A stretch of DNA of 63,481 bases, counting the filler, from Octopus bimaculoides (Eukaryota): NCBI RefSeq assembly GCF_001194135.2. It is 4 parts of 3 records of this genome, joined end to end, with 100 filler letters (N's around TTAATTAATTAA, not from the genome) between each part and the next. Parts side by side here need not be neighbours in the genome. Positions count along the whole stretch, not along the records: positions 29,135 to 60,087 come from NC_068983.1; 3 more parts are not named here. The stretch is one strand, 5' to 3'. The position numbers were made by a program, and so were the translations under genes. A model generated the notes under the pieces. The model ran no database searches. It was not told the origin of the DNA and saw only the letters and a program-made list of their open reading frames with translations. Position 1 is the first letter of the stretch. Every line of letters begins with the position of its first letter. Below, piece after piece: positions 1-63,481 of this stretch.

Positions 1-139
1 ATATATATATATATACATATATATAAAGAGAGAAAAGGATAAAGAGAACAATGGCAGAGTTAGAAATATATTTTATGGATAAAGTCTTACATATATATAT
101 ATATATATGACAATCTTCATATCCTACTTAACATGAATA

Positions 140-348
140 TATTATTAGAACGCCAAATACTGCAGTATTCGCCTTGAGAAAGGCCCTCTCATATTGACGC
201 CGGTGCTAAGAGTACGTACATTTATAGTAGCGGATATCCATGTCAGACAACTTTCGTCCGTTACGATATGTGTTTGGTCTTAGCACCGGACGTCTATACG
301 AGTGGATCCTTTAAGGTGAATGATGCAGTATTCGGCGTTCTAATAATA
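140..348. mobile_element. Fold-back MITE (~210 bp) with ~70-bp imperfect terminal inverted repeats
   Basis: Left arm tattattagaacgccaaatactgcagtattcgcc...ccggtgctaaga (140-~211) matches the reverse complement of tcttagcaccggacgtc...gcagtattcggcgttctaataata (~278-348). TA-ended, which suggests a Tc1/mariner type. Confidence 0.75.
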
Positions 349-1471
349 CGCCCACGCTAAATATGATAAATAGATTACCTTTCAATAGTAATACTGCGCC
401 TGTTACACTTTTATAGCTTCCTATAGTCTATCCATTTTAAATAAAATATATAGAATGCTGTGTTGAATTAATATTGTTTTTGTCGCTAATAATGAATTGT
501 TACCCAGCGTACAGACTGTTTGCGACACGGCGTTTGCTTGTGAATATTTGCTGCAAGTAATGCTAAAGGAAGCAAATGTGAAGATTCGGCAATTCCACCG
601 CTTCTGCATGACACTTTTCCCTACTACTCCGATGCTTCTGTGCTTTTTAACACGTCTATACGAGATGATGTCTCGAGACGAACATCTCCGTTTTGTAGTT
701 TTCAAAAGCATATCTACGTAAAGTAAGATATACAAAATTACATACAAACATGTATATATATGTATGTATATGTCGATTAGTATGTTGAAGTGGCACAGTT
801 TGGGCTACCTGATGTCATCCGCACTGCGGAATTCCTGAAGTAGATCCAACGGAACATACCTTCATTCCCTATCCAGACGAGCATATAACATGACATCCAA
901 AACTCAGGATCTTTAACGAGACACAAACCTTTAGGTATAGATGTACCTGATGACACCCAGATTGCAAAATCAATGCAACACAACATGTTGAAAGGAGTCC
1001 GACCCCTAAGGGACAGCAGCGGATGGATCGAAACGACTGTTGTACAAAATAAAGAATAATACCAAATCCATCTTCTCGTTACTTAAGCAATTATTATCAT
1101 ATGGGTGTGGCGTGTGTGCGTGTATGCGCGCGCGTGTATGTTTGTGTGCATGTATGTATATATGTATGTATATATGTATATGTAAATATATATGTGTGTG
1201 TATATATATATATATATATATNNNNNNNNNNNNNNNNNNNNNNNNNNNNNNNNNNNNNNNNNNNNNNNNNNNNNNNNNNNNNNNNNNNNNNNNNNNNNNN
1301 NNNNNNNNNNNNNNNNNNNNNNNNNNNNNNNNNNNNNNNNNNNNNNNNNNNNNNNNNNNNNNNNNNNNNNNNNNNNNNNNNNNNNNNNNNNNNNNNNNNN
1401 NNNNNNNNNNNNNNNNNNNNNNNNNNNNNNNNNNNNNNNNNNNNNNNNNNNNNNNNNNNNNNNNNNNNNNN

Positions 1472-1517
<46 letters not shown>

Positions 1518-1539
1518 TGTGTGTGTGTGTTTGAAAGAC

Positions 1540-1572
<33 letters not shown>

Positions 1573-2247
1573 GAAAGTGTGTCAGGATTTATTTTTCGAA
1601 TTCCTCACGAAAGAAAGAGCGCTATAGCCTAGAAACTTCTTCATTGGTATTGAGATTAACATATATATGTGCATATATGTGTGTACACATGTTTACAAAA
1701 AGCATATACACGTAGTCATGGGCAATGGCTAGGGTGTATGTGTACATGTTATTACATGCTAATCTTCTTGAATGTTTTACACATTTTGGCAGAATATGTG
1801 ATAGCTCGTGTCTGTAATCTTATGATTAGGCGTGTCGTTTCGAGTTTCTGATACCCAACTTCTCAAAATTTGTAGTGGGGAAGTTAATCACGTGGTCAAA
1901 TGCTCCGATGATTATCGATAGCAATATAAGATTTTAGTTCCTCTGGAGTAATTGAGATTCTCATCAATTCAGTATAAATATTTCCATTTGTTTTTTTTTA
2001 TTGACATTACGTTCACATGTTCTAGCCTATTGATTTCAACCACTGTACATGGTTATTACTTCTTTGTCCCATATTTTGTCTAATCTGTTTGTCTTCATTG
2101 AAGTCTTCACAGAGGTATTTCAACAGTATTCTATTTGTGTATGTATTAATGTAATATTATGGACAGACACTCACACGCACACACACCTATATACGAATGT
2201 ATATATAAATGGGCGTACATACATATATTTGCATATATACCTGTGTG

Positions 2248-2311
<64 letters not shown>

Positions 2312-3091
2312 GTGTATGTGTGCATGTATTTATGCATACCATATGTTACATATATATTATACCATACCTTGATACTGTGTGGGCTAAGATCCCCGTTGAC
2401 AGGCCGCTGGTATTTACAGTGTTAGACATTTTCTGTATGCAAATTAGAGATTCCTTCAAAGAGCAACAGTTGCATTTGTTGAGTATATAAACAGTTTGGC
2501 TGCTTTATTCTCCGGATACTGGTAGAATGATGTAGACTGGTAGAATGATGTGTGCGTGCGTGCGTGCGTGCGTGCGTGCGTGTGCGATCGTGTGTTTTAT
2601 ACTTTGTACTTCAGCACTAAAAAATTCCAAGGTTAAAACTTTGAAATTGCAATGATGCATGTCATAAAGTTTCTATTCTCTGTACCATAACTTCCACATT
2701 TGCACCATATTTTTCCATTAAACTATGTTAGATACTAAATACATGAGAATCACTAATGGACATAAAATGCTGGTGATAATCTGACAATTAAATTCTTGGC
2801 TAGTCAGCCCACAGCACCGTGTTGTGTCAATAACTAAGAAATTTTAACTAACTACAGGATTTTTAAGCAGCAATATCACTTTAAATTAAGATACATTTTC
2901 TTTATTATGCTTTCATTTTGTTTCTGAATCGAGGAAAAATTGGGCTTCATTCAGATGATATGCTCTAGATACACTTTCTGAAGATAATATTTTAATGTTA
3001 CACCAAGGACCTAATAGGATAAAAGAGGCTACATATATAACATGTATATCTAGGAACAATCCTGTTTGAAATAATACATCAACACTGATTT

Positions 3092-3296
3092 CAAATTTTG
3101 GTACAATGCCAGGAACTTCGGGGAAGGGGATAAGTCGATCATATCGACCCCAGTATTCAACGGGTACTTATTTTATCGCCCCCACCAAAAACAAAAAAGC
3201 ACGATGTCGACTTTGAACTCAGATCGTTAAGATAAACGAAATGCCACCAAGTTTCATTTTGCCCGGCGTGCTAACGACCCCTCTAGCTCGCTGCCT
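3092..3296 (-). mobile_element. SINE family A copy (GGCGAGCTGGCAGAATCGTTAGC-headed)
   Basis: Contains gtcgat..atcgaccccagt, ggtacttattttatcg, tttgaactcaga and gtgctaacga, shared with more than 10 other copies in the window. Confidence 0.8.
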
Positions 3297-4940
3297 TGTT
3301 AATATTATCACTTATAATTGTATTATGCTACACATTTGAAGGTGAAGCATAATTTATGTCCATGCTCAGGATATAAGATATCCTTCCAATGAAATATCAG
3401 ATATCAGTGAGAAAAGCCTCGAGTGAGATTCTTTTGTGTAAGCCTTATTCTGTTTGAAAATGTTACTTGTTCATGATTTCCCTCTAAATATTCGAATGCA
3501 TATACCTATTTCTGCGAGATAATAGGCATTGTGCTTCCTTTACAAATAACAAATACAGATTCCATATATAAACGTACAAAACAAACATGCAATTCGTGCA
3601 AGGGATTCTTCCATTAAGAAGAGCTTATTGAATTAACGTCACATTTATGGCATCGTATCCTTAAGGTAGTAATATTCTATAACGATTATATATCAGGTTA
3701 AATTTAAATCCTGCTGTATCACAATAATGGTTCGTCATATTTCTGTTGATTACTCTGCTATTTATTATAGCAATTCAAAGATGTCTTTAAAATTCACGTG
3801 TTTGATAAGTAATTAAACATTACATCTCTATCGATATCATTCTGCGATTGTCATATGTAAGAAGCATAAATTACTTCAGTTATCGATAACTTGATAATCC
3901 CATTAACTTTGGAACGGTTAATTACGAAATATATTTAGTAGTTGACAGAAAATGTGCAAACCATTATAATGGTGCTTAAAAGATATCATTCAATCTCTTA
4001 ATTATTAACTCATTAGATCATTTATAGAAATTGCACTCATAATTGCTGAGATTATCTTTTATTATCTACTTATGACTTTGTCTATGAAATGACGGGCAAA
4101 GAGAAATGTCTAAACTAATTAAAGAGACAATTTTGTAAACTTATAAATTTTAATATCAGTTGGCAAGGGAATATCGTAGCATACTAGTGAGAGTTCGAAT
4201 ATGGTTCCCCTCGTTAGCAAATGAGAAAGAAATACATACACGGCATATTTAGTTACCGTTTCGAGATTTTGACAAAAATGGTTGTTTATGGAGATATTGT
4301 TGTTTACTTCCAGATGAACGCAAAGTAAATCTATGAGAATAAGAGTTCCAGTCACGGCTATCCTTTCTATTTATGTATATGCTAGACAATATGGTCTTCC
4401 AGCGTCTTCCACCAACAGTCACGGCAAGCCGTCGTTGCTGCTACTATATTAATCATAGTTTCAGACCAGCAACTCATGGCGAATAATAGAGCAAAGTACG
4501 TTTGAACAACTGCATACGTCTGATTAGAATCGAGTAACAACGGTCTTAGGCCACTTAAACAGAACGAAATGAAAATTTTATTTCCTTGGTAACATTTGAA
4601 AAACTTAGTGAAATCTTGAAGAAAAATTTTAGTCACGTTTCAAGATGATGGCAACGAATAATAATAATAATAATAATTTTCTAAGTGAACAGTCCGGTGT
4701 GCTTATGTTAATGGCCTACTAATATATAAAATGAGTTTCTTTCCGTAGGTGTCGGGAAAACATTTAGCAAGTATGCAAACAAAATTTAAAGACAAATAAT
4801 GATAAAGCGCGATTTGATTGTAAGATATTTCAACGGTAAGTCTGTCTTTGTCAAATTCAAAATATAAGAAGTGATAAAAATTCAAAATTAAGCACCGAGG
4901 CCATGTGGAGAACTGTTTTTTTTGTTTTTTTTGTTTTTTT

Positions 4941-6230
4941 TTAGCATGGATGTTCCTTCCTTATATCCCAATATTGACCAAAATGAAGGGGTAGAAGCAT
5001 GCATGGAAGCCTTCGAAAAGCGGTCAAACAAAAGTATTCCATCAAATTTTCTCTGTAGATTATTGAGGTTTGTGTTAGAAAGTAACACAAGGAAGTTTAG
5101 ACAAAGATTTTACCACCAGGCGAAGGGTTACCCCCATGACAATTAATTTCGCTAATGTCTTTATGACGAAATTCGAGACATTCAAATCCCTTCATGGTCA
5201 TGAACCAATACTCTGGTTACGGTTCATTGATGACGTATTTTTTGTCTAGGAAGGATAACAAAATACTTTAATGGACTGCTTGCATTTCTGTGACTGTTAT
5301 GCTAGAAACTATGGCTTTAAGTCCAACATAAAATTTACGTCTAGTTTTTCAAACACTAGCGTTGAATTTTTGTACACAAAAGTCAAGTTTTCTGGAGGCA
5401 GAACAGTGACAGAGTTATTTTGCAAGCCCACGTTATTCCACATTTATCTCCACCGCCGCTCCGAACATCCACATCATCTTATTCGGTCAAATCCTAAATC
5501 CCAGCTTTTGAGGATAAAACGGATTTGTACTGACATAGGGGATTACTGGAAACATGCAAATTCTTTTGTATATCATTATGTCAAACACGGTTACAGTGAA
5601 TCACGATTAAAGGAAATAGCAAATGAAATAGCTAAGATTAGCAAAGATAGTCAAACCTTCACGCATAATTTTAGCAAACACAATACAATAGATGACAAAA
5701 TTATTTTAGTGATTAGCTGACACCGATGTTTTGCTGGCATTTCAAAAGTGTTGCATGAAAGTTACCAGCATGTGGCGAAGAAATTTCCCAGTTTCAAACA
5801 GATATTTCCTCAGCCGCCCATTGTAGCCTTTCGACAGAATAAGAACATAAAAGAATTATTGACCTCTATATCTGACTCCAAGAAAACGAACATTGGAGTA
5901 TCTGCACACTGTACCTTAAAGAACAGCCGCAAGAGAGGTAAGCCCTGTTCATTGCAACAACATGAGTGAAGTGAATTCCATCAGAAATCATAACAGAAAT
6001 GTTATGATTTATACAGAAGGTGGAACATGTAATGATTTCCATTTGGTGTACGCTGCGGGATGCACGAAACACAACTTGATTTATGCTGGTTGTACAACAG
6101 AACGATTAAACAAAACGTTTAACGGGCACATATTCGACGTCAGGTACAATAACAGTAGTTCGACAGAACTTGCTGGACATTTCGTTCAAGAAGACTTGAA
6201 AGTGCATATTCTCAGAAAATATTCTGAATC
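4941..6230 (+). mobile_element. Degenerate Penelope-like retroelement: RT plus GIY-YIG endonuclease, with stops and frameshifts
   Basis: RT motifs SMDVPSLYPNID, RFYHQAKG, FANVFM and RFIDDVF (5220-5240, YxDD-like), VEFLYTKV, thumb YLHRRSEHP...SQLLRIKRICT, then GIY-YIG-like TCNDFHLVYAAGCTKHNLIYAGCTTERL. Confidence 0.9.
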
Positions 6231-6507
6231 TGCTTCACTTTCACTTTCTTTCTGTCTTTTTCTTTTCTATAAAATTGTAACTTAAAAACTGATGACGTCA
6301 TTCCATCAACGTGTGGACGCTGGTTGCTCTCGTTCGTACTTTACGTTTGAATTTCTATAATTTTGAATTTTTATCACTTATTTTCAACTTAACAAAGATA
6401 GACTTACTGTTGAAATATCGTTCAACCAATAAAAATTCTTACAATCGAATCGCGCTCTTCGTCTTGACTGTTTACCTTTGTGAAGAGCTACGTCAATGTT
6501 TTTTTTA

Positions 6508-6509
<2 letters not shown>

Positions 6510-6576
<67 letters not shown>
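6510..6576. repeat. (AAT)n microsatellite
   Basis: Direct reading of the sequence. Confidence 0.98.
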
Positions 6577-6577
<1 letters not shown>

Positions 6578-6578
<1 letters not shown>

Positions 6579-6850
6579 GTGCATCTCTGATCATGAGCAG
6601 AAGTAGTGGGGGAGCATCATAGCTATATGTTGAGAGGAATTATTTGGGGTTTGAATAATTCATTTTTGGAAACAGATCTTTTGCTCAACATCCTTAAACG
6701 AACCTTATTCAGGGACCGTTTGAGCGGGATAGGCTACTCGACCTGACGAAAAATCTAACTGGGCCCCACCTGCGAGGTCATGCGTTGTTTATCTTGATAT
6801 GAGATCACCATGTCGCGTACATATGGTTGTGATGCATGTATCTGGTGTAC
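6578..6850 (+). mobile_element. Interspersed repeat of unknown class; a second copy lies inverted at ~27030-27240
   Basis: gtgcatctctgatcatgagcagaagtagtgggggagcatcatagc matches the reverse complement of catggctatgttgctttccaactactcctactcctgatcagagatgtac at ~27088-27137. Confidence 0.6.
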
Positions 6851-6894
6851 CCTTATCAGACGGGTAGTCATGATGGGTATAATGGGCTTCGTAA

Positions 6895-7235
6895 TGTTGG
6901 AAATGGTATAAGCACCAATCCGAAGTTGGAACTGAGGGAGAAAATGTAACAATTTGGAGTTTCCAGTGCATACAGACAGAATCATTCAAACCAATAAACT
7001 GGATATTGTTGTGAAAAAACAAAACAATAAAATCTGTTTATTGATCAACATTAGCATCCTTGTAAGCACAATATCTTGGCAAAAGAATTTGAAAAGCTGA
7101 GGAAATATAAAGCTTTGCTCATTGAAATCAAAAGAATGTGGCGGTTACAACATCACTGATTGTAGGAGCACTTGGGACGATGAAAAAAAATAATTGAAAA
7201 TTATTTGTGAATGATCACTGGTTTACCATCCATGC
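6895..7235 (+). mobile_element. 3' fragment of an R4/Dong-type non-LTR retrotransposon (restriction-like endonuclease domain), degenerate
   Basis: WYKHQSE, HTDRIIQTNKLDIVVK (NxPDI-type motif), KEFEKLRKYKALLIEIKRMW and IVGALGTMKK, across frameshifts. Confidence 0.8.
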
Positions 7236-7379
7236 TAGTCAATTACATCGACCCCAGTGCTCAACTGGTACTTACATTATCGACCTCGAAAGGAAGAAAG
7301 GCAAAGTCAACATCAGTGCCATTTGAAGTCGGAATGTAAAGTCAGAAGAAATAGCGTTGCTTGACGTTCTGAGTGCAAA

Positions 7380-8690
7380 TGTTGCCAGGAAAATAATAAG
7401 GAAGAGAAAACTGACGGCAGCGACTTAAGTGAAGCAGATCAGATTTTAGACGACTTGAAGGAAGTATTGAGAAAAGAAGAATGGAAAAGACGCCCAGGAT
7501 TAAAATGTGTTAATAGAAGGAATTTGCTAGATATTTCAAAGAAAGTAGATTCTTTTATCATTATGATTAATACTAGATATGTCGGTGACACTGATTTATT
7601 GATTTATGCAACAGGGGTAGTGGTTATTAACAGACTAGGCATTCCACAAGAAAAGAATGGAAAGATGTAGATATGGAAAAGAAGATTAGAAAATAAAGTG
7701 AAGAATTTAAGGCAAGAATAGAACCTTGGAAACAGGAGAAGGAAAACAAAAGACTTAGAATACTTAGAAAAGATTTGGGATAAAGCGCTAGCAGGTAAGC
7801 TTTTCAGATGTTAGAAAGGAGTAGATCAGTATCAACAGAACAGATAGTTTGAAACAGATTTTTATCGCCGAATGAATAATGTAGAAGAAAGTACTGAAGT
7901 CAAGAAGCCTAATGCAGAAGAAGCTAGAAAGTTTTGATATCTGGAATAAACCAGTTAATCATAATGAAGATACAGCATGGTTAAAGAAATAAGTAATTAG
8001 TAAGAAGCAACCAGATCTAAAGCTAACTAGTGTATTAATGAGGAAAGAGTTTGGAAGAATGCCAAATTGCAATGGCCCAGGACCAGATTTAGTTCGAGGG
8101 TATTGGCTGAATAAATCTAGAAACTTACATGAGACAATGTGGGAACAGCTTCAGGGTTGCCTGAATGGAATATTGTCTAATTGGATGACTAGGAGAACAG
8201 TAGTCTTTATGAAAGACAAAATCGAGAGTAATATAGGTAGTAATTACAGACTAAGCACTTGCTTCCCACTATCAGAAATGCTTTCAAAAAGCGTTTATGA
8301 GCATTTTGATAGCCAGAATTTACTTCCAGGAGAAGGAAGAAGGCTAAAGGAATGCACGGTGTATTATACATAGCCAAAGCAGTTCTAAAAGAAAAGAAAT
8401 CGAGAAAGAAAGATTTAACGATAGCATGGATAAATTATAAGAAAACCTCTGAAATGATTTTCACATTCGTGGATAAGTAAATGGTTGAGTATATTCATTA
8501 TTGCAGACAACATAAGATATTTAATTAGCTATAGCATGAAGAAATCGAGATAAGATTTTCACCAAGGTGATGAAGCCTTAGAGAAAGTTAATATCAAGAG
8601 AGGATTTTTCTAGGGAAACTTATTACCCCATTTAATATTTGTGTTACGTCTAATGCCCCTTAGTTTAGTATTAAGAAAAGCAAACTGGTT
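7380..8690 (+). mobile_element. Degenerate R4/Dong-type LINE, reverse-transcriptase region
   Basis: MPNCNGPGPDLVRGYWL (cf. MPNWKAPGPD), NYRLSTCFP (cf. NYRPITCLP), AWINYKK (cf. WIDYKKAYD) and RGFF*GNLLPHLIF (cf. RGIFQGDSLSPLLF); multiple stops. Confidence 0.85.
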
Positions 8691-9479
8691 TGCAAGACAC
8701 GTGATTGAATGTACCTACGAGAAAGTACATTTCATTTTGCACATCATCATGTGTTGTCAGCTCACAGTGATGAGTTACATTAAAGCGTGTATCTTGACAG
8801 AAATGCTAGCAACGTAGCCCTGGATTGAATTCTGTCATAAAACATTGAAGTGAAACAGAAAATGTACAAGTGAGTTATTTTTAATAATTTTCGGAAATTT
8901 TTTCGAAGTTCTAAATAGTCATTTTTTGTTCTTGTTAGTGCATTGTGAAACATATAGGCGATAAAATTCTGGACAATCAAATAAGAAGTCTATAATCGGT
9001 AAACTATTTTAAGTATATTAGTGTACACTATATTGTATATTACCCGTGAGTAGTGCTTTACATTACCCTTGGGTAATGCACAGAAATATGAGTCACTATT
9101 TTAAACTGTTTGGAACAGCTGAGTCATTCGTTTCCAACCTGCATTGAAATCAATTCCACCAATCAATAGCCAATTCAAGGAGAAAATTTATGCTATTCGC
9201 TAGGGAAACTGGGGATAAAACATGACCTCGTGTGTCATTGTAATTCAGGAAAGGATTTCGTATAATGTTCGGATCTACGCACCATTTATCTAAATATTAA
9301 TAGTATCAGCTAGAAGTTAACGTCAAACAATATAATTGTGTCACTTCAGCCCTGACAATATGGGCCTTGTGTATTGTTAAAAATATCATTATTCATATTT
9401 TCAGTGGTAATACTTCGGGAAAGCTTTAACGTTTCCACGTTATAATATCAAAATAATGAGAAAGACGCAAACTGTTTTC

Positions 9480-9483
<4 letters not shown>

Positions 9484-9536
<53 letters not shown>

Positions 9537-9622
9537 AAGAGAGAGAGTGAATGAGTGAGAGATAGACAGATAGAATGAGAGAGAGAGAGTGAGTGAGTGA
9601 GAGATAGATAGATAGATAGATG

Positions 9623-9697
<75 letters not shown>
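9484..9697. repeat. Compound (GA)n/(GAGT)n/(GATA)n microsatellite
   Basis: Direct reading; explains ORFs 9440-9787 and 9478-9744. Confidence 0.97.
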
Positions 9698-9699
<2 letters not shown>

Positions 9700-9815
9700 G
9701 AAATGAGGAAGTATAAGAAGAGAAGACAAGTCTATTATTTCCATATGTTAATATTACTATTAATATGCATTTAACACTAATGTGCATTACTTAGCGTAAT
9801 TATAATTCAACAAAA

Positions 9816-9997
9816 GTGGCGAGCTGGCAGAATCGTTAGCATCGCTACGTTCTGAGTTCAAATTCCGCCGGGGTTGACTTTACCTTTCACCCTTTCGGGG
9901 TCGATAAATAAAGTACCAGTGAAACATTGAGATCGATGTAATCGACTTGTCTCTTCCCGCCAAATTTCAGGCCTTGTGCTTATAGTAGAGAGTATTA
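9816..9997 (+). mobile_element. SINE family A copy with an internal deletion
   Basis: gtggcgagctggcagaatcgttagc...ttctgagttcaaattccgcc...gtcgataaataaagtaccagt...tttcaggccttgtgc. Confidence 0.85.
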
Positions 9998-10929
9998 TAT
10001 AATGCAACCTTATATTCACATATATCAAACTAAGTTATCTGATCATATGTACCGGAATACCATGGAGACATTTAGGATTCAGCTTTATCACAAACAAACC
10101 CCAGTGTTGCCTTCTGAGTTCAAATACCATTGTGGCTAAGCTGCGTCTGTTGCCCGCTTTAACACAGAGACCTGGTCCTTGAACACCTTCAACGAAGTGC
10201 AATCTTTTGGATCTACTCATTAAATCATATCGTGCGATTTGAAATTTGAGATTCTTTCAAATTAGATTCTTTTAGAATCTTTAATTGCTTTTTGCATAAC
10301 TTTGTACCACACTAATTCTAAATGAATTGAACTAGCTAAATTAATTTTATTAATTTATAAGGCAAACACATTATAACTTCTCTTTGTAATTTGTAAATTT
10401 TAATAACGCATTTTAATAGACACACACTTGTATCTAATTTCTAAGTCGTTCACTCTTACCATATTTTTTTCTTTCGGACTACAATGCAATTTCTCTACAG
10501 TTTTCATATAAAACATTCAACATTGTTCACGAAACCAGAGAAATATATCACGACAGATTTCTTGCAGAAATCTTCTAAGAGTAACATAAATTCCATTAAG
10601 TTATCAGTCACTTCTTCGGTTAAATAATTTTCTACGTTATTCTTATTCTCGTTCTCATTTTAATTGAAATGCTTTTGCACATTCAACGAGATCTATTGTA
10701 TTTCTCCTTACACCCTCATTAAATACCTGTCTATAAAGCTACTCAGTTACACGTTTTCTATAATTCTTTTCTTAAATATACTTTTAGACTGTGGAGCTGG
10801 AATTTATATTCTCCATCTTAAGTTACACACAATTTCATACTTTATACGTTATAGACATTTTCTTATTTTTACTCACTCTACAATTTAAACAATACCGTTT
10901 GTACACACACAAGCAACAATTTTATTGTA

Positions 10930-11541
10930 AAATATTGGTATCAAATTTGGCACAAGGCCAGCAATATAGTGGGACAGAGTAAGTCGATTACACCGACTCC
11001 AGCCATCTACTGGTAGTTAATTTATCGATTCCGAAAAGATGAAAAGCAAGTCGACCTCAACGGAATTTGAATTCAGGACGTAAGGACGGACAACGTGACA
11101 CAAGGACAGCAAGTTCAGGGAAGTGTGTAAGTCGATTACATCGACCCCACTGCTCAGTTAGTAATTATTTTACCGACGTCTAAAGGAAAAAAGGCAAAAG
11201 CGACCTCGGTGGAATTTGAATTAAAAACGTAAAGATGGACGAACTACGGAAAGCACTGCTTGGCGTGCTAACGATCCTGCCACTAACGATTCTGCTAGCC
11301 CGCCACCCTAGCTAAATGTAAAAATATTCTTTTCTACTCTAGGCACAAGGCCCGAAATTTTGGGAGCAAAAGCCAGTTGATTACATCGACCCCAACATGC
11401 AACTGGTACTTAATTTATCGACTTCGAAAGGATGAAAGGCAAAGTTGACTTCGGCAGGATTTGAACTCAGAACGTAACGGCAGACGAAATACCGCTAGTT
11501 ATTTTTTGCCGGCGTGCTAACGATTCAACCAACCCGCTGCC
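10930..11541 (-). mobile_element. Three stacked SINE family A copies
   Basis: Three successive cacaagg.../gtcgattaca..cgac/ggaatttgaa units at ~10930-11095, ~11097-11307 and ~11329-11541. Confidence 0.85.
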
Positions 11542-14500
11542 CTAGCTAAATGTAAAATATTGAATAAGTTGAGTTTGTCAGACACACTTAAACCAATACA
11601 GCATTTTATATTTGACTCAAGCCTCGATAGTTTTAAATATTTTAAATGTGTTAATTTTAAATGTGCTGGTGTATTTAATTATATTTTCTACACGTTAACA
11701 ACGCATCCTAATTAACATATTTCTCTGAAAATAACACTTCAAATCCTCTCCTCTTTCTTTCATCACGCTACACTTCCCATTTTCGTACAATGTGCCAAAT
11801 ATTCTTTCTTTTTCCTAGTGCAATTATTTCTTTGTCCTTGTGCAATTTTTCACAACGTCATTTTTCAAATATCAAACATATATAAATTCTCCTCGTCTTC
11901 ATTAATCTAAGTTTTTTCCTTTTTTTATCATAACATGCATTTCTACGTATTCGGGAAACCTTTTTTTTTTCTCATCACACCGGTTATTGAAAAGATAAAG
12001 CGATGTTTTCCGATGTAAATTAACCTTCAGCTAAAGTAAAAAAGAAAAACGCGTATTTAGGATACTCTACAGCGTTAAAAATTCACACTCAAAATGCAAT
12101 ATGGATGCTCTTTGATAAAAACGAGAAAGCACGAGAAAGAACGAAAGGGAAGTTGTAAAGAAAATATAGATTGATAAAAGAAGAAAAAAGAGAGAGAAAA
12201 GGAGATAAGACATGTAATTTGGATCCGAATAATTGAGTGAAAAGACACAGCACGCTATTCTAGCTTGTTCAATCATCGTATCTTCTGAGGCCTAAAACCA
12301 ATAGTAGCACGCATTTAAAACCTGTGTATGCTTGATTATATATATATATATATNNNNNNNNNNNNNNNNNNNNNNNNNNNNNNNNNNNNNNNNNNNNNNN
12401 NNNNNNNNNNNNNNNNNNNNNNNNNNNNNNNNNNNNNNNNNNNNNNNNNNNNNNNNNNNNNNNNNNNNNNNNNNNNNNNNNNNNNNNNNNNNNNNNNNNN
12501 NNNNNNNNNNNNNNNNNNNNNNNNNNNNNNNNNNNNNNNNNNNNNNNNNNNNNNNNNNNNNNNNNNNNNNNNNNNNNNNNNNNNNNNNNNNNNNNNNNNN
12601 NNNNNNNNNNNNNNNNNNNNNNNNNNNNNNNNNNNNNNNNNNNNNNNNNNNNNNNNNNNNNNNNNNNNNNNNNNNNNNNNNNNNNNNNNNNNNNNNNNNN
12701 NNNNNNNNNNNNNNNNNNNNNNNNNNNNNNNNNNNNNNNNNNNNNNNNNNNNNNNNNNNNNNNNNNNNNNNNNNNNNNNNNNNNNNNNNNNNNNNNNNNN
12801 NNNNNNNNNNNNNNNNNNNNNNNNNNNNNNNNNNNNNNNNNNNNNNNNNNNNNNNNNNNNNNNNNNNNNNNNNNNNNNNNNNNNNNNNNNNNNNNNNNNN
12901 NNNTATATATATATATATATATATATATGAATGCATATATATTATACATATTTGTGCGTGTGCATTTTTGTGTTTGTTTCCAGCCACTGATCAACCGGTG
13001 TTTCTATGATTAATTTCCTTTAATTTTGCAGCCCAGCAAAAATACCGATAGTTTAAATAGCATATTACAAATAGGTAGTGGTCATTTTGACTGACTAAAT
13101 TCTTCCGAGAGATGTCTCAGAACGGCCATAGTCCTCTAAGTATATACACTTATATGTAATTTATCCACACATCTCGTCTGTTATTTATTTACATAAATGT
13201 ATACATACAAATAAACATGCATAGATAGAAATGTTTCCTATGAATATGAGCGTGTGGTAAATAATAATTGCTTATACACTTTGAATATATACAATAGAAT
13301 TACCATTTAAAGAAGATCTTAGCAAAATTCTATTGGCAAAAAGAAACTGGTAAATAACATATGGATTGCGATAACATACGTCGTTGCAAGACAAGAAGGT
13401 GGGTGTCTACTATTACAGGTAGCAAGATTATCAAGAGAAATTCCATTGAACTTATTGGCTTAATTTGACGCCTTTAACCATTTTATAGACAGGGCAAAAT
13501 AGAAACCACTTGAGAAATTATATGAACGTGATGAAGAGCTACTTAAAAATAGAGTATCTTAAGTACTTAAATTGCAACGTAAATTAAATATGCCGACAAA
13601 CTACGTTCATTGGAAATATACTGCTCTCCTTAGCAAAATTAACCAACACAAATGTACAGTATATAACATTATCAATATCTCTCTAGCTCTTGTGCTTGAG
13701 GAAATTATCAAAAAAAGAAGTGCAACCACACGGAAGATGACAGCAATAACATGAAGATAGGATTGCTGCCATTTGAAAGACACGTGCTTACGGACGGAGA
13801 AGGAAAGATACAGTCAGCCAAAAGCAAAACCTATAGAAAAATGTCAAAACACTTTTTCTTCAAATCCACAAATCACTGAGTGAACGATTGAATATAAAAC
13901 GAGTTTTGGAAAAAACCACTCTGACTTGATGTTATCCATAATCAATCAAGTTACTAAAGAAAACCTATCAAAAGTTGAAGTTGATTGTTTTTGGACATCG
14001 ATACCTTATTGTAGTGTGCTGCAATTATCATTAACCAAAAGATGAGAGTAACAAAGATATTCCGAAATGATAGCACACAAAGAAAATGGATCACTCCTTT
14101 CTGAATGAAAATCGACAGACAGTGGAAAAAATTATCAGACAGTTGGAAACTATCATAAGATGCAAAGTAAATAATAAATTCAAGAACACTAGTTGCATCA
14201 TTATCATAAGCTATCCAAGATCTCCGGACGAGGGTCATTCCATGTAAATTTACAAACCTATATGCGAATTATGAAAGTAATTCGTAAAGCTTTATTATAT
14301 CAGAAAATTACAAGAACATTGACCTATTAATCGTAAGTTTGCATTAAACACACAAACTTTATATATTGCAGCTTAGAAGGCCATATTATAAAGGTTGTAA
14401 ATGCTCATCTCGACATGACCTGGATGCATTCTAAGTGAGATTTGGGAAGCAAATAGGCATAAGCATTTCAACCTCTGTGTAATATAGTTTAACGAGTTAC

Positions 14501-17500
14501 GGAGTGAGTACTCTGTAAATATCTCTTCTAAAATCTATATCTATATTAATGTAAGTTCACTGAGAGTACTATGTGCTCTAAGTTGTGCACTTGTGCATGC
14601 ACATGTGTTTGCAGCTAGGAAAGAAAGTCTTTCAATGTGAAATCAAATTTCTTCTTCACTGAAGAAATTTGAGCAACTATTATTCGCATGGATGCACACG
14701 TAGTTTTCAAATAAAAACAATATTTGCACACAATGAGTTCTCAAAGGTGAACACAACAGCATACTGAAAACAAGTGAAGAACGCCGAAAGGTATAGCTGT
14801 TCTGTACGACCCATCACTCAATGTAGCTAGACTAACCCATTCAAGCAAAACCTAGGAGAAACTCTCGTCATATCAGGAGAAAATTAGGTGTGAGTAAATA
14901 TCCGGCATGTTAGAGAATATATATGAAATCCATGAGTAACTTCTGGACATATGATAGATATGATATATGCCAAATAGAAGGCTACACGTTCATTAATCAT
15001 GTACAGGTAAGAGTCATTAAATATCTGAGGTGTAAAAGGAAGGAATTTGCCCCAACCCACCATTTATGAAGGAAAATTTCGATGGAGTCATAACATTGTG
15101 GAAGATATTCCTACATCATAATCAGCTGCACAACAATATCTGTAAGTAATACTTTCACATAATGCATAACATTTTGTTGCGCGAACTGTTTACAATACTA
15201 TCCGTAAGATTCTTCTGTCTGTAAGCCCGAACACACGTCAGAACCAGAATGTATCGACACTTTATAAACTAAAGAATACTGGTAAAATATACCATTAAAG
15301 TAGCAATTCGATGTAAAGAGAGTAATCCCAATATTGTGGTACGAGACAAGGATAAAAATCCATGTTTTGTTGTATACCTGTACAGCCAATGTGAATATCT
15401 CGTCTTGTGTATAAGAGAATACTTGTGATAGCCAAAAGGCAACGCCAAACAGCCCCCGTTTGTTGACTGTAGGTTGTCATACGTTCATATTATCAAAGGC
15501 GTACCGCGCTATATAACAAATTTACATAAAAGCTTGGAAATGCTGTTTATTTTTTTATAAAAGAACAAAGCAAACTGACTTTCACTCGCCAGTTATAATC
15601 TGTTAGTGGTACCGGTCACGGAAAGCTTAGCATAAACACTACTTCTTTCTCCAGACCTATAAAGTAATTAAGTAAATTACTGTTGCAAAATATTCCAAAG
15701 ATTTTCCTTTGCAGTTTCTCAAAGTTAACTTAAACACACATTAACATATATACATACATGTGCAAATGCATGCATACATATTTGTGCACCATTACTTGTG
15801 TCCATCTGTATCTATAAATAGACCCACATATATGCACACATTTATTCACTCATATATTTACAAATCTTTGAGACAATCTTAATTCTGTTTAAGATGTCTT
15901 GTCCTTTTTTTTTTTTTTTTTTTGGTGTCCGGCTTGAATTCTGCAATGAAGAAATTTAATTTCAAAGAAAACGTGCAAACATACATTCAGAAAGGCGAAA
16001 TCAGGTAAATTTTTCAGTTCGGAAAGCACTATCTCAAATTGAGCATAGCATAGCTTTAAATATTCGTCTTGGAATAATATCATTTTTCTCAGAGCAATTA
16101 GAGTCTTGAAAAAAGCTAACAATGCTTTAAAAAGTATAGTTAATTTTTAAGGGACCAATTCATTAGACCCCATTTTAAGATTCTATCACACAGTAATTCG
16201 TCGTAAACGGACACCAAAATGAAGTGCCTACGTGGTCAAATAACTGGTTAGCAATAACAACAAAAATTTCCCTCAAATAATACCCTGTACATTTGGTCAC
16301 TGATATACAAGAATGGAGATGGTCATGGGAGAGCGCCTTTGATTATACACCTGTCCGATAATGGTGAATATGCCGCAGAACAACTTCATACTGCTTTTTC
16401 AACATACCTTACAAAAAACCAAAAATATTTGGTAATCACTAAAAATTTTATTTTTAGATATTTTTTGCTTTCACTCTTGTGCTGATAATACAATTCTGAT
16501 CAATGATCCCTAACATTTTATGATCTCAGAATAATGCCCCAACATGTCAATGTATTGTTTCCTGAGCTTACCAAGACAACATTATTCATGCTAACGGCGC
16601 CTTTAGATTTTTAAGCAAGTCTGTTTTCTTACACCATCAAACAAATTAAGGAGTCCTAGACGGCTACAAATACCAGCATGATCACTGCCAAATGTATCAT
16701 ACTGTTATAAAATTTTCAGAGTTTATTTGATGATGTGATCTATGGAATTCAAAAAGGCGTAATGGTCGAAGCTGCACGCATTTCATTACAGACCTGATCG
16801 ATCAAAACTAACTTCGGTGTAAAAACTATAACATTTTACATTCGTTTACATTTGCTTAAAGATTTATCTGTCAGTTCTGCCAATATCTGAAAGCCTATTA
16901 AAACAGATGAGGTCAGACTGACACTGAAACATGTTTAGAATTGTTTTCTATAATAAAATGAAAAATATATTAATTTTTGATTAATATAGGTTTCTCGATC
17001 ACCACAAAATTATTTGAAACTCTATTTTTCAAAATTAGTTGAAACTATTTTTGTTATTAACGTACTTAACATGTAGTTCACGTTTTTAAACTAGTATAAA
17101 AAAGGAAGCAGAGAGATAAAGGTCTTATTTGTTGTAAATCAAAAACAAAGCAGTTTCGGTATGCTGTGAGCGGCTCACTAACCTTCGGATGAATATTGCA
17201 TGAGAATTTTACAATTTTTAATTGGATTAGTCTGGAAGAAGGGGTTGTACAAATGGCCTTTGCAGACCCTCTGAGATTTGAGAAAATGTGTAGTTTACAC
17301 CAGAATTTACACCGTACGACAGCCAAATACGTCGATCAATAAAACAATAAAACGCTTCATATCACAAGTCATCTTCTTCTGACAATATGAAATCAGAAAA
17401 CGTATGTTCTATGCCGAAAAACAAAAATAATATTAGCAACAGCAACAACAAAAAGAAAAGAAAAAAAGATGAAAATAAATTCCAGTAAAAAAAGTCTTCT

Positions 17501-18349
17501 TTTTCTGTCTAGTTATGATAAGCTTTGATCTAATCCATTCTTCGAATAACTAATTAAATACAGGCCAATCGATACTGACCCATCACAAAACAAAATAAAA
17601 GAAAAAGACAGGAGAGTTTTGTGTACACATATCTATACAACACACACATACACACGCAGCACACATGCACTCACACACTTTCACAGAGAGAGAGAGACAC
17701 ACACACACACACAAATAAACATTAGTTCTAGCGTATGCTAAATGTCTGCGTGTGTATTGAAATTACGTGAGTATATATTTTTTTTATTTTTGTTATTGTT
17801 TATTATTTATTGTCTGAGTGTTTATATGTTATATAAAACATCAATGCTGGAGCGGCAATGAAATGAGAATCAACACCAATTTGCGCCGTTTCTTTCCACA
17901 TTACGAGAGGAAAAGATCAATGCTGGGGGTAAACAAAATAGAACCGAAACACAAACTTGTGAATGGTGCTAATGAAGTAACGTCCAGACGTTATGTTTTG
18001 GGCTGAGTTGACAAAAAAAATTGATAACAAGAGGCTAGAATGTGTATGTCAGTGATTTGAAGTCAGTCATCCCAATAGACATTTTCTGGATTCGGTCTAG
18101 GTTGTGTGTGTGCATAGAATTTATACAACCCCAGATGTGGGTTCAATACTTTATGTTATGGTTCTCACATTAGCTTCGTAGAGTATAAAAAACGATCAAA
18201 GTTCCGTCTCGAGTCATTGGCTCACAAGGCCGGTTTTATGTATTATGTGACAAATATATTCCCCCATATATAGGACGTTGTAGCTGCTATATATTTTTAC
18301 ACGCACACATATATGCATATATATGTTTAAGTGTTTGCATATATATGAG

Positions 18350-18520
18350 GACGCATGGCCTAGTGGTTAGAGTGTTGCACTCACAATCGTGAGATTGTGG
18401 TTTCAATTCCTAGACAAGTGGAGCAAAACACTTCATCTTACGTTGCTCTGCGATCACTTCCGCACCTAACGTCGATTTTTGCAAGTCGTTTGGTAAAAGC
18501 TGAACACCCATACTTCGTCT
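18350..18520 (+). mobile_element. tRNA-derived SINE family D (tggcctagtggttag head)
   Basis: A-box-like tggcctagtggttag and B-box-like ggtttcaattcc. Related copies at ~21707-21995 (-), 36760-37015 (-), 48800-49040, 50108-50330 and 60025-60087. Confidence 0.7.
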
Positions 18521-18544
18521 TCGAGGAGAAAGTTCATTACACAC

Positions 18545-18576
<32 letters not shown>

Positions 18577-18974
18577 ATTTTCAATGTGTACGAATAACAA
18601 GGAAAAATAAATAAATAGCTACCAGGGTAGCAAAAATTCACATAAGTTACAAGGATGTTACAGCTTATAAAAGTAGAAATTCTAGGGCTAAGTGAAATGT
18701 CTTTATATAACATGGATAAATTAAGAAATGCTATCAAACGCAGGCGTTATTCAAATCATTTATACTTCCAACATATGTTTTGAGATTTAGGATAGGTTTT
18801 TCAAACACCAAAAACATTTCAAATCATTTCTTTAGATAACCATAAGTTATTAAATTCAAATCTACTTAATGAAAATAATAAGTGATATTATTAACGCTAA
18901 CCATACTTTGAACAATAATAACAACAATATTAATATTTCTGATATAAAGTCGAACTGAATTCGTTTCCTTAGCA

Positions 18975-19270
18975 GTGATTCTAAGACTCTCGAAAATTAC
19001 TTCCGGTCTTAATGTCCTTTTATATATCGGTAGCTCTTCCTTTCAGTTGTCGAAAAGAATATCTAACCATTATTCTATACTTACACATATGAATAAACGC
19101 AACAATACTGGACTTAGTAAATTAATTTGGTCTCTAAAGGAACATAATAAACAATACGTTTTGGAATGGAAAATTCTATCTAGATCCCTCCCATTTGGCA
19201 AAGGTAAATCTTTTTGTCCGCTCTGTAACGAAGAGCTACTTTTCATCTTTTTCATCCTTAAAGAACGCGT
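18975..19270 (+). mobile_element. GIY-YIG endonuclease remnant of a second Penelope-like lineage
   Basis: LYIGSSSFQLSKRISNH...TGLSKLIWSLKE...EWKIL...CPLCNEELLFI matches the PLE endonuclease pattern YIG..F..R..NH...LSK.IW.LK...C.LC..E..I. Confidence 0.75.
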
Positions 19271-19859
19271 TTACCGTTGTAAACATTGGCAAAAACATAC
19301 CTTTACTTCCTATAAGTAATTTCTACCAATCTATAAAATTCGACCTTTAACTGTCTTCTTACATTTCATTTCCACTACATATATCTATTTCCACGCTTTT
19401 AAACTTTATTCCCATTCATTTATCACATTACATTTTTCCACTATTAATTTTTCTGTTAATTTCTTTCTTTCTCCTCCTCTTTCCCTAATTTACCTTTTAC
19501 GTTAAATCTATTAACGTTTAAAAAAAAAAACTTGATAGCGTTCTCCTTACATCATATACTTATGTACGCGGTAATCACATTCGGCTAAAATGGCTTATTG
19601 ATGTGTTTTGTTTCTTTTTCCCTGGCGAGATGATTGCATTGTCTTACATCATTTTTATCCCCTCCGGAATAATCTCAATCCTTTTTTCGAACATATGTTG
19701 GGAGTATAAATGATTTGAATAACATCTGCGTTTGACGCCATTTCTTAACTTCTTAACTTAACCATATATATATATGATGGACTCCCCCCTCTAAGACAAA
19801 GTATGAGTGTTACCGGCTTAGGGTAAAAAGGGTAAATATATATACATATGAAAAGTAGA

Positions 19860-20335
19860 ATGAACAGATGATAACTTATATCAGAAGATATAACGATATT
19901 CTGGGTTTAGTACCCACTACTTTTCATATGAATAATCTAGACATGCACATATATATTTAAATGCTAAACTTCTGAAAAGTTTTACAGATTTTTACAGTTC
20001 CAGTGATGGATTGGATCTGAAGTCTTCGAATTAGCTTTCTTCTTTCCGGTTTTGAGAAGCCTAATTTATCAAGATTGGTATTAAGGTAGTGCGTTACATA
20101 TCCCAGTATCCGAATAATTACAAGTATAAACCTGAACCTGGAATCTGGATAGAGTAACTGCAGATTTCTCATTAGTTCAGTGAAAGTATTCTCTTTTTCA
20201 CTGGTCTTCAGCTTTATTTTAACATCCGCTGAGAAGCTAATTTCCACAACTGCACACAGTTTCTCTTCTCTATCCCAAATCATTATATCAAGTCTGTTGT
20301 GCTTACATTTTATTGAGGTCTTCACTGAGACATTC
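19860..20335 (-). mobile_element. 3' end of an RLE-type non-LTR retrotransposon (ORF C-terminus plus 3' UTR)
   Basis: ORF 19957-20325: KHNRLDIMIWDREEKLCAVVEIS...EKEN...LQLLYP...GTVKICKTF, containing an NRPDI-type endonuclease motif. Confidence 0.8.
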
Positions 20336-22008
20336 CACCAGTATTCCTTTTTATGAGTGGCAATGGCTATGTATGTATGTATGTATGTATGTATGTATAT
20401 ATGTGTGTGTGTGTGTGTGTCTTATATGTGTGTATGTACGTGTATGATGGATATATGCCCTATAGGATATACATTAACAGAGTGTGCACTACTCTCAATC
20501 TAGAATATGATTAAAAAGCTTTTAACTACAGATCTCAAATATTAAAGTATATAATCCATTGAAATACAAAACAAAACCTCAATCTAAATTCACGAAAAAT
20601 ACTTTATAAAAAATTTCATCAAATAGATTTCTTTGCATTCATCATAGTATTCGTTGAAGCCTTTTCTATAGTAATTCACTTTACCTATAGATATGTTCCA
20701 TAGAAACTTCCTTTTAGGTGTATTTATATAGATTATAAATAAATATATACATGTATGTGTGAGTGTGTGCGTGTGTGTCTGTGTGCGTGTTTATGTATGC
20801 ATGCATATATGTATGTTTGAACGTATGCGTGTGTGTGTATGTATGCATAAAAAATTCAAAGTCGCAGAATTATTACAATGGAGTTGTTGGAAAGAAAGGT
20901 ATAATATAAATAAGGGAGTAAAAAGTTGAGCATAAAGTCCCTTAAAATTGTTTCGAAAAGAACGATACAAATGATGCATATTTCAGCAAACGTCTTTAGA
21001 GGGGAATAATTAAGGAACATCCATTATCACAACTATATACATTACCGACAGAAGCAGTATTAATATCGAGAAATAATATTTAACCCCTCTTGAAGGGGGA
21101 TGTTCTGTTACAACAAATTTTATTGCGGAAAATACTATGACAGAAACTCTCATATGAGCTTTTGGTGCAAAATGCACGCTTGTTTATATTACTAGCGGGA
21201 AGATAAATCCCACCGACTATATATATATATATTTATATATATATATATTCAAGAAGGTCACTGGCTAAATGGAATACCAGTGCCTGCTTTGAAACTGATC
21301 TTCTACATATTGCTGGAGGAGAGGTGAGTCGCTGCAATCTCTAGCAGTCGAGCGTCCGTCATCGATGACATCAAGGAAGATCGAAATCACGAGATCTGGT
21401 GGTCTTGGTGCTGAAGTTGGTGGGATTTATCTCCACGCTAACGATATGAACACGCAAGAATTTTGCACCAAAGGCCTATAGGAGAGTTTCTCGTGATATC
21501 TACCGCAGTAAATTTTGTTCTAATAGAACATCCATGTTTAAGTGAGAAGAAATATAACCCATATTCCATAATTCTTCCTTCCTCTCTAACGACAGATAGT
21601 TAGCTTTTATATGGAAATCTTTGTTCGCTGAGATATTCACTATTTACGCAGCTATTCTAGAAACAGCTTTGAAGGACATTATATATATATGTGTATGTAT
21701 ATATAAATGGGTAAAGACTCCCTTCGGTCACCAAAAACCATGAGATTACACCTAGAAAGTTCTCCTCCCGAGACACAAGTCCGGGGAGGGTTGTTTGTGG
21801 AAGATCAACAGTCACCCATGCATACCAGTCCAGTCTTCCCTCTCCATACCACTGATATTGTAACCAACTTGGTACCAGTGACGTCTCGACTCATTTCTAC
21901 AGCTGAATGAACTGGAGGAACGTGAATAAAGAACACAACACATAGCCCGAACTCACAACCACACGCTTGTAAGCCCGACGACCAAACCCCTGAGCCATGT
22001 GTCTTCAC

Positions 22009-22051
<43 letters not shown>

Positions 22052-22168
22052 ACTTGGGGATGGTCATATTGCCAGTTTAGCCAATAAAAACACACGCACT
22101 GTATATTTGGTGTTAATTTGCTTCAGCTTTATATTACATTAATCGTAATCTTATTTCGGCCAGAGTTC

Positions 22169-22200
<32 letters not shown>

Positions 22201-23393
22201 CGCACACAAACATACACGCATACATATAAGTATACATGTATATATATGTATGTATATGCATTTGTACACTTATATTACGTTTAATCATTCTTTTAGTCAT
22301 ATTTCCTTTTACATTTATATTTAGTTTGCAACAATTGTGCTTCTAAATGTATTAGTCCTTTAACATTTCAAAACTTTCACGAAATTATCATAAAATAAAA
22401 TTATGGCAATATGCTTTGCAGCAGGTCACAAAGAATCATAGAATTACAGTTACAAATGATGAGATCAATGCCAGATGTAACAATTACAAAACAGTAAATA
22501 CTTGGCTGATGTTATTATTTTACTTGAGTCGTAGTATCAATAGCGATGTTTCTCGGAATACTTGAAACATCTTACGAGTCAGCCACATAATCCTGATTAT
22601 TTAATTTGAATAACTACATTGGTTCTTAGAACAAAGCACTTTCGTTTGCTTCAGTGAAGTGACAAATAGCTGAACCACAGGTTTGAGATTCTTTTACAAC
22701 AGGCGTTATGGATAAAGTTATCGTCATATTATTAATACCCATCAGAAAGAGAAGACGATTTACTCAAACATCAGTTGTTGATTCTTTCATTTCAAAAGAC
22801 ACACGACTTAATCACCGAGCTTATATAGAATAGATTTCGAATTCATACCCATTGTACTTACGAGTTATATTAAAAAACAATGTTTTTTTTCTTTTGAAAT
22901 ATCATTAACTAATGTTTGTTATTAAACAAACTATTACTTATGCAATAGCACGCAAAATGCTTTGAGAAGGAAAAGTAGACCACGCCACAGGAAAACAGAC
23001 AAATGTTAACAGCAAGAATTTTCTATAATTTATCAACAGAGGGCGGGGTACCTGCTGTGTGCAGAAATGCAAGTAGACAGCGATTTCCGTGTCTGTTCAA
23101 GAAACTCAGATGAAAAAATATTTTAATGTATGATATACATCCGAACCAAAGTTACATTCCATATGCTGTATTCTATCCAAATGGTGAAACTTGCTGTCCA
23201 CATGATTTGGAAGTTGCTGAAAGAAAAATAAGAGATAAAGCTGAAATGTGTTTACACTATGGCAAGAAAAAGAATGGCAAACTGCAGCAAGATATTAATT
23301 TAATCCTACTATGAATAGTGGTAGTTTCTATCCATAGAGGCAGTGTGAAGCCATTTGCAGCTAATCATTATAGGCCACACCACACACATACAT

Positions 23394-23468
<75 letters not shown>

Positions 23469-23559
23469 NNNNNNNNNNNNNNNNNNNNNNNNNNNNNNNN
23501 NNNNNNNNNNNNNNNNNNNNNNNNNNNNNNNNNNNNNNNNNNNNNNNNNNNNNNNNNNN

Positions 23560-23595
<36 letters not shown>

Positions 23596-24039
23596 TACGG
23601 AGATGTACTTGCAAGTAACTTGATCTGATATCGTGTGCTGAAACAAAAACAATTGTAACGTGGAAGATATTTGCAAGTCATTCAAGAACACACAAAAACC
23701 GTTAATTTCAGTTCAACATTTAATTTTCATTTGTCTCAAAATATTTTCGTCGCTTTTGAACCGCGACCTGTTCACTGACAAAACTATAAAATATATATAT
23801 ATATATTTAAAGCGAGAGACAAAGAGAAAATATAAGCTTATATATTGTTTTATTTTATTTTATTTTATTTGTTTCCGTCATTAGACAGCGACCATGCTGA
23901 GACAGCGCCTTGAAGGATTTAGCCGAATGAATCGAGCCCAGTACTTATTTTTAAGCCTGGTACTTATTCTCTTGCTCTCTTTTTGCCGAAATGCTAAGTT
24001 ACCAAACTAAAACCAATTGTCATGTTGGTGGGAGGGACC

Positions 24040-24055
24040 AAGCATAAAGACAAAG

Positions 24056-24091
<36 letters not shown>

Positions 24092-24365
24092 ATATATGTA
24101 ATGATAGATATGTACATACATAATGTATAGATAGATAGATAGATAGATAGACTGACAGGCATACATACATACATACAGACAGACAAACAGACAGATAGAC
24201 AGACATACAAAGATTGATGAGTTTCTTCCAGTTTCTGTTTGCCAAATCTACTCACAAAGCTTTGGTCGGGCCGAGTCTACAGTAAAAGACATTTACCCAA
24301 GGTTCATGCAGTGGAATTGAACCTGAAACCATATGATTGGGTAGGAAACTTCTTACTACACACCC
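24040..24365 (-). mobile_element. tRNA-derived SINE family B copy
   Basis: aagctttggtcgggccg...aagacatttacccaagg...ggaattgaacctgaaaccatatgattggg, the reverse complement of the family at 35481. Confidence 0.75.
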
Positions 24366-24439
24366 ACATTTATATACTATGTATGTGTGTATGTTTGTGT
24401 ATCTGTATTGCTGTTCATGTGTATGTGAGTTCTATACTT

Positions 24440-26560
24440 GTATGTTTTCAACCAAGGAACCTGAAATGGAGAATTTTTGGAAAGCTTTACAAGTTTTTCC
24501 TTGTACCGCTAATCGATTACATTTGTTGAATGCAAAACAGTTTGCATTGTTATCTTTAGAAGAATCACAGCATTTGAAGGCTTCTATGCGAATATGTCGT
24601 TGTGTAGCCCCGGTAAAAACGAAAATCAATTCCCCGGATATAAGAGCAATAGGTTTCTCATTAGTTCTTCAAAGATTTTCTCCTTTTCCCCAATATTTAA
24701 CAAGACATTCACATCTATTGGGTAACTGATCTCCACAACAGTGAAATACTTTTGCTTCCTATCACATAGAACAATACCTGGTTCAATGTATTTACACCGC
24801 GTGATTGTCCTTTGAGGGGATATTCTACCAGTATTTTTTTAATACACTCTTGTTCTAGAGTGCATTAAATAAAACCAGTAAAAGAATCCTTTCTGTGTAA
24901 AGTATTGTAGACAGCTTTATCGACTATGTTCTACCTCATGGGAACATAGTACATTGCCTACATTTTGGGACAACAGCTGATAGTATGAGAAATATCTTCA
25001 AAATTGGTTTGACACAATATGGACATTTTCTCTCACAAGTATAGGTCTAGAAGCAACGTTTTTTCTCTTGTTGATTAGATATCTAATAGCTATTTTCTGA
25101 TCCTGTGTGGCAAAGTTGTATTCTCCTGGGTGAGATATGATGCATTTATTCCAGAGCCACAAGAATATACTATTCAAATCAATGTTGATAGTACTTTCTA
25201 GCTTGCAGGTTATTAGTCACATATAATTTTCTGTTAGCATGATGAGTATTTCTCTTCGAAGTCTCTGCATGATTAGTCCAACCACTTGTTCAGCACCTCT
25301 TCAGGAGTTCTTTGTTTACTTTCATGATGTTATTCCATCTAAATCGCTACTGCCGATATTATATGTCGTTGGAGAACTCTTTGCACAGTAAGTACTCTGA
25401 ACCTCATTTAACTACATTGCATCATATTTATATCATTTACATTCTACACTTCACCTTCAAAATAACCGGCATCGTTCAGAGAAGGGACATTTATGACCTT
25501 GAAGATATAACCCTTCACCCTGTGATATACAGCTTGTGCTTAATGCAAACTTGTGATTAGGTCGTATGTTCTACTAAGTTCTTACAATAAAGAAGTTTTA
25601 ATTCTCCCCTCACTTACGCATTTATTCTCGACACTTCTAATAGAACTTAATCTCTCGTAAAGTCGTTGCTGCAAGTTTGCGAATTTATTATTCCCTTTGT
25701 CCTCGGTGATAATATCTATTTGTTCAAAAGTTTTTCGGAGTCTACTAACATTTATCAGGAGAGAAGTCATCCGTTTTGCTTGGGTCTTTTCTTTACGATC
25801 GATCTCCTGTTAATCATTTGTATTGGTGAATTGTAACAGCAGCACAGTATAGTAGGACATCCAATGTCCAAAAGCTGTAATTTTCGATCTGAGCTCGATA
25901 TGCGTGAGCAAATTAGTCGATGACGGATAATCAAGTTGGTAGGTTTTCTATCGATTCGTGTCATAATTATTCTGTCATGTAATTATTTATTAATATAAAT
26001 GATGAAGCTTTGTTTTGAATATTGCTGTTAACTGTGATTTGAGATGTTTATATTTTTCACACATTTCTGTTTGTTCATAAGCAACTACAACTCATTAGTA
26101 TGACTGACGGTGGCATGCCCAACTCACTGATACTGTTCTGCTTACAGTGTCTGAGGTTACGAATCCACTGGTCTGTTAAGGCTTTTATTTCCTGTGCGAT
26201 GTTGATGGGCTCATTAAAGTTGACTTATCGTAGGTCTATAGCACCGAAATACAAATAGCGGAGACATTCAGATCTCTGTAACTTTTCATCATTTTCCTGT
26301 CGTTTATCTAGGGATCAACCCTCACTTTTCAATAGCACTGATGCCTTGATTCAGTTCAAATGTCCAATGAAATTTCCCTTCATAACTCCACAACCAGCGA
26401 TAGCTGACCCTGTCACTTTCTTTCTGTCTAGCTATGGTACATGTGAGAGTACTTCCATGAGTTTCAATTTCACTTCATTTTCATTGACTGAAAAATTTTT
26501 ACAGTCTTCTCTTAAAAGGGTGGGGTATATTGGCACTTATCTGAAGAAGATAAACAATGT
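24440..26560 (-). mobile_element. Highly degenerate RTE-like LINE (APE endonuclease plus RT remnants)
   Basis: Fragmentary minus-strand peptides GSAIAGCGV and LDIGCPTILCCCYNSPI (cf. APE GNPKTTIISCYSPT) and KKILVEYPL; many stops and frameshifts. Confidence 0.4.
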
Positions 26561-28519
26561 TTAATTAGACTTCTATAAATAGCAAAAGTTTTAAAGCGGA
26601 GTACTCGTTATAAAAAAGATTAATACGCCAATGCGACTGATTTCGACTCCATATTGTATGTGTATATGTGTGTGCATTTAAATAAGCACACACAGACATA
26701 CACACGTCAGTTATTCATCAGTCTAAAGAAAAGCACACTCTAAAATGGCGTATTGAGCAGTAGTAATATTCTAGTCGTTGGTTATGACCGGTGAGAAAGT
26801 TACCATTGGTTTCACGTCTTTTATTGCTCTGCTGGTTGGGGGACATAACCTCTTTACTCGTGTATTCTTACTACCATTTATAAAAAGGTTATATGCTTTT
26901 GACCAGCAGGTCTGATTAGTCACCTGTATTGCCAAGAGCAATAACACTGTGTAACACAATGTTTGTGCTTGTGTAATAGCTGTTATTTCATATTTGCTTA
27001 CCCGTAGAAAGTATGGAAATTGCTAGCGTTTCCTTAAAGTTTTGCTTTTGTTACATTTATTCAAACCCCAAGAATCTCTCTCAATACATGGCTATGTTGC
27101 TTTCCAACTACTCCTACTCCTGATCAGAGATGTACATATTGTCAGATACTAAAGGACATACTCAAGTGGTTAAGATCAAGCAACTAGGAAGCAAATCTAT
27201 TGAGCAGAATACTTGCTATATTTCTGCTCCAGCAACTCAGCGCTGAATTTGTTTGAATTGTAACTAAAAATACATCAGTTTCAAAACATTGATGCTTGGG
27301 TCACGAAAGCAAAGTTTGAAGGGAACAGTAGTTATTTCCTTTGATTTCTAGATAAAAGCAAATAGGAAATAATACTTACTGGCCAAAGACGAAAATAAAT
27401 TTTAATTTTGCTACACTGCGTAATATACATGAAAGAAATGTTAACTTCCTGACCGGTCATAACCAACACTTACTGTTTTCGCTGTTTTGTGTATTTGTTT
27501 ATTTTTGTATCTGATTTTTATTGATCTTCTATGATAGTGAAGCTGTATCCCTTAATTTGCTGCTTTTGTATACATATACCGAGAAGAAAACTTACAGAAC
27601 ACACGTTATTTTAACGAGATACATCTTGTAATCACCCGAAGAGACACATCTATACCGACGGATACACCTAAACAAGTTGTTCAGTACCCCACTCATGAGG
27701 GATCGATGCTAGATGGGTCGGAACAATTGTAGTGATCAATAAAGATTCTCGTATCTTCCATATTCCGTCTCTTTCATTAATTAAATATGTGTGTATGTGT
27801 GTGTGTATGTATGTATGTATGCATGTATATATACACACACACACGCACACACACACACACACACACATATANNNNNNNNNNNNNNNNNNNNNNNNNNNNN
27901 NNNNNNNNNNNNNNNNNNNNNNNNNNNNNNNNNATATATATATATATATATATATATAGAATATATTCAAAATTGCTAATAAACATTACCTATACCTGTA
28001 TTTTCATTTGATCATGGGTCTACCAAACGCATTCCTATTCTAATCTCATCTTTCCCTCACCTCATTCTTGACAAACTGGAATACACTAACATCATTGATT
28101 GGGGATTTTTCCAAGCTTTTACATCGTTCTAACTTCTCCCTCTCTGATAACGGCATGCTCAGCCTATGTAATCCTTACTGAATATGATGGTTCACATGCT
28201 TGGCTACTCTAGAAATAGCTATAAGAGACTCTATATATCTATATTCTCTATCTAAATTAAATGTCGTTTTCAAGTGATGCCAAACAGTTTGCTTTTTCAT
28301 TTTTACTTTAGCCTTTATCTACCAGCTCAGGAAAAGCTATCTCTAGCCGCTTCTGATAGGCAGTGCGATAGTTCAGTTGCACTTCAAACCGGATTTTCAG
28401 TAGAAAATCGAAAAGCACTGATAGTACAGACCTATTACTCTAAGTCAGTTGACAAAAACTCCTTACATATTTTCTATATTCATATAATGAAAATCGTCTC
28501 AATGCATCGTATAAACTTC

Positions 28520-28880
28520 TGAAAAAGGTTGAAAATCCTTGAAGACCTTGTACCAAACTTTCAGAATTCAAAGTTGCACAAGTAGTAGAGGGGGGCGCCA
28601 CTGCATAGTGCCAAAGATTCCAATATTGCCATCAAAATACAGGACCAGATACTGCAACAGCTTAGGTTTCAAGTGCCCACAGCTCTTCAATATCCTTCTA
28701 AAATGTCTGAGAGACCTGCATGGTGTGGATGTAGGTGTCTTCAAAACAAATCTGGATTTCCTCCTGTCAAGGGTTCCAGATGAGTCGACCTCACGGCAGG
28801 AAACACGGATGAGAGCAGCACCATTAAATTCCTTCATTCACCAAATGCCACAAATCAGAAGAGGAGTAATAATAATGTAG
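28520..28880 (+). mobile_element. 3' end of a CR1/L2-group LINE ORF2
   Basis: SSRGGRHCIVPKIP...TRYCNSLGFKCPQLFNILLKCLRDLHGVDVGVFKTNLDFLLSRVPDE, a typical CR1-group ORF2 C-terminus (NSF..GP.LFN.LP...FK..LD..L..VPD). Confidence 0.8.
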
Positions 28881-28936
28881 CACAGCATGACCGCGGCTTT
28901 AAAGATGAAACAAGTTAGAGAGTTATATGTATATAC

Positions 28937-28996
<60 letters not shown>

Positions 28997-29134
28997 ATAT
29001 GTATATGTAAACATATATATATATATATATATATNNNNNNNNNNNNNNNNNNNNNNNNNNNNNNNNNNNNNNNNNNNNTTAATTAATTAANNNNNNNNNN
29101 NNNNNNNNNNNNNNNNNNNNNNNNNNNNNNNNNN

Positions 29135-29187
<53 letters not shown>

Positions 29188-30587
29188 TTATATATACACG
29201 TGTGTGTATGCATACATGCACACACACACACATATAAATCAGATTTGTTCATTATTTAACATAGACATTCCACAAAGTCATTATGTTAATGATTTCATTT
29301 AACAAGTCAACAAAGCAAGTTTTTGTAAGAGAGAGAGGGTGGGATTTTAATCAACTGATTTGACACAAATATATTACTGGTATCTATTGACTCCACAGAA
29401 TATAGTTTAATGCCTAAGTCAGATAAAGAAAACGTAGTGCTTTCCCATGATATCAGCATTGCCCCACCCCCACCCAAAACAAGTAGATGGAGGTAAAGAA
29501 AAAAGAGGGGTACACTCCACTTAACAGGCTTCTGCATAGTTTCCACCACCTCAATTTCACTCACAAGACATGAGTCAACTGCTAATGGAGAAAACATTTG
29601 CTGAATGTGCCATGCAGGATGCAACCCAGAACCACAGGATTGTGAAATGAACTTTGTAACTACATGAACAAATGCATGAGTCTAGCCTTCTGGGATTTGA
29701 AATCATAATGTAGAGTTTGGAAATTTATATTGTTTGCTTTACTATTTTTTTGCCAATGTATTGCTTTCAATCTTAGTGATTACATTATTAGTTTTAAACT
29801 TGGGCACAAGGCCAGCAATTTCAGGGAGGGGGTAAGTTGATTACATCAACCCCAGTACTCAACTGTTACTTTATCAATTCCCCAAAGGACAGAAGGTAAA
29901 ATCAACTTCCATGGAAATTAAACTCAGCATGCTAACAATTCTGCCAGCTTGCTACCTTATTGATTACATTATTGATGTAAAATAACAAAAACTGTCAATG
30001 GAGCAAAGAATGAACTGCTATGGAGATGCAGTTTATCGGTTTACCTGAATGAATCTATTTTACTTCATTTATGCAACAAATTTCTTTGAGGGTTAGCTAT
30101 GAATGCTACAATATCCTACTTTCTATCCCATAACAATAGAGAAACTTGTGTCTAAACATTAAAGGGAAAACAATACTAATGACATAAAACAAACAAAAAC
30201 CTTTTAAAAATTGTCTTTGTAAATAGCTCTTTTTATATTATCTAATTCTTTATTGCCCACAAGGGGCTAAACATAGAGGGGACAAACANNNNNNNNNNNN
30301 NNNNNNNNNNNNNNNNNNNNNNNNNNNNNNNNNNNNNNNNNNNNNNNNNNNNNNNNNNNNNNNNNNNNNNNNNNNNNNNNNNNNNNNNNNNNNNNNNNNN
30401 NNNNNNNNNNNNNNNNNNNNNNNNNNNNNNNNNNNNNNNNNNNNNNNNNNNNNNNNNNNNNNNNNNNNNNNNNNNNNNNNNNNNNNNNNNNNNNNNNNNN
30501 NNNNNNNNNNNNNNNNNNNNNNNNNNNNNNNNNNNNNNNNNNNNNNNNNNNNNNNNNNNNNNNNNNNNNNNNNNNNNNNNNNNNNNC

Positions 30588-30810
30588 TTATTTCTTTACT
30601 GCCCACAAGGGGCTAAACATAGAGGGGACAAACAGGAGATTTAGTCGATTACATCGACCCCAGTGCGTAACTGGTACTAAATTTATCGACCCTGAAAGGA
30701 TGAAAGGTAAAGTCGACCCCAGCGGAATTTGAACTCAGAATGTAGCGGCAGACGAAATACCGCTAAGCATTTCGCCCGGCGTGCTAACGTTTCTGCCAGC
30801 TCACCGCTCT
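30588..30810 (-). mobile_element. SINE family A copy, low divergence
   Basis: ttagtcgattacatcgaccccagtgcgtaactggtac...ggaatttgaactcagaatgt...cgtgctaacgtttctgccagctcaccgc. Confidence 0.85.
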
Positions 30811-32304
30811 TTTTATATTATTAATTAATACATTTATGTGTATATGTGTATGTGTGTGTGAGTGTGCATGCATGTGTGTGCATGTGCACACATGTCTCTG
30901 TGTGTGAAGTTCAATGAAATTATGAAAAGTTTCTTTGGAAAATTGGGGAATTCAGAACCCCATAATGTGTATATGGTACTTTTTTTTACTTCTTGTTATT
31001 CTATAAAATTCCTCCACTAAAATTTCATTAACAGTAGCCACATTCCTTACTTACACGTATATTTTACATATGATACTGAAGCCATGCATATACCACATGC
31101 TTTCACACCTGAATTGATGAAAGTATTATTTCTGCATATAACGATTGACACATTTTCTAGTGTTTTAGTGGAAACTAATCAAATCTTGACATTCATATTT
31201 CAATACATGTCTATAAGTGCTACTAACAGCTTCATATGTTGAGAAATATCTAAAAAATATTCATCAGGCACAAACCACATATCATATGGTGCCTTCTCAG
31301 ATTTTTCACGTTCCTTCTTATTCAATATTTTTTTAGTTCATTACATGTGTTGGGTTTTTAAATAAATACTATATGTGTATGTATGTTTACACACAGACAC
31401 ACACACACACACACACNNNNNNNNNNNNNNNNNNNNNNNNNNNNNNNNNNNNNNNNNNNNNNNNNNNNNNNNNNNNNNNNNNNNNNNNNNNNNNNNNNNN
31501 NNNNNNNNNNNNNNNNGTGTGTGTGTATATATATATATACCCATACATACCATTTAATCTAACTATATACTCTATATATATGTGCATACACACACACATT
31601 TATACATATAAATATACATTTATATGTGTGTGATAGATAGATATACATATATACACATATATTTAGATATATTAATACACACACATACATATGTATGTGT
31701 ATATGTTTGTGTACATATATATGTATGTTAAAGATGCCTTTTTAAAATCTCAATTAGGCATTGAGTATAATATAATTAAGGAAAATACTCAATACATTAT
31801 AGATGCAGAGTCAATATTTCTTGTAATAATTAACATGATACCAAACAATAGTACAAATATTTCTGCATATTCTTGTACCTGGTTAAAAAGACACACAGAG
31901 AAATACACACGCATACACAAACATATGTTGAAACACACACACACAAACATATATACAGTTTTAGGAATGTATGTCTGTGCATGCATGTAATATATGAGTG
32001 CATTAGACAAAATAAATCTATGTATGCATGTGTGCATTTGCATGTATGTAATAAGACTACTTTTCCAATAATTCAAATATTTACCTGTATAATTTTTATG
32101 ACAGGTTTCGCAAAATTATGTTATTGAAAAATTGGCTTGCTTCATTTTTTTTCTCATGAGAATCATTCAAACAATGGACACAATGTGTGTCTGTGTGAAA
32201 GAGAGAGAATATATTTACATGGATAAATTATTATACAGTAATACTATTAAATATCTATTAAAATTATATATGTCTGCACATATATGTCTGCATATATGTG
32301 TGTG

Positions 32305-32345
<41 letters not shown>

Positions 32346-32365
32346 GTGTGTGTGTATATAATATT

Positions 32366-32619
32366 GTACCTGGGGAGAGTCATCCTCTTTTAGTACCGCA
32401 TTAATTGACACACTCACTGGTTCGAATTCCACTCATTTACTTATTTATCCTTTCTAAAATTTACACTTTGTCTTGCAACCTCTTTAACAGTCAACTATTG
32501 AGGGGCTTGCAAGATACAACGAAAGTTTTAGAGAAAATAAATAAGTAAATGACAGAAAATAGAACCGGTGAGTATGTGAAGTAATAAGGCACTAAAAGAG
32601 AATGACTCTCTCCAGACAC
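32366..32619. mobile_element. Palindromic (fold-back) MITE, ~255 bp
   Basis: ctggggagagtcatcctcttttagtacc...catttacttatttat...ctaaaa...tcttgcaacc matches the reverse complement of cttgcaaga...ttttaga...ataaataagtaaatg...ggcactaaaagagaatgactctctccag. The arms pair over nearly the whole length. Confidence 0.8.
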
Positions 32620-32731
32620 ACCAAAATATATCCAACACATGAATTCACATACAGATTTTTTGCAACCAAATACAAAAACAATATATATATAACATGTATA
32701 TAAAATATATATAATATATATATATATATAC

Positions 32732-32763
<32 letters not shown>

Positions 32764-32771
32764 ACATATAC

Positions 32772-32807
<36 letters not shown>

Positions 32808-33850
32808 NNNNNNNNNNNNNNNNNNNNNNNNNNNNNNNNNNNNNNNNNNNNNNNNNNNNNNNNNNNNNNNNNNNNNNNNNNNNNNNNNNNNNNNNNNNNN
32901 NNNNNNNNNNNNNNNNNNNNNNNNNNNNNNNNNNNNNNNNNNNNNNNNNNNNNNNNNNNNNNNNNNNNNNNNNNNNNNNNNNNNNNNNNNNNNNNNNNNN
33001 NNNNNNNNNNNNNNNNNNNNNNNNNNNNNNNNNNNNNNNNNNNNNNNNNNNNNNNNNNNNNNNNNNNNNNNNNNNNNNNNNNNNNNNNNNNNNNNNNNNN
33101 NNNNNNNNNNNNNNNNNNNNNNNNNNNNNNNNNNNNNNNNNNNNNNNNNNNNNNNNNNNNNNNNNNNNNNNNNNNNNNNNNNNNNNNNNNNNNNNNNNNN
33201 NNNNNNNNNNNNNNNNNNNNNNNNNNNNNNNNNNNNNNNNNNNNNNNNNNNNNNNNNNNNNNNNNNNNNNNNNNNNNNNNNNNNNNNNNNNNNNNNNNNN
33301 NNNNNNNNNNNNNNNNNNNNNNNNNNNNNNNNNNNNNNNNNNNNNNNNNNNNNNNNNNNNNNNNNNTATATATATATATATATATTACATAAATGAAATG
33401 CATGATGACTCTTCATTTTTACTGGCACCAACTAATTTTCCTCATTAAGACTTGGAAATGACAGTGTTACCATACATTTCATTTGAATGAAATAGTTAGA
33501 CTCTACATCTCTATTGAGTTTTCAGACAGAATGACAGTGATTTTAAGGCTCCTTAGAAACACTCACACCTTGCCGTGTGTGTATGTAGGTGTGTAGTGTG
33601 TATGTGTGTGTGTATGGATATATAGGTATAGGTATAGACATATAGATATAGATATAGGGATTCAATTCTGCTCCTCAGTGTTTCAATCTTTCCTATCCTT
33701 GCATATTTTTGCTTGAAATCTGGCTGACACTTCTTTCTGTCAGAGTTCATCAGCTACGAATCTAAGAAACCCTATGTGCTAAATATTTTTGTTGTAATTC
33801 TGCTTCATTTTTTGTTTGGAGCACTTTATATATATATATATATATATATA

Positions 33851-34533
33851 TGAGATCTGATCAATAAGTATCCGGACTGTTGCCATAGTAATGAAGTTAA
33901 AACATGCTGAGTGAAGCTGCCTGGCATGCGCTCTAAGTTTCAATGTGTCTGCTCCCTTATGCTGTTTTCAGCAGTGCTTGGAAGGAAGGTGTGTAACATG
34001 TGATCATCACATTGACCATGATAAAGTTGTCATGGCAATACCTCCTCAGAGGCCTGCACAAAGTTTCAGATAGTGTATGGAGAGGAGTGTATGAGCTGCA
34101 CACAACTGGTTCAGATACTTCCAAGACAGCCGAAAAAATTTCAATATTGTCGAACATTCTGGGAGACCAGCAACCAGCAGAACTGAGAAAAACATCACAG
34201 ATATGCATGCACAAGATCTCCTTGATTGTGTCAAGAACAATGAAAACTTTTTGAAAACTTCATGTAGGCTTCTGAGCAGGTATCACCAAGCTTTTGGCAA
34301 AATTTGATACAGATTCTCTGCTCAACTGTTTCTGTTACAGTCAACGTAATGATCACATGCTATACACGTTCCTTACAAGCACTGCTGTAAACAGCAGAAG
34401 TAAGCTAGAACATTAAAACTTAGTGCACATGCACAACAGAGTTCAAGGTCAATCTGTGCCAAGCCGCTTCACTCTCCATGCTTTAGCTTTGTTACTATAG
34501 CAACAGTCCAGATACTTATTGATTTCAGTCTCT
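33851..34533. mobile_element. Mariner-derived fold-back element made of two convergent 5' halves
   Basis: Terminal repeat gatcaataagtatccggactgttgccatagt versus actatagcaacagtccagatacttattgat. Both arms continue into transposase N-terminal remnants: VEQRICIKFCQKLGDTCSEAY on minus, and KFQIVYGEECMSCTQ and EHSGRPATSRTEKNI on plus. Confidence 0.85.
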
Positions 34534-34971
34534 GGACTCCATACTAGGACACCATCTTCAAAGGTTTTTGTGAATCATAAAAAGCCCAGTACTTGTTTTT
34601 CTTTCTGCTCTTTATGTCAAATTTTGTTTCTTGTTGATTGCTAAGTTACTGGTAATAAAGGGATATAACTCAGACAACACCGGGTTTTAGACCGCTGTAT
34701 AATATGCACATACACACCCATGCATGCATACATACATACACACACATATACACATACCTATATACGTAAACATATATATATATATATATATATATATCAT
34801 ATGTACGTATATAGCAGCCTTCAACTAAATTCGCCTCTTAAAGCGTTAGTCAACTCGAGGCTGTAGTAAACCATGCAGTTGGATTGAACCCACAACTACT
34901 TGGTTGTGAAGCACAGCCATTCTTATATATATAACGTATGTATATATCTATAAGTGTGTGTTTGTGTGTGA

Positions 34972-35010
<39 letters not shown>

Positions 35011-35231
35011 AACACATACATGTACGTGCGTGCACACACACACACACACACACTCTCTCTCTCTTACACAGTCATAAGCACATGCATACACACATATTAA
35101 ACATATATGAATCTATATATGAATACATATATGTCTGTACTTTTCTCTTGACTGGAATAATAATTATAATAATAACAATAATAATCTATGTAGGTATTAT
35201 ATATATTTCATATGACTGTAATCAGTAATGA

Positions 35232-35431
35232 TTAAGACATCTGCATGTGATATTTCTGGCATTGGTTATTCCAATTTGGTTGATGTCCATTGCTTGGATG
35301 GTGACGGCATTCTCCATTATTCACAGTTTGAGGATTCACAGGTGACAATGAAATTTCTGACAGCAAGCCAGGTATTAAAGACTCCTTATTGTTCTGGACT
35401 TTTAAAGGTGCCATCTGCTTCTGGTTGTAGC
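35232..35431 (-). CDS. Candidate terminal coding exon of the p75NTR-like gene: (C)YNQKQMAPLKVQNNKESLIPGLLSEISLSPVNPQTVNNGECRHHPSNGHQPNWNNQCQKYHMQMS*
   Basis: Acceptor taatttttctttattacag|GC. The phase-1 junction with exon 37602-37841 (T+GC=Cys) is in frame with the supplied ORF 35232-35414. No strong GT donor precedes the TAA. Unique, non-repeat sequence. Confidence 0.62.
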
Positions 35432-35480
35432 CTGTAATAAAGAAAAATTAAGAAAAATAATTAAAATATATGCATATATA

Positions 35481-35890
35481 GGCGCAGGAGTGGCTGTATT
35501 GTAAGTAGCTTGCTTACCAACCACATGGTTCCGGGTTCAGTCCCATTGCGTGGCACCTTGGGCAAGTGTCTTCTACTATAGCCTCGGGCCGACCAAAGCC
35601 TTGTGAGTGGATTTGGTAGACGGAAACTGAAAGAAGCCCATTGTATATATGTATATATATATATGTGTGCGTGTGTGTGTGTGTTCGTGTGTCTGTGTTT
35701 GTCCCCCCACCATCGCTTGACAACCGATGCTGGTGTGTTTACGTCCCCGTAACTTAGCGGTTCAGCAAAAAGGGACCGATAGAATAAGTACTAGGCTTAC
35801 AAAGAATAAGTCCTGGGGTCGATTTTCTCGACTAAAGGCGATGCTCCAGCATGGCCGCAGTCAAATGACTGAAACAAGTAAAAGAGTAAA
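35481..35890 (+). mobile_element. tRNA-derived SINE family B, near full length
   Basis: ggcgcaggagtggctgtattgtaagtagc (A-box-like), ggttccgggttcagtccc (B-box-like), body cgaccaaagccttgtgagtggatttggtagac, tail gactgaaacaagtaaaagag. Further copies at 35920-36080, 40046-40425, 43366-43612 (-), 44552-44955, 45025-45175 and 59790-60000 (-). Confidence 0.85.
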
Positions 35891-37601
35891 AGAGACAGTA
35901 ATGAGTATATACCCAGGTACAGATGTGGTTGTGTAGGTTAAAAAATTTCCTTCCTGATCACATGGTTTCAGGTTCAGCCCCACAGCGTGGTACCTTGGGC
36001 ATTTGTCTTCTACTGTAGCCCTAGACTGACAACAGCTATGAAAATCATTTTGAATAGATAGAAACTAAAAGAAGCCCTGTGTGTGTGTGTGTATGTGTGT
36101 GTGTGTGTGCGCGCGCATACACGCGTGTGCATGTGTTTTGTTTTTCTGTCTTCTTGTTTTGATATTATGTTATAGTTGTAAATGAGTGTCAGTCATACAA
36201 GAAGAATCATTCATTTCCAATATTCTGAAAACACATGTCTGGTTATGGGCAAATATTACTTTGCTTGGAAACATGTTAGAGTTGGTAACAGGAATGGCAT
36301 CCAGCCATAGAAAATCTTCTTCACTGTGCTCCATCCAACCCATGCAAGCATGAAAAAGCGGATGTTAAAATGATGGTGATGTTGACAATGACAACAAAAC
36401 TAGCAATGACAAATGGGTTCAGTATGAAGTAGTACAGCTTAAATAGGTTATTTAGCAAGCACTCATATAGCTAATGTTTCCAAGCAAAGTATATAATTCT
36501 CAGGTGCACTACAGTACATTAGAAGTTACCATCTTTTATCAAAATATTTCTGCACGATTCTAATTACACATATTTAAACTATTCTTCTGTCTTGAACTAT
36601 AAAGAAAATTAAAAAAAAACGTGGAGCCTCAACTCTGACCTGCTAAAAACAGTAACTAACTTCCTTCAAATTCAACTTGGGTAAAATAGACCTGAATATA
36701 CACTGTCTGCAAAAAGATGGGACAGTCACAACTTGATTGCTTTCAATCATATAAATAATAAATAAATGCGCCCTTTTAAAGCCTAGCCAGGCTCATGGGC
36801 CCAGTTTCCCGGTTTCAATGGCGTATGTGTTCCCCAGCTGGACGGGCCGCCAGTCCATCACAGCGTTACTCATTTTTGCCAGCTGAGTGGACTGGAGCAA
36901 CGTGAAATGAAGTGTTTTGCTCAAAAACACAACGCGTCGCCTGGTCCAGGCATCAAAACCACAATCTTACGATCATGATGCTGATACCCTAACCACTAAG
37001 CCACACACCTCCATTTTCAATCATATAGGTCTGCTCAAATCAGCTCTGGCCTGAGACCAAACCACACCAACAACAGAAACAACATAGAGTTTAACTGAAT
37101 ATTTTAACATACCAAGCTTACTTTCTATTTTTGGATAATTAAAAAATATTTAAGTAAGACTTAAAATGTGAATGAAAGACAAAGGAAACTCTTCAAAAGT
37201 GATTCAAAGAATGACTATATAAGAAATAAACTATAGGGAATGGAATGACAATATGTAAATCAAAATAAACAATATATAATAAGCTGTTGAAAGTCAAACG
37301 AAAATCCTAATATAATTTCTAAGCCAAAAGACAAATGTCTATTGATTGCATTTGATATTTTAACCTTTTAAACAGACTTCATCTTGTTACTTTGGCAACT
37401 TCAGATCTTTACATAGTTTTAATGTTACTTCACACATCAACATATAGAAACTAATAAATGCAAAATGATCAGTCATGAGGGAGGGCAGAATTAAATGATT
37501 CATTGCTATTCAAACATAATGCAGCACATGTTAAAAATGTACGCAATGCTAGACTTCAAAAAATATAAAAATGATCGAGTGAAAATGTTTGATCTACTCA
37601 C

Positions 37602-37841
37602 ATGTTTTAATGCCTGAGTCATCATAGACAATACCACTATCTCTTCCAGAAGCTTTAGAATATTCCACATCTTCATGCATAGCATTGTCTCTAGCACCAA
37701 GCCTTTTGTTACGCTGACGTTGGCAGTGTTTATAAATTGCAAAGCCACATAGGCCACATACAACTGCACCAAGCAGGGCACAATAAATTGGAATTACATC
37801 AATGCGCGTTTCTTCATAACGGCTTGCATAACCTTTGCCAG
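37602..37841 (-). CDS. NGFR: Internal exon of a p75 neurotrophin receptor / TNFRSF16-like gene: stalk end, transmembrane helix, juxtamembrane cytoplasmic region
   Basis: Acceptor ttcttattttgcag|CT and donor ACAT|gtgagt; 240 bp, phase 1/1. The peptide GKGYASRYEETRIDVIPIYCALLGAVVCGLCGFAIYKHCQRQRNKRLGARDNAMHEDVEYSKASGRDSGIVYDDSGIKT aligns by eye to human p75 NLIPVYCSILAAVVVGLVAYIAFKRWNSCKQNKQGA...HSDSGISVDS. The symbol denotes likeness; orthology is not proven. Confidence 0.85.
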
Positions 37842-38696
37842 CTGCAAAATAAGAAACCATATTTGAAATATATTTTTCAAACAACCATTATATATATACT
37901 TCTGGATTCAGTCAATAAAAAAATCAAAGAAAGAAAGAAAGCAGGTTTATATACAAGAAATAATAGGGTATGCAATAGATAATAAATAGGAGAGCTACCC
38001 AGTGATAGAAATTAGCCCTTTATGCATGGTCACAGTTCAGATAGATCATTAGAGTGCAGACCTACTGGCAGAAGTGGAAGGTTACTGCCAACACAGTGCT
38101 GTAAAGCCATGAGACTGCCATTGACTAAGTTTATTTTGATGTGAGGCTGCTGTCCCCTTTGAATGGGTTACAGTAGTTTTTCTGAAACAATTACCAAAAA
38201 AAAAAAAAAAAATCTATAAATCTCTCTTAATATGTAAAAATGTTCATGGATATGTTATACAATAATCCATAAGGGCTAAAACACATTTACTGCAAACAAA
38301 ACTGGGATGAAAAGTATCAAATAGTTAAGCTTTTGATTTAACTCTTTAGCTTTCAAACTTGTATATCCAGCTCAGCTATTCTAGCTGTTTTATGTTTAAA
38401 CTGCTAGATCCAATCTTTCACACCTACTCTACAATATCATTCTAAAAATGTACAATTGTGTCATTGGAGTCTTGAAGTTATGAGATAATGTATAATTAAT
38501 TGTAAAAAAATAAGTATAATAAATAAGCTTTACATCCAAAAGGGAATCTGAATGCCAAATGATTAAGTATTTAAAAACATGGGTCTTGGAGAAATATTGA
38601 TTTGCAAAATTGTGTTGAGAAGAGATNNNNNNNNNNATAAGTAAAAAAAGAAAGTTATTCATTTATATATATATATATATATATTGAAGAAGAAGA

Positions 38697-38717
38697 AGAA
38701 GAAGAAGTATGATAATG

Positions 38718-38763
<46 letters not shown>
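38697..38763. repeat. (GAA)n/(ATA)n microsatellites
   Basis: Direct reading. Confidence 0.95.
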
Positions 38764-38764
<1 letters not shown>

Positions 38765-40539
38765 TTGTTTTTTGGTATCTCTTATGATGGATAAGACCAG
38801 GTACATAAATAGCTGGTCAAGCATCTTGTGTGACATTTAGCTTTTCATTTACCAATTCAATACCAGCTGAAATAAAGAGTGATATGGATTTGAAGAGCTT
38901 TGGAGGAAAAACACAAGAAAGTTAAAAAATGTGATCAGATGAGCTACTATACTAAATTAGTTTCAATTCACCACAGAATCTTCTTAACTATTTGACCATG
39001 CTGCTTCTAAATCACACCACAAGTAAAAGAAGTTTGTGGGAGAACATTGATTTCGACTTTAGAGCAATTAATTGATCTGTAAGTTGTATCCATTATCCAT
39101 TTATATTAGGCTTTGTATTTACCTGGAGAAGGCAACTACATCAATTCTCTTTTCTGACTCAGAAGAAGTTACAGCATAGAGCTGTTACTTATCTTTGGTT
39201 TCTGTAGTGATTATGTTGTTGAGAACTGTATTTCTCTCTATAATGGGATGTTTAGTCTATTACAAACAGCTTTTAACATTAAATTTGGTACAACAAACTA
39301 ACAAGTCATAGAAGAGTGCTGAAGTTTGTTTGAAGCATTGCAGAGGGAGAGGGGGAGGGTAGAGAGAGAAAGAGAGAGCATACAGTTATTAGATAACTCT
39401 AGGTCAGTTGTGTCATTTGAGAAAAATTTAGTTGCTATTTCTAGCAGGTTGGCTGACTGTATAGAGACTCCATTGTCGGCTGATATAAGACAGTGCACAA
39501 CAGAGGGCAGCAGGTTAACTGGCAATCACAAGTAAAATTTACAGTTCAGACATTTGTAGAGACCTCATTTTCTGTGTTATTTTAGTGTGTCACCAATGAA
39601 AGATTATTAATCTGTCAGCTACTTTAGCTCTTTAAACAAAAATCAAACTATCTTCTCTCTCTTCTCTCCGCAGCAATGTGTTTAGTTGAATGAGAAATCT
39701 TTTCGGTGATGTCCATTTCTACTATTTTGAAAATGTTTATTACCTTATTTTCTTTTTACTAATAGCTGTTAACAGCTTGTACACATTTGACCTTATAAAC
39801 AAGAAAATACACATGGACACTTTCTACAACATAAATTATTTCACTTGACTTTATGAAACAAGAAAATATGAATGTACATTCTCACAAGACATTGTGCACA
39901 CCTAACTTTATAGCAATATTGAGTATTAATGTATTTTTTAGAGTTGTATTTACAAATCATGTGTTGTATTATTATCAATGAATTATTGTACCAACAAGAC
40001 AGGAAGAGGTCTATACAATTAAAGGGAAAATTATGCATAATATAGGCACAGGTGGGGCTGTGTGGCAGGAAGTTTGCTTCACATACACATGGTTCAGAGT
40101 TCAGTTCCACTGCACAACACCCTGAGTAAGTGTCTTCTCCTACAGCTTCATTCCAAACAAAGCCTTGTGAGGGGATTTAGTAGACAAACTGAAAGATGTG
40201 GATATATATATGTGTATGTATCTTTGAGTTAGTTTGTTTTGCACCACCAGCATTAGTTTGTTTACATCCTCATAATTTAATGATTTGGCAAAAGAGACCT
40301 ATAAAATAAATACCAGACTTTAAAAAAATAAGTACAGGGGGTTGATTTGTTCAACTGAAACCCCTCAAAGTGGTGCCCCAGCATCGCCACAGTCTAATGA
40401 CTGAAACAAGTAAAGGGTAAAAGATAAAAGAATTCATCATTATTGTTATCCCACCAATACTTTGGAAACAGCCTAAATTGAGAAAGACTTGAAAATCAAC
40501 GTAAGATCGTAATGATGTAAAGTAAATATAACAAATAAT

Positions 40540-40715
40540 CCAGAACCCTTGTCTGGTACTGGATCGATCCCAAAATCAATTCAGTTCATGCCAGTCATGG
40601 GGCCAAACATCCCTGAAAGTTTCATCCAAATCCATCCAGCAGTTCTTGAGATATCTTGTCCATGGACAAACAAACATGACTGAAAACAACACTCCCACCT
40701 TTACTAAAACAGAGA
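40540..40715 (+). mobile_element. Possible Helentron-associated (HINE-like) non-autonomous repeat
   Basis: cctgaaagtttcatccaaatccatccagcagttcttgagatatcttg...acaaacaaac...gaaaacaacact resembles the core and microsatellite layout of such elements (recalled, not searched). Confidence 0.4.
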
Positions 40716-41098
40716 TAATAAAGCATATAGAACAATACAGCCACAAAATATACAAAAAAGAACCACAGCATGAACATCTCCAGACAAGACTTTGAAGTGA
40801 TGTGCTCAATTTGAAAGAGAACATAAGTAATAAGTAAGATTGTGTCTGGAATTTGTAGTGTTAAGATACTTTACTGCAAATTAGTGTCTAGATTCTGTAG
40901 AGAACTCTAAGATAAATCAAGACAGTTGATGTTGGGAATTGTAGAATAAAAGTCATGTAGTAATTTAGACAAACAATATATATACTTAACACACATACAT
41001 GCACATATAAAGCAGAAGAAATGAATATTTATTACCAAACCAATATTAGATAATACTCGCAAATAATTTAATTGGAATTATTTTTATTATCATTATTA

Positions 41099-41290
41099 TT
41101 GGTGGTGAGCAAGCAGAATTGTCAGTATGCCAGGCAAAATGCTCAGCAGCATTTCGTCTGTCTTTATGTTCTGAGTTCAAATTTTTCAGGGTTGATAAAA
41201 TAAGTACCAGTTGAGCACTGGGGCTTATGTATTTGACTTACCCCTCCTCTGAATTTGCTGCCTTTGTGCCAAAATTTGAAACCATTATTA
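41099..41290 (+). mobile_element. SINE family A copy
   Basis: ggtggtgagcaagcagaattgtcag...ttctgagttcaaat...gataaaataagtaccagttgagcactggg. Similar copies at 45480-45720 and 54735-54945. Confidence 0.8.
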
Positions 41291-41297
41291 TTATTAG

Positions 41298-41640
41298 TGA
41301 CACTTGTTTACTGATCATGCTTCAAAAATTCTGCGAAGGACTCTTGCAGTTCCAAGCAATGATGATTTTTGTAGTTGTTCTAGCTTTACAGTCATTCCAA
41401 TCTTTTTGAGCCATGTTGGTAGTTGGGCACTGGCATTTCCAAGTGCACTAATCAATATTGGTATCACATCCACTTTCTTCATTGAACACAATCTGCATAT
41501 CCACATAATCTCTGTTCCATATTTTCAAACATTTCCATCTCTTTTCATTCTCTGTTCATTTGTTGTCCGTATCCTCTGATTGATATGCCATTTGCATCCA
41601 CTGGAATGCTCCAATAGTAACACTCCGTAACCATCATGTT
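41298..41640 (-). mobile_element. 3' end of an R4/Dong-type LINE (RLE domain)
   Basis: KKVDVIPILISALGNASAQLPTWLKKIG...LQKSSLLGTARVLRRIFEA*, followed on the minus strand by taataataat. Confidence 0.8.
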
Positions 41641-41809
41641 TACTTGTTTACACCACTCTCATCTCACAGCATGGCTAACAGTTTAAAAACAGTAATTAAA
41701 AAAAATAACTTTAATATTTCCTTAAGAAAAGAATCAAATGTTAAGTGCACCACATTGGAATATATTCCTTTATTTTATGCCACTCAGTCAAGGAGAGTTT
41801 ACCTTGTCT

Positions 41810-42005
41810 TATTTGGTGACGTCACCAGTGCTGGTTCCACATAAAAAGCACCCAGTCCACTTTGTAAAGTGGTTGGCATTAGGAAGGGCATTGAGCTGTA
41901 GAAACCATGCCAAAACAGACAATAGAACTTGGCACAGCCCTCTAGTTTGCCAGCTATTGTCAAACCATCCACCCCATGTCAGCATGGAAAACAGATGTTA
42001 AACAA
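41810..42005 (+). mobile_element. Interspersed repeat family C (SINE-like)
   Basis: gtgctggttccacataaaaagcaccc...ggcattaggaagggcat...agaaaccatgccaaaac...caaaccatcc..cccatg, also at ~44030-44255 and partly at ~36240-36370. Confidence 0.7.
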
Positions 42006-42309
42006 TAACACCTATCCCACTGAAATCTACACTGCTGCCATCGATGTCACCGGAAAAATGTGTCCAGAAAAGGTTGCAATGGTAAACAGTTGAGAAACTC
42101 AACTCAGGAATACATAATTATACATATAATTCAATATATATATATTGTATAAAATTATATGTATAATACAACAGTTATGAAGTATAAAACATTGTACATC
42201 ATAAGTAAAAGATATTATAGATAGGTTTTGTTTGTTTCAATTAGTCATAAGTTATTGAAATTTGTCTGAAAAATATAATTTTCTGACAGAAATTATATAT
42301 ATATATATA

Positions 42310-42500
42310 TATGGGAGAATATACAAATAATAACAACAGACGAGGACAGGTGGTGTAAATAACAAAAGTATATATTAGTATGACGCTCGGGAATACGGAA
42401 AGTCTTTGACGTTTCGAGCTACGCTCTTCAACGGAAAGAATACGGAGACAAGGAGAAAAACACGGAGAAAAAAAATTGAATAGTGTTCAGTCAACGGTCA
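42310..42500 (+). mobile_element. Penelope-like terminal (pLTR/tail) fragment
   Basis: gtctttgacgtttcgagctacgctcttcaac carries the GACGTTTCG..CTCTTCA signature typical of PLE ends; a similar tail occurs at ~50640-50770. Confidence 0.45.
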
Positions 42501-43411
42501 ATCATAATATATATATATATATATATATATCAAATGTATCTGTAGGTATATAAGCATGTGTGTGCATATAACTATATATATATAGAAATGTTTGTGTATA
42601 TATATGTGTGTGTGTATATATGTATAGGTATATATATGTGTGTGTATATATATATATATATGATACACGTATATACATACACACACGCATACGTCTGTTT
42701 ATATATTTTAGATTAGTTTGATTTTTTCACGCAACAAAACATCTCATCTCACTGTAATTTCAAAAGTGCACACCTTTCACTATAATTATATTTTAGAATA
42801 TCTTGGCTTTGGAAATTTTTTCACACGTGTATATAAAAAAAAAAAAAAACATGCGTGTTTGTGTGTGTGAGTATGCATGTTTATATTTTATACATATGTA
42901 TATCCATGCATATGTGTGACTGTATACATGTGTGTGTGTGTGTGTGTGTGTGTGCATGTGCATGAGTATAGATAGGTATATGTAAATTTATATATTACAG
43001 ATACACAGATGGATAGATATTTACACATAGAAATATATTTATCTTTATAAATATATATATATATATATATATATACATCTCTTAATCCTTTTTGCTCCAT
43101 GTGGAGCATAGGGCCTCAACAGTTATTTTCCACTTTTTGTGGTCATTGGCGTGTTTCTTGGCTGCTTTCCCATGTCAGGCCGGTGGTCCTGAGCTCATCC
43201 AAAATACTCCGCTTCCATATCTGTTTTGGGCGTCCTCGCTTCCTTTTCCCCTGCGGGTTCCAGTCAGGTGCATGTCATGTCACATTTGAGGGTTCTTTCC
43301 ACAGTGTGTGTCCAATCCATCTCCATTTCCTTTGTCTAATCTGAACATGTATCAGCTCATTGGTTGTCAAGTGATGTTGGGGGGGACAAACACAGACACA
43401 CAAACATACAC

Positions 43412-43448
<37 letters not shown>

Positions 43449-44252
43449 CGACAGGCTTTTTTCAGTTTCCGTCTACCAAATCCACTCAAAAGGCTTTGGT
43501 CGGCCCGAGGCTATAGTAAAAGACACTTGCCCAACGTGCCACGCAGTGGGACTGAACCCAGAACCATGTGGTTGGTAAGTAAGCTACTTACCACACAGCC
43601 ACTCTTGTGCCTATAAACATATATGTGTATATACATTTAAATAAAGATGTATTATTACCGTTATTAATGATATTAATAAGGTAACAATAAGATGGCTAAA
43701 TTAATACCACTTGCTAAAATCAGAGCCAAGACTTCGAAACCACGAGAAACTCACTATAAACATACACATGAGCAATGCAATGAACATATGAGAAATAGGT
43801 TTACCTTTGCGCTGAATACATTAGTAAGTAAAGTACATTTCAATACCAATTGACTTCACCCTCTGTATGACCAACATACTGTGGGATCTTCAGTTGAAAA
43901 TAACATTTTAATATCTATTTCTAAAATATTCACTACATTAGCTCGTGTACATTCCTTGCTTAAAACACACACACACACAGACATAGGCTCATCCTTTGCA
44001 ACCCTTTCAAGTTGAGCATCCCTAATGTGGGGTTGTGCTGGTGCTGGTGCTGGTGCTGGTGCCACGTAAAAAGCACCTGTGCTAGTGCTGCTTTAAAGCA
44101 CCCAGGATATTCTGTAATGTGGCTGGTATTAGGAAGGGCATCCAGCCATAGAAACCATGCAAAAACAGACATGGTCCCTGAACAGCCCTTCAGCTGGTCG
44201 GCTCTTGTCAAACCATCCAACCCATGCCTACATGGGAAATGGATGTTAAATC

Positions 44253-44254
<2 letters not shown>

Positions 44255-44299
<45 letters not shown>

Positions 44300-44321
44300 G
44301 GTGATGGTGGTGATAATGATG

Positions 44322-44392
<71 letters not shown>
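44255..44392. repeat. Compound (GAT)n(GGT)n(GT)n microsatellite
   Basis: Direct reading. Confidence 0.97.
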
Positions 44393-44393
<1 letters not shown>

Positions 44394-46529
44394 CAAATGT
44401 CTAATCATTATGTGAATTCACATAAAAATATTGTTATAAATGATGTTTATGATCTCACTGATAAGATTTTTAAAACTGTTACAGAAAGAGCAAAAAAATG
44501 AGTATAGGCATAATTAATGATTTAATTAAGCAAATAATTTAGAAATAATAAGCATGGCTGTGTGGTAAGAAGCTCGCTTCCCAACCACATGGTTCCAGGT
44601 TCACTACCACAGTGCCACCTCAGACAAGTGCTTTCTACTATAGCTTCGGGCTGACAAAAGACCAAAGCCTTGTGAGTGGATTTGGTAGGTAGAAACTCAA
44701 AGAAGCCCATCACAGACACACACACACACACATATATATATTTGTGTGTGTGTCTATGTTTGTCTTCCACCACTGCTTGACAACTAGTGTTGGTGTGCTT
44801 ACATCCCCCATAACATAGGAGTTCAGCAAAAGAGGCTGATAAAATAAGTACCAGGCTTAAAGAATAAAAAGTACTGGGATTGATTCATTCGACTAAAATT
44901 CCTCAAGGCAGTGCCCCAGCATGGCCACGGCCTAATAACTGAAACAAGTAAAAGAATAAGAAAATTGAAATATCTCTTTGTTTTGTTTTAAATATATTTT
45001 TTTAAATATTGGTATACATGCATGCCTGGATGGTTCAGAAGCATGCTTCGCAACCATGTGGTCTAGGGTTCAGTCCCACTGACTGGCATCTTGGTTAAGT
45101 GTCTTCCACTATAGCCCCAGGCCAACCAAAGCCTTGAGTGGATTTGCTAGACAAAAACTGAAAGAAGCTTGTTGTGCATGCGTATGCATGTGTGCATGTA
45201 CATCTGTGTATGCATGCACGCATGTGGGTGAGTGTGTATAATTGTCAAAACTCTGGATTTTTGTGGATTTCAAGTCAATGAGGAAACATCTACCTAGTTG
45301 CTCAATGTGCTAGAAATTGCAATCAAATGTCTCTAGAATCACTTCTTAACAATTTACAAGATTTTCTCTTGTAGTTCTATTCAGTCAAGGCTGATCTGGG
45401 ACTAAAGGTTATGTTAAACTTTTCATAAGTAGAAAGAAGTTTTTTATGTTAACATTTAGATGATATGTAAAGAAAGATTAAGGTAGCACAAGCTAGCAGA
45501 ATCATTAGTGTACTGGGTAAAATGTTTAGTGGCATTTCATCAGTTTTTATTTTCTGAGTTAAATTCCACCTGAGTCAACTTTGCCTTTCATCCTTTCAGG
45601 GTTGATAAAATAAGTACCAGTGAAACACCGGAATCAATAAAATAAGTACAAGTTGGGCATTGATGTAATTGTCTTACCCTTCCCTGAAATTGCTGGCCTT
45701 GTGCCAAAATTTGAAACCAATATGTAAAGAAAGATTTGAATTCCTAATCAGTGAGTCAAATTGTTGATTGCTTTCAATGAAACAGAATTTATTTATTTAT
45801 TTATCTATTTATTTATTTATTTGTTTGTTTAGCAATTTTAGTTAAGTAAAATAGATGCCAATGATGTTGGGGAATGTTGTCTGCAGCACTGAATGGATTA
45901 CGATTTTACATAGAAAGGGAGTTATCTTTTACCTCCTAGACAGAATATTATGAAATCTGAAGCTAAGCACTTGCCTTATGAGTCCTAGTGGACATGGAGA
46001 AGAGGACTTCACTAGGAAATATTTACTTTAATTTACCAACAGAATAGAGCAAAATATTACACTACTAAATGTTATCTTCCATCATTTCTGGCATCTCCTT
46101 TCCAATGAAATGCATATATGGAGATTGGTTTGATCTTTTTGACCTTCAAACATTCTGATGATCAAATGATTGACTTTTGTAGCAATCAATCGCATAAAAC
46201 CTTATACATTACATATAATACATAAAAGCCTACCCTATGTCATTGTTACAATACATCACACATCATTTATAACAACCACCAACGACCAACACTCACACCA
46301 CTGTTGACCTTCAACAACAATAATGTGCAACACATCTTCCTCTATCACCATAATATCCCTACACTTGATCAATCACCCCCACTCATAACATATCACTTAA
46401 TATAACAACCTATCATGTTATTCTACCTTAATACATCATTCTTTACCACCACACAAAACCACCCCATCCTACATCAATAAAATACACCACCACTGTATAT
46501 ATCGCCCTCTATTACCACTGTGACAATGA

Positions 46530-46725
46530 GCAAATGTTGTTTAATCTACTGAAATAGTTGCTAAATATCCTTCAAATTACTTCTTACTGTTTTATGTAAA
46601 ATAACAGTGGTCCTATATGTAAGAAATAGACAAGATGGTCATGCCTGGAATTCCTTTGATCGTGAGTCTACTTGGTCAGAGCTGATCTGGGACTGAACAT
46701 CAGTAACAACTTCAACAACAACAAC
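46530..46725 (+). mobile_element. Interspersed repeat family E with an (AAC)n tail
   Basis: gaaatagttgctaaat...caagatggtcatgcctggaat...gctgatctgggact...aacaacaac. Diverged copies at ~45290-45410, 49050-49145, 49865-50025, 57870-58030, 39385-39460 (-) and 16230-16330. Confidence 0.55.
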
Positions 46726-49700
46726 TGTGTTATCTGCTACCAGATATCACATTTTATTAAACCAACACATGCTTCTTATACCATGTTAAATTCCACATAT
46801 TCTCATCTGCAACTACATCAATCTTCCATTACATCCTCCACTGTAAGAACCTATATCAACCGGACACCTATCCACCAACAAAACATTAGAAAAGGAAAAC
46901 ACAACAAGCAGAATAAAGTACGAGTCTCAACACTAATTCAAAATTGAAAAAGTACAACAAATGAACTAGCAACGAGGCTTGAACTGACCTAATAATAGCC
47001 ACCTTAATCATTTTACCAATTATATCACATAGTATTTACATTCTTTTCTCACAGATATTTCGCAAAAGAAGGGAGTGCAATCTTAATGGGGGTTTAATCG
47101 GTGACAAAGTTATCCAGCGATTTTTGCTGTTCTTTATTCAATCTCAGTTTGGTGTTTGCAAAAATATAAGGTTTAATATTGTTAACAGACATACATATTA
47201 ACACTTTTTCTCTCCCTCCCTATGATGATGATGATGATGGTAGGGATTCAAACTTATGTACCCATTAATGTATAAACAAGGCCTCCACAACAAAACAACA
47301 CACTTTGTATCAACACAAAAGCACAATGACTTCAGATAAACCATCATCATTTATGTCAGAAGACCACTTTCTTTTCCTTTTCTTTTTAAGTAAGGACACA
47401 TGGTGGATGGAAAAGGTCTGAGGAGAGGAGTTTCATGTCAGATTGGGAAGCTTTGATGGAACCAAACTCTTTTTAATGAATTAGAGCAATTGAGCAACAC
47501 CAATATAGTCATGTCCAGAGATGACAGACTTATAAGCACCCACCACACTAATAAAGATCATACCAACATGACACAATACAGCTTGAAAGTGAAACGAATA
47601 GCAAATACAATATTCATAAAAGTCTTAGATATCACCCACAACATCCTTTTGGGATTATATAAGACCTTCAGAAAGACTATTAGCTTCCTCCTGGACCTAG
47701 TTATACACTAAAACACCATCAGGCATATCCTAAATGGAACAAGCAATTGAATACACTGAGCTGGGACAATGCAACTCTTTTCAAAGCAGCAGATCATTAC
47801 ATATAACCAGGCATAATGAGCTGTGAACACAAAGAGGTAATGAATAATTTATAAGAACAGGAAGGTGAATACAGTCTAGTTTAATGCACCATTCAATACA
47901 GTGTATTTGTATATGTAGCAAAGTAGTTCCTCTCTTCAGTAAGTAAGCTCTTGTTCAGAACATCAGAAACTACTCAATAAATAAAGTTTTCCATAAATAA
48001 AAATAACTTCAAGGTCACTTACAGAAGTCTTCAAGATTCCTGCATAACAGAAAATTGCTTTATGCTAAAATATGAACAAATATAATAATTTAAAGGGAAA
48101 ATCTGTCTTGTACATCAGTTTAATAAAGAGCCCATTTAAGAACTGTTTTTGCCAACACAACAGTTCCTTCAAACAATGCTCCATAATAAATAATATATCT
48201 AATCTCAAAACACATATGCAAAATTAAGGACAAAGGAAAGAACAGCACAATTACATAAATTCTGGACATAACAGCTTCTTCAAGATAGACAAAGAAATAC
48301 AAAATCTGTTTAGTGAGGAAATTTCCAACCTCCTTAGACAGAATATCAAAATTGATATCTTTTTGCTCTAATGACAATGCAGAAGCTTGTGTCAATGAAC
48401 CTGCTCTCTTTAACAAGTGTAGCCAGCTCCTTACTTGCATTCAAATTTGAATTTGATGAAGTCAGTAAAACACTTAACACTTATGGAGAAAATAGTTTAA
48501 ACCTAAAAACAAAACAGTAACTTGACATAAGTTGCATAGCTCTGAATTTATATTATTAAACATTCATTATTTTTCTCAGCACAAATGCACTTTCACAGGT
48601 TATAATGCAATTGCAATTAGCCCATGATGCTAAAAAAAAATAATAATAAAACAGGTTTTCCAACTCTTGTTCTACATTGTTGATGATCTGCCAGAAGGAG
48701 TAACCAAATCCTCTTCAAATCACGACCTAACATCTTATTAAAAAGAAAGTGACATGGTATAATGTTTGGGGTATAATGTTTGGGATGTTTTGGACATCCT
48801 AGCGATTAGGATGTCACACTCATAATCACAAGATTGTGGTTTCAATTCCTGAACTGAGTGGTGTATTGTGTTCTTGAATAGAACTCTTCCTTTCATGTAG
48901 CTTCAGTTCACTCAGCTGTAAATAAGTAACCTCCATGACCGGTATCCCATTTAGGGAGAATGTTGGGATCTCAGAAACTTATACAACAGAGTAACTGGGT
49001 AATCTGGTGTATGAGTCCTAGGACTCAAGACAGCACTTACTATATACACCATGTAAAGAAAAAAAGACAAGATGGGCATGGCTGGAATACTTTTGATCAC
49101 AGGTTTACTGAAAAGAAGCTGATTTGGGGTTAAACAATAAACATTATTATTAATCAACCAATGCTGATTCATAGACAGATTATATCCAGCTAATGTTATA
49201 TATATCACATGACCAATAGCTCATACATAATTTCCATTTCTCTTCTTATGTCTACTTGAAGCTGAAATAGAAATAGCAATTGAGAGTAAGTAGCTTGGAT
49301 CCACTCAGACAGAGCTGCAGCAAACCATGGTATGGGATTTCTACGCATAATTATATGTACACAAACACATTAAACACCATACCTTTTGGAAATATTAATT
49401 TGAGACTGATCTCGATTTATTAACTGCCTAATTAGATGTTATGTAAATACATCTGAAGAAAAAGCTTTATTTTCTTTTCTTTTTTTTTTTGGCTTCCAAT
49501 ATCATGAAAGATATTGGAAAATGTGAAATACAGACATAATATATACTAATATAAATTCTTTGTGTATGTACGTCACCAAATAAATACAGAATCAAACGTG
49601 AGAGAATATAAAGAGAAATAAGAGTATTAGATGCACACATACATGTGCATGCACACACACATGGGCATGCACGCACGCACGCGTGCACACACACACACAC

Positions 49701-51716
49701 AGCCAACCACAAAGCAGGGTCTGAATGAGGATCAAAGATGGCAACAGAGTTGAAAGAAAGAGAGCAAAGTAAAAGAAGAGATTATTGTTTGCTAAATCAG
49801 TTATGGTTGGATACTAGTATTATCAGTAGTTGTCAATACTGGAAATTTTGTTGAACCAACGAAGGAGCCTCTACTTGCCATTTAACCTGCTAGAAATAGC
49901 AGCTAATTCTGCAAATACACTTTACCATGTTGGACAATAATGGACTCATTGGATTATGTGATCCTAGAGGGAAGATTTGCCTTCAAATAAAGAGAGGATG
50001 GTCATAGCTAGAATGCCTGTGAGTGAAACTTAGTAGATGAAAACTGTGTGGAAGTCCATTGGATGCAGTGTACCCATAATTCAAATGGCTCAGTGTGTTA
50101 CATGTGGAGGCACATGGCTTAGTGGTTAAGGTGTTGGACTCATGATCATAAGATTGTAGTTTTGATTTCAGGACTAGGTAATGCATTGTGTTCTTGAGCA
50201 AAACACTTCATTTCACATTGCTCCAGTCCAGTCAGCTGGTAAAAACAAGTAATCCTGCAACAGACCAGCATCCCGTCCTGGGAGGAATATATATGCCTGA
50301 GAAATTGGCCCTATGCTCCTTACAGAGTAATGTGGACTAACTATTGTGTCATATACTGTATCATACTGATTTTGTTTGAATGCTGCATAGAGTACTCAAC
50401 CACTTGTTTATTTTTTAGACAGCAGGAATGGTAGTGCCAGACGGTAGCATTGTCTATCACTGAATGGCACCCATCATTAAATAAAGCACACCAAATCTAA
50501 CAGAAGCTGGTGTATCCATGAGAAGATTTCACTGCAACATCTAATGTAATGCCTGTGAAATAATGTCAAACTCCTCAAGTCAGAATAGTATAGTGTTGTT
50601 ACAATACAGTTAGTACAGTTATGTATACTGTTTATATTAGTCAAACTGGTATCTTCAACTTGATTGTTGATTTCACTACAATTTGGTTGTTGTATAACTC
50701 CAGCCTTCTTCAGGTGTCTTGTGTCAGTAACAATCAAGATGAGGACACCAGTCCAACTAATAGAAACGGTGTACATAATAAAAATTCCTGATCCCAGAAA
50801 TATACAGGGTGTCCACAAGGTCTGGGTACGTGGAGTAAATAAAATCATAACATAAACAATTAAATATAAGAAATAATAATTTCTTAAAGTATGTGTTAAT
50901 CCCCATGTACCTAGACTTTGTGGACTCCCTGTAGAATAGCACTGATGTTATTGAAGTTGTTTAACCCCAGGTCAGTCCTGCTTGAGAAGAGCTAACATTC
51001 ATGTTATGACTATCTAGTTTTTATCACCATGCCCACCACCACCACCACCACTGGCCAATTTAGTGTATCTAGGACTACATTATCCAAGTTATAAGGTCAT
51101 AGACAAAAAATTCTTAATTAAATAGTCATATTCATTACAGAAAAGGTACAAAAAATGCAGCAGCAACAATGAGCAACTCTCAAAGAAAGGGGAGATAATT
51201 CAGAAACTAAGAATTAATCCATCAGTTATTTTACATGTTTAGGGAAAAGCTTGAGCTTAGTTTACAGGGCCTCCAAGGCTGACAAGAGGGAAGGAAGGAG
51301 AAAGGTATCTTCAAGCTGGAGACCTGCTTATAACAAGGGTACCCAACATGTCAGACTGGACAACAGATTAATTTGATCACCCAAATAGGCCATAGTGGGA
51401 TTTGCAGAAAGCAAGTAAGTCAAATAAATGCTGCAAAGTATCCAGTCCAAAGGTCCATATGTTCCGTAAATCCACAAACCTGGATCAGTGTTTTTTTTGT
51501 ATCAAATGCCAACTGGATGAAAGGCAAAGTTGACCTTGGCAAGATTTGAAATCTGAGCATAGAGAATCAAAACAAATACCACAAGGTATTTTATCTGACA
51601 CTCTTCCAATCTTCAGAATTCAATGTTAATTCATTGAGTAGGGTACAGGATTAATTGAACACTGAATAGTCATAAATGAAACAGATGGATATGCATGCAT
51701 CTGCATACACACACAC

Positions 51717-51767
<51 letters not shown>

Positions 51768-52134
51768 GAAATAAACTCCCAGATTTGAAGTAAGTTTGCT
51801 GAGCACAAAACTGTTGGCCTTTGAGTCACTTTTGTAACTTTCTGCCAATTAAAGATAATATAAAAAGGCATATATACTCACGTATACCTTCTATTTCTGA
51901 AGTTGCCCTATCATACCTTTATTTTGTTGCCAACATACTGAACACTATCATTTTTGTTTTATTTTTTGCTTTTTTTAATACATACATACATACATACATA
52001 TATATACACACTCACATGCATGCACACACATATAAAATGCACTTTAATTGAAATAAAGTTTCCCCAAAATTAGACATCTAATATAATAAATTTGAATGTC
52101 AGTGTGTCACACTTTTTCAACTTTAATAAATCCT

Positions 52135-52340
52135 TTCTACTGGAAGCACAAGGCCTCAAATTTGGGGGAAAGGGATTAAGTTGATTACATTGACCTCAAT
52201 TCATAACTGGTACTAATTTTTTCGACCCCATGAAAGGCAAAATCAACCTTGGTGGAATTTGAGCTCAAAACCTAATGGCAGACAAAATACCGCTAAGCAT
52301 TTCACCCAGCGTGCTAACAATTTTGCCACCTCACCACCTT
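52135..52340 (-). mobile_element. SINE family A copy flanked by a ~45-bp direct duplication
   Basis: SINE body as in the other copies; flanking repeats at 52081-52125 and 52354-52398. Confidence 0.75.
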
Positions 52341-52454
52341 AATATATCATAATATATAATAAATGTCAATGTCAATGTGTCACACGTCTTCAATTTTACT
52401 CCTAGAGGCCGTAGCCCAACATATCATAACATTTTGGAATCAAGCTGACACCAC

Positions 52455-52720
52455 AAGTAAATTATAAACATTCTGGGCCAAATCTGGATCCACAATCCTG
52501 AAATCTTGGGTTCCAAAGTTTTCAATACTGTGATTGTTTTTGGCAATTTTTTTATGCAACTTTTTGCGACAAATTTTTTCGTATGATAATTTTTATAATC
52601 TAAAGACTAACTCCATGAGTAAATTAAAAACATTCTGGGTCGAATCCGGACCTGCAATCCTGAAGTTTTGGATTCCTATGTTTTCATTACTGCGATTGTT
52701 TGCAGCAATTTTTTTGCAAC
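52455..52720. repeat. Tandem dimer of a ~162-bp unit
   Basis: aagtaaattataaacattctgggccaaatctggatccacaatcctgaaat (52455) versus gagtaaattaaaaacattctgggtcgaatccggacctgcaatcctgaagt (52617). Confidence 0.8.
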
Positions 52721-54049
52721 GAATATGATCATCATTGGGATATGACTCTGGAGGAAGCAATTGCAACAAATTCTGCAAAACAAGTCAGAGATCTGTTTGC
52801 AGATCTTCCCACTCAGGGTCAAGGGCAGCTTTTAAACTAATCCAGAATACTTTTAAATCAACTAAACCGTCACCCTGTGATAATAGATTGCCTTAATTAT
52901 GGACACTACATTAACACAGTGCCCACAATGGGATACGAACTACAACACCATTTCACCAAATAACTACTACAATTAATGCTACTACTACTACTGCTATATT
53001 CGGGCATCTGCAATTCAAGCATCGACTCACCACTAATCTTTTCCACCAATCATATAAATCAAAGCTGTCAATCGGTTCAAAAGAGGAAAATCCTTTATTA
53101 AAAGGCAAGGAATAGCATTAAGTGGTTAACTCTCAACCCAATAAAGAATCATTACCATTGTTATTAATTCGTCTTCATTAGCACAAACACACACACACAC
53201 ACACAAACATGATACGGAAGAAAGCGTGCACATTTGCATGCATGCGTGCATGAGCCTCAGCATATAAATGACTATATACATACATACACACATACACACA
53301 TACACATATACATACATACATACATATATACACTGATACTGATGTACATGCCTGCATGCGCGAATGGTAGACTCTAACTAATGTGTTGATTATAATAATT
53401 TACTAACTATAAGGCTGCCACTCCGAAAGTGTAGGAAATATGGTATCGTCACTAGCCTTCCCATTGTACTGATTTGTTAGTTTCTGAATCAGCTCTGATA
53501 GCTTTCATCAACTGCTGTGATCAAAGAATACATGCAATAACCGCTTAACATAGAGAAAAGAGTGCCTTTTGTTATAACACCGCTTTAATATCAATGTAGA
53601 GTGTTGTTGTTGTTGTTATTATTATTATTGCCTTTTATCCATCAAACGGTCGATAATATAAACAGTAGTAATGCACTTGAGCCGATTAAACTGACGTCAC
53701 CCTCTTCTCTCTTCTTGCTCGATTGCTCAATCAAAAGAAATCATCATCATCAGCATCACCATCATCATAAAATGTATCATCATCATTATCATCATCACCA
53801 TTATTAATTATTAATACTGAAGCTGGTGGTGGAGGGTGTAGTGGTGGTGGTGGTGGTAGCGGTGGCTGTGGTATGCATGATGGTTAGGTTTTTCTTAGCG
53901 CAACCAAACTTTATTATGTCAGCTAGTTTCGATTCTCCATCAGATCCGATTCACTTATGTCATTTGATAAATGCATATACCCTTCGAGGAAAGGCATCAA
54001 ATGTTATCATGGCCACCTGTCTGAATCCCATAATCAATCCAATGCTTAG

Positions 54050-54490
54050 TTGTCACCAGCATCACCTCTATTACCATCACCACTACTACTGCCATTACTA
54101 TCACCACCAGCACCACTGCCATCAGCACCACCTCTATTACCATCACTACTACCACCACCACCACCATTACCGCCATCAACACTACATCTATTACCACCAG
54201 TGCCACTACAATCACCACTGTCATTTCTATTACCACCACTCCACTACCACTACCACCACTACTACTACTACCACCACTACTACTACCACCACTATCACTA
54301 CCAGCACGACCATCAACACTACCTCTATTACCATCACCACCACCACTACTACTGCTACTACTGCTGCTACTACTACTACTACTACCACTACCACCACCAC
54401 CACCATGACCATCAACACTACCTCTATTACCACCAGCACCAGTTGCCACCGCTAAAGCCACCACCACCGCCGCCACCACCACCATCATAA
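54050..54490. repeat. Complex (ACC/ACT) trinucleotide repeat with a recurring ccatcaacactacctctattacca unit
   Basis: Direct reading; the unit recurs about five times. Confidence 0.9.
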
Positions 54491-56272
54491 TCATTCTTTT
54501 AGTTAATAATAAATAAATAAGCCTTTCTAAAGTTCTGAATTGTTATTTCTCCAACAGGTTCTGTGAAGATAATTAAACAAATGATAAGAGTAATTACTAA
54601 AAAACATTGATTGCTTTAACACTAACCGTATTTAATTTGCGGTATAAAAACATTATGTATGTGATGTAAGAGAACCACAACTGATGGAGTATCTAACCAC
54701 TGACGGAAAGGTTGATATTATTGTACGGGTCTTTTAAGGTGCTGAGTTGGCTGAATCGTTAGCATACCTGACAAAATGCTTATTAGCATTTTGTGTGTCT
54801 TTATGTTCTGAGTTCAAATTCTGCTGAGGTTAACTTTCATCTTTTCGGAGCTGATAAAATAAATACCAGTTGAGCACTAGGGTCGATGTAATTGATTTCC
54901 CCATGCACCAAAATTGCTGGCCTTGTGCCAAAATAAGAAAGGATTATTGTACAGTCCTTCGAGAGACTTTCTGAACATTGGCTCAGTCAATCTAACTGTA
55001 AAACAGTAATTACAGTTAAGCACATCTCATCATAATCGCCTGTAAATTGCACTTGCATGTGCCACGATGAACGTTGCATTACATATCAAGTTCCATCATC
55101 AGATGAGATACGGAGAGAGTTAATATGAGAGGTGCTGGTTGAGTGCACATACTAGGCTTGGCGTCTGGCAACAAGTGAAGGAACACTGCACACATACAGT
55201 GAGAGAAGATGATGGAGGCAGAGGAGGAGGAGGGGGAAATGGGAGGAGTCATACAAATGAGACATTTGATTTTATTTTAAATATTTTTCTCTTGAACAGT
55301 TTGTAAAAAGCACCAAGAAATTTGACAAAAGTTAGACTATAATTATTGTATGCATCATTTCTGGTATTATTCATTGTGGCAAGTGTACTTTCAAAGTTAC
55401 ACACACAGAGACACACACACACATTTAATATACAGTATAAAATAAGAGCTAATAGTTTCTTGCTGTGAAGACACGTGTCTAGGCAAGTTTTTATAATACG
55501 CCAATCTTCAGGCTGCCTAAACACGTGGCTTCATAACAAGAAATTATTAGTAGCTCATACCTTTTAAACTGTGTACATTAAACGATATTTATCTCTTACT
55601 GGATGGTTGAGTAAGTCTCATAAACAAAAGGAGCACACAGTATTTAATATCTATATAATTGTAATATGGACATTTTACTTCGCGCTTTCAATAAACTCCA
55701 ACGAAAATTTGCATAAGATTAGGTTCATAAAACCGTCAGATATAACATGACTATAGCTTGCAGTTGCCCAGGGCATGATGACACATGTTATGTTCCATCG
55801 TCAGTGATCACCAGCTGTTGTGGCATCACAATACACAAAGGACATGTAATGGGTGTCGCTTATGATAATTGAGAGATGGAATCTTTTAGGTAATAATAAC
55901 CAGTTGATAACATCTGTGATTATAATAAGCAGCTTCAACTGTATATAAGCACAAGTGTTCGTTACTTCTGCATATCGTAAAAGATCTTATTCGCATCGTC
56001 CAGTCTCAAAGCAATCATTAGTTGTTTTTGAACCATCACAGCAACGTTGCAGAAATATTGTTACTGTAACCCCAAATCCTAACCCTAGCTATGCGTTTTT
56101 AGTTTTATTTTCTTCATTTCCCAATGGTGCGCAAAAACTGTTTACAAGGCGCCATTGTTATAAAAGGAAAAAAAAACACCAACAGAAAACTGAGTTTTGT
56201 AGAGTTGCATAATGAAAGTTAAGCCAAGTCAAATTTGTAACTAAAATCTATAGTTCCATTTGGTGATGGCTA

Positions 56273-56408
<136 letters not shown>

Positions 56409-56802
56409 CAAGGGGGAAGTAATTATTGCTTGATCGTTTATATTTCTATGTAATACCATATGATCAATGTATTGATGATGTTCATTATTTGAGTTATGTA
56501 ATAGGTACAATAAAGGTTAACTCTAAGCTTTCATCAGACGGAAGTTATCTAGATAAGAGAGAGGTATGTATGTTTTTGTTTTTATTTTATTTATTTATTT
56601 TTTTTAATGAAATGGTTCTTCCCACTGATTTTTCATCAAATGATACGAAAACTTTCCAGAACATTACGTGATTATGAAGCCAACAACAGAATAGTTAGTA
56701 TTAATGGGTGTTCAACACAGCTAAATGTTGTTGTCTGAGTGTATATTCTAAGAGAATCGATCTAATGAAGGAAATAATGAAATAAAACAATTTTTAATAA
56801 TA

Positions 56803-56835
<33 letters not shown>

Positions 56836-58328
56836 TTATAACAACTTTCATTCAGAAGAAAGATTTTCTTTCAAGTTTTGTGTGAATAGCAAGTTGACAC
56901 GTCAAAGCTATAGTGTGACTGCCATAACAGCTACCACCAGCGCCGACTGGCGGTTTTTGATAGAGGCTCCCTGGCAGCCGCCATAAATCGGTCCCTTTTA
57001 TCTTTGTTTGATGTCGGTTGAAAGGATAGGGCCAACGTCGATTAAAACAAACAAGATAATCTTCAGTACAAGCAGACCTATTCATAATGTATTCCACAGA
57101 AGTTGATCAAAAGAACAGCTTCACATATCGGAATTAATTCGCTCTATTATTTTGGTGCTATCTTTGAATTTTCGGTTGGGTTAGGGAGAAAATATTTTCA
57201 CTAAACAACACTTTGATTATAAAATGTATGCAGTTGTTTTTCTTCTATTTTTATTCTCCATTTTCTATTTAATTCTATGTTTCTCATACAATTTCTCTAT
57301 GTGTGATCGCATATGAATCAAAAAAGCCAATATGTACGTTTTTGCCATACGAACTACTCACAAGCGCATCTATTACCTTTCATATGCATACAAATTTACA
57401 AGTATGCCTATATTCTGCTGTCAGATAAAATATCCGTCGATAAAAATAAAATATAAAAATTGATTAATAACTATAACAAAATAAAACAAACAAAAAAAAC
57501 AGAAGGGAAAACGACCACCACTGATTTAATTCCAACTTTTAATCGGCAGATCAGAAGATAGATTAAAACTAGTAGGGGTGCATGATTAAAGCTAAGCGTA
57601 TCTGGATGGTTCAAAGTAACTTAGAAATTCCGAAATAAAAATAAAAAGTCGATTGCGTGTAAAGGAAACGAGCTGCTAGTTATAACCTCTTGTTAGTTTA
57701 TAATATAATCAGTCTTGCATTATTATTTGGACGGCTGGAGTAACGAGCGCTTTGGAACAGACGTAAGTTTTGAGCGAGCAGAACCTGCAAATGTAGTTTC
57801 GATTTTCACTCAGAACCATTTCACAGGACTCATGACCATAATACTCTTCCACCCATATCCTACACAAATGTTTTTTGACTGAGTTAGAAATGCCAGCAAA
57901 AAATCTCTCACATATCTCTTAAAATGCAAAGCACATACTGGTAAAGTCCCAGATACCATATGTCAGAAACAAAAGGCGGAATGATCATGATTGGAATGCC
58001 TTCAACCAAAAGTCTGCTTGATCTTCTCTGGGGTTAAAAACAACAATAACAATACACTTTGACGTTTTATAACTTTCAGGTAAAAGTACTCAACGGACAC
58101 AGTGATAAATAATGTACAGTTGAAGTAAGTTCTGCGAAAAGTGACTATACTATCTGGTTTCGATTCTTGCTTGAAATAATTTCATTTCAATCATTTTGAC
58201 AGACATATGTAAAAGGTGCAAAACATCACAACTATGTTCATCCAGGTCAAGCACATTCCAGTTTCAATTTACAATAAATTATGTTCGGTTAGTATTCATT
58301 TATTTATATTCTGCCAAATCTTCTAAAC

Positions 58329-58624
58329 CAGGGGTTTTCAAACTTTTTGACTTGCGGACCCCTTTATATTTCAGGCTTTACCTTAGAGACTCCCTTATAA
58401 ATGCTTATGAAATTTATACATAAATATTTGTTTAAAATAGCATATATTTTTACATTTATTTATTTAACAGTATTTGACAAATAGGTTTATTGTCAATTAA
58501 AAGATTTCGATTAAAAAACATACATAAAATCAAATTGCTCATAAAAAGCATTTGCTGCCCACGGACCCCCTGTCTTGTCCTTGCGGACCCCCTGTGGTGC
58601 GCGGACCACAGTTTGAAAACCCTG
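58329..58624. mobile_element. hAT-type MITE (296 bp) with a perfect 8-bp target-site duplication
   Basis: TIRs caggggttttcaaact / agtttgaaaaccctg; TSD ttctaaac at 58321-58328 and 58625-58632; internal gcggaccc(c) subterminal repeats. Confidence 0.92.
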
Positions 58625-58699
58625 TTCTAAACAATAGCGTACACCTTATCGTCATCATGGCATTTACACTTACCACGTTGTAATCATAACAATACAGTT

Positions 58700-59695
58700 A
58701 CACTCATCTCTCACCATCCTGATATTTAAACCTTTCTCTCTTTCTCTCCACTACCATAACGTTGAACCTTTCGCTCCTTCCTCTCTGCCATCGTGATAAT
58801 ACACCTCCCTCTCCTTCATAGCCATCAGCATGACATCACACTTTCCTCGCTCTTTTCTTCCCTTCTGTCATCATGACATTACACCCTTCCTCTCCCTTAC
58901 TGTCACCATGACATTACACTCCACTTAACTTTATCTCACCATGATATTACATCTTCCGCACCTCTCCACTATTATTATGACGTAACATCTTCATCTTCTT
59001 CACTATCATTAAGACATATTACCATCCTCTCCTCCACCGTCGCTATGATATTAGGCTTTCCTCTCCTCCACCGTCATTATATTAGACCTTCTTCTCCTAC
59101 ACTGTCATTATGATATTTTACCTTCCTCTTCTCCAACGTCATTATATTAGACCTTCCTCTCCAAGTGACATGATATTAGACCTTCTTCTCCTCCATCGTC
59201 ATTATATTTGATCTTCCCCTCCTCCGCCGTCATTATGTTAGACCTCCCCCCTCCACCGTCATTATATTAGGCCTTCCCTCCCTCTACTGTCACATTAGAC
59301 CTTCCCTTGCTCCGCCGTCATTACGATATTTGACCATCCTCTCTTCCACTGTCATTATGATATAAGACCTTCCTCTCCTCCAACATCTTATAATATTAGA
59401 TCTTCCTTTCCTCCACCGCCATTACATTTGACCTTCCTCTCCTCCACTATCATTATGATGTTAGACCTTTCTCTCCTCTACCGTCATAATGACGATCATT
59501 ATGATATTTTACCTTCCCCTGCAGCATCGTCATTATATTAAACCTCCTCCACCATCATCATTATTATCATATCAAATTTTCTCCTTCACCATCGTCATTA
59601 TATTTGTCCTTTCCCCTACTCCCCAATCATCATGATATTAGACCTTCCTCTCTTCCACCGTCATTATGACATAATGCCTTCCCCTCACCCCTCTC
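58700..59695. repeat. Degenerate minisatellite, unit accttcctctcctccaccgtcattat(gat)attag (31 or 34 bp)
   Basis: About 25-30 diverged copies by eye; best conserved at 59020-59500, eroding toward 58700. Confidence 0.88.
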
Positions 59696-59967
59696 TTTTA
59701 CTATTCTTGACAATACATGCTCATCATCATAATTCACTGTGCATAGCTTTTTGTATACTTTCCCTATGAGGTTTACATACAGGTTCAGAATGTGCAGGTT
59801 CATCTTTTATCTTTTACTTACACTGCGATCACTCGGAGACCACCGCCTTAAATTTTTAGTCGAAAGTTATTGTTCCTTTTTTCTTTCTTTTTGCCGAACC
59901 GCTAGTTTACGGGGACATAAACACACCAACACTAGTTGTGAAGTGGTGGTGAGGGACAAACGCAGAC

Positions 59968-59998
<31 letters not shown>

Positions 59999-60888
59999 TA
60001 ACACACACATATGTGTATGTGTGGAGGCACAATGGCCCAGTAGTTAGTGCAGCGGACTCGCGGTCATAGGATCGCGGTTTCGATTCCNNNNNNNNNNNNN
60101 NNNNNNNNNNNNNNNNNNNNNNNNNNNNNNNTTAATTAATTAANNNNNNNNNNNNNNNNNNNNNNNNNNNNNNNNNNNNNNNNNNNNATTCAAAATTTTC
60201 TTTATGCTAGGCCACTGGTTTTAAATTGGTGTTAATTAAATTCATATCCAATTTATCACTTTTATTTAAATATATTTATGTATATATATATATATATAAA
60301 TATATATTTTCCAGCAGCATTTGAGTGCACACCTCGTTGGATGGTGTAGGTATATTTTTAGTGGAGCAGTCGAGGCAAAGCTTTCCATATTTATGAGAGA
60401 CCTGTGGTTTCCGTAAGTATATATAACCGCGGCCAACTGGTAATCTATTAAACATAAACCACATGGTCTATGTAAAACAACTGAGAGACGACGGGATTCC
60501 ATACTCGATCTCATAGAAAATCCTCGAGATCCCATGCCCCTACATCAACGGGACAAAACGGTGCACTCCCTCGAATAAGGGACATCCTTAACTCCAGAAC
60601 GAAGATATTCGGGTCATGTCTACATTTAAGGAGGTTCCTGCTATCTTTTTGGAGGCCACAAGATGGCGGCACAGCCGGAAGTCAATAGCCGATAGGCAAG
60701 GGAGATAATCCCTAATGTTACCCTTGAGTAGTGAGGCATTTCCTCCTCCATACTTTAAAGAGGTATTGGGCCAATATGGGCGATACGCCATAAAGCTAAA
60801 CCTTTCATGGACGGGAAACCCACCGTAATTCCATAAACCGGCTTTTCCCAGTTTTCTATGTACACACACGCACACACACACAGACACA

Positions 60889-60932
<44 letters not shown>

Positions 60933-61668
60933 TATTAAAATAGATAGTGGATATTCACATTAGTGTTTCATCAGTGTTTCAAATATAAAATTGTGAGTCG
61001 TTTTCTTTATGACTATAAAAAGTTACGGTTCCCTGTTCAAATACAGCTTTTATTAAATACACATCCAAGAAAATATAAGTGTAGAAAAGTAAATGAATAA
61101 ACCAGCTCCAGTTTCCTTAGGAATAAACAATATTTTGATATATANNNNNNNNNNNNNNNNNNNNNNNNNNNNNNNNNNNNNNNNNNNNNNNNNNNNNNNN
61201 NNNNNNNNNNNNNNNNNNNNNNNNNNNNNNNNNNNNNNNNNNNNNNNNNNNNNNNNNNNNNNNNNNNNNNNNNNNNNNNNNNNNNNNNNNNNNNNNNNNN
61301 NNNNNNNNNNNNNNNNNNNNNNNNNNNNNNNNNNNNNNNNNNNNNNNNNNNNNNNNNNNNNNNNNNNNNNNNNNNNNNNNNNNNNNNNNNNNNTTTGTAA
61401 TATACCCCTAATATTAAAATTGTCTCCACCCTTGCCTTGAATCTTCTAGTCAGGTTCTTTACTAGCTTTACCGACTCACACAAACCCTTTGGTTCTTTCC
61501 ATGTGTATTACGTCTAAAGTTACCAAACGAAATATTTTATACGAAATAACATCTGGTACATATGATTTGAAAGACACATTAACACGCTGTTAGCTTAAAC
61601 GAAATCAAGGCTATTGGATAACGCCATGCGTAACTTAATATCGTCATAGATGTAGACTGAGAAGGTTA

Positions 61669-61670
<2 letters not shown>

Positions 61671-61767
<97 letters not shown>
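61671..61767. repeat. (TAT)n microsatellite
   Basis: Direct reading. Confidence 0.98.
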
Positions 61768-62341
61768 CACAGGATTGGCCGAGCTGTATGTGATAAAACA
61801 TATGTAATAGAGAATTTAATAGTCTCGTCCTTTTCTTTCTTTATTTCCTCTTTGTACTACCGTCTGTTCTTCCCTCCTGTGTTCCTTTCCTTAAAGATAT
61901 CGCTTCATATGGATATGTTTCTTTGCGGTGTAGTCATGTTTCGCTGTATACATTACACACACCGAAAAATATAAACCAATAAATAGGCATTAAAATCGCA
62001 TATATATTAAACATAATATGTTAAATACATTCAATCATAGAAACGCATACAGAGTCACACAGACGCACACACATGCGCACACGCTCGTGCATACACATAC
62101 ACATCCATATATACGCACACACAAACATATGTATGAAAATGTCTGTGTATGCGTGTGTATGCAAGTACGCATTTGCGATGTAAGTCTATGTGTGCATATA
62201 TGCATGTTTGTTTGTGCTGGTATATGTATATATATATATATNNNNNNNNNNNNNNNNNNNNNNNNNNNNNNNNNNNNNNNNNNNNTTAATTAATTAANNN
62301 NNNNNNNNNNNNNNNNNNNNNNNNNNNNNNNNNNNNNNNNN

Positions 62342-62597
62342 CAGTAGTTTTATTTTTATAACGTGCTTTCACTTCACTACCGAGCGCAGCTCTGTGTGCC
62401 TTGGGTATGTGCTGTGGTTTGCTTTGATGCTCTTATGGTTACTGTATTGAAAGTGTTTTGCGTAGGATGTGTGCAGTGCCCAGTAGTGCAATTTTCTGTA
62501 TGTTATATATATTTGTAATTTCTCGTGTTTTTGTTATGTGTTTGTCTGAATATCTTTTTATTATATCTAAGGCACCTACTATGATAGGAATTGTTTC
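62342..62597 (-). mobile_element. 5'-truncated R4/Dong-type LINE 3' end next to a (TAT)n tract
   Basis: ETIPIIVGAL...IQKIALLGTAHILRKTLSIQ* plus 3' UTR; on the minus strand it is directly preceded by (ATA)n at 62598-62657. Confidence 0.8.
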
Positions 62598-62610
62598 TAT
62601 TATTATTATA

Positions 62611-62657
<47 letters not shown>

Positions 62658-63481
62658 CACTGATATCACTGATATTATTGTTTTAATTTTTTTTACTATT
62701 TGTCATTATTATATTAACAGACTCAGAGGTTACACAGGCCTCTGCAGGGCAGAGGTGGCACCAACTTCTTGCGATGTTCACATGGACAGCCGCATAGAAA
62801 ATGACACTATTTGATCTGACCTTCCTCAGCGATGTTCTGTAATGCTGAACGACTTTCCAGAGAGTCCATTGCTCACTTGTAATCTTCTTCGGTGAACAGG
62901 CTCTTCTTCAGTATTCTATCGCCGTTGTCAATTACTGCCTTTATTGTTGTATCTCTGTATGGTAGCAGCAGTGGTGGTAGCAGCAGCAACAGTAGTAGGG
63001 GTGGGGGTAGTGTTAGTAGTGGTAGTTGGGCCTCAGATTCCTGTGCTATCAGAATAGTAGGAGCTGTAGTATTAGTAGCTGCAGCATATTATCATTATTT
63101 TTTTATCATTATCACTATCACCACCACTACTATTGTTATTATCATTAATACTATTTCCATTTATTAAAAGATTTTATTAAATGTTCTTTATTTTCAACTT
63201 TCATCCTGTACTTGGGATAATCGTAAATATGTAGTTGTTGAAGGAAACAGTTGAGGGAAGCTTGGTGAATAGATCAAATTCTACAGGTCTATAAATAGAT
63301 TCGGCAGATGGTGGGAAGGTCAGCCACAGAGACAAAAGAATCTTCGCACCCTTTGGGTCAGCAGAGGTCAAATGTGTTTACTACTACCAGCGACCATTGA
63401 AAACGCTGCACTTGGTCTTGAAAAGAAGCAATTCAACATGTTCTATTTGTAATTACTGGTAGAAAAAACAATAATATATAT

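Follow-up and report, generated by a model that had tools for sequence, protein, structure and literature searches.

p75NTR (TNFRSF16) of Octopus bimaculoides probably has its last coding exon at 35431..35232, on the minus strand of the window (the whole stretch of 63,481 nucleotides of DNA analysed here), and octopods are likely to have swapped the death domain of this receptor for a constrained, disordered tail. The octopod protein predicted from the genome keeps the four-repeat ectodomain, the p75-specific transmembrane (TM) helix, including the conserved Cys and a small-residue motif, and the juxtamembrane motif. The two death-domain exons of bivalves and gastropods are replaced in the octopod gene models by one exon, which encodes a tail of about 60-66 residues. 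The preliminary description of this DNA had suggested a death-domain-less cephalopod variant of p75. The gene models of four octopod species specify such a protein, with purifying selection on the tail, so the suggestion is supported for Octopoda (Octopus and Argonauta) rather than for cephalopods at large.

Gene structure in the window

The part of the window that was analysed (29135-60087, with the gene on the minus strand) is AT-rich, with about 35% G+C, and laden with microsatellites. The TM exon (37841..37602, minus strand; peptide AGKGYASRYEETRIDVIPIYCALLGAVVCGLCGFAIYKHCQRQRNKRLGARDNAMHEDVEYSKASGRDSGIVYDDSGIKT) encodes a short stalk, the p75-type TM helix VIPIYCALLGAVVCGL and the juxtamembrane motif HEDVEYSKASGRDSGI. 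It both starts and ends in phase 1. Its acceptor cag lies at 37844-37842, and its donor is CAT/GTGAGT with the GT at 37601-37600; on the minus strand, the GTGAGT (37596..37601) scores +5.0 with a crude donor matrix. The intron that follows (35432..37601, minus strand) measures 2,170 nt, compared with 1,088 nt at the homologous position in Argonauta, and contains a SINE-like repeat at 35463-35893 and a partial second copy at 35959-36107. It ends in a pyrimidine-rich tract and acceptor, ttaattatttttcttaatttttctttattacag (35432..35465, minus strand), with the cag at 35434-35432.

The tail exon (35235..35431, minus strand) comprises 65 full codons and two bases of a split Cys codon. The TM exon is joined to it in phase 1 at this codon (T/GC), and the joined frame reads CYNQKQMAPLKVQNNKESLIPGLLSEISLSPVNPQTVNNGECRHHPSNGHQPNWNNQCQKYHMQMS, that is 66 codons followed by a TAA stop at 35234-35232 (minus strand). 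The product is rich in N, Q, H, S and P. In Argonauta, the stop is found six codons earlier. The exon at 35232-35431 and its peptide, as given in the preliminary description, were exact to the coordinate and the frame.

The region 3' of the stop (29135..35231, minus strand), which comprises the 3' UTR and sequence further downstream, is interrupted by three N gaps, contains numerous microsatellites, and is conserved with Argonauta only in repeats. There are four N gaps in the analysed piece, at 30289-30586, 31417-31516, 32808-33366 and 38627-38636. The second and third are flanked by CA/TG or TA-type microsatellites, which fits a short-read draft that breaks at simple repeats. An exon could be concealed among the 957 N that lie 3' of the tail exon.

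Upstream of the TM exon, the intron (37842..60087, minus strand) extends over at least 22 kb. The corresponding intron of Argonauta is about 70 kb long, and the O. vulgaris gene spans about 146 kb. The CRD exon, with all four repeats, lies outside the analysed piece. A search of the piece for CRD exons with a cysteine-pattern regular expression and tblastn returned microsatellite artefacts only, and residues 1-177 of the 323-aa Octopus model (P0002) had no tblastn match in it.

Identity of the receptor

The assignment to p75NTR, already made in the preliminary description, is borne out by several comparisons. The TM exon matches the Pfam family TNFR_16_TM (PF18422) with 28.4 bits, above the cut-off of 25.6, and the octopus TM segment can be aligned to the p75NTR TM helices in PDB entries 2mic and 5zgg and to that of NRADD in 6hj7 (E = 0.002). 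The complete Octopus model (P0002) contains four TNFR_c6 stretches (98.1 bits). Its top PDB matches are the p75NTR ectodomains 3buk, 1sg1 and 3ij2 (E of about 1e-20 to 1e-21), which come slightly ahead of OPG.

In an alignment of nine mollusc sequences, residues D192, P195, Y197, C198, L201, V204, G207 and L208 of the TM region are invariant, as are H233, E237, Y238, S239, A241, S242, D245, S246 and G247 of the juxtamembrane region. The mollusc-wide juxtamembrane motif H-x-x-V-E-Y-S-x-A-S-x-x-D-S-G is thus retained in octopods, and its DSGI part is also present in human p75. A TRAF6-like P-x-E-x-x-E motif in this region was considered and rejected, since the Pro is not conserved even among bivalves. 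The exon plan points in the same direction as the protein comparisons. The Argonauta gene consists of signal, all-CRD, TM and tail exons, and the first three of these recur in the Mytilus and Patella genes, where the TM exon is followed by a phase-1 intron at the equivalent position.

Conservation of the tail exon

Taken alone, the 66-codon open frame does not exceed what chance would give. Stops make up 5.9% of codons on the minus strand, so that the probability of 66 open codons is about 0.019 per site, and 13 of the 363 in-phase AG sites 3' of the TM exon open at least 60 codons. The tail exon rises above chance because it is conserved between species.

Conservation is seen first among the public protein models. 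An HMMER search with the TM-plus-tail query against 1.84 billion representatives gave one full-length match, the 323-aa P0002, which is identical to the query in 146 of 146 residues and has the same ...YHMQMS end. The 90% cluster of this protein consists of O. vulgaris CAI9719777.1, O. bimaculoides XP_052822182.1 and O. sinensis XP_029634100.1; its sole Logan member (P0033) is a genomic exon-2 contig. The three Octopus models are each 323 aa long, are present as a single isoform, and are named TNFRSF16 or TNFRSF16-like. They differ at a few ectodomain positions and nowhere in the TM exon or tail, and the tail deduced from the window is 100% identical to the C-termini of the public Octopus models P0002, P0029 and P0030. 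The TNFRSF16-like protein of Argonauta hians (P0051, 324 aa) is 83% identical, with the same junction and a homologous tail, and its precomputed Pfam annotation lists TNFR_c6 and TNFR_16_TM only. The four octopod models are predictions that are possibly not independent of each other.

The comparison of genomic DNA is independent of annotation. The Argonauta hians locus used for this purpose (L001) has 95,412 nt, with the gene at 10001-85412, and includes 10 kb 3' of the stop. Its exons are located at 10001-10051 (the first), in an all-CRD exon of about 0.5 kb, at 83900-84139 (TM) and at 85228-85412 (tail). When the minus strand of Octopus from 40000 to 29135 was compared to this locus with blastn, just two non-repeat matches were obtained. 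The first, with 77% identity, covers the TM exon and about 165 nt of intron flank; the TM exon itself has about 90% nucleotide identity to 83900-84139 of the Argonauta locus. The second match is the tail exon, with 82.6% nucleotide identity between 35437-35251 and Argonauta 85222-85411. At the amino acid level, the two tails are 77% identical. The DNA similarity begins 6 nt before the acceptor and is lost right after the Argonauta stop, the acceptor CAG/G is kept, and the sole indel of the alignment has a length of 3 nt. A tblastx comparison of the downstream regions detected the tail exon only, apart from low-complexity and SINE noise, and the other frames contain stops.

The substitutions in the tail exon follow the pattern of a coding sequence. 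By the Nei-Gojobori method, there are 15.5 synonymous differences at 34.5 sites and 14.5 non-synonymous differences at 145.5 sites, which corresponds to a dS of 0.685, a dN of 0.107 and an omega of 0.16, compared with an omega of 0.25 for the TM exon. The binomial probability of the synonymous excess is about 1e-4. Exon-bounded DNA similarity, an in-frame indel and a low omega together mark the tail as a constrained coding exon. By these measures, the tail exon is protein-coding and has been under purifying selection since at least the split of Octopus and Argonauta.

The results leave next to no room for the reading that an accidental open stretch was chained to the TM exon by gene predictors. 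The frequency of long frames at in-phase AG sites, the SINE-like repeat that ends 30 nt upstream of the acceptor, and the possible cross-projection of gene models between related species would all be in line with such an artefact. However, the tail exon is unique within the piece, and it is conserved in Argonauta while the surrounding intron is unalignable. The in-frame indel, the low omega and the conserved acceptor are DNA-level observations that do not depend on gene models. The artefact reading is, on these comparisons, largely refuted.

Two features of the alignment go beyond the exon boundaries and the protein sequence. Within the tail exon, Octopus and Argonauta share a 25-nt block at 35341-35365 (minus strand), TCAGAAATTTCATTGTCACCTGTGA, without a single difference, even at third codon positions. 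Coding constraint alone would not demand this degree of identity, and the block may function as an enhancer of splicing or as some other element at the RNA level. In addition, the first approximately 165 nt of the intron after the TM exon (37438-37601, minus strand) can be aligned to 84140-84329 of the Argonauta locus, and the first 16 are identical. In both species, read-through of the TM-exon donor adds two codons (..TCE and a stop), so that intron retention would cut the receptor after the juxtamembrane motif.

Absence of a death domain

The Pfam Death family scores 42-58 bits in six bivalve or gastropod orthologues (from Pinctada, Ruditapes, Mytilus, Patella and Crassostrea, and a Logan-derived gastropod-like protein), whereas neither the Octopus (P0002) nor the Argonauta (P0051) protein has a match at E values up to 1. 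This comparison thus separates the tested bivalves and gastropods from the two octopods. At the genomic level, the Pfam scan of the three minus-strand frames of 29135-37900 returned the TM family only and no Death match. In tblastn searches of the piece with ten mollusc homologues, only the TM exon was found, plus the tail in the case of P0002. We also built an HMM of the mollusc p75 intracellular region from 11 bivalve and gastropod p75 proteins and ran it with the --max option on ORFs of 12 aa or more in all six frames, both for the piece and for the complete Argonauta locus of 95 kb. The best E value was 1, and there was no death-domain match. A search of the protein database with a death-domain profile yielded no cephalopod match, which is a weak result since the word index is incomplete. 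The six-helix cytoplasmic death domain that characterizes death receptors was therefore not found in the octopod protein.

The earlier claim that no death domain is present is in agreement with the Pfam, HMM and tblastn results for 29135-37900. It had been made for positions 1 to 37600; nothing was found there, but the genomic sequence of this gene region in that range is confined to 29135-37600, about 8.5 kb with 957 N.

AlphaFold2 models the ectodomain and TM helix confidently, and residues 230-323 have a pLDDT of 25-40 and no secondary structure, with a shallow alignment of 5 sequences as input. The octopod tail is accordingly predicted to be intrinsically disordered. It contains two conserved blocks, NNKESL(I/L)PGLLSEISLSPV and HPSN(G/A)HQPNWNNQ, and has no detectable homologue beyond octopods. 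The C-termini are ...HMQMS in Octopus and ...NQWQK in Argonauta, and HVV, NIV, QMV, NMV or QVV in mollusc relatives. A conserved hydrophobic C-terminal tripeptide, SPV in vertebrates and x-V/I-V in molluscs, is hence absent in both octopods, as had been noted earlier for a class I PDZ terminus. That the last residues are not conserved between the two (QMS and WQK) argues against a PDZ-type ligand.

A death domain might nonetheless be encoded by a second isoform that skips the tail exon, or uses a cryptic donor within it, and reaches distant death-domain exons. In this case, octopods would make both truncated and full-length p75. The ancestral mollusc gene does have two death-domain exons, and the searches reached only about 6 kb beyond the stop in the window (957 N included) and 10 kb beyond it in Argonauta, in a gene of about 146 kb (O. 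vulgaris) with introns of up to about 70 kb. Moreover, the identical 25-nt block ends at a weak GTGA site. However, a single isoform without a death domain is annotated per species in four of four species, and neither the Argonauta 95-kb locus nor its 10 kb downstream gave a death-domain signal. The GT sites inside the tail exon all score -0.4 bits or less with the crude matrix, in keeping with the earlier remark that the exon has no strong internal donor, and the two best would give phase 0, unlike the split-codon donor of the ancestral exon 4 (phase 1 or 2). Finally, the strong purifying selection on the tail continues up to the stop codon region. An alternative last exon is in our opinion unlikely.

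It is also conceivable that the gene is a lineage-specific duplicate, and that a p75 orthologue with a death domain is present elsewhere in octopod genomes. Insect Wengen and Grindelwald, death-domain-less relatives from the p75 lineage, illustrate that such genes occur, and protein searches of the kind made here differ from a whole-genome scan. Yet the exhaustive HMMER search with TM and juxtamembrane sequence found one cephalopod cluster, the other named matches being bivalves, gastropods and a fish contaminant, and the cephalopods in the full-protein search were the Octopus and Argonauta clusters only. The exon plan and the intron phases equal those of the single-copy Mytilus and Patella genes. 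A hidden second orthologue is for these reasons very improbable, and replacement of the death domain in the octopod p75NTR gene itself is the preferred reading.

Origin of the tail

Five exons are common to the genes of Mytilus (L002) and Patella (L003), a plan that can be taken as ancestral for molluscs. Exons 1-3 encode the signal peptide, all four repeats, and the stalk with the TM and juxtamembrane regions. Exon 4 encodes a linker and helix 1 of the death domain and ends with ...ELG in a split Gly codon, so that its donor is in phase 1 or 2. Exon 5 encodes the remainder of the death domain. Single-exon read-through fragments from other molluscs stop at the same two boundaries. In Lottia gigantea, the protein model XP_009045809.1 (P0007, 176 aa) joins the TM exon straight to exon 5, without the exon 4 that is present in Patella (P0017). 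Either the annotation is wrong here, or the model represents an isoform that skips exon 4 and whose death domain is broken.

In octopods, the tail exon comes directly after the phase-1 intron that follows the TM exon, and hence takes the place of exon 4. It may be a diverged exon 4 that is read through to a new stop after the loss of its donor and of exon 5. Sequence homology was tried as a direct argument and abandoned, since the octopod tails reach no higher score with an HMM of exon 4 than 5,000 shuffled versions do; the full intracellular HMM matches the tail with E = 28. The tail begins with CYNQKQ, which resembles (Q)YNQLSRVRDLP of Mytilus, and YNQ also occurs in exon 4 of Pinctada and Crassostrea, but the similarity is not significant. 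The tail may thus be either a diverged exon 4 or a newly recruited exon, with position and phase only in favour of the former. Exonisation of a SINE was rejected as the source, because the repeat stops at 35463, the exon occurs once only in the piece, and the Argonauta exon does not have this repeat beside it.

Comparison with other receptors and possible function

Orthologues of p75NTR have been described in a mollusc, an annelid and Daphnia (Wilson 2009, PMC2772990). The death domain, the defining signalling module of p75NTR, is stressed in the invertebrate proteins, namely those of Lottia, Capitella and Daphnia and the 'PITA' descendants, and is reported to be conserved from cnidarians to mammals (PMC2772990; bioRxiv 10.1101/2021.12.26.474206). 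Wengen and Grindelwald are known exceptions without a death domain, and are said to derive from a p75-like ancestor (bioRxiv 10.1101/2021.12.26.474206). The octopod protein resembles canonical p75NTR in its four repeats, the TM helix with Cys, the juxtamembrane DSGI, and the exon plan of Mytilus and Patella. It differs in the absence of the death domain and of a hydrophobic PDZ-type end, and in the octopod-specific tail of about 60-66 residues that follows the juxtamembrane motif. The Drosophila proteins provide a precedent for protostome death-domain loss from an ancestral p75-like receptor. However, most cysteine-rich repeats and the p75-type TM signature have disappeared from the insect receptors as well. 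In octopods, the four repeats, the TM helix and the juxtamembrane motif are kept almost intact, so that, unlike in insects, only the death-domain module is gone. NRADD (NRH2), a vertebrate paralogue of p75, shares the p75-type TM helix, but is truncated in the opposite way: it has no cysteine-rich ectodomain and keeps the death domain.

Truncated receptors of other families offer an analogy, not a homology. TrkB.T1, TrkC.T1 and TRAIL-R4 (DcR2), the last with a truncated death domain, serve as ligand sinks, as dominant-negative partners or as weak independent signallers, and the tail of TrkB.T1 is short and highly conserved. As in octopod p75, they keep the ligand-binding and TM parts and have a short tail in place of the signalling module. 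Unlike octopod p75, for which the truncated form is the only annotated product, these proteins coexist with a full-length receptor.

In vertebrate p75, the parts that octopods retain mediate ligand binding, dimer signalling that depends on the TM Cys, and juxtamembrane interactions, and the death domain binds RhoGDI, RIP2 and similar partners. The octopod receptor could still bind ligand, dimerise and meet partners through its ectodomain, TM helix and juxtamembrane region, but would be devoid of death-domain contacts of the RhoGDI or RIP2 type. It would then act as a co-receptor or as a ligand sink or modulator, or signal via the juxtamembrane motif and the new tail. More tentatively, and with considerable doubt on our part, octopods and possibly all coleoids may have permanently lost the death domain from their only p75NTR-type receptor, with the tail serving as a new docking or signalling module. 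If so, the most complex nervous system among invertebrates would carry out its neurotrophin-receptor signalling with no death-domain pathway at all.

In our full-text literature search, we found no paper that deals with a p75 receptor of cephalopods or with the death domain of such a receptor. Its loss in octopods thus appears to be undescribed, in line with the preliminary description, which had singled it out as a candidate for undescribed biology; the exon and the protein as such are already contained in RefSeq, GenBank and UniProt. The database label 'TNFRSF16' carries a risk in this context, since p75 functions in apoptosis or RhoA signalling that are transferred to octopus by name would mislead. 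Octopod p75 can also be regarded as a natural experiment on which p75 functions need no death domain, in a lineage of special interest for nervous-system evolution. Candidates for such functions are co-receptor roles, juxtamembrane signalling and regulated cleavage.

Other elements in the analysed piece

A long low-complexity tract of CAT, CAC and ACC repeats extends from 53600 to 54500. On either strand, several of its frames contain ORFs of 146-209 aa with a high content of His/Tyr, Thr, Val or Gly/Ser; these ORFs are almost certainly not genes.

The SINE-like repeat of the intron between the TM and tail exons belongs to a family of about 270-430 nt that is common to Octopus and Argonauta, with copies that are 69-90% identical. 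Apart from the two intronic copies, it is found in the window at 40027-40424, 43358-43624, 44555-44959, 45037-45168 and 59887-60012, and in the Argonauta locus at 5790-5886, 38056-38153 and 88673-88764. On the plus strand, a B-box-like GGTTCCGGGTTCAGTCCC motif is present in the head of the repeat, but ARAGORN and Rfam searches of the piece called nothing, the SINE-like repeat included, and so did not confirm a derivation of the repeat from a tRNA. At about 43100-43300 on the minus strand, there is an ORF fragment, HAPDWNPQGKRKRGRPKQIWKRSILDELRTTGLTWESSQETRQ, which we take to resemble the C-terminal end of ORF2 of a non-LTR retrotransposon.

Follow-up and report, generated by a model that had tools for sequence, protein, structure and literature searches.

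A p75NTR-like receptor gene of Octopus bimaculoides and its octopod orthologues, which appear to have lost the death domain

Octopods probably possess a p75NTR-like receptor devoid of a death domain; judged from their sequences, both the death domain and the C-terminal x-x-V motif appear to have been lost in this lineage. The gene was encountered in Octopus bimaculoides (assembly GCF_001194135.2) within a window of 63,481 nucleotides, i.e., the whole stretch of DNA analysed, filler included, along which all positions are counted. Positions 29,135-60,087 of this window (record NC_068983.1) are referred to as the piece in the following. The exon at 37602-37841 very probably belongs to the octopus orthologue of the molluscan p75NTR-like TNF receptor, of which it encodes the transmembrane and juxtamembrane regions. 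Receptors of this type carrying the transmembrane signature are already documented across invertebrates, molluscs included, where they were described as p75NTR-like ('PITA') receptors in which the TMD-Chopper region is conserved (bioRxiv 10.1101/2021.12.26.474206). The octopus gene itself is already annotated as TNFRSF16 or TNFRSF16-like, and the identity of the exon is thus already known. What may be new is limited to the octopod orthologue apparently without death domain, unlike all other molluscan orthologues checked.

The exon encodes a short remnant of the stalk, the transmembrane helix and the juxtamembrane region (Table 1). A preliminary description of the DNA had pointed to a peptide in which P-x-Y-C and AxxxG motifs are followed by a basic stop-transfer and by DSGI; the peptide was indeed found on the minus strand, with exactly the exon limits proposed there. 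The basic segment KHCQRQRNKRL is followed in the exon by HEDVEYSKASGRDSGIVYDDSGI, i.e., a DSGI-type motif is present behind the stop-transfer, and DSGI occurs in two copies. On the acceptor side, AG (37843-37842) stands after a pyrimidine run, and on the donor side GT (37601-37600) forms part of GTGAGT starting at 37601. A split codon contributes one base at either end of the exon, resulting in phase 1/1. In-frame translation of 37603-37839 (minus strand) yields GKGYASRYEETRIDVIPIYCALLGAVVCGLCGFAIYKHCQRQRNKRLGARDNAMHEDVEYSKASGRDSGIVYDDSGIKT, and the open frame including this peptide spans 37594-37884 (minus strand). Limits and phases of the exon are identical in Argonauta and in a clam contig.

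Table 1 Features of the TNFRSF16-like gene region in the piece at 29,135-60,087 of the window
Feature	Positions	Strand	Remarks
Terminal coding exon, (C)YNQKQMAPLKVQNNKESLIPGLLSEISLSPVNPQTVNNGECRHHPSNGHQPNWNNQCQKYHMQMS followed by stop	35232-35431	-	AG 35433-35432; TAA stop 35232-35234
Intron, transmembrane exon to terminal exon	35432-37601	-	2170 nt; GT 37601-37600, AG 35433-35432
Penultimate coding exon of the octopus TNFRSF16-like (p75NTR-like) gene	37602-37841	-	240 nt, phase 1/1
Juxtamembrane segment	37609-37731	-	KHCQRQRNKRL, HEDVEYSKASG and two copies of DSGI
DSGI motif, two copies	37630-37641 and 37609-37620	-	
HEDVEYSKASG	37645-37677	-	conserved
KHCQRQRNKRL	37699-37731	-	basic stop-transfer
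Transmembrane helix VIPIYCALLGAVVCGLCGFAIY	37732-37797	-	aligned with p75NTR structures 2mic and 5zgg and with NRADD 6hj7
A-V-V-C-G (AxxxG motif)	37753-37767	-	motif coordinates verified
Cysteine of P-I-Y-C	37780-37782	-	equivalent of human Cys257; motif coordinates verified
Codons of extra cysteines C28, C31 and C39 of the exon peptide	37753-37755, 37744-37746 and 37723-37725		AVVCGLCG...KHC
Conserved flanks of the transmembrane exon	37438-37601 and 37842-37881		~160 nt beyond the donor, ~40 nt ahead of the acceptor; Octopus versus Argonauta
3' part of the very large intron, cysteine-rich-domain exon to transmembrane exon	37842-60087	-	
Intronic blocks collinear and conserved with Argonauta hians	56749-57599, 53466-53577 and 53032-53180		
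SINE-like repeat, core ~95 nt	35543-35643, 40117-40196, 43449-43545, 44612-44714 and 45084-45177		
SINE-like repeat, longer copies	35434-35702 and 43390-43658		inverted
Minisatellite and CAC/CAT/CCA-rich tract	58945-59690 and 54050-54460		period ~34 nt, C/T-rich unit
Assembly gaps (N runs)	30289-30586, 31417-31516, 32808-33366 and 38627-38636		

Homology searches consistently led to the p75NTR/NRH-type family that had been suggested from the motifs: (i) the 79-aa exon peptide matches Pfam TNFR_16_TM (PF18422) with 30.4 bits (E = 4.4e-7), above the curated cut-off (gathering score) of 25.6 bits, the remaining Pfam matches (K1, DUF1677) representing weak noise; (ii) a PDB sequence search with the exon returned four matches only, namely the p75NTR transmembrane structures 2mic, 5zgg and 2mjo (the latter a Cys-to-Ala mutant) and NRADD (6hj7), with which the exon aligns column for column over IP-x-YC...AVV-x-GL (VIPIYCALLGAVVCGL in octopus versus LIPVYCSILAAVVVGL in 2mic and 5zgg); and (iii) the transmembrane exon alone was matched when the piece was searched by tblastn with an approximate human p75NTR query. 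A profile composed of the exon and one clam exon match retrieved 92 family proteins at E <= 1e-3 from 1.84 billion protein representatives. Named members among them are Saccoglossus NP_001161625.1 ('p75 neurotrophin receptor-like protein') and Lingula XP_013381112.1 as well as proteins of Priapulus, Tubulanus, Diadema, Anneissia and Branchiostoma. Each of the ten members scanned has the p75 transmembrane domain, accompanied by a death domain, by TNFR cysteine-rich repeats or by both. Among representatives with the transmembrane signature, the transmembrane Cys is present throughout (81/81), the G of AxxxG in 75 and the A in 58 of the 81; DSG[IVL] occurs in 58 of 77 family representatives, and HEDVEYSKASGxDSG(I/V) is common to the octopus, bivalve and gastropod orthologues.

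The clam exon was the one match of a word-index protein search (sparse index) with the exon peptide. It is located at 1304-1606 of a 2-kb contig from JGI metagenome 3300049158 and represents the TNFRSF16-like transmembrane exon of Ruditapes philippinarum. The coding part is identical to XP_060553237.1, and its phase-1 boundaries are the same as those of the octopus exon. The contig is host (animal) DNA inside the metagenome.

A short hydrophobic segment is prone to spurious similarity, and the next Pfam matches of the exon are weak noise, such that a chance match, an unrelated single-pass membrane protein or a dead (pseudogene) exon had to be considered. Chance and pseudogene are refuted by Pfam, PDB, annotated proteins and dN/dS, and we regard this whole group of explanations as extremely improbable: the exon scores above the curated Pfam threshold, its PDB matches are confined to p75NTR and NRADD, and in annotated proteins it is joined in frame to four TNFR cysteine-rich domains. 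Moreover, its reading frame is intact with dN/dS 0.25 and dS 0.30 between Octopus and Argonauta (dN/dS values here and below being derived from 55-79 codons), and its limits and phases are conserved out to a bivalve.

Octopus-Argonauta conservation also extends beyond both splice sites, the transmembrane exon and its flanks together comprising 470 nt at 77 % identity, and this exon has a dS of 0.30, half the value obtained for the tail exon (0.66). Flank conservation and low dS hint at an extra constraint on the transmembrane exon at the nucleotide level, e.g., for splicing control. The region of the helix is further distinguished by three octopod-specific cysteines located within and just past it. 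The first and third of them are kept in Argonauta, the second being replaced by Trp. A cysteine directly ahead of the AxxxG glycine is found in 1 of 81 family representatives.

In accordance with the cephalopod-like genome proposed at the outset, the exon is 100 % identical to 323-aa TNFRSF16(-like) proteins of O. vulgaris, O. bimaculoides and O. sinensis. CAI9719777.1 is named 'tumor necrosis factor receptor superfamily member 16-like [Octopus vulgaris]' (323 aa) and shares a 90 % cluster with XP_052822182.1 (O. bimaculoides), XP_029634100.1 (O. sinensis) and UniProt A0A0L8ICB2. The latter is a 152-aa model ('TNFR member 16 transmembrane domain-containing protein'), the start of which (MVSYFAAGKGY) is translated intron sequence of the present region. 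The name TNFRSF16(-like) is also used in the annotation of Argonauta hians. In tblastn, residues 178-258 of CAI9719777.1 map to 37842-37600 with 100 % identity and residues 257-323 to 35435-35235; a split codon (T|GC, Cys) connects the transmembrane exon with the terminal exon. Transcription and the splice from the transmembrane to the tail exon are read from public gene models and are to be taken at that level.

Residues 1-177 (signal peptide and four cysteine-rich domains) had no match in the piece by tblastn, and upstream exons were likewise absent from it in tblastn searches with the full Octopus protein and five mollusc orthologues. Their absence is due to the large size of the gene, which extends over ~146 kb in O. 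vulgaris and in Argonauta includes an intron of 70 kb. By these sequence comparisons, the piece is considered to hold just the last two coding exons of the TNFRSF16-like gene. No Pfam family was assigned to the other long open frames of the piece, and neither a ligand gene nor a Trk gene was found in it.

The rest of the piece consists of intron, microsatellites and SINE-like repeats. Within the large intron, three blocks are collinear and conserved with the corresponding intron of Argonauta hians, the largest (56749-57599; 863 nt) being 73 % identical, with roughly 85 % identity in its core. A conserved open frame is lacking in this block, the indels of which do not come in multiples of three, and it has no Rfam match. 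Judged by their conservation, the three blocks may represent conserved non-coding (regulatory) elements of the TNFRSF16-like gene. The SINE-like repeat is present in at least 5 copies in the piece and at least 7 in the Argonauta locus (75-92 % identity), and one longer copy (~35434-35702) adjoins the acceptor of the terminal exon inside the last intron. ARAGORN detected no tRNA-like structure in this repeat, and tRNA and Rfam scans of the piece and of the conserved intronic block yielded zero matches. In addition to the minisatellite there is a long CAC/CAT/CCA-rich tract, on either strand of which open frames of 120-215 codons arise spuriously, and (TA)n and (CA)n runs are numerous throughout the piece.

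The complete gene structure is apparent in Argonauta hians, the orthologue of which is 83 % identical, has the same architecture (p75 transmembrane domain and four TNFR repeats according to Pfam) and a recognisably conserved tail. Its four coding exons correspond to (i) the signal peptide, (ii) the four cysteine-rich domains, (iii) the transmembrane region and (iv) the tail, with introns of 70 kb ahead of the transmembrane exon and 1.1 kb ahead of the tail exon. All four cysteine-rich domains are held by a single exon of ~530 nt (13441-13970 of the fetched locus), unlike vertebrate NGFR, in which the cysteine-rich domains are split over two exons.

Scanning of the annotated full-length Octopus protein (CAI9719777.1) against Pfam revealed four TNFR_c6 domains and TNFR_16_TM. 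The 323-aa protein is organized as a type I single-pass receptor with a signal peptide, four cysteine-rich domains and a p75-type transmembrane helix, continued by the basic stop-transfer, the lophotrochozoan-conserved HEDVEYSKASGxDSG(I/V) and a tail of ~65 aa. Best PDB sequence matches of the ectodomain are the p75NTR structures 3buk, 1sg1 and 3ij2 (E about 1e-20). The AF2 model shows an ectodomain with pLDDT ~90, a helix at residues 194-230 and an unstructured stretch at residues 229-323 (pLDDT < 50), the model being weak for the intracellular part with an alignment depth of 7 sequences. In Foldseek, the top four matches are p75NTR complexes with NT-3, NGF or proNGF, the best ones being the same entries as in the sequence search, with target-normalised TM-scores of 0.85-0.87, rmsd of 1.7-2.7 Å and 34 % identity, versus TM-scores <= 0.74 for the other receptors listed (CD40, DcR3, DR6, RANK and others). 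The predicted fold of the octopus ectodomain is thus nearest to that of the p75NTR ectodomain. In a neighbour-joining tree of 41 family members, built without bootstrap support from proteins retrieved by the transmembrane-exon profile only, the octopods are sister to the bivalve and gastropod TNFRSF16-like clade on a long branch; octopod and gastropod proteins share 37-42 % identity. By sequence, the octopus receptor belongs in the p75NTR/PITA lineage.

The intracellular part sets the octopod proteins apart. Pfam Death was found in none of three octopod proteins scanned (O. vulgaris, O. bimaculoides and Argonauta), and the intracellular sequence of the O. sinensis model is identical to that of the scanned Octopus proteins. 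In contrast, Pfam Death is present in all ten other scanned family members that include the C-terminal region, a set comprising, among others, Ruditapes, Mya, Pinctada, Mytilus, Crassostrea, Patella and Babylonia; the death domains of Nucella and Pomacea were taken from precomputed Pfam matches. The C-terminal x-x-V motif is absent in octopods as well, Octopus ending with ...HMQMS and Argonauta with ...NQWQK, whereas most other full-length family members end in V, and the molluscs in HVV, NMV, QVV, NIV, QMV or NVI. At the genomic level, an intracellular-domain/death-domain HMM built from 42 p75-family intracellular domains detected the transmembrane exon only, both in six frames of the piece and in six frames of the Argonauta locus (95 kb, of which 10 kb lie beyond the stop). 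No death domain or remnant of one was found in the piece by tblastn with mollusc proteins.

Instead, octopods share a tail of ~65 aa, conserved between Octopus and Argonauta and predicted to be disordered (AF2 pLDDT < 50, no secondary structure). Its exon shows 83 % nucleotide identity between the two genera at dN/dS 0.17 and dS 0.66. Because of this dN/dS value, the tail is regarded as constrained coding sequence rather than a mis-called exon. The tail has no Pfam family match, and a word-index protein search with the tail alignment gave zero matches, the index being so sparse that the Octopus protein itself was missed too. The start of the tail (NNKESLIPGLLSEISL) was also considered as a relic of death-domain helix 1; this candidate was dismissed, as the resemblance appears in a MAFFT alignment alone and the HMM provided no statistical support.

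The 323-aa models could also be truncated or represent a short isoform of a canonical p75NTR-like receptor, with one or more death-domain exons located further downstream, beyond both the piece and the 10-kb flank of Argonauta. Introns of octopod genes are very large, as evident from the ~146-kb gene of O. vulgaris and the 70-kb intron of Argonauta, the 3' flank searched in Octopus comprises 6.1 kb past the stop with ~1 kb of that in three N gaps, and the death domain is present in every other mollusc orthologue checked. We nevertheless judge this explanation unlikely, since the models of four species from several annotation sources end in the same exon, and since the tail exon is conserved at the protein level (dN/dS 0.17, as above), its stop codon hardly differing in position. 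Furthermore, neither the 95-kb Argonauta sequence nor the present piece contains any death-domain signal, and the annotations of O. vulgaris and Argonauta show no further gene within 10 kb. Cephalopods may conceivably possess a second paralogue with a death domain.

We lean, with modest confidence, towards the view that in Octopus and Argonauta an ancestral p75NTR-like death receptor was remodelled into a receptor without death domain, while the ectodomain, the transmembrane Cys and the juxtamembrane motif were kept. That the lineage-specific, constrained and disordered tail together with the extra transmembrane cysteines replaces the death domain and the x-x-V motif is a part of this reading that we hold to be somewhat favoured. 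No relevant paper on octopus or cephalopod p75, NGFR or TNFRSF16 was found in the searchable library, and for this reason the octopod form without death domain may be unreported.

Vertebrate p75NTR (NGFR/TNFRSF16) and the octopod protein have in common (i) four cysteine-rich domains, p75NTR representing the nearest predicted fold, (ii) the transmembrane signature I-P-x-Y-C...A-V-V-x-G-L, including the Cys that is mutated in 2mjo, and (iii) the basic stop-transfer and the juxtamembrane DSGI motif. They differ in that the octopod protein has neither the death domain nor the C-terminal motif of the S-P-V type, and in its intracellular part of ~100 aa (versus ~150 aa) with a disordered, octopod-specific tail. 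Further differences are the extra cysteines in the transmembrane region (AVVCGLCG...KHC), the lack of a long Ser/Thr-rich stalk and, in Argonauta, the single exon for the cysteine-rich domains.

With the molluscan TNFRSF16-like/PITA receptors (Ruditapes XP_060553237.1, Crassostrea virginica XP_022325103.2, Patella XP_050418854.1 and Pomacea), the octopod protein shares the architecture through the juxtamembrane region, HEDVEYSKASGxDSG(I/V) as well as limits and phases of the transmembrane exon; the bivalve and gastropod proteins checked possess both a Death domain and an x-x-V end, the octopod proteins neither. NRADD (NRH2) has a near-identical transmembrane signature (NIIPVYCALLATVILGLLAYVAFKCW), and its structure 6hj7 is the second-best PDB match of the exon. 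However, NRADD combines a death domain with the absence of cysteine-rich domains, and the octopod protein shows the reverse. Other invertebrate and deuterostome p75NTR-like proteins (Saccoglossus, Lingula, Priapulus, Diadema and Branchiostoma) match the same exon profile and carry the transmembrane Cys signature, but their intracellular domains comprise ~140-170 aa.

In vertebrate p75NTR, an intermolecular disulfide formed by the transmembrane Cys is required for neurotrophin binding to be relayed to the intracellular domains, whilst the AxxxG face has a part in intramembrane cleavage as well as in helix packing. By analogy, the transmembrane Cys probably keeps the octopus receptor as a disulfide-linked dimer, and binding of a ligand to the cysteine-rich domains would be relayed via the transmembrane helices to the intracellular part. 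Because there is no death domain, output would have to proceed via the juxtamembrane region (cf. the 'Chopper' segment and adaptor sites of p75NTR), the lineage-specific tail or partner receptors. The octopod protein may act mainly as a ligand-binding co-receptor.

The ligand could be neurotrophin-like, CRNF-like or TNF-like. Assignment to neurotrophin-type signalling, as envisaged in the preliminary description, is weakened because the octopod protein has neither the death domain nor x-x-V, and a TNF-family protein is an equally conceivable ligand. In that case, the octopus protein would recognise a ligand of the TNF superfamily instead of a neurotrophin and act in immunity, apoptosis or stress, its p75-like features reflecting the ancestral state of all TNFRs. 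In Drosophila, Wengen and Grindelwald bind the TNF Eiger. Both are placed in the fly TNFR system as descendants of a p75NTR-like receptor located at the root of all TNFRs in the PITA study (10.1101/2021.12.26.474206), and by sequence the octopus ectodomain is just slightly nearer to p75NTR than to OPG (E = 6e-21 versus 1e-19). On the other side, the predicted fold of the ectodomain is clearly nearest to neurotrophin-bound p75NTR (TM-scores as given above), and apCRNF, a neurotrophic factor of Aplysia, binds mammalian p75NTR (PMC3966541); CRNF of Lymnaea, as cited in the same article, was isolated through interaction with p75NTR. A TNF-superfamily ligand is considered possible rather than probable.

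Irrespective of the ligand, a receptor remodelled as proposed here would, if true, represent a natural 'death-domain-deleted' p75 receptor, from which it may be learned which p75 functions need the transmembrane and juxtamembrane module alone. It would also help to work out neurotrophin or TNF signalling in cephalopod nervous systems, and would imply a different wiring of p75-type signalling in those invertebrates that have the largest brains.
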